In this document: positions 1 to 29,489 of the stretch, in pieces
How the letters are laid out: every line of letters begins with the position of its first letter
Numbering within the stretch: position 1 is the first letter of the stretch
IMG/VR virus record: IMGVR_UViG_3300045988_149075
Coordinates: 1 to 29,489 of that record
Direction: 5' to 3' (one strand)
DNA length: 29,489 bases
Source: a virus
Program-made: the position numbers and the translations under genes
Notes under the pieces: generated by a model
Database searches by the model: none
What the model was told of the DNA's origin: nothing
What the model saw: the letters and a program-made list of their open reading frames with translations, nothing else

Positions 1-49
1 TAGGAACTTGGTGAGGTGCGCCTCCCCATAACTACGACTGTCCACCACA
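1..49. repeat. attL: 49-bp direct repeat identical to 29441..29489 (prophage boundary)
   Basis: Exact 49-nt identity between the first and last 49 nt of the window. A tyrosine integrase gene is adjacent and transcribed toward this end. Confidence 0.85.
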
Positions 50-191
50 ACAGTTCCGTTTTGGTGGTACAATTTCTGGCTACTATACCTTTTAGCTGGT
101 AGAGAGCCATAAGAGTTATTGGTGTAAAAATACCTGGAAGGGCAATTGCTCTTCTCAACTGCCCTTAGTATAGCAAAGTCGGTTAAATATG

Positions 192-1157
192 TCAATAGCC
201 TTGAGCTTTATTCATAGCTTTATAGAACTGACTTTCAGCCAACTCATCTTTAATTTGAAGATATATTTGGACCGTCGATATGTCACTGTGCCCTAGCAGC
301 TTCTGTATTGTCATGAGGTCGCAGCCAGCAATTAGCAATCGAACGGCGAAACTGTGACGTAATTGATGAGGCGTCATATGGATTCCAGCATGTTTCTTAA
401 AAGCTCGCTGTAGCTGCACTCTGGCAGTTTTATCATTTACTTTGAATAGAGGACCAGTAAAGCGGTTATAATCTGTAGCAAATTCATCTATCTTCTCTTT
501 TAAGCGCTCAGTGAGAAATACTGTGCGATCTTTGGATCCTTTCCCTTTAACGTATAGGTTTAACCCATCAATATCCTTATAGCTTACCCTAGCTATTTCT
601 GAAATGCGCAATCCAGTGTCGTAAGCGAAGTCGACAAGCATGTTTATATACTGATCTCTGCTATTTTCAGCCGTTTTTCGGAGGACTGACTGGATAACTT
701 GATGCTGTATGTATCTTGGGCGCGGTTTGGCGTTTTTGTGCGATTTGATGAGGTCAGGATTAATACAACTCACATTCATGCGCTCGTAGCACCATTTGAA
801 AAACGCTTTAATGACTCGCTTGACAGTGTTAGTAGTTGATCCAGCATGAGTTTTTCGGTATTCATAGAAATAAAAATCGAGCCATCTGACAGACAGCTCG
901 GTTATGTTAGTTTTATGTAATTCATTGCAGAAATTGACGAAGTGTTTGAGGCGAACTACCCTGGTTGCAATTGTCGATGGCGACATATCTTCGACGACTG
1001 CTGAATAATGAATAAACTGAAATGCCAGCTCGCGTATATTTTCGGTATAGTAGTCTGTCTGAAACGCAGACTCTGTGTGATGTAGATTGTCAATTACAGC
1101 TGTTTTTGAGGTGGTGGTTAATATGGATGGTGTCATTCTTCTCTCCTTAAATGACAT
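192..1157 (-). CDS. int: Tyrosine recombinase / phage integrase
   Basis: 321 aa. C-terminal catalytic residues are visible: R in GLRISE, HQLRHSF (HxxR), LLGH, and the Tyr in IYLQI. Sits next to attL. Confidence 0.9.
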   Translation of the reverse strand: MSFKERRMTPSILTTTSKTAVIDNLHHTESAFQTDYYTENIRELAFQFIHYSAVVEDMSPSTIATRVVRLKHFVNFCNELHKTNITELSVRWLDFYFYEYRKTHAGSTTNTVKRVIKAFFKWCYERMNVSCINPDLIKSHKNAKPRPRYIQHQVIQSVLRKTAENSRDQYINMLVDFAYDTGLRISEIARVSYKDIDGLNLYVKGKGSKDRTVFLTERLKEKIDEFATDYNRFTGPLFKVNDKTARVQLQRAFKKHAGIHMTPHQLRHSFAVRLLIAGCDLMTIQKLLGHSDISTVQIYLQIKDELAESQFYKAMNKAQGY

Positions 1158-1196
1158 TATGTTGACATATCACCTTATACGCCCCAAATATTCATT

Positions 1197-1469
1197 CTAC
1201 AGATTTTTTAAGTCAATGTAATGCTTCTCATGGCATTTGTGGCAGCCTTTAACTATGAAATATGGTGCTGTTGGACCGCTATATTTACGTATTTGACCCT
1301 TCATAACGGTAGCGAAATAATCAATCTTGATAATCTGCTTATACGTCTTCCATTCGTGTTCACAGCCATTTTTATTCTTACGTAATAGTCTAAGTTGTTC
1401 TCGATCTGCTTTAGCCTTATTAATCCGTTCAATGAGTTTACGTTTAGCTGCTTTAGTGTCAAATGTCAT
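1197..1469 (-). CDS. Small basic Cys/His-rich protein; candidate excisionase / recombination directionality factor, by position only
   Basis: 90 aa with C-x-H...C-x2-C-H-x2-H residues. Immediately upstream of int on the same strand. Its start overlaps the preceding ORF's stop (ATGA). Confidence 0.3.
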   Translation of the reverse strand: MTFDTKAAKRKLIERINKAKADREQLRLLRKNKNGCEHEWKTYKQIIKIDYFATVMKGQIRKYSGPTAPYFIVKGCHKCHEKHYIDLKNL

Positions 1470-1759
1470 ACGCCTGCCTTTTTACATAAGTACGTAAATA
1501 ATCGTCCTGGAGTTTGTTTTGCTTCTAGCGCAGTTTCTGCTAATTGCCAAACTGTAGCTTCTGGTAATTTCCAGAATACTTTACAGTAAAATGCGAAGTA
1601 TTGTTCATTTCCAAACATCTGGCATAATCTAGCCGCCATATTCTCTATCTGCTTGGATTTAGCATACTTATCACGACTAATATTAGTATTAGAATTAGAA
1701 TTATAGTTTCTATGAAACTTTTCTGCATTAGCATTAGAATTAATATTAGTGGTTTTCAC
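1466..1759 (-). CDS. Hypothetical protein (GTG start, GGAGGG RBS)
   Basis: 97-aa ORF, translationally coupled to the downstream ORF. Asn/Ser-rich N-terminus with a possible helical C-terminal domain. Confidence 0.5.
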   Translation of the reverse strand: MKTTNINSNANAEKFHRNYNSNSNTNISRDKYAKSKQIENMAARLCQMFGNEQYFAFYCKVFWKLPEATVWQLAETALEAKQTPGRLFTYLCKKAGV

Positions 1760-2016
1760 CTCTGTTAACCCTCCAAATTTTAAGCCAACAGCTAACTAGC
1801 ACCATTACTAGCTTTGGCGTTTTACATTTCCGAGGAGTTTTCCACAAGTCCGTAGTGCTAAGGGCTTGACAGAAAAATCCTATTTTTTTGGGAATATAAA
1901 AAATCCCCCTCCAGACTAACGCGCTGGCGAGGGACTAATAGGACCCTCTTGCGAGGGCATGCCTGATGTGTGATCATTACTAGTATTGCAAATATTTGAA
2001 TAAAAGTCAAGACATC

Positions 2017-2045
2017 AAAAACCCGCCCCCATTTTCAGAGGGCGG
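2017..2045 (-). terminator. Rho-independent terminator downstream of the 2054..2323 gene
   Basis: Minus-strand RNA: CCGCCC-UCUGAAAAUGG-GGGCGG followed by GUUUUU. Confidence 0.7.
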
Positions 2046-2053
2046 ATTGAGGG

Positions 2054-2323
2054 TTAAATTACCCAGTAAGGAATCAACATTTTATCGCCACAGACGGTCT
2101 TGATAACGCTTTTTGGAATCCATTTCAGAGTTCGGCGATAGTTTCCAACAAAGTCGTTTCCGTCCATATGATAACCAGCTGCATCTTCACACCATTCAAT
2201 CGCTACAGCTTTTTCAGTCTCTTTTACGATTTCATGACCAACCAAGTCTTCTACTGTTAGATTCTTGCTGTCGTCCTTCTTTCGGCTGACGTTGTTGTAG
2301 ATGATTTTTCCGACATATTCCAT
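2054..2323 (-). CDS. Hypothetical small protein (accessory/moron cassette)
   Basis: 89-aa ORF with its own consensus promoter upstream and a terminator downstream. Confidence 0.6.
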   Translation of the reverse strand: MEYVGKIIYNNVSRKKDDSKNLTVEDLVGHEIVKETEKAVAIEWCEDAAGYHMDGNDFVGNYRRTLKWIPKSVIKTVCGDKMLIPYWVI

Positions 2324-2374
2324 TTTATTATTCCTTTCGTTTAGTCGCTAGTTAAGTATTTCTTAACTATCTTT

Positions 2375-2403
2375 ATTATAGCTAACTAGTTTGTAAAATG
2401 CAA
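2375..2403 (-). promoter_or_regulatory. Sigma-70-type promoter TTGCAT-17-TATAAT (minus strand)
   Basis: -35 TTGCAT is the complement of 2398..2403. -10 TATAAT is the complement of 2375..2380. Spacer is exactly 17 nt. Confidence 0.7.
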
Positions 2404-2558
2404 GGGTTTTTCCATACTTTTTTGAAGATTTTTTCAGAGTTTTCCACATATAAAGATAATCCGCCTTTTTCAAGGCGGATTGTATCTCACAACTAGCGAC
2501 TAAACTAGTACTCAGATTGTAGCATTATTTTTCAGATCTCGCAATATCCGCGATATTT

Positions 2559-2888
2559 TCATACTATCCTGCTCTGATATTCTAAAACGTCCATCAATTC
2601 TAATAAGGTTATAATGTAGATATCGTCAGAGTTTTTATCTTTTGAGAATTCGATTTTATCAGCATTAATTGCAGCTTGCTCTTCTGGACCGACTTTTTCA
2701 GTATTGATTACAAAATAATCTTTCACGAAGTTATCTTTCGGATCACACCAAACTGCAACTAGAGCGCTACTACTATAAAGCTCGATATCCTCGTTCACTT
2801 CTTCTATTAAATCAGAGCTGTCAAACGACAAGTTGTGTTCGCGGTTAAACTTCAATCGTTCTGTTAAATCGTTTAAGTCGTGTTTCAT
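2559..2888 (-). CDS. Hypothetical highly acidic protein
   Basis: 109-aa ORF rich in D/E. Second gene of a two-gene operon, separated from the first by a GCCCG...CGGGC hairpin. RBS GAAGGA. Confidence 0.6.
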   Translation of the reverse strand: MKHDLNDLTERLKFNREHNLSFDSSDLIEEVNEDIELYSSSALVAVWCDPKDNFVKDYFVINTEKVGPEEQAAINADKIEFSKDKNSDDIYIITLLELMDVLEYQSRIV

Positions 2889-2931
2889 AAAATCCTTCTG
2901 CCCGATTTTCGCCTCGGGCGGGGCGTAATTT

Positions 2932-3195
2932 CTATTGTAGATATTCTCGGATTTCTTTTATCAAATTCTTAGTGCGTGCACCTGCTGGTTCATTTATAAC
3001 TTCAAATCCGTCGAATGGTTCAGCGTCGCTGTATTTGTCTAAGAATAAGTTTAGCTTCTTAGCGTTTTTATTTCGCAAGCCGCGCATTTTATCGATTAGC
3101 TGCTGGTTGTTCAAGTCTGAGCTGTCGTAAATGAAGATGTTCATTTGAATACCACCTGCTGTAAATTCGCTAGTTACTCGGATGTAGTTTTTCAT
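2932..3195 (-). CDS. Hypothetical small protein
   Basis: 87-aa ORF with RBS AAAGGAG, downstream of a TTGCAA-17-TATACT promoter. Confidence 0.6.
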   Translation of the reverse strand: MKNYIRVTSEFTAGGIQMNIFIYDSSDLNNQQLIDKMRGLRNKNAKKLNLFLDKYSDAEPFDGFEVINEPAGARTKNLIKEIREYLQ

Positions 3196-3294
3196 TGTTT
3201 TTCTCCTTTCGAGAGATTAGTTTAGTCGCTAGTTAGAGGGTTGTGCTGTCACGCCTTAATTCTTAGTTGCGTCGCTTCTTATCTAACTATCTTT

Positions 3295-3323
3295 AGTATA
3301 GCAAACTACTTAGCTAATTGCAA
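3295..3323 (-). promoter_or_regulatory. Sigma-70-type promoter TTGCAA-17-TATACT (minus strand)
   Basis: -35 at complement of 3318..3323, -10 at complement of 3295..3300, 17-nt spacer. Confidence 0.6.
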
Positions 3324-3341
3324 TACTTTTTATGATTTTTC

Positions 3342-3701
3342 TTAGACTTTTTTAGCTCGTGCCGCGGCACTTGCAGCCGCAGCTTTTTTAGCACGCTCGC
3401 GGCGTTGCTCAGGTGTCATATTACTTGAAGATTTTCGACCACCAAACGAACGTTTAGCTCCAATAATAGCATTAATACAACCGATAATATCCGCTTTACG
3501 TTCTAATAAGGCGTCAGCTCGATTTGTCGCGCCGCTCCAATCGCCAAGATTACTTAGAGGCTTAGTGCTGGCTCCGTGTGCCTTCAGCCAGTCGTGCGTC
3601 CATTGTAGAGGGCTTTTATTTACTCTGCTATTTTCGCGAGTAAGTTCGTAAATAAACTCAGCCTCGCTTAATTCTGTGATATTTTGTGATTTCATTGACA
3701 T
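3342..3701 (-). CDS. Hypothetical protein with Lys/Ala-rich (histone H1-like) C-terminal tail
   Basis: 119 aa. C-terminus reads RRERAKKAAAASAAARAKKV. Confidence 0.55.
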   Translation of the reverse strand: MSMKSQNITELSEAEFIYELTRENSRVNKSPLQWTHDWLKAHGASTKPLSNLGDWSGATNRADALLERKADIIGCINAIIGAKRSFGGRKSSSNMTPEQRRERAKKAAAASAAARAKKV

Positions 3702-3813
3702 TTTGCCAATTTCCTTTCTAACCAGGCGGGTGGTAAGGGGTGTTTGATTTTTATTTTAGGATGTGCTAATATTTATGGGTAATCTAGTTATCGCCTTTTT
3801 CGAAGGGCGATTT

Positions 3814-3856
3814 CTATTTGGAGCTCAATTTCGAACTTCCAGAATACTATCTTCAT
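3814..3856 (-). CDS. 13-codon leader ORF (MKIVFWKFEIELQI) within a long 5' leader
   Basis: Strong RBS GAAAGGAGAA 7 nt upstream of the ATG. Lies in the ~210-nt leader of gene 3342..3701 and is followed by a hairpin at 3791..3810. Confidence 0.35.
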
Positions 3857-3918
3857 AGCTTTCTCCTTTCTAGCCGCCTGATTGTAAATGTTCTGGTGAT
3901 CCCCTTACCACTGTCTTT

Positions 3919-3947
3919 ATTATAGCTAACTACTTAGCTAAATGCAA
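3919..3947 (-). promoter_or_regulatory. Sigma-70-type promoter TTGCAT-17-TATAAT (minus strand)
   Basis: -35 at complement of 3942..3947, -10 at complement of 3919..3924, 17-nt spacer. Confidence 0.7.
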
Positions 3948-4158
3948 GGGTTTTTATGAAAAAAGTTAGAGATTTTTTGGTGAACCTGTGGAAAACTCAC
4001 TTCCCGTAAAATATATAGCGATATTCTTTATAGAGTCTAATGATAATACGTTTTAACACAGTTTAATTTTACCAAATAAAAAACTACCCTCGATCAAAAG
4101 TAGTAGTTAAAGTAGTAGTTTTTTATTCTGATAATCAAACGGCTTAGACCGTAATCTA

Positions 4159-4167
4159 ATTATATCA
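4159..4167 (-). promoter_or_regulatory. Extended -10 element TGATATAAT (minus strand), same class as the late promoter cassettes
   Basis: Complement of 4159..4167 reads TGATATAAT. Downstream, TACGGTCTAAGCCG partially resembles the conserved late leader motif. Confidence 0.4.
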
Positions 4168-4203
4168 TAAAGTTCTTTCAACTGTTCGGAATTTCCGAAC
4201 TGT

Positions 4204-4506
4204 TCAGTTGTTCGGTATTTCCGAATTACTCAATTGTTTTTTCTCCTTATATTTTTCTTTTAACAGCTCAACTATTGCTCCAATAACTGGCATCAATCGA
4301 CTAATAGCTGCGGCAATAACTGCAATAACTGCTGAGAATACCGTGTGTCCTGTTAGACTGTCCAAGCTTGCGATAAACTTGCTAAACTCAGGACTGCTGT
4401 ATAGCACTGTGAATGCTCCCATTGCTCCCAATAGTCCTTGCAAAAATGTCCTCATTGCTCGACCGTTTTTAGTTTCTGGACTAAATAATAATTTAATCTT
4501 TTCCAT
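4204..4506 (-). CDS. Putative holin (two hydrophobic helices)
   Basis: 100 aa with two TM-like segments (GLLGAMGAFTVL, VFSAVIAVIAAAISRLMPVIGAIV) and a charged C-terminus. Located in the lysis cassette. Confidence 0.6.
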   Translation of the reverse strand: MEKIKLLFSPETKNGRAMRTFLQGLLGAMGAFTVLYSSPEFSKFIASLDSLTGHTVFSAVIAVIAAAISRLMPVIGAIVELLKEKYKEKKQLSNSEIPNN

Positions 4507-4517
4507 ATCTCCTCCTA

Positions 4518-4847
4518 CTATTTTTCCTCAGTACCGTACACGCCGCGAGATTCACGCTCAACCTTACGATTAGCCAGCCACATAATAGCTTCCTCAATTT
4601 TCGTAAGAGCTAAACTGTTTTCACGACAAGGCAATCCTCGGTTGTAGTCTGCTAGTTTTGAGTAAGCTACAATAAGCAAGTCCTCAATAAATACACCGTT
4701 GCGCTCTGTGGTAGCTGTGCCGCCAGTTTGAAACTTGATTTTCAGTACCTCTTTGCCCGCGATATTAAGAGAAACTTCGTCGCCTGGCGTGCCGCGATTC
4801 AGTTCATTGTGCAATTCTTCTAGTGCATTATATTTGGTAGTTTTCAT
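4518..4847 (-). CDS. Hypothetical protein between endolysin and holin
   Basis: 109-aa ORF. Confidence 0.5.
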   Translation of the reverse strand: MKTTKYNALEELHNELNRGTPGDEVSLNIAGKEVLKIKFQTGGTATTERNGVFIEDLLIVAYSKLADYNRGLPCRENSLALTKIEEAIMWLANRKVERESRGVYGTEEK

Positions 4848-4856
4848 ACTTCCTCC

Positions 4857-5831
4857 TTATTTCTTAAACTTAAAAATACTTAGTAGAAAATCGATAATCT
4901 TCTCTAATAGGCTTTTATTCTTAGCAACATCTTGACTTAATTTAGCGATAGACCTCATCACGTCTTCGTTTGTAGGTTGTGGTGCTACAATCTCTGGCTT
5001 TTTGTCTGGTTCAGTCTTCACAGTAGGTGCAACTACTACAGGACGCCTCTCTGGTCGTGGCGTGCCTGCATCTCCATTCGCTAATTCACGCACTCGTTCC
5101 GCTAATACCCAAATTCCATCATCTGCCATTTTCAGTTGTAGATAGCGTTTGTTATTCTCGGTAGTTTCGTCTAATATCTCTGTACTACCAACAATTCGGA
5201 AGTAATCTCCTGTATTTATCTCTCCGTCCAGCAGATAGCCGTCTTTATCTGTCCTTACTGCTACAGAAACAGGTACACCGTTATCTTCCCAGTCGAACTC
5301 ATCAATTAGTCGGTTACATCTAATTTGTCGTAAGTCGAATACGGTTGCTACTTCATCTGCGTAATAAACTTCAGGAAGTGCTACACGCTTAGTTTCTTGA
5401 GGCTTACCTACATACCTGTAAAATGCATACGGTGGGCAACCTGACGCACTCCAGAGCCAGTCGTGATTGTCTATTACAATACCTGTCTGATAGCGACAGT
5501 TAATCACGTTATCTGCGTCAACAAACATTCCTGTATGACCCAACGCGCCGCCTGAATTGCCTCGAATGCCCCAGATGAAGATATCTCCGCGTTGTGTGTC
5601 TGCCTCGCCGTTTGCGTCTTCAGGCAGTCGTACCCAACCGTTCTTTTCTAGTGCGTCGAATAAGGTGTCAGTGTTGCCAATCCAATAGCTTGCAGGTAAA
5701 AGACCCGCCTCTTTTAGAGCGTGATATACAGAGCTTGAACAGTCGTATGAATTTGGACCATTACGATTTTCCATTGAATAAGAAACTCGACCTTTACGTG
5801 CGTAAAACCAAGCTAGTGCTTTTTCTATCAT
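4857..5831 (-). CDS. Endolysin: N-terminal CHAP peptidase domain plus C-terminal SH3b-like cell-wall-binding region
   Basis: Cys in NSYDCSSSVYHAL and His in ALGHTGMFV match the CHAP catalytic pair. C-terminal half is beta-rich and SH3-like, with a basic, amphipathic extreme C-terminus. Confidence 0.8.
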   Translation of the reverse strand: MIEKALAWFYARKGRVSYSMENRNGPNSYDCSSSVYHALKEAGLLPASYWIGNTDTLFDALEKNGWVRLPEDANGEADTQRGDIFIWGIRGNSGGALGHTGMFVDADNVINCRYQTGIVIDNHDWLWSASGCPPYAFYRYVGKPQETKRVALPEVYYADEVATVFDLRQIRCNRLIDEFDWEDNGVPVSVAVRTDKDGYLLDGEINTGDYFRIVGSTEILDETTENNKRYLQLKMADDGIWVLAERVRELANGDAGTPRPERRPVVVAPTVKTEPDKKPEIVAPQPTNEDVMRSIAKLSQDVAKNKSLLEKIIDFLLSIFKFKK

Positions 5832-5832
5832 A

Positions 5833-6210
5833 TTATTTCCTCCTTACTTGTGTTTGTTGAACTTCTTCTTGTAATTCCGTAACGGTTTTATTTTGCTGAA
5901 TTAAGTTATTAGTTGCATAAATCGCCAATCCCACAAGTGCGATTGCAAATAATTTCGCTAAATTGCTTGTTACCAGTTTCCAAAAGTTCATAACGCCTTC
6001 GATTTCAGTACGTTTTACATATTTTTCTTCTGATTCTTTTTCGTGTTCTGCGATGTATGTTTTTAATTGAGCCTGAGTAACGTTTGCTCGTGCGATATTC
6101 TCAATTCGCTCTAGCATGACAGTATGCTTGTCTACGCCATCCTTAATGTATTCGACCTTAGCTTGTAACGCGCCGAACTCTTTAGCTGATACTTCTGGTT
6201 GTTCGTTCAT
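5833..6210 (-). CDS. XhlA-like membrane protein (holin-associated / hemolysin XhlA family)
   Basis: 125 aa. N-terminal coiled-coil region followed by one TM helix (LAKLFAIALVGLAIYATNNL). Confidence 0.55.
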   Translation of the reverse strand: MNEQPEVSAKEFGALQAKVEYIKDGVDKHTVMLERIENIARANVTQAQLKTYIAEHEKESEEKYVKRTEIEGVMNFWKLVTSNLAKLFAIALVGLAIYATNNLIQQNKTVTELQEEVQQTQVRRK

Positions 6211-6295
6211 AAAAAACTGCGGTTATTCAAATTATTAGTTGAAATTACCGCAGTTTACCGTAAGCGTGACGTGATATGTTTATATTATAATATCA
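6211..6295 (-). promoter_or_regulatory. Late promoter cassette C: -10 TATAAT, conserved leader motif, terminator-like hairpin and U6 directly abutting the ATG
   Basis: Minus strand reads TGATATTATAAT, then TCACGTCACGCTTACGGTAAACTGCGGTAAT (complement of 6244..6274), then hairpin ACUGCGGUAAUUUCAA...UUUGAAUAACCGCAGU, then UUUUUU-AUG. Confidence 0.6.
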
Positions 6296-6343
6296 TTTCT
6301 CATAAACATCAAGGGTCAGCTTCATCTGTCGCACAGTATAGAT

Positions 6344-6709
6344 TTGACGACCATGCCTGTTGCTGGATTTATAGCAACTAAGACCAACAACGACGTTAAT
6401 GCTAAAAAACCGCTAAAAATGCAATGCGGTCGTGCAAGGGTTGTCATACCTACTGACGCAATTGAAGCTACTGTTGTGGTACAATTTCCAGAGCAGTTTA
6501 ATAGTGGTACAACGCCTGTTGTTACATGTACGTATAACGGCTACGGCAACGCTAGCGATCCGTGGACAGACGCACCAAATCCATCTTGGGCTGGTGCAGC
6601 AATTGGGGCAGTTAGCGTTACTAATTCAGGATTTACGGCAAGGTGTCGGCGTTTTGATGGGGCTATGCTAAGAGGTACGTATTATTTTAGCTGGATGGCT
6701 ATAGGCTAA
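6344..6709 (+). CDS. H-type lectin domain protein, encoded antisense to the tail operon
   Basis: 121 aa. C-terminal NSGFTARCRRFDG...YYFSWMAIG matches the H-type lectin signature (TxGF...W.A.G). Its stop codon abuts the stop of the convergent minus-strand gene. Confidence 0.55.
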   Translation: MTTMPVAGFIATKTNNDVNAKKPLKMQCGRARVVIPTDAIEATVVVQFPEQFNSGTTPVVTCTYNGYGNASDPWTDAPNPSWAGAAIGAVSVTNSGFTARCRRFDGAMLRGTYYFSWMAIG

Positions 6710-7636
6710 TTATTTCGTGTAGTATATCGTAACCGATAACAATCCGGCTGATCCAGTATTAAATCGCAACTGCCAGCCACCATTATAAAATGTTACCTTA
6801 AGCTGTGAGTTCTGTCCGCTTGGTGCATTCGGGTTGATATACTCAATTGGGTAGAAATCAGCACCAGCACGTATTCCACCCTCTGTTTTTATAATCGTCA
6901 GGGAGGATGTTTTAGGAAGACCGATATCAATAATCTGTTCTACATTACCTAGCGACCGTGTATTCACTTCAAAAGTCTGTCTGAAGATATTTTTCCCATT
7001 TAGCCATTTTTGACCCGTATCTTGTTCAGTCGTGCTGTATTTATTGCCTGGCATGGTCGTCAAATCTATACTGTGCGACGAAAGCTTGCCGTAATTGATA
7101 GCAATCATCTCATCTGTAATTGTAGTTGTGGAAGATTCGGTTGTAATATTAGCAATGACCGCAATAACAGCCTGCGAGCCAGTAGCGCCGTCTTGCGTCA
7201 CAGCCTGCCTAATCTGAGATTCAGTTGGTGCCACTGGTGTAGCAGAGGTAGAACCATAAACAACGATTAAACCGCACGATGACGGTGAACCTGTAGTATT
7301 AGTATCTGTAGAGTTTAGTGCGATATTGTCAGAATAAGCCACGACACTTGCAATGCGTTTATTAGAGCTTGGTGCAGTAATTCTAATAACTTGCTGACCG
7401 ACGATATCAAGTGCAATCAAAAAGCCACTCGGTAATTTACCTAGCACGACATCTGGGTTATCGGTTGTTCCCCCCACTAGAACATTCATGTCGGCTACAG
7501 TATTTCTAACAACTCCACGTCCCGAAAACAGCCCGTCAGAATGCTGCTGTGCCCACATGTTCGCTTCATACACACTACCCCGACCGTTCGGACGAGAACG
7601 TAATCTAACAATTTTTCCTGGATTGGTAAAAGCCAT
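6710..7636 (-). CDS. Putative receptor-binding protein / tail fibre
   Basis: 308 aa with a Ser/Thr-rich beta-rich body. Sits in the distal tail module and is preceded by its own late promoter cassette. Confidence 0.5.
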   Translation of the reverse strand: MAFTNPGKIVRLRSRPNGRGSVYEANMWAQQHSDGLFSGRGVVRNTVADMNVLVGGTTDNPDVVLGKLPSGFLIALDIVGQQVIRITAPSSNKRIASVVAYSDNIALNSTDTNTTGSPSSCGLIVVYGSTSATPVAPTESQIRQAVTQDGATGSQAVIAVIANITTESSTTTITDEMIAINYGKLSSHSIDLTTMPGNKYSTTEQDTGQKWLNGKNIFRQTFEVNTRSLGNVEQIIDIGLPKTSSLTIIKTEGGIRAGADFYPIEYINPNAPSGQNSQLKVTFYNGGWQLRFNTGSAGLLSVTIYYTK

Positions 7637-7712
7637 AATTCTCCCCTTAATTGAATTACCGCAGTTTACCGTAAGCGTGACGTGATTATTTATCTGTGGT
7701 TATTATATCATT
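7637..7712 (-). promoter_or_regulatory. Late promoter cassette D: extended -10 TGATATAAT, conserved leader motif, RBS AAGGGGAG
   Basis: Complement of 7702..7710 reads TGATATAAT. The conserved motif is the complement of 7656..7686. No hairpin in this copy. Confidence 0.6.
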
Positions 7713-7715
7713 ATT

Positions 7716-8108
7716 TTATACTTTAGTAAATTTCCCTCGCGTTGAGCCTGTAGCAATGACGCGAATATAGAAATCGACCTCCACAGCTGGCGCAACAATT
7801 CCAAGCATCACCGCCGCTTCGCCATCGGATTGAGGCAACTGGTAAAAAGTCATTTTGGGAAATTGTGTTGAAAAATCAGCGTTAGCTGACACCTGCGGAA
7901 ATAAATCTACAAACAGAGGACCGTCTTTTGGCTTAATATCTGGAATAAATTTAATCACCACGTCAATTATACTATTCCCGCCACCGCGAACATGAAATAC
8001 CTGTGAAACCTGCAGAATAAAGTCGACCAACGAAGCCGCGACCGGATATATAACTTTCCTGGCATTATTTTCATTTTCAAGTGCTCTAATCCTTGATTCT
8101 ACATTCAT
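7716..8108 (-). CDS. Small baseplate/tail protein, paralog 1 (N-terminal coiled coil)
   Basis: 130 aa. The N-terminus MNVESRIRALENENNARK resembles the N-termini of the two following ORFs. Confidence 0.45.
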   Translation of the reverse strand: MNVESRIRALENENNARKVIYPVAASLVDFILQVSQVFHVRGGGNSIIDVVIKFIPDIKPKDGPLFVDLFPQVSANADFSTQFPKMTFYQLPQSDGEAAVMLGIVAPAVEVDFYIRVIATGSTRGKFTKV

Positions 8109-8113
8109 ACCAC

Positions 8114-8509
8114 TTATGCTCCTATATTTTTCAACGTTAAATCACCATCAAGCATCGAATGAACAACAACATCATAAGTAGTAGGCTGCCACGGATCAAG
8201 CCCATATCGATAAATCACCCACTGGGCACCATGAGCATAATTTGTGCGCCTTACACGAGAAACCGAGCCTGAACTAGCCTTCAGCTCCAACTGAGCGATT
8301 GTAGGAATTCTTTTTTTAGTGGTAAATGTCACTAAAACCCTTTCGGTGCTATTAGAAGGAACGCTCCAATAACCGGATAGCGTATTTGGTATAGTCGTTA
8401 TTTTTGCACTGCGAGAATATAGTGGAATTTTAGTCGCCGCTTGATAAAAACCTTGCTTAAGAGCCTTCGATTCGCGCTCCAGCTTATCTAACCACTTTTC
8501 AAGATTCAT
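8114..8509 (-). CDS. Small baseplate/tail protein, paralog 2
   Basis: 131 aa. N-terminus MNLEKWLDKLERESKALKQ. Confidence 0.45.
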   Translation of the reverse strand: MNLEKWLDKLERESKALKQGFYQAATKIPLYSRSAKITTIPNTLSGYWSVPSNSTERVLVTFTTKKRIPTIAQLELKASSGSVSRVRRTNYAHGAQWVIYRYGLDPWQPTTYDVVVHSMLDGDLTLKNIGA

Positions 8510-8979
8510 TGAATTCTCCTCATCGACAAAGTCCCAGCGACAGGCGATATCGCCTGCACGATTAAATCACAGTGGGCACCATCGCGGTCTGGAATCCACC
8601 ACGCAGATGCATCTATACTTATCGCGAATTTAACATAATCTTCACCAATCTCTTTAACCTGTAACCACCAACCATATTCTTCATCGGCGTTTGGATCTCT
8701 ACCTGTCACACCTGGATATGTATGAGGATTTTGATCATGATCGTATGACAGCTGCACCAGAGGCGGTTTTTTGACTCCGTCAGTTCGACGAAAAATGATG
8801 TCCCACTCCGCCACGGCTGTTTTGTCCGGCGCCAGGTATTGACTAATAAAACCGCTCCAAACAGCGGTCGGTAAACTACCCTGAGTTAGCTGTCCATAAT
8901 TTAATGGTGCAGCAACTTTCTGAGCTCTCTGCTCACTCTCGATTGACATTAGTCGACGCGTAATATTATCATTGAACAT
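8506..8979 (-). CDS. Small baseplate/tail protein, paralog 3
   Basis: 157 aa. N-terminus ...RRLMSIESEQRAQK. Confidence 0.45.
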   Translation of the reverse strand: MFNDNITRRLMSIESEQRAQKVAAPLNYGQLTQGSLPTAVWSGFISQYLAPDKTAVAEWDIIFRRTDGVKKPPLVQLSYDHDQNPHTYPGVTGRDPNADEEYGWWLQVKEIGEDYVKFAISIDASAWWIPDRDGAHCDLIVQAISPVAGTLSMRRIQ

Positions 8980-10232
8980 TATTCAACCCTTTTCAGGCGT
9001 GGCGTCACAGTAGCAACACCTTGATTATCCCAACTCGTCTCCATCGCAATTATCCGCATCCAACCGCTGAAGTCGCTGCCATCATCGTTCTCTTCCTGAA
9101 AACGAAACTCATCGCCAAGCGCCAACCCGTTATTTTCGTTAGCCGAATCGCCCCAGACAATAGGGCGACCCACAAGCTTTATCTGCGGAACTAACGAATC
9201 AAAACTGCGCTGTGCTAAAGATTTTTGAGCATATTCTGCAACTGCCGCTTGAGATTTGAGGTTTGATTGCGTTTCATAAACTCGCCAGTAGCAGTTGTCT
9301 TGAACAGCCGCGTGATTGCTAGCACTGGCAAGCTCAGCCGTATCCTCACCGGCTTCAGGATTACCAACCTGTCCATTGCCAGCCACTAGTACATCACTAG
9401 CATAGTCAGCAGACTCTTCAACCGCATAACCACTCGCCCATAATTTATAGACTCCATCGCTCGGATATCTTATGATGATATTTTTACGGCTGCCACGAGG
9501 CTTAAGAATATCAATAATCTGCTCGTTATGATTGTCTGGGTTGACACGAAAAACCACGTCAAATTTTCCAGTTCCCGTTTCATTATTCATCGCATCGCAC
9601 AGCGCCTTACTAACCGTCTGAAAATCATTATATTCAACGGTCTTCAACCTAAGCTCATTCACAATGCCAAATTTCCACCTGATATTCTCGCCGGCTTTTT
9701 TCGCTCTGGTGATAAACTCGCTAATCAAGCTTTGAACAAAGATATGTCCAGGTGTATTTGAAAAGACACGGTGAGGTGACTTCGTGTTATTCTTATCACA
9801 CACCAAATCGCCGCTTAACCTTGCAAAATGTTCAAAGAACTTTAAGTCTAGTTGCTGATCAGATCCATAACCGCTGCGTGCTGGTCTAGTTGCCAAAAAT
9901 CCAGAAAAGCGAGGTAATCCGTCAACTAAAAATACCATGTGAGTTTTACCGACACGCAGTAAAGATTCCGGGTTGTCATCCAGTCGTATTTTTGCATGTT
10001 TTTTGAACTTGGACCAGCTAATGCTAAAAGTAAACTGATCAGCTGTCGCTGAATCTGACTCGCTTTTTAACGCCTCGCTCAGCGCTCGATTTTGAGCAAA
10101 CTTATTGAAGTCGCCAATTAGCGTATCGCCAATATACAGCAATAGCTCGTGTTTTTTATCTGAACTAGCCAATGACATTATTCCACTCCAACTCTGATGT
10201 TGTGGCTCCACCACTTTCCACATCAAATCCAA
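8979..10232 (-). CDS. Tail-associated (Tal / baseplate hub-like) protein
   Basis: 417 aa, immediately after the Dit-like gene in canonical siphovirus order. The true start is probably an internal Met, which would reduce the overlap with Dit. Confidence 0.5.
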   Translation of the reverse strand: MDLMWKVVEPQHQSWSGIMSLASSDKKHELLLYIGDTLIGDFNKFAQNRALSEALKSESDSATADQFTFSISWSKFKKHAKIRLDDNPESLLRVGKTHMVFLVDGLPRFSGFLATRPARSGYGSDQQLDLKFFEHFARLSGDLVCDKNNTKSPHRVFSNTPGHIFVQSLISEFITRAKKAGENIRWKFGIVNELRLKTVEYNDFQTVSKALCDAMNNETGTGKFDVVFRVNPDNHNEQIIDILKPRGSRKNIIIRYPSDGVYKLWASGYAVEESADYASDVLVAGNGQVGNPEAGEDTAELASASNHAAVQDNCYWRVYETQSNLKSQAAVAEYAQKSLAQRSFDSLVPQIKLVGRPIVWGDSANENNGLALGDEFRFQEENDDGSDFSGWMRIIAMETSWDNQGVATVTPRLKRVE

Positions 10233-11058
10233 TTAAATTATTTCCCGGAGCGATTAATAGCTGACCAATAACATTCCTCGAAACGATAGCATCGTTTAGT
10301 CGCGCTTCACCGGTCGAAAAGTCAACGACAAGCGTCTGAGTTGATGATATGCTGCCATGATAAGTTGCCGATGTGTCTGTCGTATTATTCTGAATTGATG
10401 GATTGACAGCAGGACCTCGCAGGACCCAGACAGGATAAACCTTAACGGTTGAAGAAACAAACACGCTGCTTAGCCCACCGCTTGCACCAGCCCAGACCTC
10501 GCCAACTGTATCAAATACTTGCCCTTTGCTGTCCCAAACCTCACCACCAGTTGCGGCTGAGACACGACCCAGCTTTACATTGTTCGAATACACCTCATGA
10601 CCGCTACCGTCTTCGGAATATTCGAACAAGACTGAGTTGCCCACTTTGAATTCGGTTGAAAATGTCGTATTGCCTTCATCTGCTGGCACAGGCAAATCTA
10701 AGCTGCTACTCCGCCAAGCCCCTTTAATAGCAAATAGCTGACCGTCTCGTCTTCCATAAACCAAGGTAAATGTATGATTGGCAGCAAAAAAGCTACTAAT
10801 CATACTGTATAGCCTCCAAAAACCACTCTCTTTAGGCAAGATCAACCCATTGATTGATTGGGTGTAGGTAGACAGTCTCTGACGAATCATTTCGCCGCCA
10901 TCTGTATCGGTGTAGTCTATGTCTGAAGTGTCGAGGTCTGGTCGTTGCAGTAAGCTATTGTCGGCGCTCAGCGTTATTTCAGGACCAGTAAGATCAAGAC
11001 GCTCACCGTCATCCCTCACTACTGCCACCAAGCTAAATTTACCACGTAAAGTTATCAT
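10165..11058 (-). CDS. Distal tail protein (Dit-like)
   Basis: 297 aa. Directly follows the tape measure gene with a 4-nt overlap. Beta-rich. Confidence 0.55.
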   Translation of the reverse strand: MITLRGKFSLVAVVRDDGERLDLTGPEITLSADNSLLQRPDLDTSDIDYTDTDGGEMIRQRLSTYTQSINGLILPKESGFWRLYSMISSFFAANHTFTLVYGRRDGQLFAIKGAWRSSSLDLPVPADEGNTTFSTEFKVGNSVLFEYSEDGSGHEVYSNNVKLGRVSAATGGEVWDSKGQVFDTVGEVWAGASGGLSSVFVSSTVKVYPVWVLRGPAVNPSIQNNTTDTSATYHGSISSTQTLVVDFSTGEARLNDAIVSRNVIGQLLIAPGNNLIGFDVESGGATTSELEWNNVIG

Positions 11059-13412
11059 CCCATCACCCTCCCTTTTCGCAAGGCGATTATTTTACTAATT
11101 TCATCAGCAAGCTCTTTTGGATCACGATTATAACCGTTGATATTAATAGTCTGATACAACGTATTGCCAGCGCTGCCAGTCGTGTTTATGTCATTCAGCT
11201 TGTCGTAGCCAATCTTACGTGCAGATGACGCCTTAATGACATACTCGCCGTTTGAGAGTAGCATTGGAATTGAATCGCTAGTTGGACCACCAGGACCGAA
11301 TACTGGACCACCCTTAGCGCGCTTACCCAACTTAAAGCCGGATAAATTGACTGGGTTAGCTTTCACACCAACCGCTTTTAGGGCGTTGCCGATACCAGGA
11401 ATATTGATGATATTATTAATCACTTTATTCAGCGAATCTTGCAGCAAGTCAATCATGCCGTCTAACAAGCCAGCAGTAAAGTTGCGTGTGATTCCGTAGC
11501 CAGTACCGTACCAGTCTTGCCCTCCAACAGAACTGATCAAGTTAGCGATAGAGTTGATGATTTTGGATATTCCATTCGATATAGAATCCACCACGCGTGA
11601 TATAGCATTACCGGCGCTCTCAATTACGCCGCCGATTGAGTTGAACACGTCAGTCAGACCGCCGGCTACTGCATTTGTAAGCGGGATAACAGCTTCATTT
11701 GTCAACCTGATTATAGTGGTAGTAACCGCAGACAGCACGACCAAAAACGTGCCTACTAAAAACGCTGCCAGCGGGATTACTACCATATTCAAAAAATCTC
11801 TTAGCCCTGGCGATACGATACCAAGCGCACCGCCGATTAGCAGGATTGCGGCTGCCACACCGGCAGCAGCTGCAGTGAATGACAGTACACCCACCAGCAC
11901 ATCCGGTGATGCCAAAGCCTTAAAGAATCCAGCAACAGTCTCGCCTGCACCCTTGAAGAACTCTTTTACCGGCTGCCAAGCACTCTGTATGGCACCACCA
12001 GCCAAAGTCCCCATCTCCTTAAAAAAGTTAGCCATGCTCTTACCAAAAGTAAACTCTCTCGGCGCTTTCTTGACTGCGGATGATAACTTATCCACGCCGC
12101 CTGCTGCCGTATCAGCCGACGTCCCGACTGCGCTGCCAGCGCCCTCCATTGTTTTCGTCACAGCATCAACCGAACCTTTAGCAGCCTTCAAATCTTTGAA
12201 TTTACCTATCAACGTCTGAGCGCCGCCGATGACGCCAGTAAAAATACCCTTGCCTAGCTTTGCCCACGGCTTTAGCGTATCAAGCGCAGAACGCGCACCG
12301 CCTGTAGCTATCTGCAAAGCCTTGAATCCAACAGCTAACTTTACAATATTAGCGATTAGCTCTGGATTATTTTTAGCAAAGTCAAATAGCTTGCGAATAG
12401 TATCCACAGCGTCTTTTAATCCCTGAGCCAATTCTGGCGATTGTTTTTTAATCTCCTCAAAAACAGTCTTCAGCATGCTTTTTATGACTGGTGCCAAATT
12501 CTGTAAGAATTGTTTTGCGCTGGCTAGAAATATATTGAACGACTCTTCAAAATTACCGTTTGGATCAGCCAGTGATGTTAGCATATTATCAAATGCAGCT
12601 TTAGCAGCATTAAAACTACCGCTAATTGTCGATGACGCCTCCTTAGCTGAGGTGCCAGTAATATCAAGCTTAGTTTGAATACTATGTATAGCCTCGATAA
12701 CCTTATCAAACGGAATACTGCTGACGTTTTTAGCTGTCGCCTTAAACGTCTTACCCATCACACCACTATCGTTGATAAGGCGTGCCATCTCGCTTGCAGT
12801 ACCACCGTAGCCAAGCTTCAAGTTGTCGAGCATGGTATAGTTGTTCTTTGCAAATCCCTGATATGCGTACTGAATTGATTCCATCGACGTACCCATTTTA
12901 TTTGCATTGTCAGCCATGTCAGTGATAGCCATGTCTGCTATCTTCGTGGCTTTAGCGGTGTCACCTTTTAATCCCTGTAACAATGACGCAGAAAAACTCG
13001 TAACAGTATCCATATACTGATTAGCTGATAACTGAGCTGTTTTGTATGCATTCTTGGCGTATTGGACCACCTCACCCGAATTCTTCTTGAAGAGTGTTTC
13101 CACACCACCAACAAGCTGCTCATACTCAGCGAACTGCTTAACAGCATATGTAGCAATACCTCCCAGCCCGACCATCGCGCCAGCTGCCAGTGACTTAAAT
13201 TTAGAGAACGCTTCATCGGACCGTTTGCCAAACTCTGAAAACGCCTCACCAAAAGCCGCTTTAGATGACGCTAAAAAACTGCTCTTAAATTTAGAGCCAA
13301 AGTTATTACTGGCACCATCACCAGCGTCACCAAGTGCTTTCTTGATGTCGTTAGAAACCCCTTTGAGAGAGGGCTTTATCTGAATCCATGCTGTACCGAT
13401 TGAAGTTGCCAT
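11055..13412 (-). CDS. Tape measure protein
   Basis: 785 aa. Ala/Gly/Lys-rich helical sequence with a hydrophobic TM-like central block. Positioned after the G/GT chaperones. Confidence 0.85.
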   Translation of the reverse strand: MATSIGTAWIQIKPSLKGVSNDIKKALGDAGDGASNNFGSKFKSSFLASSKAAFGEAFSEFGKRSDEAFSKFKSLAAGAMVGLGGIATYAVKQFAEYEQLVGGVETLFKKNSGEVVQYAKNAYKTAQLSANQYMDTVTSFSASLLQGLKGDTAKATKIADMAITDMADNANKMGTSMESIQYAYQGFAKNNYTMLDNLKLGYGGTASEMARLINDSGVMGKTFKATAKNVSSIPFDKVIEAIHSIQTKLDITGTSAKEASSTISGSFNAAKAAFDNMLTSLADPNGNFEESFNIFLASAKQFLQNLAPVIKSMLKTVFEEIKKQSPELAQGLKDAVDTIRKLFDFAKNNPELIANIVKLAVGFKALQIATGGARSALDTLKPWAKLGKGIFTGVIGGAQTLIGKFKDLKAAKGSVDAVTKTMEGAGSAVGTSADTAAGGVDKLSSAVKKAPREFTFGKSMANFFKEMGTLAGGAIQSAWQPVKEFFKGAGETVAGFFKALASPDVLVGVLSFTAAAAGVAAAILLIGGALGIVSPGLRDFLNMVVIPLAAFLVGTFLVVLSAVTTTIIRLTNEAVIPLTNAVAGGLTDVFNSIGGVIESAGNAISRVVDSISNGISKIINSIANLISSVGGQDWYGTGYGITRNFTAGLLDGMIDLLQDSLNKVINNIINIPGIGNALKAVGVKANPVNLSGFKLGKRAKGGPVFGPGGPTSDSIPMLLSNGEYVIKASSARKIGYDKLNDINTTGSAGNTLYQTININGYNRDPKELADEISKIIALRKGRVMG

Positions 13413-13485
13413 AAAAAATGCGAATAAATAGTTTATTTATCCGCATTTGCCGCAAGCGTGGCGTTGTAATGATTATATTATATCA
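13408..13485 (-). promoter_or_regulatory. Late promoter cassette A (78-bp exact repeat of 19029..19106): extended -10 TGATATAAT, conserved leader, hairpin and U6 abutting the tape measure ATG
   Basis: Minus strand reads TGATATAAT, then CAACGCCACGCTTGCGGCAAATGCGG, then hairpin GCGGAUAAAUA-AAC-UAUUUAUUCGC (complement of 13420..13444), then AUUUUUU-AUG. Confidence 0.65.
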
Positions 13486-13767
13486 TATGCTAAGGTTTTC
13501 GACAAAAGACCCCAGCCAACCTGGCTTAGTCTTCAACGCGCCAGCAGTCCGCTTGTCAGCAGCCTTAATCATCACTCGTTGACGAAATGCCGTCGGCTCT
13601 GTCATAAGCTCAAAGTTGCCCTCAAAACCAAACTCCACTACAAATTGCGCTCTCACTGTATCCAGAATACGATTCATGTTCTGCATCTGGATCTGCGCTA
13701 TGCCTGGATTATTGCGAAGTATGTCCGCGCCGCCAGATTTATCAAGAATAAAATCTACATTTGACAT
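13483..13767 (-). CDS. Hypothetical protein, divergent partner of the nuclease gene
   Basis: 94-aa ORF. Its TGA stop is the TG-A of the extended -10 of cassette A. Confidence 0.45.
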   Translation of the reverse strand: MSNVDFILDKSGGADILRNNPGIAQIQMQNMNRILDTVRAQFVVEFGFEGNFELMTEPTAFRQRVMIKAADKRTAGALKTKPGWLGSFVENLSI

Positions 13768-13796
13768 ATCTACATAATATCACATAGTATATTATT

Positions 13797-13825
13797 TTGC
13801 ATTTTGAGTATACTATTGTTACAAT
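13797..13825 (+). promoter_or_regulatory. Sigma-70-type promoter TTGCAT-17-TACAAT (plus strand) inside the palindrome TTGCATTT...AAATGCAA
   Basis: -35 at 13797..13802, -10 at 13820..13825. The inverted repeat TTGCATTT (13797..13804) / AAATGCAA (13826..13833) spans the promoter. Confidence 0.6.
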
Positions 13826-13856
13826 AAATGCAAGTTTTAAGATAAAAGAGGATATT

Positions 13857-14513
13857 ATGTCTACAGAGTTTCAAGAGAAAGCTTGTGAAAAAGCATTACG
13901 CGAATATCGCAAAAAATACTTAACAAAAAAGGAAAACCTCAATGCTGATGAATCGACAGCGCGATTGATGGTCAATAGTTTACTCAGCACTGTGCTTGGA
14001 TACACGTTAATTGACGAGATAAAGACTGAGCATATGATACGCGGTACCTACGTTGATTATGTCGTACAATTAAACAAGAAGATTCATTTTATTGTTGAAG
14101 CCAAAGCAACTTCTATCGATCTAAATGAACGACACTTAAAACAAGCGGTTGACTATGCCTCAAACGAAGGCGTTGACTGGGTCATTCTGACAAATGGTCG
14201 CTGTATTGAGTTGCACCGTGTCATTTTTGAGAAGCCGATTCGCTCGCAGCGTATCTTCGCATATGACCTGACAAATCTGTCAACAATCCGCACTGCTGCT
14301 AAGCACCTAGTCAACCTTACTAAGAAATCTGTATTAAAAGGCGATTTGGACAAGTACTGGAAGCGATTTGATGCATTGACCGAAGACAACATGAGAAAAG
14401 CTATCAAGTCACCTGATGTCGTTCGCAGTTTGCGCTTGTTTATTAAGAAAAAGTCAACAATCAACTTCACCGACGCTGAAATTGCTAAGGCTCTTGATAA
14501 ACTGATCAGCTAG
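13857..14513 (+). CDS. PD-(D/E)xK nuclease-fold protein resembling the N-terminal domain of type I restriction HsdR (HSDR_N-like)
   Basis: Start taken at the internal ATG at 13857, which has RBS AAAGAGGA; the track ORF begins with TTG at 13797. Motif VDYVVQLNKKIHFIVEAKA fits D...E-x-K. The stop codon overlaps the GT stop as CTAG. Confidence 0.6.
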   Translation: MSTEFQEKACEKALREYRKKYLTKKENLNADESTARLMVNSLLSTVLGYTLIDEIKTEHMIRGTYVDYVVQLNKKIHFIVEAKATSIDLNERHLKQAVDYASNEGVDWVILTNGRCIELHRVIFEKPIRSQRIFAYDLTNLSTIRTAAKHLVNLTKKSVLKGDLDKYWKRFDALTEDNMRKAIKSPDVVRSLRLFIKKKSTINFTDAEIAKALDKLIS

Positions 14514-14971
14514 TCCTGATATTGCGCGTTCGGGTTCAGATGTTGCCATAAATCTTTTAAGTCATCCTGCTCTTCCGCTTGCTGTTTCTTACGATCTTTA
14601 TCAAGCTGTTTGCGCATTTCAGCAACATACTCTGGCTCAAACTTCTTCATAGCTTTAGCAGGCTTAGCAGTTTTGCGTTTATTCATATTATAAGTCAGTG
14701 TTGTGAGTATATTCAGCTCTTGTAGTATTTGGCTCAACGTTTCGTCGCGCCATGTCCAGCTAGCTGATGGCACTAGCTTGCGGAAAATCCTGCTTTCTAC
14801 TGGCAAATTCTCAAATAGCCTAGCATAGCGTAAGAAACCGCTTCGACGTCCGTCGGTATCCGGGCAAGCTTCTAATAAGTTCAGATGGTAATACTGTTGG
14901 AAATCAGCTTCAACTAGACTAAATTCTTCCACGAACGCCGCTGCGCTCGATTGCCAGCTTTTGGGAAGCAT
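14510..14971 (-). CDS. Tail assembly chaperone, -1 frameshift extension (GT-like; expressed as a fusion with 14914..15231)
   Basis: Overlaps the upstream G-like ORF by 58 nt in the -1 frame. Slippery heptamer C_CCA_AAA lies in the overlap (complement of 14949..14955). Confidence 0.65.
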   Translation of the reverse strand: MLPKSWQSSAAAFVEEFSLVEADFQQYYHLNLLEACPDTDGRRSGFLRYARLFENLPVESRIFRKLVPSASWTWRDETLSQILQELNILTTLTYNMNKRKTAKPAKAMKKFEPEYVAEMRKQLDKDRKKQQAEEQDDLKDLWQHLNPNAQYQD

Positions 14972-15231
14972 TCGTCCACCTTCGCAGTAATCTCTAGTAG
15001 CGCTTTCTGCGAGAAGTAACCATATTCTTTCTCGATATAAACACGAATGTCATCATAAACCTTATCACCACCAATCAACGCCATGTACATAGTCACTAGC
15101 TCAGAGATATTGCCAGTTCGGTGCGCTTCAGATAAGTCACTAATGAAATCAAAGTCGTCCATTAGCTGCATATTGACATCAACGGTGTATCCATCCCAAA
15201 GTTCAATTGTCTTTTTTGGCTCACTCGCCAT
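14914..15231 (-). CDS. Tail assembly chaperone (G-like)
   Basis: 105-aa acidic protein between the major tail protein and the tape measure. RBS GGAGGG. Confidence 0.65.
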   Translation of the reverse strand: MASEPKKTIELWDGYTVDVNMQLMDDFDFISDLSEAHRTGNISELVTMYMALIGGDKVYDDIRVYIEKEYGYFSQKALLEITAKVDECFPKAGNRAQRRSWKNLV

Positions 15232-15270
15232 ATTATCCCTCCATAAGAATTACATGATATATATTATAAC

Positions 15271-15302
15271 AAAAAAACGACTATTTTGCAAGTCGTTTTT
15301 TT
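15271..15302. terminator. Bidirectional rho-independent terminator between the major tail protein and G
   Basis: AAAAAAACGACT-ATTTTGCA-AGTCGTTTTTTT: a 6-bp stem flanked by an A-tract and a T-tract. Confidence 0.65.
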
Positions 15303-15322
15303 GCGTGTGCTCTTCCCAATCT

Positions 15323-15904
15323 CTAGGATTTCTTAGAGTAATACTCCTTTACATACACCAATTTACCAGCGGCGTCCGCAAACTTATACGCAGTCAGAGA
15401 TACCGGCACAGTAATAGCATCTGAGTTGTTGAACGTCATGTCACCAGAGCGATCAGTAAACTGTGCGTCGCCTAGAATTTGACGGTGACGCCGGACCCCA
15501 CCACTGTTAGTCTCGATAGTCTCGCAGACAAACACACCGTGAGGTAAGATTTCACCAGTGTCATCAATGGTGATTGCGCCATCGGTTTCAATCTTGACAT
15601 TACCTTTACCATAACGGAACTGCAAGACTGATACACGCGATGACTCTAGCAGGTTAAACGTAAAGTTACGTCCGTAGCTTGTCTGGTTGCGGGCGACAGT
15701 CTCAGGACCCCAAGCCTTAATGTCATCACCCTCTTCTGCCGTTGTTGAAGTCAAACCATCTTCAGTCACATAACCCAGATTCACAAATTCGCTTGCGAGT
15801 GGTGTGGTGGCGTCAGTTGGTAGCGTTGTACCCAGAGGCGCCCAATATAGAGCGCCTTTCGGGTTAGGCAGACCAATCGCAATATTGCTCTTGTCGTTGC
15901 CCAT
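15323..15904 (-). CDS. Major tail protein
   Basis: 193 aa. N-terminal region IAIGLPNPKGALYWAPLGTTLPTD is typical of siphovirus major tail proteins. Sits immediately before the G/GT chaperones. Confidence 0.7.
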   Translation of the reverse strand: MGNDKSNIAIGLPNPKGALYWAPLGTTLPTDATTPLASEFVNLGYVTEDGLTSTTAEEGDDIKAWGPETVARNQTSYGRNFTFNLLESSRVSVLQFRYGKGNVKIETDGAITIDDTGEILPHGVFVCETIETNSGGVRRHRQILGDAQFTDRSGDMTFNNSDAITVPVSLTAYKFADAAGKLVYVKEYYSKKS

Positions 15905-15905
15905 G

Positions 15906-16796
15906 TTACGCCGCCTTTACAACAGCAAACGCCTTAGTGTCCAAAATCTGGAAGCCGAACGGCAACTCCATGCGGATACCAATTTGGTTGTGTCCAGCCA
16001 AGTCTTTGCCTGTATTATCAAAGTCACCAGCTGTGTGAACGCGCCATTCAGCTACTCCAGCGAAGCCGAGAAGCAATTGACTCCAGTCACCAAGCACCAG
16101 CTTAGTTTTCTTGTCACGCGCAACTTCTGGTGATGTTGCAGCAGGTTTTCCAGCCAACATATTACCGCTCAAGCCGAATACACCCAACTCTGGATATTTC
16201 TTCTGGTTACCTTCAATAACTGTCGAGAGTAGCTTGGATGCATCACTTGAAATAGCCACACCGTTGATGTTCTGCTCCTCCAGCTCAGTTACAGCCGTAG
16301 CAAAGTCTGTATCAAGAGTTGTCGCAGTAGTACCGGTTGTCGGAACTAGAATGCTTGAGCCAGATTTAGTCATGTAGGTAGTTAGCTCAGTGTCAACTGT
16401 GCCAGTAGATGGATTCATACCATGTAGCACGATAGTATCCAAATCTAACCCCAACGACTTTGTTAGCCAGTTGTCAACCAAGCGGCTAATAAAGTCAGCC
16501 TGTTTTGCTTCTGTCCAGCGCATAAACTCTTCAGTAACGCGCTGCGAATAGACCAACTTCGCTGTCGTGAACGGCTTAGATACTACCTTGCGTCCGTTGT
16601 CAGGCTTTGCACCGCCCTCGTGGACAAGTGCACCGCGAGCGCGACCTTCCATCACGAACGGCTTGTTTTCGCCAATGTTAATAGTCGGTGTTTCAGGAAC
16701 TAAAGACAATACAGCTCCCGAGAAAGTGCCGCCAGTTGAGAACATCTTATCAAGCGGCTCAGCAATATCAAGTGTGTGCAGATCAGTTACTGCCAT
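15906..16796 (-). CDS. Major capsid protein
   Basis: 296 aa, following the scaffold-like gene. Size and position are consistent with an HK97-fold capsid protein. Confidence 0.65.
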   Translation of the reverse strand: MAVTDLHTLDIAEPLDKMFSTGGTFSGAVLSLVPETPTINIGENKPFVMEGRARGALVHEGGAKPDNGRKVVSKPFTTAKLVYSQRVTEEFMRWTEAKQADFISRLVDNWLTKSLGLDLDTIVLHGMNPSTGTVDTELTTYMTKSGSSILVPTTGTTATTLDTDFATAVTELEEQNINGVAISSDASKLLSTVIEGNQKKYPELGVFGLSGNMLAGKPAATSPEVARDKKTKLVLGDWSQLLLGFAGVAEWRVHTAGDFDNTGKDLAGHNQIGIRMELPFGFQILDTKAFAVVKAA

Positions 16797-16829
16797 AATA
16801 TTACCCTCCTTGGATAATAGTTAGGTTAA

Positions 16830-17324
16830 TTAGATCGTAACCTTTACACCTGTACGCGTCTGAATCGCGCTAGCTTTACCTGGTTGCTGTCGGTTCGGTG
16901 CGGTTGCTCCGCCTCCAAACTTCTCTTTCAGGTTGTCAGCTTCTTTGCGCATATCTTCCTCGGTACCAGTACCAAGATATTTCTCAGTGCCAGGCTTGAA
17001 GCCATACTCAGCGGCAATGGTCTTCTGTAGAATTGTCGTCTCTAAATCTTTGTTCTTCGACGTCAAATCGTCAATCTGAGGTTGATATTTTTCCTTAGCG
17101 TCTTTCTCAGCCTTTTCAGTGATAGTGTTCGTAAGTTCGTCACGCACTGATTTTTCTACGTCTTCGCGAATCTTTGCTGATTCGTTCTTGACCCAGCGCT
17201 CGTGGCGTTCTTTGAACATATCGTCTGTGTTGACTTCTGTAAATTCGCCTGCGTCGTTTTTGGTGTAATATGTCACCCTTTTATTCCCTCCGTCAAAAGT
17301 ATACGTGTCCATATTATAATACAT
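16830..17324 (-). CDS. Scaffolding protein
   Basis: 164 aa. Charged, predicted helical/coiled-coil (KERHERWVKNESAKIREDVEKSVRDELTNTITEKAEKDAKEKY). Located between portal and capsid. Confidence 0.6.
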   Translation of the reverse strand: MYYNMDTYTFDGGNKRVTYYTKNDAGEFTEVNTDDMFKERHERWVKNESAKIREDVEKSVRDELTNTITEKAEKDAKEKYQPQIDDLTSKNKDLETTILQKTIAAEYGFKPGTEKYLGTGTEEDMRKEADNLKEKFGGGATAPNRQQPGKASAIQTRTGVKVTI

Positions 17325-17357
17325 ACTTTACAAAATCACAAGCCATAATTATAGTAT

Positions 17358-18617
17358 TTATTTAGTTTTTGAATTGTTCTGTAAATTATCAACGATACTC
17401 GTGATAACTTGATCAATTTCACTACTCGATAATCCTGCATTACGCCAAACCGACCGCTGCATCACGATACCCGGTGCTACCTGCGCCACCTTATTCAAGC
17501 CGTCGCCAAATTTGCTGATATCAGACCGATAAATCGGCAACCATACCGGTAAAACAGCGTCAAGCTTCTGTCGTAAATTATCGTCTATTTTCGTCACGTT
17601 ATTCTTGTGCATCCACAACGTCATTGCGAAGTGCTTCAGCTGATTACCGATTTCTTTCTGCCACTCAATGATCGCTTCGCGCAGGTCATCGCCGACAATC
17701 TCCAGCGATTCAGGCGACTGCGGCGCGTTGCTTGACAGCCCCAAATTATTCAACGACAGCTTCGTATCAGCACAAAAATTACGCGCCGACATCAAAAGCG
17801 AATCGTTAAATGGTGCCATAGCATGCTGCGCAAACTGCGCCACTTGCGGTATCTGACCGTTCTCGTTCGACGTAATTTTTAGGATATCGCCTGTCTGAGA
17901 CTTAATAACGTCAACGTCTGTCTCATTATCGACACCTAGCAGAATATCAACTTTAGTGTTGTAGTGGTACGCTGCAACAATAGCCTGTCGAACTGTACGG
18001 CTAGCGTCAATTAATGCATCGCGAGATGACCGGACCAGCACCGTCCTACCAAACGGCTGGCGTGTCGTCGCCTTGTGCGTCAGCATTGTCATCAATGGGC
18101 GTCCGGTGCGATTATCGTATGAGTTCAGAGTCTCGTTCTCACACACTATAGTTTTGTCACTAAAGAACTGCATATAACTGTCAGGACCATCGATAACGCT
18201 CGGTGTGCTACTGCGGCGGAACACTGCCACGCCAGACTTCAGGTTTTGCGTATACCAATCGTACACGCCTGTCGCCTCCAGCGCAGTAAACGGCATCACC
18301 TTGTCGCCTGCCAGAGCCAAAAAGCCGATACCGCACACCAAAATATCTTCCTTAAGATTATCAAACGCCTCGCGCACCTTATATTCATCCATGATCTCAT
18401 TCAGTCCGATAGTGTCATTTTCAAACCTATCAAACCGCGTTTTGTTTGCGCGCATCTCAACAGCACGCCTACCCCAGCCGACGTGTTGCCTGGCGATTGA
18501 TCGTGCAATTTTACTCGTCTCGTAGTCGCTGTAGCTGAATGTACCCTCATAGAACGGATATTTACCAACCGATTTATTAAGCTGTGAATAAACCCATTTC
18601 CAGTTATCCAGTATCAT
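17358..18617 (-). CDS. Putative portal protein
   Basis: 419 aa, upstream of scaffold and capsid. Called on position and size only. Confidence 0.5.
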   Translation of the reverse strand: MILDNWKWVYSQLNKSVGKYPFYEGTFSYSDYETSKIARSIARQHVGWGRRAVEMRANKTRFDRFENDTIGLNEIMDEYKVREAFDNLKEDILVCGIGFLALAGDKVMPFTALEATGVYDWYTQNLKSGVAVFRRSSTPSVIDGPDSYMQFFSDKTIVCENETLNSYDNRTGRPLMTMLTHKATTRQPFGRTVLVRSSRDALIDASRTVRQAIVAAYHYNTKVDILLGVDNETDVDVIKSQTGDILKITSNENGQIPQVAQFAQHAMAPFNDSLLMSARNFCADTKLSLNNLGLSSNAPQSPESLEIVGDDLREAIIEWQKEIGNQLKHFAMTLWMHKNNVTKIDDNLRQKLDAVLPVWLPIYRSDISKFGDGLNKVAQVAPGIVMQRSVWRNAGLSSSEIDQVITSIVDNLQNNSKTK

Positions 18618-19033
18618 CCCCTAACTCCTCTCAATACACCAATCTGCGACTTACCAGATATCTTACTCAAACCCAGCATCTGTAGTTCGCTTTTCTTAAA
18701 ATATAAGTCGCTAGCAGGATTAGTAAATGTCATGCTTTCAGAGTACGGGCTTGCTGACTGTGACCATTGAGTAGCTGGTGGCGCGTCCGCAGGCGTCAGC
18801 ATGGCACGCTTCACGGCTGACAACACTACAAATCCTACCGAATCAGCAAATACTTCGTTAGTGTCTTTTTCGATGATTTCATCCAGATCAATATTGTTGT
18901 TTTTAGCAATCAGCCGCAACTGAGCAGATGCTGCATGAATAAGCGCCTCAGCCCGCCTTTCCTCGTCAATATCCAAGGCTCGCCATATTTCGGCTAATTT
19001 TTCTTTAGTAGTAAAGTCTTTGAGTTCTGCCAT
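18614..19033 (-). CDS. Putative head-tail connector (gp6-like) protein
   Basis: 139 aa. The N-terminus MAELKDFTTKEKLAEIWRALDIDEERRAEALIHAAS resembles gp6-like connector N-termini. Preceded by late promoter cassette B. Confidence 0.4.
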   Translation of the reverse strand: MAELKDFTTKEKLAEIWRALDIDEERRAEALIHAASAQLRLIAKNNNIDLDEIIEKDTNEVFADSVGFVVLSAVKRAMLTPADAPPATQWSQSASPYSESMTFTNPASDLYFKKSELQMLGLSKISGKSQIGVLRGVRG

Positions 19034-19106
19034 AAAAAATGCGAATAAATAGTTTATTTATCCGCATTTGCCGCAAGCGTGGCGTTGTAATGATTATATT
19101 ATATCA
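19029..19106 (-). promoter_or_regulatory. Late promoter cassette B (exact 78-bp repeat of 13408..13485)
   Basis: Identical sequence including the TGATATAAT, the leader hairpin and the U-tract abutting the ATG. Printed coordinates may be off by one here. Confidence 0.65.
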
Positions 19107-19304
19107 CTTTTTCTTGCTTTTGCCAGCATCTTCAGTTTCGACTTCAGTATCAGATTCAGTATCAGATTCAATTTCGGAGTCTTTATCATCGGAAGCCTCT
19201 ACGGACTCTCCCTCTGGATTCACTACTTCCCAAGCAGATTCAGCAATAATAGTGCCATCCATCACTTCAATTGTTTCGCCAGATTCTTTGTTACGAATAA
19301 TCAT
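19104..19304 (-). CDS. Small highly acidic protein with ESDTESDTEVETED repeats
   Basis: 66 aa. The DNA carries a tandem TCAGTATCAGAT repeat. Its TGA stop is the TG-A of the extended -10 of cassette B. Confidence 0.5.
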   Translation of the reverse strand: MIIRNKESGETIEVMDGTIIAESAWEVVNPEGESVEASDDKDSEIESDTESDTEVETEDAGKSKKK

Positions 19305-19371
19305 TATAATACCCTCCTTTGGTTATTTACTATATTATACCATTTTGTACACATATCTACAACAGAATGTC

Positions 19372-19653
19372 TTAATATATACGCTGTGCAATGCAATATC
19401 TGTCCCACCTAGACGGCGTATTTTCTTTAATCAACGGTACCGTCGTACCAACGACGTGATACGAGTGTCCTTTGTAGTCAAACCACGCGCCATCGACAGT
19501 CTCGCTGCTCGTCTTCGGGATATGAACCATCACCTCAGGCTTAGCTGCGGTCGGCGTACTCGTCTGCGACACCAGGCAATCCTTGATCGTAAAGCTCGAC
19601 AGCGTGCCGTCCTCATTAGGTCTGTTCTTAAATTCAATATCTATGCCGATCAT
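19372..19653 (-). CDS. Putative neck/head-completion protein
   Basis: 93-aa ORF within the gene cluster between terminase and portal. Confidence 0.35.
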   Translation of the reverse strand: MIGIDIEFKNRPNEDGTLSSFTIKDCLVSQTSTPTAAKPEVMVHIPKTSSETVDGAWFDYKGHSYHVVGTTVPLIKENTPSRWDRYCIAQRIY

Positions 19654-19655
19654 AA

Positions 19656-20207
19656 TTATCCTTTCTTAAAATTCTTTAGTACACCATTGCGCGAATTATA
19701 ACCGCTCACCTCAAACACGCAGTCACACTTATGGTGACGCTTGAAATCATCGCTCGTCGGATTAACATATACTCCAGCCTTTTTCTGACACCACGCACAG
19801 TCCGGCTTGCCGACATTAGCGCGCCGTGTCAATGTCGGGTGTTTTTGCATAGACTTTGCATTCGTAAAAGCTTCGTGCTGCGCCGCCGCCAACACCACAT
19901 CACAATACTCTTTCAGCAGCATCGCGGCAGTCTGCCGATTCAGCGCGCTGTTGCGCACGATCTTCACTGCCAGCCGTTCCGCCTGATCAGCCATCTCAGC
20001 ACCATATCCGCTGCTCAGCATTGCCGCCGAGCCAAACACCTCGCTTGATAGTGAATACAGCTTGCTATGCAGCTCGCGTCCAGTCTGCTTCAGTACATCC
20101 GCTACCAACTCTATTTTTTTATCTGGCGAAATACCCTCATGTAAAATAGCCGCTATAGCCTTATTAATATCGCCAACAACATCCAGCGTTATTTCTGAAA
20201 AATCCAC
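19656..20207 (-). CDS. Hypothetical protein with C-terminal Cys/His cluster (PDCAWC...HHKCDC)
   Basis: 183 aa with a putative zinc-ribbon-like C-terminus. Possibly a minor head morphogenesis protein. Confidence 0.4.
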   Translation of the reverse strand: MDFSEITLDVVGDINKAIAAILHEGISPDKKIELVADVLKQTGRELHSKLYSLSSEVFGSAAMLSSGYGAEMADQAERLAVKIVRNSALNRQTAAMLLKEYCDVVLAAAQHEAFTNAKSMQKHPTLTRRANVGKPDCAWCQKKAGVYVNPTSDDFKRHHKCDCVFEVSGYNSRNGVLKNFKKG

Positions 20208-20425
20208 GCTCGTATCCCCTTGATGATATTATCTACGGTAGCTGTAACCTTTTTTGAAAACTCTGGTGTCGGTTCTAAAAACTCAGCGTCATCCATCGCC
20301 TTTAACTCGTCAATTTTCTTACTCGCCCAGGCAACCGACTTGTTGTCGGTGTCCTCCAACACCACACCTTTGCGCAGTGCCAGATCAGCCAAATAGTCAC
20401 GCTGTCCCTCCGTCATAATACCCAT
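20189..20425 (-). CDS. Hypothetical small protein
   Basis: 78-aa ORF overlapping the next ORF by 19 nt. Confidence 0.45.
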   Translation of the reverse strand: MGIMTEGQRDYLADLALRKGVVLEDTDNKSVAWASKKIDELKAMDDAEFLEPTPEFSKKVTATVDNIIKGIRAWIFQK

Positions 20426-20585
20426 ATTATACCATCATCTACCCCTTAAATCAATCACCCACGCACCCGCCAGAAAAACTCGTTTTTTTTCTCGCGTGAA
20501 AATAGCCCCACTCACCGCGCTTGGCGCCTCTGGGACCGGGATATACACCCTCCCCGCCACCATAAAATTATACTATGTCAATATT

Positions 20586-20614
20586 TTTACAAAAGTATCA
20601 TACTATTTTATAAT
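20586..20614 (+). promoter_or_regulatory. Promoter TTTACA-17-TATAAT for the HNH gene (near-leaderless)
   Basis: -35 at 20586..20591, -10 at 20609..20614, with the ATG 6 nt downstream. Confidence 0.55.
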
Positions 20615-20620
20615 AAGTTT

Positions 20621-20944
20621 ATGGCACAGCGCAGGAAGTATGCAACAGCTAAAGATCCACGACGACAGTTCCCAAAACTACGAGAGGATTTGCGCAAAAG
20701 AGTTTATGCTATGCAAGATACTTGTGGTATCTGCGGACGTGAGGTCGACAAGACTTTGCCAGCAGGTAGCCCGATGTCACCAGAGCTAGACGAGATCATA
20801 CCAGTTTCTCGTGGCGGTTCGCCTTATGACATAGATAACCTACAGCTTACTCACAGGATATGCAACAGGCGTAAGGGGGCAAAGATGCCGGGGGATGATT
20901 TGCCAGACGATATCAACCCTACGCCAAATTCAAGAGCTTGGTAG
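20621..20944 (+). CDS. HNH endonuclease
   Basis: 107 aa. Contains CGICG...DEIIPVSRGG...DNLQLTHRICNRRKG, matching HNH motifs including the Cys pairs. Confidence 0.8.
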   Translation: MAQRRKYATAKDPRRQFPKLREDLRKRVYAMQDTCGICGREVDKTLPAGSPMSPELDEIIPVSRGGSPYDIDNLQLTHRICNRRKGAKMPGDDLPDDINPTPNSRAW

Positions 20945-20971
20945 GGCGGGGCTTGTTTTAGCAAAAGGAAA

Positions 20972-20994
20972 AGCGCTCTGACAAACAGAGCGCT
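20972..20994 (-). terminator. Terminator hairpin downstream of the RHH gene
   Basis: AGCGCUCUG-UUUGU-CAGAGCGCU followed by UUUUCCUUUU on the minus strand. Confidence 0.6.
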
Positions 20995-21038
20995 ATATAA
21001 CAACGACTGCTAATCACAACAATCGCACAGCTATGATA

Positions 21039-21266
21039 CTACTTTTTAAGCGACTGCTCAAGCCGGTAGTTTATCTCACCAGTTACGCTACGACCGTTTT
21101 CAGCAGCAAGCACCACAAGCCGTTCATACACTTCCTGCTTAATTCTGACATTATAAACTGGTGTAGGTATCTCAACCTTAGATTTAATAAGCTTTCCATT
21201 CTTTTTTACAATTCGATTTACTATTGGCATAGCCTTTCCTTTCTTTTTAGAGGACCCTAGCGCCAA
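21039..21266 (-). CDS. Ribbon-helix-helix (Arc/CopG-like) DNA-binding protein
   Basis: 75 aa. VYNVRIKQEVYERLVVLAAENGRSVTGEINYRLEQSL fits an Arc-like beta-strand plus two helices. Confidence 0.6.
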   Translation of the reverse strand: MALGSSKKKGKAMPIVNRIVKKNGKLIKSKVEIPTPVYNVRIKQEVYERLVVLAAENGRSVTGEINYRLEQSLKK

Positions 21267-21281
21267 GCGAGGCGTTAAGTT

Positions 21282-21557
21282 TTATATTAGTTGTAAGTCA
21301 TTCTCTATCTGATAAGCGATCGCTTCTTGGTCTAACACCTCTTTTAGTTTATTGAGCGTGTTCATCACCTTTTGACGTTCGTCTGATAGATAGAGTACTG
21401 CTGTTTCTTCTACCTCGCCCCTCCAGCATCCGATGACTGGATAGTCGAGAGTAAAAGCTTCGTGATTAGCGTTTACGGTTGATATTATCTTGTCGACCTC
21501 AAGTTTTTTAGTCTTGTTATTACTGCCGATAAAAGCTTTTATTGTGATTAGTTTCAT
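21282..21557 (-). CDS. Hypothetical protein, first gene of the RHH cassette
   Basis: 91-aa ORF with RBS AGAGGA. Downstream of the TTGCAT-17-TATAAT promoter at 21602..21630. Confidence 0.5.
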   Translation of the reverse strand: MKLITIKAFIGSNNKTKKLEVDKIISTVNANHEAFTLDYPVIGCWRGEVEETAVLYLSDERQKVMNTLNKLKEVLDQEAIAYQIENDLQLI

Positions 21558-21601
21558 TGTTATATCCTCTAATTGTTAATGTGCCTCGCTTGACTGTCTT
21601 A

Positions 21602-21630
21602 ATTATAGCAAAGTTGCTTACATAATGCAA
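21602..21630 (-). promoter_or_regulatory. Sigma-70-type promoter TTGCAT-17-TATAAT (minus strand)
   Basis: -35 at complement of 21625..21630, -10 at complement of 21602..21607. The conserved upstream motif TTTTTTGTTGAACCTGTGGAAAACTC is at 21668..21694. Confidence 0.65.
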
Positions 21631-21692
21631 GCGTTTTACATACATTTTATGGACTTTTTTATAAAAATTTTTTGTTGAACCTGTGGAAAACT

Positions 21693-23183
21693 CTAGGACT
21701 GACCGATATTGCCAAGCACTTGCTGCCAACGATCAGCTCTCATCTTTTTATCCTTAGCAGTAACCTGTTTTTTCGGAAATACCTTTTGCCCCCAAAAAGC
21801 AAACGTTGCAGCGTCGAGCGGCGCGGTCGATAATTTATCAGTCATACTCTCCCAACCAAAGCCACCATATCGACCAAATGACCGCTCTTTTGTTATACGG
21901 ACCGTCTGATTCAATAGCGGTTGGTCGTAGTGAGATAATTCGCCTCTGTCAATAGCATCTCTCATAAACTGATGTGCTGCTACCACCTCTTTCATGGTCG
22001 GCAGGATGATACGCTTTTTAGGAATGCCAGCCTTTGTAAGCTCCTCAAACAATATCGGCGCTCCAGTCGCTCCATCAAGTATAATCACTGCTGCTTGCCT
22101 CCACCGCTCGATCAGCCATTTCGATAAACGATGAAATCCCTCGCTCATCGGGCGGCTCATCACCACCTCGACATGCACACGACCATCTTTTAGTGGCTGC
22201 GCAACTACCAGGGACCACGAGCTTCTGTTTGGAGGGAATTTTACAGAATATACAGGCTTAAAGCCGTCATCAAAGTCAGGTTTCTCAGTAGCAAGTTCAT
22301 CCCAGTCTGTCTGTTTAATCGCTCGCTTATTATCAATACCATCCCACCAACCAAGTCGCATACGATTAAAATCATCTATTGTCATACTATCGGCTTCAGT
22401 TTGTATCACTTTTTCGAGCAAAAATATATTTAGTGAGGGATTAGTGTCTAACCAAGCTTCCTTGTCATGAACATCAGTAATCTTTTCGACACCCCACTCA
22501 GTCCAAACACCAGCAGCGCCTTCTAGCTTGTTCCGTCTATTTCTGGCAAATACCTCACCGACAGTTTCAGCCATTGGTGGCGTTCCGGCGTAGATAATTT
22601 GAGGATTGCCTGTCTTAGCTGATGCAGTCGTTGGCACCAGTGCTGATTGATGTGAATCAAGCATCTCTGCAGCCTCATCACATATTAGATCATCGTTAGT
22701 AGACCCCAAACCACCCATGCGTGTTCTGGTATAGAAATGATACTCAGCGCCATTCAAAAATTCAATAAACTTATAATTCCTTGGCTTTTTACGGAATCTC
22801 GGCGTTAACAAATTGAATATTTCTTGATGTTCATTTTCATAGAAAAAATCTTGCACACGTTTAATAACAACATCAACTGTATTCTGCTGCTGAGCAGTGA
22901 ATAAACCTTTAGCTTTGCGGAAAATAATACCATAGATAATCCGCGCTACAATAATCTCAGTTTTGCCATTTTGGCGAGGCACGCTCAAGCCGCAATCAAG
23001 ATTGACAAAATTACCGTCCTCATCCTCAGCCAGCCAACGGCGCAGTACCAAACGCTGCCATTCAAGCAATGTCATACCATATTCATCGAGTAACTCAAAT
23101 AAAAGCTCGGCTTTTTCAGTATTACCAGGACTATATAAATCAATCCGCGGTATTTGGTTATTTTTTTGCTTTTTTCGCGGCAT
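21693..23183 (-). CDS. terL: Terminase large subunit
   Basis: 496 aa. Walker A PRQNGKTE and Walker B DLICDEAAE are present, with a nuclease-like C-terminal half. Confidence 0.85.
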   Translation of the reverse strand: MPRKKQKNNQIPRIDLYSPGNTEKAELLFELLDEYGMTLLEWQRLVLRRWLAEDEDGNFVNLDCGLSVPRQNGKTEIIVARIIYGIIFRKAKGLFTAQQQNTVDVVIKRVQDFFYENEHQEIFNLLTPRFRKKPRNYKFIEFLNGAEYHFYTRTRMGGLGSTNDDLICDEAAEMLDSHQSALVPTTASAKTGNPQIIYAGTPPMAETVGEVFARNRRNKLEGAAGVWTEWGVEKITDVHDKEAWLDTNPSLNIFLLEKVIQTEADSMTIDDFNRMRLGWWDGIDNKRAIKQTDWDELATEKPDFDDGFKPVYSVKFPPNRSSWSLVVAQPLKDGRVHVEVVMSRPMSEGFHRLSKWLIERWRQAAVIILDGATGAPILFEELTKAGIPKKRIILPTMKEVVAAHQFMRDAIDRGELSHYDQPLLNQTVRITKERSFGRYGGFGWESMTDKLSTAPLDAATFAFWGQKVFPKKQVTAKDKKMRADRWQQVLGNIGQS

Positions 23184-23739
23184 TAGAGGTATCCTTAATC
23201 ACCTTTTTATTTTTCGTCGCTCCTACAGCCTTAGGTGCGGTTTTAGCCTTTTTAGGTGTAGATTTGGCTGGTTTTTTTGCTTTTTTCGCGGCATTAGAGG
23301 GTGCTGCCGCCTTCGCTAGGACCTTTTCCAGGACAGAACCAGATTTTGGACGGCGGGACCGAATATTCTGCAGTTCTTTTCTAAAAATATTGATATTCTG
23401 AGACAACCTCGCCACTTCCTGTTGTGAAATACTTGACGAGGTGAGCTGTTCAACGTTTTGACGGATCAAGCTTTCATAAAACTTCTCGTCATCATCACCG
23501 ATCGCAAGATCCATAATGTCAGTTTCAATCTCTTTGTCGAGCCTGCCCTTATAAAGCTTGTCCATTTTGCCAGGATTATCAAAGATATCAATCCAGCGCA
23601 TAGCAGCCGCATATCCATCGCCAGGAAGTCTAGCTTTTAGTTCTTCTATAGAATCAATCAGTTCAGCGGCAGGTATTTTTCTAAAAAACTCTAACCATTC
23701 ATCATAGCCATAATTTTCAGTGCCTTCCAAATTCATCAC
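23158..23739 (-). CDS. Candidate terminase small subunit / DNA-binding protein with Lys/Ala/Pro-rich histone H1-like C-terminal tail
   Basis: 193 aa, immediately upstream of terL and overlapping it by 26 nt. Tail reads AAKKAKKPAKSTPKKAKTAPKAVGATKNKK...AAKKAKK. An internal 30-bp DNA direct repeat lies at 23161..23190 and 23270..23300. Confidence 0.4.
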   Translation of the reverse strand: MMNLEGTENYGYDEWLEFFRKIPAAELIDSIEELKARLPGDGYAAAMRWIDIFDNPGKMDKLYKGRLDKEIETDIMDLAIGDDDEKFYESLIRQNVEQLTSSSISQQEVARLSQNINIFRKELQNIRSRRPKSGSVLEKVLAKAAAPSNAAKKAKKPAKSTPKKAKTAPKAVGATKNKKVIKDTSNAAKKAKK

Positions 23740-23782
23740 CGCTGCCCTCCAATATAACTTTTATTATTATAACATAAATCAG

Positions 23783-24190
23783 CTATTCCGCCAGCTCTGT
23801 TATAGTCACTTCCACACGAGGATTATTTCTATCAACACCGCCAAAACTTATTATCAGGCGGTTAACTATTCCACAGCAATCATCTTCTAAATAACCAGCA
23901 TCAACTAGCAGGTCGAGTATACTACTTGCCATATTATCGAGATCGTGACGGATTCTGTCCTTATTATAAAAAACCATCATTACTTCTAAGGGACCCTCCC
24001 ATTTCATGTTTCTAAACTTACTAACCTTAGAGAAAAGACATATCTCTTTCATGGCTGCCTCGTGCCAATTGTTAAATTTCTCGCTGTTGGCAATAAATCT
24101 ATTACCAGTGCGTGAATTTTTCAAAATCCGTTTATTATTCTTCTTACTAGGAACCTGACCCACGATATCGAATTTAATCTTCGTCATCAT
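23783..24190 (-). CDS. rusA: RusA-like Holliday junction resolvase
   Basis: 135 aa. N-terminal FDIVGQVPSKKNNKRI and C-terminal RHDLDNMASSILDLLVDAG (DxDN) fit RusA motifs. Confidence 0.6.
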   Translation of the reverse strand: MMTKIKFDIVGQVPSKKNNKRILKNSRTGNRFIANSEKFNNWHEAAMKEICLFSKVSKFRNMKWEGPLEVMMVFYNKDRIRHDLDNMASSILDLLVDAGYLEDDCCGIVNRLIISFGGVDRNNPRVEVTITELAE

Positions 24191-24570
24191 TTCTCCTCCA
24201 AGAGTTCAGGATTTTCGTGGATATTACCGACAACCTCTAGGTTTGTTAGTTCAAAGAGAGGCTCAGTCACACCTGCACATTCGCCTACAAATCCACCATC
24301 AGAAAACTTGACAACCCAATGCTCAATAGGCTCGCCAATGTCGTCTATAAGAATATCACCCTCGTAGATTTCTGTACCGTTCTTGTCTTTTAGCCCTGTG
24401 TATTGCTCGACGATAAACCAAGGGTTCTTTCTGGTGTGTGGTGGACGAAAGAAGTTTTTTACAATATGTTTAGCCACATGTAGTAAGCCAAATCCGTCTA
24501 TACTAACATACTTGCTATCAATGTATTTCTTGATTGTGTTGTCCCAAACTCTAAACTTTATTTCACGCAT
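24187..24570 (-). CDS. YopX-family protein
   Basis: 127 aa. The N-terminus MREIKFRVWD is characteristic of YopX. Confidence 0.6.
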   Translation of the reverse strand: MREIKFRVWDNTIKKYIDSKYVSIDGFGLLHVAKHIVKNFFRPPHTRKNPWFIVEQYTGLKDKNGTEIYEGDILIDDIGEPIEHWVVKFSDGGFVGECAGVTEPLFELTNLEVVGNIHENPELLEEK

Positions 24571-24841
24571 TAGATTTCCTTTCGTTGACTATTGATTGAT
24601 TTTTGATAGCTGGATAGACTCGACGAATAAGTAACCTGCGATATGGTTCCTTGCCGTCTATAGTTAGCTTTATACCGTTAAGTTTTGACTGCCCTAGTAA
24701 TTCAAAAAACATAATCTCACCATTTTTGTCTTCCTGAGTATAAATAGCATTTTCCGATGGAGTTCCGTCTGCTCTTAGAAAAACAAGGTCATCATCTGAA
24801 ATATCTGATATTCTCATATTTCTTTTCCATTTTTGTAGCAT
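24563..24841 (-). CDS. Hypothetical protein
   Basis: 92-aa ORF. Confidence 0.45.
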   Translation of the reverse strand: MLQKWKRNMRISDISDDDLVFLRADGTPSENAIYTQEDKNGEIMFFELLGQSKLNGIKLTIDGKEPYRRLLIRRVYPAIKNQSIVNERKSNA

Positions 24842-25026
24842 TTCGAATAGCCCATTTCACCGCCAACTGTTTTACAGCGAGCTTCAGTGTTCTTGTTTTG
24901 TATCTCTTGCTCGAACGATTGAAATTGCAAAACAATAAGCATGACTAGAGTGGCAATAACTGGTAAAGCCATCACTACGATAATACCTGCTTCAATCCAA
25001 CGAATATTAAACTTCGTTTTTGTCAT
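24814..25026 (-). CDS. Small membrane protein
   Basis: 70 aa with one TM helix (GIIVVMALPVIATLVMLIVL). Confidence 0.45.
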   Translation of the reverse strand: MTKTKFNIRWIEAGIIVVMALPVIATLVMLIVLQFQSFEQEIQNKNTEARCKTVGGEMGYSKCYKNGKEI

Positions 25027-25250
25027 AGCACGTCCTCCGCCTTGATAACCTCTGCATCACCAGCGGAATCTGACTCTGACACATCTCTAACGTCATAGCC
25101 CCAAATCTCGTCAAAATCGACATTTACGAGGTTTTGTTCGTCTTGTACGCATCGCTCGGCGACTTGTTTTGCTTGCTCAAGACTGTCGGCTTTAATAAAG
25201 AGCTTTCCCATTATGATCTGCTCAATTTCTGCTTCATAAATCATTATCAT
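25023..25250 (-). CDS. Small acidic protein
   Basis: 75-aa ORF. Confidence 0.45.
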   Translation of the reverse strand: MIMIYEAEIEQIIMGKLFIKADSLEQAKQVAERCVQDEQNLVNVDFDEIWGYDVRDVSESDSAGDAEVIKAEDVL

Positions 25251-25280
25251 TTTCTTTCTCTATGTCCATAAATTAGTGGT

Positions 25281-25607
25281 TTAGTTGACATCGTCTACCG
25301 AATTGGGAACAACTGTATAGCCATTGTTTGATAATATCTCCTGCATTCTCTCTAGCCGACGGCTCTTAATTATCTCAGCCTCTTCTTCCGTGATAAAGTT
25401 CTGACGAAGCTCTAAATCATTAAGTCTTACATCTTTCTGCCAATCAGTGACGATGACTTCTCGTGAGATCGTCGGCGTGCTAAATGCGTTATCATCAACA
25501 CTAACTGAAACTTTAATTGGCACTTCGCCACGCTTAAGGCTTGGTAGTGTTTTAGTCATTCTAACTACTTGATTAGCGTTAACAACTAGATAAATTACAT
25601 CTTTCAT
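25281..25607 (-). CDS. Hypothetical protein (start taken at internal ATG with strong RBS)
   Basis: The track ORF extends to a GTG at 25676 with no SD. The ATG at 25607 has AAGGAG 7 nt upstream. Confidence 0.5.
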   Translation of the reverse strand: MKDVIYLVVNANQVVRMTKTLPSLKRGEVPIKVSVSVDDNAFSTPTISREVIVTDWQKDVRLNDLELRQNFITEEEAEIIKSRRLERMQEILSNNGYTVVPNSVDDVN

Positions 25608-25981
25608 AAATATTCTCCTTGTCTTATCATTTAATTCAACCGCAGAACTGGTACTGGCAACCTGTAAGGAGGACACCGATGGCGCGCTAAGCGGCTGATT
25701 GCTCGCACCGCCCTCACGCCCCGAACACGTTACCAGGGTTGGCTATATAAGGTGATGATTTGACGAGTTTTAATTTCCTCGAATGTGAGGTAATTAGGTT
25801 TCGTAAAGTCACATCACATGGTCGCCCTTATCGCATGGTTAGTGGGTTCGTGCGCAACCTTCCCGCCACACCCTGTCAATCCAGAGGGATACAAGCGTCT
25901 ACCTATTCCGCCACTTATATAGCCAACCAGTTCTACGGTCGATGTTAATGTTCTAAACCGGGTACGATTTGTGCCTGGTTG
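25608..25981. other. GC-rich noncoding element with nested inverted repeats (candidate structured RNA, origin or recombination site)
   Basis: A 15-16 bp perfect inverted repeat GGTTGGCTATATAAGG (25738..25753) / CTTATATAGCCAACC (25914..25928) encloses ~155 bp with several GC-rich hairpins. No credible ORF. Confidence 0.5.
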
Positions 25982-26203
25982 TTACTTTCGTTTATTTCTT
26001 GATTGTTTGAGATATTTATCTTTTGAGCAAGTCAAGTATGTAATTTGACGTGGCTTTAATTCGTCTAGACGGACAACTTCACCACGATGTAGAAAATAGA
26101 CAAGTTTATTTGGGGCTATTCTTATTCGTGCAATACCATATATACCTGAAGAGCTCCATTGAATGTAATCCCAACCAAACAATTTATGCCATAGCTTCCA
26201 CAT
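25982..26203 (-). CDS. Hypothetical protein
   Basis: 73-aa ORF. Confidence 0.4.
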   Translation of the reverse strand: MWKLWHKLFGWDYIQWSSSGIYGIARIRIAPNKLVYFLHRGEVVRLDELKPRQITYLTCSKDKYLKQSRNKRK

Positions 26204-26217
26204 ACAATTCCTTCCTA

Positions 26218-26448
26218 TTACTTACGTTTGCTTATGCGACCGCCTTTTTTACCTGCGCACTTTTTTACAAAGTGAGGACCGTCGATTAGATCGCAATCGC
26301 ATTCAATGTCTTGTGCAAACCTCTTACAAGTTCCGTGACTTGCAAATGTAGCAGAGCCACCTTTTCGTCCGATTTCCGCGTAAAAGTTCGGATTACTCGA
26401 TAGGTTTTTCTGAGCGGCTTTTAAGCCACCAGCCTTTGTTCCTGACAT
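26218..26448 (-). CDS. KGG-motif (YciG/Con7-like general stress) protein
   Basis: Start at the internal ATG with AAGGAGG RBS. EIGRKGGSATF fits the KGG repeat motif. Confidence 0.5.
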   Translation of the reverse strand: MSGTKAGGLKAAQKNLSSNPNFYAEIGRKGGSATFASHGTCKRFAQDIECDCDLIDGPHFVKKCAGKKGGRISKRK

Positions 26449-26478
26449 CGTTTCCTCCTTACCTCCCGTAGGGTACAT

Positions 26479-27099
26479 TTAGCTTTTATCTGTACCTGAC
26501 GAGTTAATTCCAAAATAAATCTTCCAATCTTGCTTGTTTTCTCTGATGGACTTTTCAGCTTCTTCCTCTGTTGCGTAGCGTACAGACTCACCAGCATTTT
26601 GCCAGCCACAAGTAAGACATTCTAACCTATTATTTAAGTAGTCGTAGTAGACTATATAGCCACCTTTTCCATTCTCGAAGTCTGACTTAAATGTTGATGT
26701 TCGGCGTAATCTAACTTCGGCTAGTTCGCGGTCGCGTGCTTTTTCGCACTCTTCTTCAGTGCGGAATACTCTGCCAGTACGCCAAGCATTGTAATCACGT
26801 AACATTCCAGTATAGTTTGTTGGTCTTATATTGGCATTCTCAAGAATAAAACACCTATCGCCAATTTTAGGCTTCCAGTGAATACCGTCCGTCGGTTCTT
26901 TGATTTCCTCAAACCACTCTGTGAGAATATTTGGAAACTTTTTCAGGGTAGTTTCGTGGTAAATCATTATTATTAAGCCCGTTTCTGTGGTCTTTTGGTT
27001 TTCTGGAGTACCAGCAATAAGATTTCCCGTTTTAGAAATATATGCTAACTGTCCAGCTTTGAATGTTGGTAAATCTTTAAGTAGTTTATAACGTTTCAT
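26479..27099 (-). CDS. Hypothetical protein
   Basis: 206 aa from the internal ATG with AAAGGAG RBS. Function unknown. Confidence 0.5.
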   Translation of the reverse strand: MKRYKLLKDLPTFKAGQLAYISKTGNLIAGTPENQKTTETGLIIMIYHETTLKKFPNILTEWFEEIKEPTDGIHWKPKIGDRCFILENANIRPTNYTGMLRDYNAWRTGRVFRTEEECEKARDRELAEVRLRRTSTFKSDFENGKGGYIVYYDYLNNRLECLTCGWQNAGESVRYATEEEAEKSIRENKQDWKIYFGINSSGTDKS

Positions 27100-27325
27100 G
27101 CTTTTTCGCTCCTTTCTTAAACACACAGTATAGAAAAGTAAACGTAATCATAACCAACTCTGCTAAAAGTTCAAGAGTACTGAAAGCATATATGATATAT
27201 ACACCACCTGTAGTATCATCAGATATTTTGAACCCCCATATGAGTTCCGATAGTTTCATGGTTATAAATACGAACATCAATTCCTTCTCCTTAAAATAGC
27301 TCCAATTGCGTGGCATAAATTGCAC
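27086..27325 (-). CDS. Small membrane protein
   Basis: 79-aa ORF with hydrophobic segments. Confidence 0.4.
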   Translation of the reverse strand: MQFMPRNWSYFKEKELMFVFITMKLSELIWGFKISDDTTGGVYIIYAFSTLELLAELVMITFTFLYCVFKKGAKKHETL

Positions 27326-27479
27326 GGCTAGCTAATATCTGGTTAATTCGATGAATTGTACGCTCACTCTCGTTCAAGTCGTTTAGTGCACCCTCTTTCA
27401 TCTCTAGCAAGTCTACCGTGTCGACCTCATCTAATGCTTGATAATCATCTTCGTAATAAGGTTTTACTTCTTTTTCCAT
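27291..27479 (-). CDS. Small acidic protein
   Basis: 62-aa ORF. Confidence 0.4.
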   Translation of the reverse strand: MEKEVKPYYEDDYQALDEVDTVDLLEMKEGALNDLNESERTIHRINQILASRAIYATQLELF

Positions 27480-27751
27480 TGATTTTTCTCCTTTGCTTCT
27501 TTAATCCATTCTGCGTCTTGTTTAGCTATGTTGTACTCTGAGATAGCTACAAGAGCCAGAATAAACGCTACAAATATTATCCAAATCAGTATGTACATTC
27601 TTTTCTCTCAATATCTATAAGCCAATAACCCAAATTAATAATTTAACAATAGCCGCACCCAGCAGCGTGAACACCAACGTCGTCAAGATTACTAAAACAC
27701 CCGCTGCAAAATACTGTATTTTATCAGCAAAATCTTTATTGTTATCCATTT

Positions 27752-28048
27752 TTAATACACAATCCTCTCTCTTAAGATATAGCCCCTATCCAGTACGATT
27801 TCTATAATTTCTGCATGATGTCGTTTATGAGACTTCTTCACTAGCCGGGCGTCTCGGCGGTTTTGACAATAAATTCTCCGCATACAACCTTTACAGTCAA
27901 ACCACTGAACAAAATAAATATGACGATTAAACAATTTACTCTGAAATACGTCTTTAGTGTCAGAAAAAGAATCTTCTGGCTTAAGCAGTAGTTTTATTTT
28001 TTTCCAGATCATAAACACTTTTGTATTCCTCTCTCTCTTTAATTCCAA
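27752..28048 (-). CDS. Cys/His-rich small basic protein; candidate late-gene regulator
   Basis: 98 aa with FDCKGCMRRIYC and HKRHH. Located in the early region. Regulatory role is an inference only. Confidence 0.3.
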   Translation of the reverse strand: MELKRERNTKVFMIWKKIKLLLKPEDSFSDTKDVFQSKLFNRHIYFVQWFDCKGCMRRIYCQNRRDARLVKKSHKRHHAEIIEIVLDRGYILRERIVY

Positions 28049-28349
28049 TGCGGTACAAAATACCTTTTAGTTTCGTCGTACCGGCAAACGAATATCCGCA
28101 ATCAAAGCCATGCACTTTGTAGTGATAGAAAATTGATTGCAATAGGACCATTTCTTGCAAATCATTCTCGGCTTCATGTTCGTAAATTGTAGCCCATTTT
28201 TTGCCATTGCTATGTCTACCAACACCAACTATGGCTTTTGCATGTCCCATCAAATCAAATTCGATGACGCGCTGCTCATCTTTTACGATAGTCCTGGCTA
28301 ACATTCCAGGCACAAGATCGTCTGACCATATCGTAAATGGATCATCCAT
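27981..28349 (-). CDS. Hypothetical protein (start at internal ATG with GGAGGGG RBS)
   Basis: 122 aa from ATG 28349. The track ORF extends to 28478. Confidence 0.45.
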   Translation of the reverse strand: MDDPFTIWSDDLVPGMLARTIVKDEQRVIEFDLMGHAKAIVGVGRHSNGKKWATIYEHEAENDLQEMVLLQSIFYHYKVHGFDCGYSFAGTTKLKGILYRIGIKEREEYKSVYDLEKNKTTA

Positions 28350-28365
28350 TTTACCCCTCCGTTTC

Positions 28366-28776
28366 TTATAGATATTTGAGATATTTTCCGCTCGTATACA
28401 CTGACCACGCCTTATACCCTTGCCCTCGCCAAACGTGATAGGCACAGGCAATATTTGTAGTCGGATCATGACTATCACAGCGTTCGCGTTCAGGTAAAAT
28501 CCTTACCTGAAATAGCGAGACTGAATAACCATATGTTCGACCGTTTTGTATAAATGTCAGGCTCGTGTCGCCCGTCACATTTGGATCGCATCCGCTTTCA
28601 GCTCTCATAATCGCTAACATAGTGCGTACGTCCCAGTCGTATTTCTCAAGTAAAGGTTGAAACCTTTCGCAGCCGCCTACACGCCCTGCCTCCACAGCAG
28701 GTTTTTGAGGTGTAGGCGAGGCTTCAACCTTTGGTGCGGCTGTTTCCTTGAGCGACGGTTGCCGCTTCTCCGCCAC
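28366..28776 (-). CDS. Lytic transglycosylase (SLT domain)
   Basis: MLAIMRAESGCDP (catalytic Glu-Ser) and LFQV motifs. GTG start 1 nt past the stop of the upstream membrane-anchor ORF. Confidence 0.65.
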   Translation of the reverse strand: MAEKRQPSLKETAAPKVEASPTPQKPAVEAGRVGGCERFQPLLEKYDWDVRTMLAIMRAESGCDPNVTGDTSLTFIQNGRTYGYSVSLFQVRILPERERCDSHDPTTNIACAYHVWRGQGYKAWSVYTSGKYLKYL

Positions 28777-28964
28777 TACTGTTTTGACACTTCAACTTTG
28801 ACATTCTTGACGATTGTCGCCGCTTCAGCTTTGACTTGTTCAGTCTGGTGCTTTTGGTAATACATACCGCCAACAAAGGCGATGATCGCTGTGATCAAGA
28901 TAGTAATTATGATAGTTTTGATAGTTTCAATATTAAGTTTTTTCATTTTTTTCTCCTTTTTCAT
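28776..28964 (-). CDS. Small membrane-anchor protein (possibly the N-terminal part of the transglycosylase)
   Basis: 62 aa with a Lys-rich N-terminus and one TM helix (IIITILITAIIAFVGG). Confidence 0.45.
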   Translation of the reverse strand: MKKEKKMKKLNIETIKTIIITILITAIIAFVGGMYYQKHQTEQVKAEAATIVKNVKVEVSKQ

Positions 28965-29347
28965 TGTTTTTTAAGCAGCCAGCGGTGGACACGTTGACAT
29001 TTCGATTTCAATTACGCGAGTAAAAGTAAGACGAAAAATGTTAGTTTTTGGGTATAAAATTAACACTACATAGGTGGACACGCATCCACCGCTGACTGCT
29101 TATTTATTCTTATTAAAGCCAAAGTAACATCTACTAAGAATTTGCCTACAATCTCCCTCGCTCATCTTTTAATCATCTCCGTCAAGACTAATCCATTTTT
29201 TCTCCGGATGATTGAAAGACTTCAGCTTCTGATATCAGCTTAATCTCAATTTCGTGCTACGTTGTTAAAGTACTTTATTTCGCTCAACAGCATGTCTAAT
29301 CGCACATCAGGCATGCTCTATCAGAGAAACAAAGCAAAACAGAAAAA

Positions 29348-29380
29348 CCCGCTGGCTCTCTACTTCCAGCGGGTTTTGCT
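29348..29380 (+). terminator. Rho-independent terminator (plus strand)
   Basis: CCCGCTGG-CTCTCTACTT-CCAGCGGG followed by TTTTGCT. Confidence 0.6.
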
Positions 29381-29386
29381 ATACAA

Positions 29387-29416
29387 CAAAAAAACGTCCT
29401 GACAGCTATCAGGACG
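29387..29416 (-). terminator. Rho-independent terminator (minus strand), insulating the prophage from transcription entering via attR
   Basis: Minus-strand RNA: ACGUCCUGA-UAGCUG-UCAGGACGU followed by UUUUUUU. Confidence 0.6.
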
Positions 29417-29440
29417 TTTACCAGAAACTTATTTCAATCG

Positions 29441-29489
29441 TAGGAACTTGGTGAGGTGCGCCTCCCCATAACTACGACTGTCCACCACA
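29441..29489. repeat. attR: 49-bp direct repeat identical to 1..49
   Basis: Exact identity with the first 49 nt of the window. Confidence 0.85.

What the first reader, a model, noticed from the sequence alone, without database searches (positions are those of the whole stretch)
3702..3947. About 210-nt structured leader with a 13-codon uORF and long-range pairing that could mask the region upstream of the main RBS
The transcript from the TTGCAT-17-TATAAT promoter (TSS near 3913) starts with GUGGUAAGGGG...CAGGCGG. These are exact complements of CCGCCUG (3874..3880, RNA sense) and CCCCUUACCAC, which sits ~20 nt upstream of the RBS of gene 3342..3701. Between them lie a mini-ORF MKIVFWKFEIELQI with a very strong RBS (complement of 3814..3856) and a hairpin at 3791..3810. 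The layout of a strong-RBS leader peptide, a hairpin and long-range pairing next to the main RBS resembles translational attenuation or leader-peptide sensing. At the DNA level it could also be an inverted-repeat-flanked mobile segment.
Basis: seen in the sequence. Interest (0 to 1): 0.55.

Follow-up and report, generated by a model that had tools for sequence, protein, structure and literature searches.

The report
Phage leader with micro-ORF and antisense RNA
The flagged stretch is a conserved control region at the start of a prophage operon: its RNA closes on itself through two long-range helices around a 22-codon mini-gene, and the opposite strand appears to encode a tiny antisense RNA, so it is a layered RNA control cassette and not the drug-style attenuator first proposed.

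Summary
The complementarities are real. An exact 11-nt pair (3911..3901 with 3740..3730) is reached by 1 of 1000 shuffles, and a 9-nt pair abuts it (3882..3874 with 3729..3721). Three details were wrong. The uORF has 22 codons (3856..3788), not 13. The CCGCCUG coordinates given are those of its partner. The hairpin is a better structure on the other strand.

Twenty-five distinct leaders from oral metagenomes and viromes fall into two types, 64% identical to each other. They keep the 10-11 bp helix through three compensatory double changes. They keep the second helix, and 24 of 25 keep a 21-22 codon ORF behind a 9-10 nt Shine-Dalgarno.

New here: all 25 carry TTGATT-17-TGnTAnnnT on the opposite strand, followed by a hairpin about twice as stable on that strand and a U-tract. 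The hairpin differs between the two types. This predicts a ~42-nt antisense RNA (3778..3820, + strand) over the uORF 3' end.

The main RBS stays open in every modelled fold, so erm-like attenuation is not supported. Sibling leaders from the same operator-bearing promoter family also start with a stem at +2.

Best reading: a 5'-end-protecting long-range helix, a micro-ORF and cis-antisense control. This is a new variant of known kinds. No expression data exist.

The parts
3919..3947 (-). Sense promoter: -35 TTGCAT (3947..3942), 17-nt spacer, -10 TATAAT (3924..3919). The transcription start is inferred near 3912.
   Evidence: A second copy of the same 34-nt promoter lies at 3323..3290 (0 expected by chance). 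It is conserved in all relatives. The start site is inferred, not measured.
3923..3940 (.). 18-bp palindrome (consensus TAGCTAAC-TA-GTTAGCTA) filling the promoter spacer. Probable operator for a dimeric repressor.
   Evidence: three copies in the window (3923-3940, 3299-3316 and a degenerate one at 2379-2396) against 0.01 expected. It is perfect in some relatives. Its function is inferred.
3702..3912 (-). 211-nt leader RNA of the operon.
   Evidence: Fold z = -3.4; the type II homologue gives z = -4.4. 25 distinct homologous leaders were found. In L014, L016 and L017 the leader is 92-93% identical where the downstream CDS is 72-74% identical.
3901..3911 (-). Arm A (GUGGUAAGGGG), starting at +2 of the transcript.
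   Evidence: Covariation with A' is shown.
3730..3740 (-). Arm A' (CCCCUUACCAC), partner of A. It is C-rich and resembles an anti-Shine-Dalgarno sequence.
   Evidence: Type II has GUAGCGAGGG / CCCUCGCUAC, with three positions changed on both sides and all still paired. In one search, 97% of cells are paired against 32-57% when partners are slid, and 0 of 500 shuffles reach the covariation score.
3874..3882 (-). Arm B (AUCAGGCGG), ending 2 nt before the uORF Shine-Dalgarno.
   Evidence: (I1).
3721..3729 (-). Arm B' (CCGCCUGGU), contiguous with A' (0-2 nt spacer in relatives). A'+B' give 20 bp in all, and their partners occur in permuted order, which makes a pseudoknot or two alternative nested folds.
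   Evidence: spacers; pairs: U-A or U.G in type I, one A.C mismatch in type II. The nested alternatives are near-isoenergetic.
3863..3871 (-). SD1, AGAAAGGAG, with 9 nt complementary to the 16S rRNA 3' end (AGAAAGGAGG in type II).
   Evidence: Read from the sequence. The complementarity rests on the established anti-SD sequence CCUCCUUUCU. Predicted accessibility is 0.32-0.35 when B-B' is enforced and 0.50-0.60 when A-A' is enforced.
3788..3856 (-). Upstream ORF: 22 codons plus stop, MKIVFWKFEIELQIEIALRKRR.
   Evidence: The ORF is open, at 21-22 codons, in 22 of the 23 leaders; the two leaders added later (L051, L052) also keep it (sequence), giving 24 of 25. L010 has a 1-nt deletion. Variable sites in type I fall 6:1:7 on codon positions 1:2:3, and codon 4 is seen as GTA, GTG, GTC and GTT. 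The peptide has no transmembrane stretch and has beta-type amphipathicity.
3744..3772 (+). Antisense promoter: -35 TTGATT (3744-3749), 17-nt spacer, extended -10 TGC-TAATAT (TG at 3764-3765, -10 at 3767-3772).
   Evidence: The pattern TTGATT-N14-TGnTAnnnT occurs twice in the window against 0.03 expected. It is present with identical spacing in all 25 leaders, with -10 alleles TAATAT, TATAGT, TAAGAT and TAAGCT. The promoter scan flags it in L012 at 9 of 12 matches plus TG.
3790..3820 (+). Intrinsic terminator of the + strand: AUCGCCUUU-UUCG-AAGGGCGAU (3790-3811) followed by UUCUAUUUG.
   Evidence: -14.2 kcal/mol on the + strand against -8.7 on the gene strand. Type II has a different 14-bp hairpin plus U-tract at the same place (z = -4.7). 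L049 swaps U-A and U.G at two neighbouring pairs, which keeps the + strand pairing.
3778..3820 (+). Predicted ~42-nt antisense RNA. It is complementary to uORF codons ~13-22, the stop codon and ~10 nt of the hypervariable spacer.
   Evidence: Inferred from the promoter and terminator above. No transcript data exist.
3712..3719 (-). SD2 (AGAAAGGA) of the 119-codon gene.
   Evidence: It is mostly unpaired in every modelled conformer.
3694..3710 (-). Small hairpin AUUGGCA-AAA-UGUCAAU that holds the UG of the main start codon.
   Evidence: One compensatory double change in L046, one G.U to A-U change, two A-U to G.U changes and one break.
3342..3701 (-). Downstream gene, 119 aa. The protein is all-alpha with a basic C-terminal helix, and its function is unknown.
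   Evidence: No Pfam or PHROG hit. Only 23 homologue clusters, all unnamed or 'hypothetical'. AlphaFold pLDDT 80 with no fold match.

Best explanation
The interval is the control region of a prophage operon, built from three superposed layers.

(1) A sigma-A-type promoter with an 18-bp palindromic operator in its spacer starts a transcript near 3912.

(2) The first 11 transcribed nucleotides after +1 pair with 11 nt lying 160 nt downstream (A-A'). The 9 nt that directly follow A' pair back to the 9 nt just 5' of the first Shine-Dalgarno (B-B'). Together these give up to 20 bp of long-range duplex with the strands in permuted order, that is, a pseudoknot or two near-isoenergetic nested folds. 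The duplex buries the 5' end, encloses a 22-codon ORF that has an exceptionally strong Shine-Dalgarno, and leaves both ribosome-binding sites single-stranded. I infer that this layer mainly protects the mRNA from 5'-end-dependent decay, as 5'-terminal stems and strong ribosome binding do in Bacillota. The micro-ORF would be a translated first cistron or ribosome-loading site.

(3) A convergent extended -10 promoter inside the leader, with its own terminator, makes a ~42-nt antisense RNA over the 3' third of the micro-ORF. I infer that its pairing creates a ~40-bp perfect duplex. That duplex would block completion of micro-ORF translation and/or be cut by RNase III. A cut would sever the protected 5' end from the 119-codon cistron and lower expression of the operon.

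Shown by sequence comparison: the helices, the ORF, and the antisense promoter and terminator signals.
Inferred: the transcription starts, translation of the ORF, the stabilising role, and the effect of the antisense RNA.
For: Helix A-A':
- It is exact over 11 bp, reached by 1 of 1000 shuffles.
- It is kept in 25 distinct leaders, with 3 positions changed on both sides between type I and type II.

Helix B-B':
- 9 bp, directly abutting A', kept in both types.

Sibling leaders:
- Leaders driven by the same operator-promoter family in these phages also begin at +2 with a stem. One is GUUAAG-AAAUA-CUUAAC. Another is an 8-bp helix GUUAGA.../...UCUAAC closing ~45 nt. A 5'-terminal stem is therefore a shared design.

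Fit with known 5' stabilisers:
- SD1 matches 9-10 nt of the anti-SD sequence.

The uORF:
- It is kept open in 24 of 25 leaders, with third-position-biased variation.

The antisense unit:
- The -35 hexamer, the 17-nt spacing, the TG and the T1/A2/T6 positions of the -10 are invariant in all 25 leaders, while the spacer and the inner -10 positions vary.
- The pattern is rare in the window: 2 found against 0.03 expected.
- The hairpin is about twice as stable on the + strand, is followed there by a U-tract, and is a different hairpin in type II.
- The conserved A-rich block of the leader coincides with this promoter.
- The 'alternating' middle of the peptide coincides with the complement of the terminator U-tract.

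The main RBS:
- SD2 accessibility is the same in all folds.

Precedent:
- Antisense RNAs that overlap 3' ends and trigger RNase III cleavage are documented on Bacillus prophages (PMC4152353).
Against: - There are no transcript, ribosome or half-life data. Both start sites are predictions.
- The host is unresolved, so the RNase J1/Y/III set is assumed from a probable Bacillota host.
- Single-site changes in A-A' split 2 wobble-compatible to 2 disruptive. They do not separate an RNA helix from a DNA-level repeat. The case for RNA rests on the three compensatory positions, the position at +2 and the sibling leaders.
- All compensatory changes come from one type I / type II split, so they may trace to a single evolutionary lineage.
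- The type II antisense -10 hexamer (TAAGCT) matches only 3 of 6, and the scan does not flag it.
- A 42-nt antisense RNA is shorter than the characterised ones (60-220 nt in PMC4152353, Table 2).
- The pseudoknot was not modelled energetically. Only its two nested halves were.
- The second leader's 5' helix is not significant by energy alone (z = -1.4).
- One relative (L010) has a frameshifted uORF.
Confidence: 0.45

Rival explanations
1. A plasmid-rep-like translational switch. The B-B' long-range pairing next to the main RBS would be an activating pseudoknot for the 119-codon gene. Its formation would depend on translation of the leader ORF and would be antagonised by the antisense RNA, as in IncI-alpha/IncB repY-repZ and, without the pseudoknot, R1 tap-repA.
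For: The parts list matches: a leader ORF, an antisense RNA from a convergent promoter, and a GGCG/CGCC-containing long-range pairing that ends 2-4 nt before SD2 in type I. That system is described in PMC8053102 (Discussion, citing Asano and Mizobuchi 1998 and Praszkier and Pittard 2002). In relatives that lack the leader, a local hairpin occupies the same place just before the SD.
Against: The uORF stops 85 nt before the main AUG, so there is no overlap or close coupling. The antisense RNA covers the uORF 3' end, not its RBS or arm B. The distance from B' to SD2 grows to ~16 nt in type II. SD2 is predicted open with or without B-B'. The downstream protein shows no relation to replication initiators.
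Confidence: 0.15
2. A type I toxin-antitoxin-like module. The micro-ORF would encode a harmful peptide held in check by an mRNA fold with 5'-to-downstream pairing and by a cis-antisense RNA antitoxin that overlaps its 3' end.
For: The anatomy fits: a small ORF, long-range pairing that encloses it, an antisense RNA with its own promoter and terminator over the ORF 3' end, a prophage location and a charged C-terminus (compare bsrG/SR4 and txpA/RatA in PMC4152353).
Against: The peptide has no hydrophobic or transmembrane segment. Its longest run without a charged residue is 4, and GRAVY is about 0. Its middle part is shaped by the terminator on the other strand. The S-to-P change in L049 keeps the + strand pairing. 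The transcript continues into a conserved downstream gene. SD1 is only partly masked.
Confidence: 0.1
3. Transcriptional interference only. The convergent promoter pair, with starts ~134 bp apart, would tune transcription of the operon by polymerase collision or occlusion. The short antisense product and the RNA pairings would have no role of their own.
For: Face-to-face promoters with a terminator that stops the antisense transcript before the sense promoter.
Against: This does not explain the compensatory changes in A-A', the abutting B-B', or the 5'-terminal stems of the sibling leaders.
Confidence: 0.1
4. A DNA-level feature. The 11-bp inverted repeats would be the ends of a small mobile insertion. 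Alternatively they would be two binding sites for one protein, at +2..+12 of the sense promoter and about -38..-48 of the antisense promoter.
For: The same 11-mer lies in the same orientation relative to each of the two promoters. Both copies change together in type II. Single-site changes do not favour wobble pairs, splitting 2:2.
Against: There is no target-site duplication and no empty site. Arm B/B' is in permuted order, which has no sense for a protein site. Sibling leaders have unrelated arm sequences that always start at +2 but have partners at 5, ~45 or 160 nt, which fits RNA stems and not fixed-geometry DNA sites. The fold z-scores are -3.4 and -4.4.
Confidence: 0.05
5. erm/cat-type translational attenuation. 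A ribosome stalled on the leader peptide would remodel the leader and expose the main RBS.
For: A short leader ORF with a strong RBS and a basic C-terminus (RKRR, or KK in type II), and a structured leader.
Against: The main SD and AUG are not sequestered in any conformer. The uORF shares no nucleotides with A, A', B or B'. The only hairpin inside it is a terminator for the other strand. No alternative pairing links the uORF to SD2.
Confidence: 0.03

Closest known systems
5' stabilisers of Bacillota mRNAs (ermC and aprE leaders, cryIIIA STAB-SD, hbs 5' UTR)
   Same: A stem that starts within 1 nt of the 5' end, plus a very strong Shine-Dalgarno early in the leader. These are the two determinants named for leader-conferred stability (PMC3997798; PMC5737220).
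   Different: Here the 5' stem is closed by a partner 160 nt away. It is extended by a second, permuted helix and encloses a whole conserved ORF and an antisense transcription unit. The stabilising effect is untested.
Leader-peptide / antisense RNA / pseudoknot control of plasmid rep genes (ColIb-P9 repY-repZ-Inc RNA, pMU720 repB-repA-RNAI, R1 tap-repA-CopA)
   Same: A leader ORF, a convergent antisense RNA within the leader, and long-range pairing involving GGCG/CGCC next to the main RBS (PMC8053102, Discussion).
   Different: There is no overlap or coupling distance between the leader ORF and the main gene (85 nt). The antisense RNA targets the ORF 3' end, not its RBS or the pseudoknot loop. 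The context is a phage and the downstream protein is unknown.
Type I toxin-antitoxin modules with 3'-overlapping antitoxin RNA on Bacillus prophages (txpA/RatA, bsrG/SR4)
   Same: A small ORF on a structured mRNA, a cis-antisense RNA over its 3' end, a prophage location and an expected RNase III substrate (PMC4152353).
   Different: The peptide is not hydrophobic. The antisense RNA is ~42 nt, against 180-220 nt. The mRNA continues into a second conserved gene.
Phage antisense regulators from convergent promoters (lambda OOP against cII; P22 sar against ant). Recalled from my own knowledge, not checked in the paper library.
   Same: A short terminator-ended antisense RNA made from a promoter inside a repressor-controlled phage operon. 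In P22 it lies downstream of a small first gene (arc).
   Different: OOP and sar are 68-77 nt and overlap the regulated gene's 3' end or RBS. Here the overlap is with a 22-codon ORF, and the large gene is ~60 nt away from the duplex.

Membership tests
erm/cat-type translational attenuator | The main SD and/or start codon is sequestered in a stem in the uninduced fold. | tested here: not met
   Mean unpaired probability is 0.67-0.80 for SD2 and 0.36-0.45 for AUG2. It does not change when either long-range helix is enforced, in three leaders.
erm/cat-type translational attenuator | The leader ORF overlaps one segment of mutually exclusive stems, so that a stalled ribosome re-pairs the leader. 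| tested here: not met
   The uORF (3856..3788) shares no nucleotide with A, A', B or B'. Its stop lies about 44-50 nt before A'.
Type I toxin-antitoxin | A small hydrophobic (transmembrane) toxic peptide. | tested here: not met
   The longest run without D/E/K/R is 4 residues and GRAVY is about 0. Toxicity itself was not testable.
Type I toxin-antitoxin | A cis-encoded antisense RNA with its own promoter that overlaps the toxin mRNA. | tested here: met
   An extended -10 promoter and an intrinsic terminator on the opposite strand in all 25 leaders. These are computational signals only.
IncI-alpha/IncB-type rep control (leader peptide + antisense RNA + activating pseudoknot) | The leader ORF ends at or within the main gene's initiation region (translational coupling). 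| tested here: not met
   There are 85 nt between the uORF stop (3788) and the main AUG (3701).
IncI-alpha/IncB-type rep control (leader peptide + antisense RNA + activating pseudoknot) | A long-range pseudoknot adjacent to the main RBS that is required for translation. | tested here: inconclusive
   B-B' exists and is conserved. It lies 2-4 nt from SD2 in type I and ~16 nt in type II. Whether it is required is not testable here.
Bacillota 5' mRNA stabiliser | A stem at or within a few nt of the 5' end. | tested here: met
   Arm A starts at +2 of the predicted transcript. The same holds for two sibling leader types. The start site is predicted, not mapped.
Bacillota 5' mRNA stabiliser | A strong ribosome-binding site in the leader, and increased half-life of the downstream RNA. 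| not testable with these tools
   SD1 has 9-10 nt of complementarity to the anti-SD. Half-life cannot be computed.
Any curated RNA family (Rfam 15) | A match to a covariance model. | tested here: not met
   No hit at gathering thresholds in the whole window. Only chance-level hits (E > 3) in 3600-4250. No tRNA or tmRNA.

The most novel reading that the evidence does not exclude
The leader would form a '5'-end-capping' permuted pseudoknot. The first transcribed nucleotides would be stacked as a nick inside a 20-bp quasi-continuous helix made of two long-range pairings, whose partners occur in swapped order. The pseudoknot would work together with an unusually short (~42 nt) embedded antisense RNA and a beta-amphipathic 22-residue micro-protein as a previously undescribed phage switch. 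That switch would set the expression of an orphan gene located between the lysis genes (next to an Acb2/Tad1-like gene) and the integrase.
Probability: 0.15. Interest if true: 0.75.

Novelty: new variant of a known kind. Interest (0 to 1): 0.55.

Why it matters
If the anatomy holds, about 210 nt carry four overlapping signals: an operator-controlled promoter, a long-range 5'-closing duplex, a micro-ORF, and a convergent promoter-terminator pair. One hairpin serves as coding sequence on one strand and as terminator on the other.

It would add a phage example from uncultivated oral bacteria to the small set of leader-ORF / antisense / long-range-pairing controls, which are known mainly from enterobacterial plasmids and Bacillus prophage toxin modules.

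It also shows how apparent 'peptide conservation' in a micro-ORF can come from a terminator U-tract on the other strand.

The two natural leader types, with their compensatory changes, give ready-made mutants for testing how 5'-end burial, micro-ORF translation and antisense pairing combine.

The regulated 119-residue protein has no known relative, so the biological pay-off is still open.

Tried and rejected
- Near and distant DNA searches of the leader against 50,697 phage records: no match.
- Rfam at gathering and at permissive thresholds: nothing credible.
- tRNA/tmRNA scan: none.
- Two scans of species-representative genomes, one by DNA pattern and one by protein profile: no relative, so the host could not be named.
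- The host-flank DUF421 protein of prophage locus L052: nearest named relatives are only ~81-82% identical and come from several oral Bacillota genera. Inconclusive.
- Pfam, PHROGs, AlphaFold plus Foldseek against PDB and BFVD for the 119-aa protein: no assignment.
- A promoter-pattern scan for further leader types: it returned sibling leaders but no third uORF-leader type.
- The 13-nt near-copy of the antisense RNA tail at 4151-4163 as a possible trans target: rejected, because it does not co-vary with the spacer alleles in relatives.
- G.U wobble changes as proof of RNA-level selection: rejected as evidence, because the split is 2 compatible to 2 disruptive.
- The alternating hydrophobic/polar pattern of the peptide as proof of a functional peptide: downgraded, because that stretch is the complement of the + strand terminator U-tract.
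- A local 5' hairpin alternative (A with nt 12-17): it is predicted in most leaders, but the register is ambiguous in type I, so it was left as a possibility.
- MAFFT mis-registers the type II arm A and L003 arm A'. The full 10-pair count was therefore done with my own script, and only the in-register pairs were counted with the tool.
Full report
CONTEXT

The window is most of a siphovirus-like temperate phage genome, with nearly all genes on the minus strand. In order it carries terminase, portal, capsid, tail genes, an Amidase_5/ZoocinA_TRD endolysin and an Acb2/Tad1-like ORF. Then come several small orphan genes and a tyrosine integrase. A close relative sits at the end of a 701-kb scaffold, with the integrase next to host genes, so these are prophages. 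Relatives come from human oral metagenomes and viromes. No match was found in reference phage records or in species-representative genomes. The host is probably a member of the Bacillota, but it could not be named.

THE OBSERVATION

On the minus strand, TTGCAT-17-TATAAT lies at 3947..3919. The same 34-nt promoter recurs at 3323..3290. Its spacer is an 18-bp palindrome, so it is probably an operator. A transcript starting near 3912 begins with GUGGUAAGGGG (3911..3901). That sequence is the exact complement of CCCCUUACCAC at 3740..3730. Only 1 of 1000 dinucleotide shuffles of the leader reaches 11 bp. Directly after A', CCGCCUGGU (3729..3721) complements AUCAGGCGG (3882..3874).

The order of the arms is A, B, A', B'. 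The two helices therefore cross. They form either a pseudoknot of up to 20 bp, bridged by an 18-nt linker, or two alternative nested folds. The nested folds are within 1-3 kcal/mol of each other in three leaders.

COMPARATIVE EVIDENCE FOR THE RNA STRUCTURE

Protein-anchored and DNA-pattern searches gave 25 distinct leaders. Twenty-two are window-like (type I). Three (L006, L045, L049) are a type II that is only 64% identical, although it sits in flanks that are 88-100% identical. Conversely, three loci whose CDS is 72-74% identical keep a 92-93% identical type I leader. The leader therefore behaves as a conserved, exchangeable module.

In type II, arm A is GUAGCGAGGG and arm A' is CCCUCGCUAC. 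Three of ten pairs changed on both sides, and all remain paired. On the in-register columns of the alignment, 97% of cells pair, against 32-57% when partners are slid, and 0 of 500 shuffles reach the covariation score. B-B' is kept, with U-A or U.G in type I and one A.C mismatch in type II. Single-site changes in A-A' split 2 wobble-compatible to 2 disruptive, so they do not discriminate between an RNA helix and a DNA repeat.

The RNA reading rests on three things:
- the compensatory positions;
- the start of arm A at +2;
- sibling leaders from the same promoter family, which also start at +2 with a stem whose partner lies 5 or ~45 nt away and whose sequence is unrelated.

THE uORF

It is open, at 21-22 codons, in 24 of 25 leaders. 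L010 carries a 1-nt deletion. It sits behind AGAAAGGAG(G), which has 9-10 nt complementary to the anti-Shine-Dalgarno sequence. In type I the variable sites fall 6:1:7 on codon positions 1:2:3, and valine codon 4 is seen in all four synonymous forms. This is modest but real support for coding. The peptide has no transmembrane stretch and is not alpha-amphipathic.

THE ANTISENSE UNIT (NEW)

On the + strand it has 9 bp with a UUCG loop (-14.2 kcal/mol) and is followed by UUCUAUUUGG. Upstream of it on the + strand lies TTGATT-17-TGCTAATAT (3744..3772). The pattern TTGATT-N14-TGnTAnnnT occurs twice in the 29.5-kb window, against 0.03 expected.

All 25 leaders keep four features: the -35 hexamer, the 17-nt spacing, the TG, and T1/A2/T6 of the -10. 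The spacer and the inner -10 positions vary. The scan tool flags this promoter in L012. Type II has a different, 14-bp hairpin at the same place. It too is stable only on that strand (z = -4.7) and is followed by a U-tract. L049 exchanges U-A and U.G at two neighbouring pairs, which keeps the + strand pairing while changing a uORF codon from Ser to Pro.

This predicts a ~42-nt antisense RNA at 3778..3820. Three features of the sense leader then find an explanation:
- The conserved A-rich block upstream of A' is the antisense promoter.
- The hypervariable spacer after the uORF stop is the 5' tail of the antisense RNA.
- The Ile/Lys/Glu alternation in the middle of the peptide is the complement of the terminator U-tract, so it is weak evidence for a functional peptide.

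THE ATTENUATION IDEA

Enforcing either long-range helix leaves the main SD 0.67-0.80 unpaired and the main AUG 0.36-0.45 unpaired. Only the uORF SD shifts, from 0.32-0.35 to 0.50-0.60. The uORF overlaps none of the arms. The distance from B' to the main SD is 2-4 nt in type I and ~16 nt in type II. A small hairpin over the main start codon has one compensatory change, but it is independent of the long-range helices. erm-type attenuation is therefore not supported.

The mobile-element alternative also fails. There are no target duplications and no empty sites, and homologues of the gene that lack this leader sit behind other ORFs, with a local hairpin just before the SD.

MECHANISM

I commit to a layered reading.
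- The 5'-terminal long-range duplex buries the 5' end and presents two strong SDs. This fits the documented determinants of leader-conferred mRNA stability in Bacillus-type bacteria (PMC3997798; PMC5737220).
- The micro-ORF is a translated first cistron or ribosome-loading site.
- The convergent antisense RNA pairs over the uORF 3' end. The perfect duplex would block translation and/or be cut by RNase III, as in the 3'-overlapping antisense pairs of Bacillus prophages (PMC4152353). That would uncouple the protected 5' end from the 119-codon gene.

The signals are shown by comparison; the activities are inferred.

Rivals:
- An IncI/IncB-like activating pseudoknot with a leader peptide and antisense RNA (PMC8053102). 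It shares the parts list but fails on coupling distance and on the antisense target.
- A type I toxin-antitoxin reading. The peptide is not hydrophobic.
- Pure transcriptional interference.
- DNA-level sites.

WHAT IS REGULATED

The 119-residue protein is all-alpha with a basic C-terminal helix (pLDDT 80). It has no Pfam, PHROG or fold match, and only 23 unnamed homologue clusters.

VERDICT

The finding is a real, conserved and more intricate element than described. Its individual parts all have precedents. Their combination does not match any curated RNA family in Rfam. That combination is long-range pairing in permuted order at the very 5' end, a micro-ORF whose 3' end doubles as the terminator of a very short antisense RNA, and a phage context. 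I rate it a new variant of known kinds, of moderate interest. Transcript mapping and mutational tests are still needed.

Noticed in passing
window 4518..4847 (-): A 109-aa ORF just after the endolysin matches the Pfam Acb2/Tad1 hairpin domain (PF24729, E = 5e-7, above the cut-off) and phrog_2428. It is a candidate anti-CBASS/anti-Thoeris nucleotide sponge lying next to the leader's operon.
   Followed up: partly
window 3923-3940, 3299-3316, 2379-2396: An 18-bp palindrome, TAGCTAAC-TA-GTTAGCTA, fills the spacer of at least two near-identical promoters, and a degenerate third copy exists. In relatives the same operator-promoter drives several small-gene units upstream of the integrase. The repressor was not identified.
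   Followed up: partly
window 4177-4228: Two tandem 26-bp repeats, each containing the palindrome TTCGGAA(A/T)TTCCGAA, overlap the last codons of ORF 4204..4506 (D2/I5/I9). They could be a protein-binding site or an RNA hairpin pair.
   Followed up: no
window 4070-4127: A 13-bp perfect inverted repeat AATAAAAAACTAC/GTAGTTTTTTATT encloses two tandem 12-nt repeats AAAGTAGTAGTT. It looks like a bidirectional terminator closing the unit upstream of the leader's promoter (I6/D5). It is conserved in L051-L053.
   Followed up: no
window 3196..3289 (-), and the sibling leaders seen in L010, L014, L092 and L144 (coordinates not recorded): Other leaders from the same promoter family also begin at +2 with a stem. 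One is an 8-bp helix UAGUUAGA/UCUAACUA closing ~45 nt. Another is the hairpin GUUAAG-AAAUA-CUUAAC. Both are followed by a shared UAGCGACUAAAC motif before the SD.
   Followed up: partly
L055-L058 about 3950-4000; L054 about 3485-3530: Homologues of the 119-aa gene that lack the uORF leader sit behind a 98-aa or 78-aa ORF. They carry a local 5-6 bp hairpin (loop UGGCUUAUAA or UGGCAUUAUAG) immediately before the same AGAAAGG SD, where arm B' sits in the window.
   Followed up: partly
L010 (same contig as L030), uORF: A single-base deletion (GTTCGAAA to GTTGAAA) shortens the uORF to 13 codons in one virome contig. It could be an assembly error or a natural null allele.
   Followed up: no
window 13797..14513 (+): The only sizeable + strand gene among the tail genes encodes a 238-aa protein with a type I restriction enzyme R-protein N-terminal (HSDR_N_2) domain. 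It may be a moron or a defence-related insert.
   Followed up: partly
window 20426..20454 (-) and 20621..20944 (+): The only other TTGATT-17-TGnTAnnnT promoter-like site in the window lies directly upstream of ORF 20189..20425. An HNH endonuclease gene lies nearby on the opposite strand.
   Followed up: no
L056 about 3900-3970: A run of poly-A and poly-C low-complexity sequence replaces part of the upstream ORF in one JGI contig. It is probably an assembly artefact.
   Followed up: no

Follow-up and report, generated by a model that had tools for sequence, protein, structure and literature searches.

Four gene blocks encoding virion and lysis proteins are headed by the same promoter and short leader in the phage genome analyzed here (the window, a stretch of 29,489 nucleotides that represents a complete ~29.4-kb siphophage genome). 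Since the leader stands before four gene blocks and recurs in distant relatives, it appears to be a previously undescribed RNA element that controls late genes, probably a short folded RNA. From sequence comparison, the best reading would be a leader RNA switch that acts in cis (by local attenuation or by translational unmasking) rather than lambda-type Q/qut control, and we give this reading an even chance of being right.

The window phage carries an integrase (192-1157) and is temperate, and all of its genes except one lie on the minus strand. Contigs related to it were found within Saccharibacteria MAGs; these are uncultured bacteria of the mouth, of which this virus is a small phage.

Promoter-leader cassettes in the window

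Each of the four minus-strand cassettes (Table 1) joins a TGnTATAAT-type promoter to a motif of ~25 nt with the formula A-CGS-CACGCUU-S'CG-G / 4-9 nt / KGCGG. A covariance model of this motif gave exactly four matches in the window (42-49 bits, E 1e-8 to 2e-10) and none besides, and 0.00 chance occurrences are expected for a 21-mer motif pattern. The first-pass annotation had described such repeated units at the head of virion and lysis transcription units, with a conserved element within the initial transcribed region, and our results agree with it on these points, positions included. The exact repeat it claimed for cassettes A and B was recovered as 79 nt (13407-13485 = 19028-19106), and the ORFs upstream of both copies do stop at the TGA of the promoter. 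Cassettes C and D have in common an exact 33-mer (7654-7686 and 6243-6275, respectively).

Table 1. Positions of the cassette features on the window (all on the minus strand)
Feature	Coordinates	Strand	Details
Cassette A	19031-19106	-	
A, extended -10 TGATATAAT	19098..19106	-	TGA within is the stop codon of ORF 19104-19304
A, weak -35-like CTGGCA	19121-19126	-	
A, leader motif ACGCCACGCUUGCGG-CAAA-UGCGG	19062..19085	-	covariance model, 42.4 bits
A, S1 (CGC/GCG around 7-nt loop CACGCUU)	19071-19085	-	
A, distal GCGG box	19062-19066	-	
A, terminator-like hairpin	19037-19069 (with U6, 19034..19069)	-	15-bp stem; -14.4 kcal/mol, z -4.5
A, U6 run	19034-19039	-	
A, SD-less AUG	19031-19033	-	start of head-tail adaptor gene
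Cassette B	13410-13485	-	
B, extended -10 TGATATAAT	13477..13485	-	TGA within is the stop codon of ORF 13483-13767
B, weak -35-like TTGTCG	13500-13505	-	
B, leader motif	13441..13464	-	identical to A motif (exact 79-nt repeat, covariance model)
B, hairpin	13416-13448 (with U6, 13413..13448)	-	-14.4 kcal/mol, z -4.5
B, U6 run	13413-13418	-	
B, SD-less AUG	13410-13412	-	start of tape measure gene
Cassette C	7634-7710	-	
C, extended -10 TGATATAAT	7702..7710	-	
C, weak -35-like TTTACT	7725-7730	-	
C, leader motif ACGUCACGCUUACGG-UAAAC-UGCGG	7659..7683	-	third S1 pair U-A; 48.8 bits
C, predicted helix GGUAAACUGCGGUAAUUC (7653-7670) / GAAUUAUGGCUUUUACC (7625-7641)	7625..7670	-	-15.6 kcal/mol, z -2.6
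Cassette D	6208-6295	-	
D, promoter TGATATTATAAT	6284..6295	-	TATAAT at 6284-6289
D, weak -35-like TTGATG	6307-6312	-	
D, leader motif	6248..6272	-	same 25 nt as C; 48.8 bits
D, terminator-like hairpin AAACUGCGG...CCGCAGUUU	6214-6256 (with U6, 6211..6256)	-	distal box within 5' arm; -16.8 kcal/mol, z -6.5
D, U6 run	6211-6216	-	
D, SD-less AUG	6208-6210	-	start of first lysis-block gene

In cassettes A, B, and D, the hairpin, whose 5' arm includes the GCGG box, leads into U6, with the AUG immediately behind. The earlier count of three copies with hairpin, U-tract, and an AUG without a Shine-Dalgarno sequence (SD) was correct, but the labels, read in listing order, were swapped: the copy with a normal SD is the one at 7637-7712, before the RBP-like gene, and the one at 6211-6295, before the lysis block, has the hairpin. 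Cassette C lacks a U-tract, and its gene, a 308-aa receptor-binding-protein-like ORF, has the SD AAGGGGAG; the predicted helix of this cassette would bury the AUG (7634-7636) and leave the SD (7641-7648) in a loop. The first lysis-block gene, behind cassette D, encodes a 125-aa coiled-coil plus transmembrane protein and is followed by the endolysin. The missing SD is restricted to the hairpin copies (duplex energy >= 0 for the A, B, and D genes, versus -6 to -12 kcal/mol for most genes), and homologue N-termini confirmed the start codons of these genes.

The cassette hairpins escaped a generic terminator scan, as some of the U-run bases pair with an A-run further upstream. In a comparison of 41 A/B pairs, the 15-bp stem is constant, whereas changes occur in the ~8 nt past the -10, in the loop, and in the length of the U-run, a pattern suggesting that the hairpin is under selection. 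A hairpin and U-tract of the intrinsic-terminator type, fused to an SD-less AUG, make control by read-through a reasonable inference, with the hairpins as putative terminators.

The promoter element itself is more widespread. TGnTATAAT occurs nine times in the window, always on the minus strand, against 1.9 expected. Since five of these copies lack the motif (4159, 15263, 19334, 20426, and 23766), the promoter type is real yet not specific to the cassettes; a sixth motif-less copy (21602) is a member of another promoter family. The copy at 4159 had been regarded as a fifth, degenerate cassette; its -10 is present, but it is an exact TGATATAAT, and the model finds no motif there. The cassettes had also been described as having no -35. 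A 4/6 hexamer does lie at 17 nt in all four, although the family-wide matches barely exceed random (mean, 3.05 versus 2.57 of 6). Throughout the family, the motif always lies 10-18 nt past the -10 (TGnTAYAAT), which would place it shortly after the presumed transcription start site, and expression of the cassettes is presumably late.

Four or five other promoters in the virion-gene region of the window phage lack the motif, as does a distant tape-measure homologue (L180), so the element is not obligatory for late expression. Within this late region, a terminator-like hairpin is followed by a fresh promoter (15263-15291). A separate promoter family carries the palindrome AGCTAA-N4-TTAGCT in its spacer.

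Conservation and base pairing of the leader

The strict motif was found in 86 stretches in IMG/VR, a relaxed scan added environmental relatives, and the genome matches judged true were all in Saccharibacteria/Nanosyncoccus MAGs. The promoter-plus-motif unit is present in dozens of related viral contigs, always ahead of virion or lysis genes (adaptor, tape measure, RBP-like, lysis block, gpG-like, and a 78-aa head-module gene). The motif is nearly invariant among phages with proteins only 40-69% identical. The hairpin and U-tract occur only in this oral clade and one other lineage, so that most motif-keeping relatives lack them; elsewhere, the SD is normal.

From about +5 to +12 onward, the next ~30 nt of the transcript may form a very small H-type pseudoknot. 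Its first stem (S1) would pair CGS with S'CG around the loop CACGCUU, and its second (S2) the loop CGC with the GCG of the downstream KGCGG box, across an A-rich linker. Among 117 distinct cassette contexts, the third S1 pair is C-G in 70, U-A in 38, G-C in 6, and U-G in 3, with 0 mismatches, whereas only 26/48 non-cassette chance matches to the same pattern are pairable at this position (Fisher p 2e-14). Different S1 variants coexist within single genomes (the window; L070 and L125; A versus B in L009, L013, and L191), which indicates that selection acts on complementarity and not on a base read by a DNA-binding protein. The putative loop-to-GCGG pairing is supported by two coupled changes in a few lineages: loop G->U accompanied by box C->A in the L213 lineage, and loop U->C with box C->U, G preceding, in the L152/L279/L280 and L278 cassettes. 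In an alignment of 29 sequences, the core of both helices is 100% paired, with a covariation score of 0.163 versus 0.057 in shuffles (0/500). Scans for variants of the remaining S2 pairs and of the outer S1 pair yielded no cassette; these pairs never vary and are uninformative.

Further pairings connect the leader with the start site. These helices differ by cassette type (GCCACGCUUGC/GCAAGCAUGGC, CACGCUUCC/GGAGGCGUG, GGUCAU/AUGACC, and GUCAUAGUG/CACUAUGGC) and contain wobble pairs (U.G and G.U) that the other strand would present as mismatches. The duplex energy of leaders with their own start sites averages -11.3 kcal/mol, versus -7.3 for control start sites, and predicted start-site burial is moderately above that of control genes (0.64-0.67 versus 0.50), in samples that are phylogenetically related. 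Furthermore, the adaptor cassette of L213 has an independently built hairpin with U5, which uses the S1 3' strand rather than the GCGG box.

A putative leader switch and its alternatives

Under the preferred reading, each cassette would combine a host-type extended -10 promoter (TRTGnTATAAT) with a conserved cis-regulatory leader RNA heading a virion or lysis transcription unit. Downstream of the motif, an "expression platform" would reuse motif nucleotides, either as the terminator-like hairpin with the GCGG box in its 5' arm, U6, and SD-less AUG (A, B, and D) or as a helix in which some motif nucleotides pair with the SD, the start codon, or both (C and most relatives). Pseudoknot and platform would be mutually exclusive: with the pseudoknot held, transcription would read through and the start codon would be free; otherwise, the RNA would terminate or its start site would be buried. 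S1 and S2 comprise only 3 bp each and are thus alone no thermodynamic match for a hairpin of -14 to -17 kcal/mol, so a holder would be needed, be it a protein or small ligand, RNA polymerase, or the ribosome.

Searches of the phage proteins detected nothing Q-, N-, or sigma-like, and no NusG-like protein or paralogue was seen. The Cys-rich 98-aa ORF (27752-28048) proposed earlier as a regulator fits poorly: it starts with TTG, lacks an SD, and matches no family, and its homologues are confined to close relatives, with none in distant motif-bearing phages whose early region is available. The only early protein common to these phages and the window phage is a small basic protein of the KGG type.

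The first-pass annotation favored the lambda PR'-qut-tR' logic. In such processive antitermination, the leader would be a qut/nut-like or put-like loading site and RNA polymerase would resist adjacent and downstream terminators operon-wide. The element does directly follow a constitutive-looking promoter where late operons begin, terminator-type hairpins with U6 come next in three copies, and RNA-level pairing signals would suit a nut- or put-like RNA; the put-like alternative raised earlier pointed in the right direction, as the element behaves as RNA. Nevertheless, we consider this mechanism unlikely, given the missing regulators, the variable distance to the -10, and the lack of the adjacent terminator in most motif-keeping relatives. 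The proposed -10-like pause element, TAAACT, sits in the variable spacer and is not conserved family-wide, and the hairpin and new promoter at 15263-15291 split the late region. Since the hairpin 5' arm is part of the motif, the signature of alternative structures, a local either/or RNA switch fits better than processive modification of RNA polymerase.

It is also conceivable, if doubtful, that there is no switch and that constitutive promoters with a structured 5' leader merely tune expression. The 5' stem-loop would keep 5'-end-dependent RNases off the mRNA, and the levels of low-copy proteins (adaptor, tape measure, and lysis factor) would be held down by a partial terminator or a buried start site. 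The hairpin copies indeed precede proteins required in few copies, other late-region promoters work without the motif, the search for an effector found none, and the pseudoknot would be weak by itself. However, stabilizing hairpins need neither an invariant 7-nt loop nor an invariant GCGG box, the repeated reuse of motif nucleotides by different platforms suggests competition between folds, and a temperate phage must somehow silence its lysis cassette. The need to silence late promoters in lysogens would suit a double-stranded DNA operator ("stoperator"-like) just downstream of the promoter, bound by a phage repressor or activator, as would an asymmetric repeated site in a single orientation near promoters of an integrase-bearing phage. 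We regard such an operator as very unlikely: one genome carries C-G, U-A, or G-C at the same symmetric position, U-G intermediates exist, the coupled loop-box changes and the leader-to-start wobbles make sense on the sense strand only, spacing to the -10 varies by 8 nt, and the spacer palindrome is the likelier repressor target. Hardly credible, finally, is an ops-like element, in which a non-template DNA hairpin in an early paused elongation complex would recruit a host NusG/RfaH-type factor that suppresses termination and brings ribosomes to SD-less genes. A near-invariant short leader element with hairpin potential would agree with it, its invariance suggests a conserved host partner, and, like RfaH-controlled genes, the opening genes of three cassettes have no SD. 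Against it, the motif has no similarity to ops in the right orientation, S2 and the leader-to-start pairings exceed the span exposed by the transcription bubble, and most cassettes have normal SDs.

Relation to known control elements

Lambda late control resembles the cassettes in its constitutive-looking promoter, conserved initial-transcribed element, and close terminator before late genes. The cassettes differ in that no Q homologue was detected, a genome has several of them instead of one, no sigma-dependent pause element is conserved, spacing varies, and the signals lie in RNA base pairing instead of a DNA Q-binding element; their terminator shares nucleotides with the element, and most relatives lack it. 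The RAT sites of BglG/SacY/LicT and lambda N-boxB are closer in logic: a short leader stem-loop with a conserved loop has a 3' part or neighbor that is the terminator 5' arm, and holding the upstream structure prevents termination. In contrast, neither a PRD/CAT-type nor an arginine-rich N-like protein is seen here, the sequence is unrelated, the cassette fold is probably a pseudoknot, and translational platforms are linked to this element as well.

Among phage repeats, the SAS/ESAS of Cluster K mycobacteriophages are short asymmetric motifs that closely precede many start codons in a single orientation, conserved across subclusters and sometimes with inverted repeats attached (PMC3203893), features that the cassette motif shares. 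The SD is part of SAS, however, which is located 3-8 bp before the start codon (PMC3203893), whereas the cassette motif is at the 5' end of the leader, by the promoter, shows base-pair covariation, and is confined to virion and lysis units.

In architecture and logic, the preQ1-I mini-pseudoknot riboswitch (about 34 nt) is similar: an A-rich linker connects its hairpin to a short 3' segment that pairs into the hairpin loop, and a conserved "aptamer" is joined to a terminator or an SD/AUG-sequestering helix, depending on the representative. Unlike it, the motif had no family match in an Rfam search even at E <= 10, has shorter stems (3 + 3 bp), and occurs as several copies ahead of virion and lysis genes of phages, not metabolic genes. 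Small structured elements in phage mRNA leaders, to which phage proteins bind, likewise govern start-site access in T4 gene 32 (a leader pseudoknot) and Mu Com-mom; the Mu hairpin hiding the start codon is opened by a protein that binds upstream. Those are single-gene circuits with known proteins, whereas here one element is common to three to four or more operons per genome and to very divergent phages.

Late-gene cassettes and promoters in the phage genome

Reading of the minus strand confirmed the four cassettes described in the first-pass annotation, placed before the adaptor (A), tape measure (B), receptor-binding protein (RBP)-like (C), and lysis (D) genes. Applied to the window, a covariance model of the leader motif, built from the cassette family, recovers these four sites and no others, at 42 to 49 bits. 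Cassettes A and B form an exact repeat of 79 nt (13407-13485 = 19028-19106), and C and D have an exact 33-mer in common. In three of the four copies (A, B, and D), the leader carries a terminator-like hairpin whose stability far exceeds that of shuffled sequence; a U6 run comes next, and the AUG adjoins it. The A/B hairpin has a 15-bp stem, a 3-nt loop, and an energy of -14.4 kcal/mol, and that of D has the base CUGCGG/CCGCAG and -16.8 kcal/mol. With a stable stem, a G+C core, a short loop, and an adjoining U-run, these are predicted intrinsic (Rho-independent) terminators; a generic terminator scan passed over them, since some of the U-run is taken up by pairing with an A-run. Very few genes of this phage lack a Shine-Dalgarno sequence (SD); the first genes of A, B, and D belong to them, and the conserved N-termini of homologues confirm their start codons. 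Taken in listing order, the earlier labels of C and D were swapped: the normal SD belongs to the copy at 7637-7712 and the hairpin to the lysis-block copy at 6211-6295. Under the covariance model, the supposed fifth, degenerate copy at 4159 proved to be a promoter without the motif.

The sequence TGnTATAAT occurs nine times in the window, always on the coding (minus) strand, against 1.9 expected, and several copies in the virion-gene region have no motif; as a promoter type it is general in this phage and not special to the cassettes. The cassette promoters conform in sequence to the extended -10 (TGn) class of sigma-70/sigma-A, for which a -35 would be dispensable. Across the family, TRTGnTAYAAT precedes the cassettes, one cassette type having the TG three bases further upstream. 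The claim that a -35 is absent holds at the family level, where this element is unconserved and its matches are near random, but not strictly in the window, where a weak hexamer (4/6) lies at 17 nt in each copy.

Other promoter arrangements were also observed. Downstream of the motif-less TGATATAAT, the gene-free gap of about 230 nt contains a small hairpin (ACGG-UCUAAG-CCGU), CUACUAC direct repeats, and a stem flanked by A6...U6, which could represent a small RNA or a terminator region; just after this -10, the bases UUACGGU resemble a portion of the cassette motif. The major tail protein gene has 3' of it a terminator-like hairpin (ACGACU...AGUCGU plus U7), and the loop includes TTGCAA, the -35 of the promoter that follows (TGTTATAAT); several relatives have a full motif cassette at this position. 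A second promoter family, with five copies, has a strong -35 (TTGCAT or TTGACA), a 17-nt spacer, (T/A)GCTATAAT (TATACT in two copies), and then a conserved AAAGAYAGT. It heads small genes near the integrase, with one copy between the terminase and head genes, and in three of the five the spacer contains the palindrome AGCTAA-N4-TTAGCT, likely a repressor operator. The N-terminus of the 78-aa head-module protein, MTEGQRDYLADLA, agrees with its homologues, and 9 nt lie between TGGTATAAT and the ATG of this gene. Before the ORF at 13483-13767, TGATATTAT is separated from the ATG by 6 nt. The start arrangement of the latter is kept in the related viral contig L213 (TGTCATAAT, 6 nt, ATG). The mRNAs from these three sites are probably leaderless.

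Bases 1-49 recur exactly at 29441-29489, and this 49-bp terminal repeat shows that the sequence is an entire genome of ~29,440 bp, circular or assembled as a circle. All recognizable genes lie on the minus strand, and the early region is made up of function-unknown proteins in PHROGs, Pfam, and NCBIfam scans. The deposited phage collection yielded no nucleotide-level match to the window (megablast, 14.5 kb). In exact-pattern scans, the motif element was present in dozens of IMG/VR contigs and, among genomes, only in contigs of Candidatus Saccharibacteria/Nanosyncoccus MAGs, one of them 60 kb long. Since the genome matches are confined to such contigs, the host is most likely a member of Saccharibacteria. 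The coordinates of the features are collected in the table. Additionally, only one plus-strand ORF is a plausible gene. It encodes 121 aa, matches no family, and is intact in 10 relatives (81 to 100% amino-acid identity); it lies between the RBP-like gene and cassette D, and a divergent promoter is possible there because its start adjoins the AT-rich, nearly palindromic -10 region of D. A 109-aa lysis-block protein matches the Acb2/Tad1 hairpin domain (Pfam PF24729, E 5e-7, over the curated cut-off), which makes it a putative anti-CBASS/Thoeris nucleotide sponge. Where the small- and large-terminase genes overlap, a 29-nt sequence is repeated exactly and in direct orientation, within the Lys/Ala-rich C-terminal tail of a 193-aa ORF.

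Positions of genes, cassettes, and other elements in the window and in related viral contigs (L handles)
Feature	Sequence	Position	Strand
Second-family promoters	window	158-195, 2366-2433, 3286-3353, 3910-3977, 21593-21660	minus
Integrase	window	192-1157	minus
Motif-less promoter and following elements in gene-free gap	window	~4040-4167	minus
109-aa protein with Acb2/Tad1 domain	window	4518-4847	minus
Endolysin	window	4857-5831	minus
Cassette D (lysis)	window	6208-6295	minus
121-aa ORF	window	6344-6709	plus
Cassette C (RBP-like)	window	7634-7710	minus
Dit	window	10165-11058	minus
Tape measure	window	11055-13412	minus
Cassette B (tape measure)	window	13410-13485	minus
Promoter and start of ORF 13483-13767	window	13765-13790	minus
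Terminator-like hairpin 3' of major tail protein gene	window	15263-15291	minus
Major tail protein, major capsid protein, scaffold, portal	window	15323-18617	minus
Head-tail adaptor	window	18614-19033	minus
Cassette A (adaptor)	window	19031-19106	minus
Promoter of 78-aa head-module gene	window	20416-20434	minus
Large terminase	window	21693-23183	minus
29-nt direct repeat	window	23161-23189, 23272-23300	
RusA and YopX	window	23783-24570	minus
Small basic KGG-motif protein	window	26218-26478	minus
KGG-type protein	L213	1877-2149	
KGG-type protein	L215	1264-1521	
KGG-type protein	L163	1998-2144	
KGG-type protein	L214	6477-6623	
Counterpart of the ORF 13483-13767 start	L213	~10420-10451	

The cassette across related phages

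Relatives were gathered by a relaxed scan and a model search. Many non-oral viral contigs, with proteins about 30 to 69% identical to those of the window, carry the same unit: TRTGnTAYAAT, 10 to 18 nt, A-CGS-CACGCUU-S'CG-G, 4 to 9 mostly A-rich nt, and KGCGG. In these relatives, a virion or lysis gene always lies 3' of the unit, and the genes headed by it encode the adaptor, the tape measure, the RBP-like protein, the lysis block, a gpG-like chaperone, the 78-aa head-module protein, and one more tail-region product. The motif sequence is almost invariant, the part 3' of it is unconserved, and most relatives have an ordinary SD (GAAAGG or GGAGG) 10 to 25 nt downstream of the motif, without hairpin or U-run. 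The combination of hairpin, U-run, and SD-less AUG is found in the oral clade of the window and, beyond it, only in the adaptor cassette of the L213 lineage, where other sequence makes it up. Because the motif is near-invariant whereas the hairpin module is lineage-restricted, the promoter and leader motif are the core of the finding, and the terminator-like hairpin is a lineage-specific output module.

Within a genome, the A and B copies are nearly identical, and in 9 of 41 related loci they are identical. The hairpin stem is unchanged in the 41 A/B genome pairs, and differences concentrate in the loop, in U-run length, and in some 8 nt directly downstream of the -10. This pattern suggests gene conversion between the copies together with strong constraint on motif and stem; as the stem stays constant while neighboring parts change, the hairpin itself is apparently under selection.

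Leader motif and overlapping helices

The motif can be read as two stems, S1 (CGS with S'CG, around the loop CACGCUU) and S2 (CGC of that loop with GCG of the distal KGCGG box). When the bases immediately 5' and 3' of CACGCUU were left free in the scans, the third S1 pair in 117 distinct cassette contexts was C-G (70), U-A (38), G-C (6), or U-G (3), with no mismatches; among 48 promoter-less chance matches to the same pattern, used as a control, 26 were pairable. Different states coexist in single genomes, namely, C-G and U-A in the window and C-G and G-C in two relatives (L070 and L125), and in three others (L009, L013, and L191) copy A has C-G and copy B U-A. The central pair of S2 occurs as G-C, U-A, and G.U. 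In the L213 lineage, the loop CACUCUU accompanies the box UGAGG (G-C to U-A), and in three adaptor-type cassettes (L152, L279, and L280) and one RBP-type cassette (L278) the loop CACGCCU accompanies GGUGG, giving G.U plus a new C-G.

In a hand-assembled alignment of 29 sequences, the S1 and S2 cores are fully paired, and the covariation score is above all 500 shuffles and all slid controls. One of the three S1 pairs (strongly) and the S2 central pair covary, and the other four pairs never vary; scans that forced non-canonical bases into the outer S1 pair or into the first and third S2 pairs gave chance matches or nothing. Extensions of the fold were rejected, as the A and G flanking S1 are invariant but unpaired, and a fourth S2 pair (U12-K26) is unpaired in 21 of the 29 sequences. 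H-type pseudoknots with the loop lengths seen here (2, 1-2, and 5-10 nt) are geometrically plausible. The comparative data thinly support a minimal H-type pseudoknot, and they make it probable that the motif acts as a folded RNA, or in single-stranded form at the least.

Bases of the motif are reused by predicted helices formed with the sequence 3' of it. The UGCGG box supplies the G+C core of the hairpin 5' arm in A, B, and D, and in the L213 adaptor cassette the S1 3' strand (GCGG) is the 5' arm of a different 12-bp hairpin with U5. Elsewhere the partner is the SD or start codon. In cassette C of the window, GGUAAACUGCGGUAAUUC would pair with GAAUUAUGGCUUUUACC, enclosing the AUG (-15.6 kcal/mol, z -2.6). 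Environmental tape-measure and adaptor cassettes pair GCCACGCUUGC with GCAAGCAUGGC, a helix that is longer when the start is GUG and has U.G and G.U wobbles in several lineages. Cassettes of the gpG type pair CUUCC, created by the G-C variant of S1, with the SD GGAGG; those of the 78-aa-gene type pair GGUCAU with AUGACC; and the L213 tape-measure cassette pairs GUCAUAGUG with CACUAUGGC. Mean duplex energy is -11.3 kcal/mol for cassettes with their own start sites and -7.3 with unrelated ones, and most environmental cassettes fall beyond the 5th percentile of control duplex energies; the start region has only a moderately raised predicted probability of being paired. Modeled in this way, the family resembles a riboswitch, one sensor motif being joined to terminator platforms in some representatives (the oral clade and, differently built, the L213 lineage) and to SD/AUG-pairing platforms in others.

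Possible regulation of the late genes

As in riboswitches and protein-dependent attenuators, a near-invariant fold shares nucleotides with a terminator or a start-masking helix, and on this ground we give about even chances to the cassette being a cis-acting leader switch. With the pseudoknot formed and held, polymerase would pass the U-run and the AUG would be accessible; otherwise, the transcript would end at the U-run or the start site would be buried. An effector would be needed because the pseudoknot is tiny, and since very divergent phages have kept the motif unchanged, its partner seems more likely to be something conserved than a phage protein that evolves fast. A broader and rather doubtful proposal is that a new class of ~30-nt pseudoknot riboregulator or riboswitch has the motif as its sensor and gates virion and lysis genes across a phage lineage of Saccharibacteria (Patescibacteria) in response to a conserved host-derived signal. 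That signal might be a small molecule, RNA polymerase, the ribosome, or a host protein, with no co-evolving phage protein, which would explain both the near-invariance of the motif in phages with proteins at 40-60% identity and its independent wiring to terminators and start-masking helices. A trans-factor was also sought by phylogenetic profile in the early regions of the distant motif-bearing phages L163 and L213-L215, which share almost nothing with the window except a small KGG-type protein (MSGTKAGGLKA...NPNFYAEIGRKGG; some copies have a Cys-rich tail, and there is no PDB relative). As the only early-region protein common to all distant motif-bearing phages with an early region available, it is a weak and at most suggestive candidate.

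The cassette might instead involve no switch, the leader serving only mRNA stabilization and expression tuning, a reading we consider improbable. Somewhat less probable still is processive antitermination of the Q, N, or put type. The first-pass view of late-gene cassettes with a read-through type of module is supported, but its lambda-Q logic is not: in all 49 ORFs, PHROGs, Pfam, and NCBIfam detected no Q, N, sigma, NusG-like, repressor, or RNA-binding domain, and the distance from the -10 to the motif varies (10-18 nt), with no conserved pause element at a fixed place. TAAACT, put forward as that element, is found only in C and D, within the variable linker, and is unconserved in alignments of 34 and 29 sequences. 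A duplex-DNA operator or stoperator of the Cluster A mycobacteriophage type is very unlikely, given complementarity-preserving variants in single genomes and wobble pairs on the sense strand; a single protein that reads duplex DNA would not accommodate the S1 variation, which a base pair can. Tandem protein sites (the direct repeat GCGG...GCGG) were rejected, as the leading base of the first GCGG covaries with the S1 5' side. Sigma-54, ECF, or phage-sigma promoters were set aside on inspection, the spacing being unsuitable and a full extended -10 always lying 5' of the motif. Least probable of all is an ops-like element of the non-template strand; likeness to ops and complementarity to 16S rRNA amount to 6-8-nt matches, presumably within chance expectation.

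Among known systems, the cassette is like RAT/terminator attenuators and mini-pseudoknot riboswitches such as preQ1-I in logic and like lambda PR'-qut-tR' in placement. It belongs to none of them: Rfam gives no match (nothing at gathering score across the window and, for the cassettes at E <= 10, only noise at 7-18 bits), a Q/N/sigma/NusG-like protein is not recognizable in the phage, and a pause element is not conserved. As a description, the closest parallel in a phage family is SAS/ESAS, the repeated, function-unknown motif that accompanies gene starts in Cluster K mycobacteriophages (PMC3203893).

The original observation is thus confirmed and extended to a whole phage lineage, and its interpretation is partly supported. 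To our knowledge, gene regulation in Saccharibacteria, other Patescibacteria, and their phages is essentially unexplored, and the papers checked on Saccharibacteria phages give no analysis of promoters or leaders. The cassette offers a concrete, repeated, and testable regulatory unit that combines a type of promoter and the probable start region with a conserved RNA fold and two kinds of output. Its promoter and ~30-nt element are compact parts for genetics in tool-poor organisms, and the motif is a sensitive metagenome marker for this phage lineage. If the switch is real, it would add a new RNA motif to the catalogue, and a 29-kb temperate phage would time or restrain several late operons without a recognizable Q, N, or sigma factor.

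What the first reader, a model, noticed from the sequence alone, without database searches (positions are those of the whole stretch)
13483..14513. Antisense-embedded PD-(D/E)xK (HsdR N-terminal domain-like) nuclease with its own consensus promoter and a divergent 94-aa partner, between tail chaperone GT and the tape measure
The plus-strand gene 13857..14513 carries the motif D-Y-V-V...I-V-E-A-K of restriction-endonuclease-fold nucleases of the HSDR_N type, has a strong SD, and has a TTGCAT-17-TACAAT promoter embedded in the palindrome TTGCATTT-N21-AAATGCAA. The palindrome may act as a bidirectional operator. A 94-aa gene of unknown function is transcribed divergently from it, toward cassette A. 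The nuclease stop overlaps the GT stop (CTAG), so late transcription runs antisense through it. This is the expected layout for a gene expressed in the lysogen and silenced by convergent transcription during lytic growth. A stand-alone HsdR_N-type nuclease with a small partner inserted at this non-canonical tail-module position is a plausible prophage-encoded defence (or anti-defence) module of an uncharacterised type.
Basis: partly seen in the sequence, partly recalled or inferred. Interest (0 to 1): 0.75.

Follow-up and report, generated by a model that had tools for sequence, protein, structure and literature searches.

The report
Host-derived nuclease moron in Saccharibacteria phage
A temperate virus of the tiny mouth bacteria called Saccharibacteria carries, backwards inside its tail genes, a strongly conserved copy of one of its host's own DNA-cutting enzymes with the host promoter, probably made in the dormant virus to cut incoming foreign DNA, while the small gene beside it is a tail-operon gene and not its partner.

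Summary

The window is a complete circular 29.4-kb temperate siphovirus of oral Saccharibacteria (Nanosynbacter).

The cassette 13796-14513 (promoter plus gene) is homologous to a chromosomal Saccharibacteria gene: 97% amino-acid but about 80% nucleotide identity, dN/dS about 0.01-0.02. That gene lies 0.1-1.2 kb from the phage's own attB (the 3' end of rsmD). Forty of 41 related phage contigs keep the gene, and one has a clean deletion.

The 94-aa ORF is not a partner. It diverges in step with the tail genes, survives the deletion, and in a second phage lineage is separated from the nuclease by another gene.

Distant homologues sit just downstream of CI/LexA-type repressors in four unrelated temperate phage groups. 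Others are fused to HARE-HTH or TerD domains.

Best reading (about 0.45): a lysogen-expressed, single-gene, restriction-like nuclease moron. Defence activity and expression are untested.

The parts
13796..14513 (+). Host-derived moron cassette: promoter, 5' UTR and nuclease gene. This is the block homologous to the chromosomal Saccharibacteria gene.
   Evidence: blastn and MAFFT against CP040000 (L001) give about 80% nucleotide identity over window 13796-14512. Homology starts about 60 nt upstream of the ATG and stops at the stop codon. L199 lacks about 13797-14450.
13797..13825 (+). Sigma-70-like promoter: TTGCAT, 17 nt, TACAAT, with TG at 13817-13818.
   Evidence: Consensus scan. Both hexamers are conserved in four phage allele clades and in host copies (TTTACA ... 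TACAAT). Function is inferred.
13784..13833 (.). Two interleaved perfect 8-nt inverted repeats: ATAGTATA 13784-91 / TATACTAT 13809-16, and TTGCATTT 13797-804 / AAATGCAA 13826-33. They may be an operator.
   Evidence: Count against dinucleotide shuffles gives 0.04 expected per 100 nt. The second pair is kept in the phage-1 clades, is only 5/7 in host copies, and is absent in lineage 2. Its role is untested.
13857..14513 (+). 218-aa stand-alone PD-(D/E)xK nuclease. The nuclease core (about residues 30-135) is followed by an all-helical C-terminal domain (141-217).
14055..14156 (+). Codons of the catalytic residues: D67 (14055-57), E81 (14097-99), K83 (14103-05), Q96 (14142-44), Y100 (14154-56).
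   Evidence: All are invariant in 36 homologues of 51-97% identity. The QxxxY RecB-family motif is defined in PMC2475608.
13483..13767 (-). 94-aa conserved gene of the tail operon, directly upstream of the tape measure gene. Function unknown. Not part of the cassette.
   Evidence: Lineage-2 homologues at 43-50% identity in the same position. dN/dS 0.007-0.045. Retained in the deletion variant L199. AF2 pLDDT 72.7, with no informative fold match.
14510..15231 (-). Tail assembly chaperone pair G (14914-15231) and T (14510-14971). The T stop overlaps the nuclease stop.
   Evidence: PHROG tail assembly chaperone phrog_5813 E 5.7e-5 matches the T part. ORF layout.
11055..13412 (-). Tape measure protein (785 aa). 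Its transcription from the late operon must run antisense through the nuclease gene.
   Evidence: ORF size and position. Conserved in both phage lineages.
1..63 (.). attP core. It matches the last 20 codons of host rsmD (Cons_hypoth95 family). The last 49 nt of the window repeat the first 49 nt, so the assembly is circular.
   Evidence: blastn and tblastn to host loci and to integrated prophages L208 and L209.
192..1157 (-). Tyrosine integrase, showing the phage is temperate.
   Evidence: Pfam Phage_integrase E 4.8e-28. Integrated copies adjoin host amylase.

Best explanation
Window 13796-14513 is a moron, meaning a self-contained promoter-plus-gene cassette. A 29.4-kb temperate siphovirus of oral Saccharibacteria (Nanosynbacter/TM7 G1) holds it antisense between its tail chaperone gene T and a conserved 94-aa tail-operon gene.

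Shown:
- The cassette is homologous to a chromosomal Saccharibacteria gene, promoter included.
- Its product is a stand-alone nuclease of the HsdR-N/RecB-motif PD-(D/E)xK type with a helical C-terminal domain.
- It is under the strongest purifying selection of the phage genes examined.
- It is dispensable for the virion module.

Inferred:
- Host RNA polymerase transcribes it from its host-type promoter in the lysogen.
- The enzyme cuts incoming foreign DNA, such as superinfecting phage or transforming DNA, as a one-gene restriction-like exclusion system.
- Because there is no cognate methyltransferase or partner, self-DNA is probably spared through dependence on a DNA modification or a DNA structure or end, as in Type IV enzymes.
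- During lytic growth, convergent late transcription crosses the gene and probably damps it.
For: Nuclease identity:
- Pfam HSDR_N_2 scores above its cut-off.
- D67, E81, K83, Q96 and Y100 are invariant.
- The AF2 model has pLDDT 91.7.

Phage and lifestyle:
- An integrase is present.
- The assembly is circular and has an attP.
- Integrated copies exist.

Host origin:
- Amino-acid identity is 97% and nucleotide identity about 80% to the gene of Ca. Saccharibacteria oral taxon 488. The homology covers the promoter and ends at the stop codon.

Selection:
- dN/dS is 0.013-0.02, against 0.02-0.15 for most neighbouring phage genes; only one orf94 comparison is lower (0.007).
- A full-length gene is kept in 40 of 41 IMG/VR contigs of this phage family.
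- It sits in the same slot in a second lineage whose structural proteins are only 50-69% identical, yet the nuclease is 82% identical.

Accessory nature:
- L199 has a clean deletion and carries a different antisense ORF next door.
- Lineage 2 has an extra 240-aa gene in the slot.

Lysogeny link:
- Homologues of 31-37% identity lie behind CI/LexA-type repressors in 18 of 25 other IMG/VR phage loci and in Thermus phage Riverbug.

Conflict-system signature:
- Family members are fused to HARE-HTH or TerD.
- Chromosomal copies sit in a variable spot beside an attB used by two different integrative elements.
- No conserved partner was found at 78 genome loci.
Against: - No expression or phenotype data are available.
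- The protein matches no complete model of a known defence system in PADLOC.
- The protein changes far more slowly than is usual for defence genes. It is 41-56% identical across several Patescibacteria lineages and often lies among housekeeping genes such as HisRS, GlyRS/RecO and RecG. This fits a conserved cellular DNA-processing role equally well.
- Hosts of the G1 type already carry a 97% identical copy, so the benefit of a prophage copy is unclear.
- The protein has no recognisable modification-reading domain.
- No terminator follows the gene.
Confidence: 0.45

Rival explanations
1. Auxiliary copy of a cellular DNA-metabolism gene. In this reading the family is a conserved Patescibacteria housekeeping nuclease. 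It could act in recombination or repair, or in breaking down imported DNA for nucleotide salvage in these auxotrophic epibionts. The phage copy would then boost or replace that function in the lysogen or during infection.
For: - The family is 41-56% identical across Saccharibacteria, Parcubacteria, Peregrinibacteria, Gracilibacteria and others.
- dN/dS is very low.
- Neighbours are often housekeeping genes: HisRS, GlyRS-like, RecO, RecG, rsmD.
- All three integrated prophage junctions seen lie in a host type that lacks the gene at the syntenic site. This would fit complementation.
Against: - Synteny is not conserved even among close species.
- The tight family has only 177 clusters at 50% identity with E <= 1e-30.
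- Homologues sit in repressor operons of phages of unrelated, non-CPR-like GC content.
- HARE-HTH and TerD fusions and some conflict-type neighbours point to conflict systems.
Confidence: 0.25
2. Lytic-cycle nuclease. The enzyme would degrade host DNA or process phage replication or recombination intermediates during productive infection.
For: - RecB-type motif nucleases commonly serve phage recombination and host DNA breakdown (established knowledge).
- Catalytic residues are intact.
Against: - The gene is oriented against the late operon and lies far from the replication/recombination module, which already encodes RusA and YopX.
- It uses the host gene's own promoter.
- A deletion variant exists.
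- Distant homologues are in lysogeny operons.
Confidence: 0.12
3. Two-gene module with the 94-aa ORF, for example nuclease plus inhibitor or adaptor, controlled by a shared bidirectional operator.
For: - The two genes are arranged divergently, 89 nt apart.
- Two inverted repeats lie in the spacer.
- The two genes co-occur in 40 of 41 contigs.
Against: - orf94 is kept when the nuclease and its promoter are deleted.
- It is separated from the nuclease by a 240-aa gene in L013-L015.
- It diverges like the tail proteins (43-50%), while the nuclease stays at 82%.
- It is absent from every chromosomal and other-phage context of the nuclease family.
Confidence: 0.05
4. Selfish free-standing homing endonuclease gene that spreads between related phages at this intergenic site.
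For: - It occupies the same slot in two diverged phage lineages.
- It is better conserved than its flanks and has its own promoter.
Against: - Synonymous sites between the two lineages are saturated (69% nucleotide identity), so there has been no recent transfer.
- The flanking genes T and orf94 are the least conserved, so there is no co-conversion.
- The promoters differ between lineages.
- Close chromosomal homologues exist in non-phage contexts.
Confidence: 0.05

Closest known systems
Nuclease domain of Type I restriction subunit HsdR (EcoR124I, PDB 2w00; HsdR fragment 3h1t)
   Different: This protein has no SF2 translocase domains and no HsdM or HsdS genes nearby. It is only 218 aa with a helical C-terminal domain. 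NCBIfam EcoAI HsdR scores 21.8 bits against a cut-off of 550.
N-terminal nuclease domains of Type IIG/IIL enzymes BpuSI (3s1s) and DrdV (7lo5)
   Different: There is no fused methyltransferase or target-recognition domain.
Phage morons such as lambda lom/bor and HK97-type tail-region morons (concept of Hendrix and colleagues, from my own knowledge)
   Same: An autonomous promoter-plus-gene unit inserted between genes of a late operon. It is absent from a close relative, of foreign (here host) origin, and presumed to be expressed from the prophage.
   Different: It is antisense and has no recognisable terminator. Its chromosomal source is identifiable and lies beside the phage's attB.
Exclusion genes co-transcribed with the prophage repressor, such as lambda cI-rexA-rexB (from my own knowledge)
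   Same: Distant homologues of this nuclease occupy exactly that position behind CI/LexA-type repressors in four other phage groups, including Thermus phage Riverbug gp55.
   Different: In this phage the gene is in the tail module under a host-type promoter. The biochemistry is unrelated to RexAB.
Type IV (modification-dependent) restriction endonucleases
   Same: A solitary nuclease without a cognate methyltransferase. Some family members are fused to HARE-HTH, a domain proposed to read modified DNA (PMC11037411 citing Aravind and Iyer 2012).
   Different: This protein has no recognisable modification-reading domain, and no activity data exist.

Membership tests
PD-(D/E)xK nuclease, HsdR N-terminal type (Pfam HSDR_N_2, PF13588) | Profile match above the curated threshold | tested here: met
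   35.3 bits against a cut-off of 25, E 1.3e-8.
PD-(D/E)xK nuclease, HsdR N-terminal type (Pfam HSDR_N_2, PF13588) | Catalytic D...(D/E)xK triad and the RecB-family QxxxY motif | tested here: met
   D67, E81, K83, Q96 and Y100 are invariant in 36 sequences. The motif is defined in PMC2475608.
PD-(D/E)xK nuclease, HsdR N-terminal type (Pfam HSDR_N_2, PF13588) | Alpha-beta-beta-beta-alpha-beta restriction-endonuclease fold | tested here: met
PD-(D/E)xK nuclease, HsdR N-terminal type (Pfam HSDR_N_2, PF13588) | Metal-dependent DNA cleavage | not testable with these tools
   Needs purified protein.
Type I restriction enzyme R subunit (HsdR) | SF2 helicase/translocase domains in the same polypeptide | tested here: not met
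   218 aa with no helicase domains. NCBIfam EcoAI scores 21.8 bits against 550.
Type I restriction enzyme R subunit (HsdR) | Adjacent hsdM and hsdS genes | tested here: not met
   None in the window, at 78 genome loci or among 136 immediate neighbours.
Type IV modification-dependent restriction enzyme | Solitary nuclease without a cognate methyltransferase | tested here: met
   No conserved partner. The phage cassette holds only this gene.
Type IV modification-dependent restriction enzyme | Domain that reads modified DNA | tested here: inconclusive
   None recognisable in this protein. HARE-HTH is fused in distant members P0126 and P0140. The C-terminal helical domain is unassigned.
Type IV modification-dependent restriction enzyme | Cleavage only of modified DNA | not testable with these tools
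   Needs a biochemical assay.
Phage moron | Own promoter, independent of the surrounding operon | tested here: met
   A sigma-70-like promoter shared with the host copy. Activity is inferred.
Phage moron | Present or absent between otherwise similar phages, with foreign origin | tested here: met
   L199 deletion variant. Host homologue at 97% amino-acid identity.
Phage moron | Own terminator | tested here: not met
   No + strand terminator-like site between 14513 and 17400.
Known anti-phage defence systems (PADLOC-DB v2.0.0) | Full-length match to a system protein model | tested here: not met
   Only partial nuclease-domain hits to the REase_MTase_IIG, MTase_II and mad2 models.
Two-gene module with the 94-aa ORF | The two genes are inherited and lost together | tested here: not met
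   orf94 occurs without the nuclease in L199. The nuclease occurs without orf94 in all chromosomal and other-phage contexts. An intervening gene is present in L013-L015.
Tail-module component (for the 94-aa ORF) | Conserved position and co-divergence with tail genes | tested here: met
   Directly upstream of the tape measure gene in both lineages, at 43-50% identity against 50-69% for tail and head proteins.
Tail-module component (for the 94-aa ORF) | Homology or fold match to a known tail or neck protein | tested here: inconclusive

The most novel reading that the evidence does not exclude
The 218-aa protein represents an uncharacterised single-gene defence family. It would be a stand-alone HsdR-N/RecB-motif nuclease with a new helical DNA-recognition domain. 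Genome-reduced Patescibacteria, which have few known defences, would keep it on the chromosome. Temperate phages of several phyla would carry it as lysogen-expressed cargo, behind their repressors or, as here, as a host-derived moron.

In addition, the phage and chromosomal copies lie as direct repeats about 14 kb apart around the phage's attB, and they stay 95-97% identical in protein despite saturated synonymous change. This may reflect a functional interplay, such as mixed oligomers, or replacement of the host copy in hosts that lack it.
Probability: 0.35. Interest if true: 0.65.

Novelty: new variant of a known kind. Interest (0 to 1): 0.5.

Why it matters
Saccharibacteria and other Patescibacteria have tiny genomes and few recognised anti-phage systems, and their phages have only recently become experimentally tractable. 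If confirmed, this would be a strongly conserved, partner-less nuclease shared between these bacteria and their prophages. It also recurs in the repressor operons of unrelated temperate phages, so it would add a simple one-gene system to the defence catalogue.

It would also give a concrete case of a phage capturing a host gene, promoter included, from beside its own integration site. If the gene instead proves to be a cellular DNA-processing enzyme, it would be a rare auxiliary host gene in a CPR phage.

Either way, the finding is a clear and testable lead rather than a new principle.

Tried and rejected
- Near-identity DNA search of 50,697 deposited phages found no match.
- Profile search against PDB sequences gave only a spurious ubiquitin hit.
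- PADLOC and NCBIfam gave no full-length family.
- I looked for a conserved partner in two ways: clustering neighbours within four genes at 78 genome loci and a Pfam scan of 136 immediate neighbours. Neither found one.
- orf94:
  - Sequence searches found only six close relatives.
  - The AF2 model was of moderate quality.
  - BFVD gave nothing significant.
  - Its function therefore stays unknown.
- Homing-endonuclease idea: rejected because of saturated synonymous divergence, non-conserved flanks and different promoters.
- The chromosomal copy as a simple prophage remnant, or capture by simple aberrant excision: neither fits. No second att core or other phage sequence flanks the chromosomal gene, and the phage copy lies 13.8 kb from att.
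- Attempts to reach the far prophage junction, and to find lysogens of the nuclease-bearing host type, failed. The exact-protein look-ups returned only short or phage-only contigs.
- Literature on TM7 prophages and Saccharibacteria phages (PMC7739484, PMC10746230) does not mention this gene.
Full report
**1. The observation**

- The + strand ORF is 13857-14513. The start is the ATG at 13857, because homologues all begin M[AS]T[ED]FQEK.
- The motif reads ...VDYVVQLNKKIHFIVEAKA.
- The ribosome-binding site AAGAGGA lies 4 nt before the ATG.
- The promoter is TTGCAT (13797-13802), 17 nt, TACAAT (13820-13825), with an extended -10 TG.
- The palindrome is TTGCATTT 13797-13804 / AAATGCAA 13826-13833.
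- The 94-aa ORF is at 13483-13767 on the minus strand.
- The nuclease TAG overlaps the stop of the minus-strand T chaperone ORF (14510-14971).

A single promoter-like match is not significant: 8 were found against 3.4 +/- 1.8 in shuffles. The hexamers are, however, conserved across diverged alleles. The 89-nt spacer contains two interleaved perfect 8-nt inverted repeats where 0.04 per 100 nt is expected.

**2. What the protein is**

- Pfam HSDR_N_2 matches above its threshold (E 1.3e-8).
- PHROG 17239 (unknown function) matches over the full length (E 4e-41).
- In 36 homologues of 51-97% identity, D67, E81 and K83 are invariant. So are Q96 and Y100, which form the QxxxY motif characteristic of HsdR and RecB-family nucleases (PMC2475608).
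- An AlphaFold2 model (pLDDT 91.7) shows the canonical core followed by six helices.
- It is not an HsdR subunit. It has no translocase domains, no hsdM or hsdS neighbours, and scores far below the NCBIfam cut-off.
- It matches no complete PADLOC defence model.

**3. What carries it**

- The window is a circular assembly, since the last 49 nt equal the first 49 nt. The phage genome is about 29,440 bp.
- It encodes an integrase (192-1157), terminase, portal, capsid, major tail protein, G/T chaperones, tape measure and lysin, all on the minus strand.
- The identical nuclease protein is indexed in 228 blocks of public assemblies. All six contexts shown are this phage, including copies inside contigs of 170 and 327 kb.
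- Two GTDB Saccharibacteria MAGs contain the phage.
- attP (window 1-63) matches the last 20 codons of host rsmD.
- Integrated copies (L208, L209, L219) abut Saccharibacteria genes: alpha-amylase, Band_7 and MgsA.
- The host is therefore oral Saccharibacteria of the Nanosynbacter / oral taxon 488 group, and the phage is temperate.

**4. Origin of the cassette**

The closest relative outside the phage is a chromosomal gene of Ca. Saccharibacteria oral taxon 488 (CP040000). It lies between alpha-amylase and small ORFs, rsmD and recG.
- Amino-acid identity is 96-97%, but nucleotide identity is only about 80%.
- The homologous block runs from window 13796 to 14513. It therefore includes the promoter and ends at the stop codon.
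- Synonymous sites are saturated, and dN is about 0.027.
- Within this phage lineage there are four allele clades. They are only 78-86% identical in nucleotides yet 95-99% identical in protein.
- dN/dS is 0.013-0.02, against 0.02-0.15 for most neighbouring phage genes. Only one orf94 comparison is lower, at 0.007.
- On a protein tree, the host G1 alleles and the phage-1 alleles form one tight cluster. It is distinct from other host alleles (80-84%) and from the second phage lineage (82%).

**5. A link to the integration site**

- In all 14 Nanosynbacter-type chromosomal loci, the phage's attB lies close downstream of the chromosomal nuclease gene. The distance is 1.18 kb in 12 of them, about 105 nt in L093 and similarly close in L095. 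The L093 order is amylase, nuclease (forward), rsmD (reverse), recG.
- For an 850-kb genome the chance of such proximity is about 0.3%.
- In three of those loci the same attB is occupied by a different element with a related integrase.
- The three integrated junctions of this phage that I could see lie in a host type that has two small ORFs instead of the nuclease between amylase and att.
- In a host of the L093 or L001 type, the chromosomal and prophage copies would be direct repeats about 14 kb apart.
- How the gene moved to a site 13.8 kb from att is not explained by simple aberrant excision.

**6. The 94-aa ORF**

- It is a real gene: dN/dS is 0.007-0.045.
- It belongs to the tail operon. 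It is on the late strand.
- A second phage lineage has a homologue of 43-50% identity directly upstream of its tape measure gene. That lineage's structural proteins are 50-69% identical, whereas its nuclease is 82% identical.
- In L013-L015 a 240-aa gene lies between the orf94 homologue and the nuclease.
- In L199 the nuclease promoter and 90% of the gene are deleted, leaving a 63-nt 3' remnant. orf94 stays intact 91 nt after the T stop.
- L199 also has another antisense ORF (169 aa, membrane-like) between orf94 and the tape measure gene. The G/T-to-tape-measure gap is therefore a cargo hotspot.
- Fold searches gave no function for orf94.

**7. The wider family**

- An exhaustive profile search found 177 clusters at 50% identity with E <= 1e-30 and 791 with E <= 1e-10.
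- Chromosomal homologues occur across Patescibacteria at 41-56% identity. They have no conserved neighbour: among 136 immediate neighbours there are 96 Pfam families. These mix housekeeping genes with some conflict or mobile-element types, including Schlafen/AlbA_2, reverse transcriptase, REase_MTES_1575, AAA_21, DpnI and resolvases.
- Some members are fused to HARE-HTH or TerD at the N terminus.
- In other temperate phages, homologues of 31-37% identity lie on the same strand behind a CI-type repressor (HTH_3 plus Peptidase_S24). This holds for 18 of 25 IMG/VR loci, often with a gap of 14-31 nt.
- In Thermus phage Riverbug the homologue starts 5 nt after the LexA-like regulator gene, upstream of the integrase.
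- That position is typical of genes expressed from the prophage.

**8. Mechanism**

Shown:
- An intact HsdR-N/RecB-motif nuclease.
- Carried as an autonomous, host-derived, antisense cassette.
- Strongly maintained: 40 of 41 contigs keep it.
- Not needed for the virion module.

Inferred: the host-type promoter drives expression in the lysogen, and the enzyme acts on incoming DNA as a one-gene, restriction-like exclusion function. Self-DNA would be spared by a modification or structure requirement. Convergent late transcription damps the gene during lytic growth.

I put this at about 0.45. The main rival (0.25) is a conserved cellular DNA-processing or salvage nuclease carried as an auxiliary gene. 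Slow protein evolution and housekeeping neighbourhoods favour that rival. Lytic-cycle use (0.12), the two-gene model (0.05) and homing (0.05) are less likely.

**9. Novelty and verdict**

The nuclease fold and the moron layout are known kinds. The following are new:
- The stand-alone architecture with an unassigned helical domain.
- Recurrence of the family in repressor operons.
- Its spread in Patescibacteria.
- The chromosomal source beside the phage's attB.

None of this is in PADLOC or in the TM7 phage literature I read. I rate it a new variant of a known kind, with interest about 0.5.

Noticed in passing
window 4518-4847 (-): This 109-aa protein, next to the lysin, matches the Pfam Acb2/Tad1 hairpin domain (E 5.3e-7, 30.2 bits against a cut-off of 27). 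It is a candidate cyclic-nucleotide sponge (anti-CBASS/anti-Thoeris) in a Saccharibacteria phage.
   Followed up: partly
window 1-63 and 29441-29489: The last 49 nt repeat the first 49 nt, so the assembly is circular and the genome is about 29,440 bp. The attP core matches the last 20 codons of host rsmD.
   Followed up: yes
L001 11841-11901; L093 5398-5463; also L004, L006, L086, L087, L089-L092, L095: The phage's attB lies 0.1-1.2 kb downstream of the chromosomal homologue of the phage's own nuclease gene in all 14 Nanosynbacter-type loci. The mechanism linking the two is unexplained.
   Followed up: partly
L002 8171-16987; L003; L005: A different integrative element occupies the same rsmD attB beside the chromosomal nuclease. 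Its integrase region is 71% identical in nucleotides to this phage's, and it carries a giant ART-PolyVal/PBECR3 protein.
   Followed up: no
L199 5302-5811 (-): In the nuclease-deletion variant, a different antisense 169-aa ORF with an N-terminal hydrophobic segment lies between orf94 and a variant 807-aa tape measure gene.
   Followed up: partly
L013 7133-7855 (-); also L014, L015: Some lineage-2 phages carry an extra 240-aa gene, with no Pfam match, between the orf94 homologue and the nuclease.
   Followed up: partly
window 13477-13505 (-): A promoter-like site on the late strand (TTGTCG, 17 nt, TATAAT, with TG) lies 65 nt upstream of the tape measure start. It could restart transcription downstream of the antisense cassette.
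   Followed up: no
L209 6526-6744 (-) and 6902-7144 (+); L219: In the host type where the prophage was seen integrated, a 72-aa and an 80-aa ORF occupy the amylase-rsmD gap in place of the nuclease.
   Followed up: partly
L001, L086, L087, L089-L092 nuclease genes: Chromosomal alleles from seven GTDB species representatives are 97-100% identical in nucleotides, whereas the phage alleles differ by 14-22%. The diversity is much greater in the phage pool.
   Followed up: partly
window 6344-6709 (+) and 20621-20944 (+): There are two other + strand genes in the otherwise minus-strand genome. One is a 121-aa ORF with a weak H-type lectin match in the tail-fibre region. The other is an HNH endonuclease near the terminase.
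   Followed up: no
L062, L065-L084: In another oral phage group the nuclease homologue is 95-99% conserved, while the repressor gene just upstream varies from 33 to 100% identity.
   Followed up: partly
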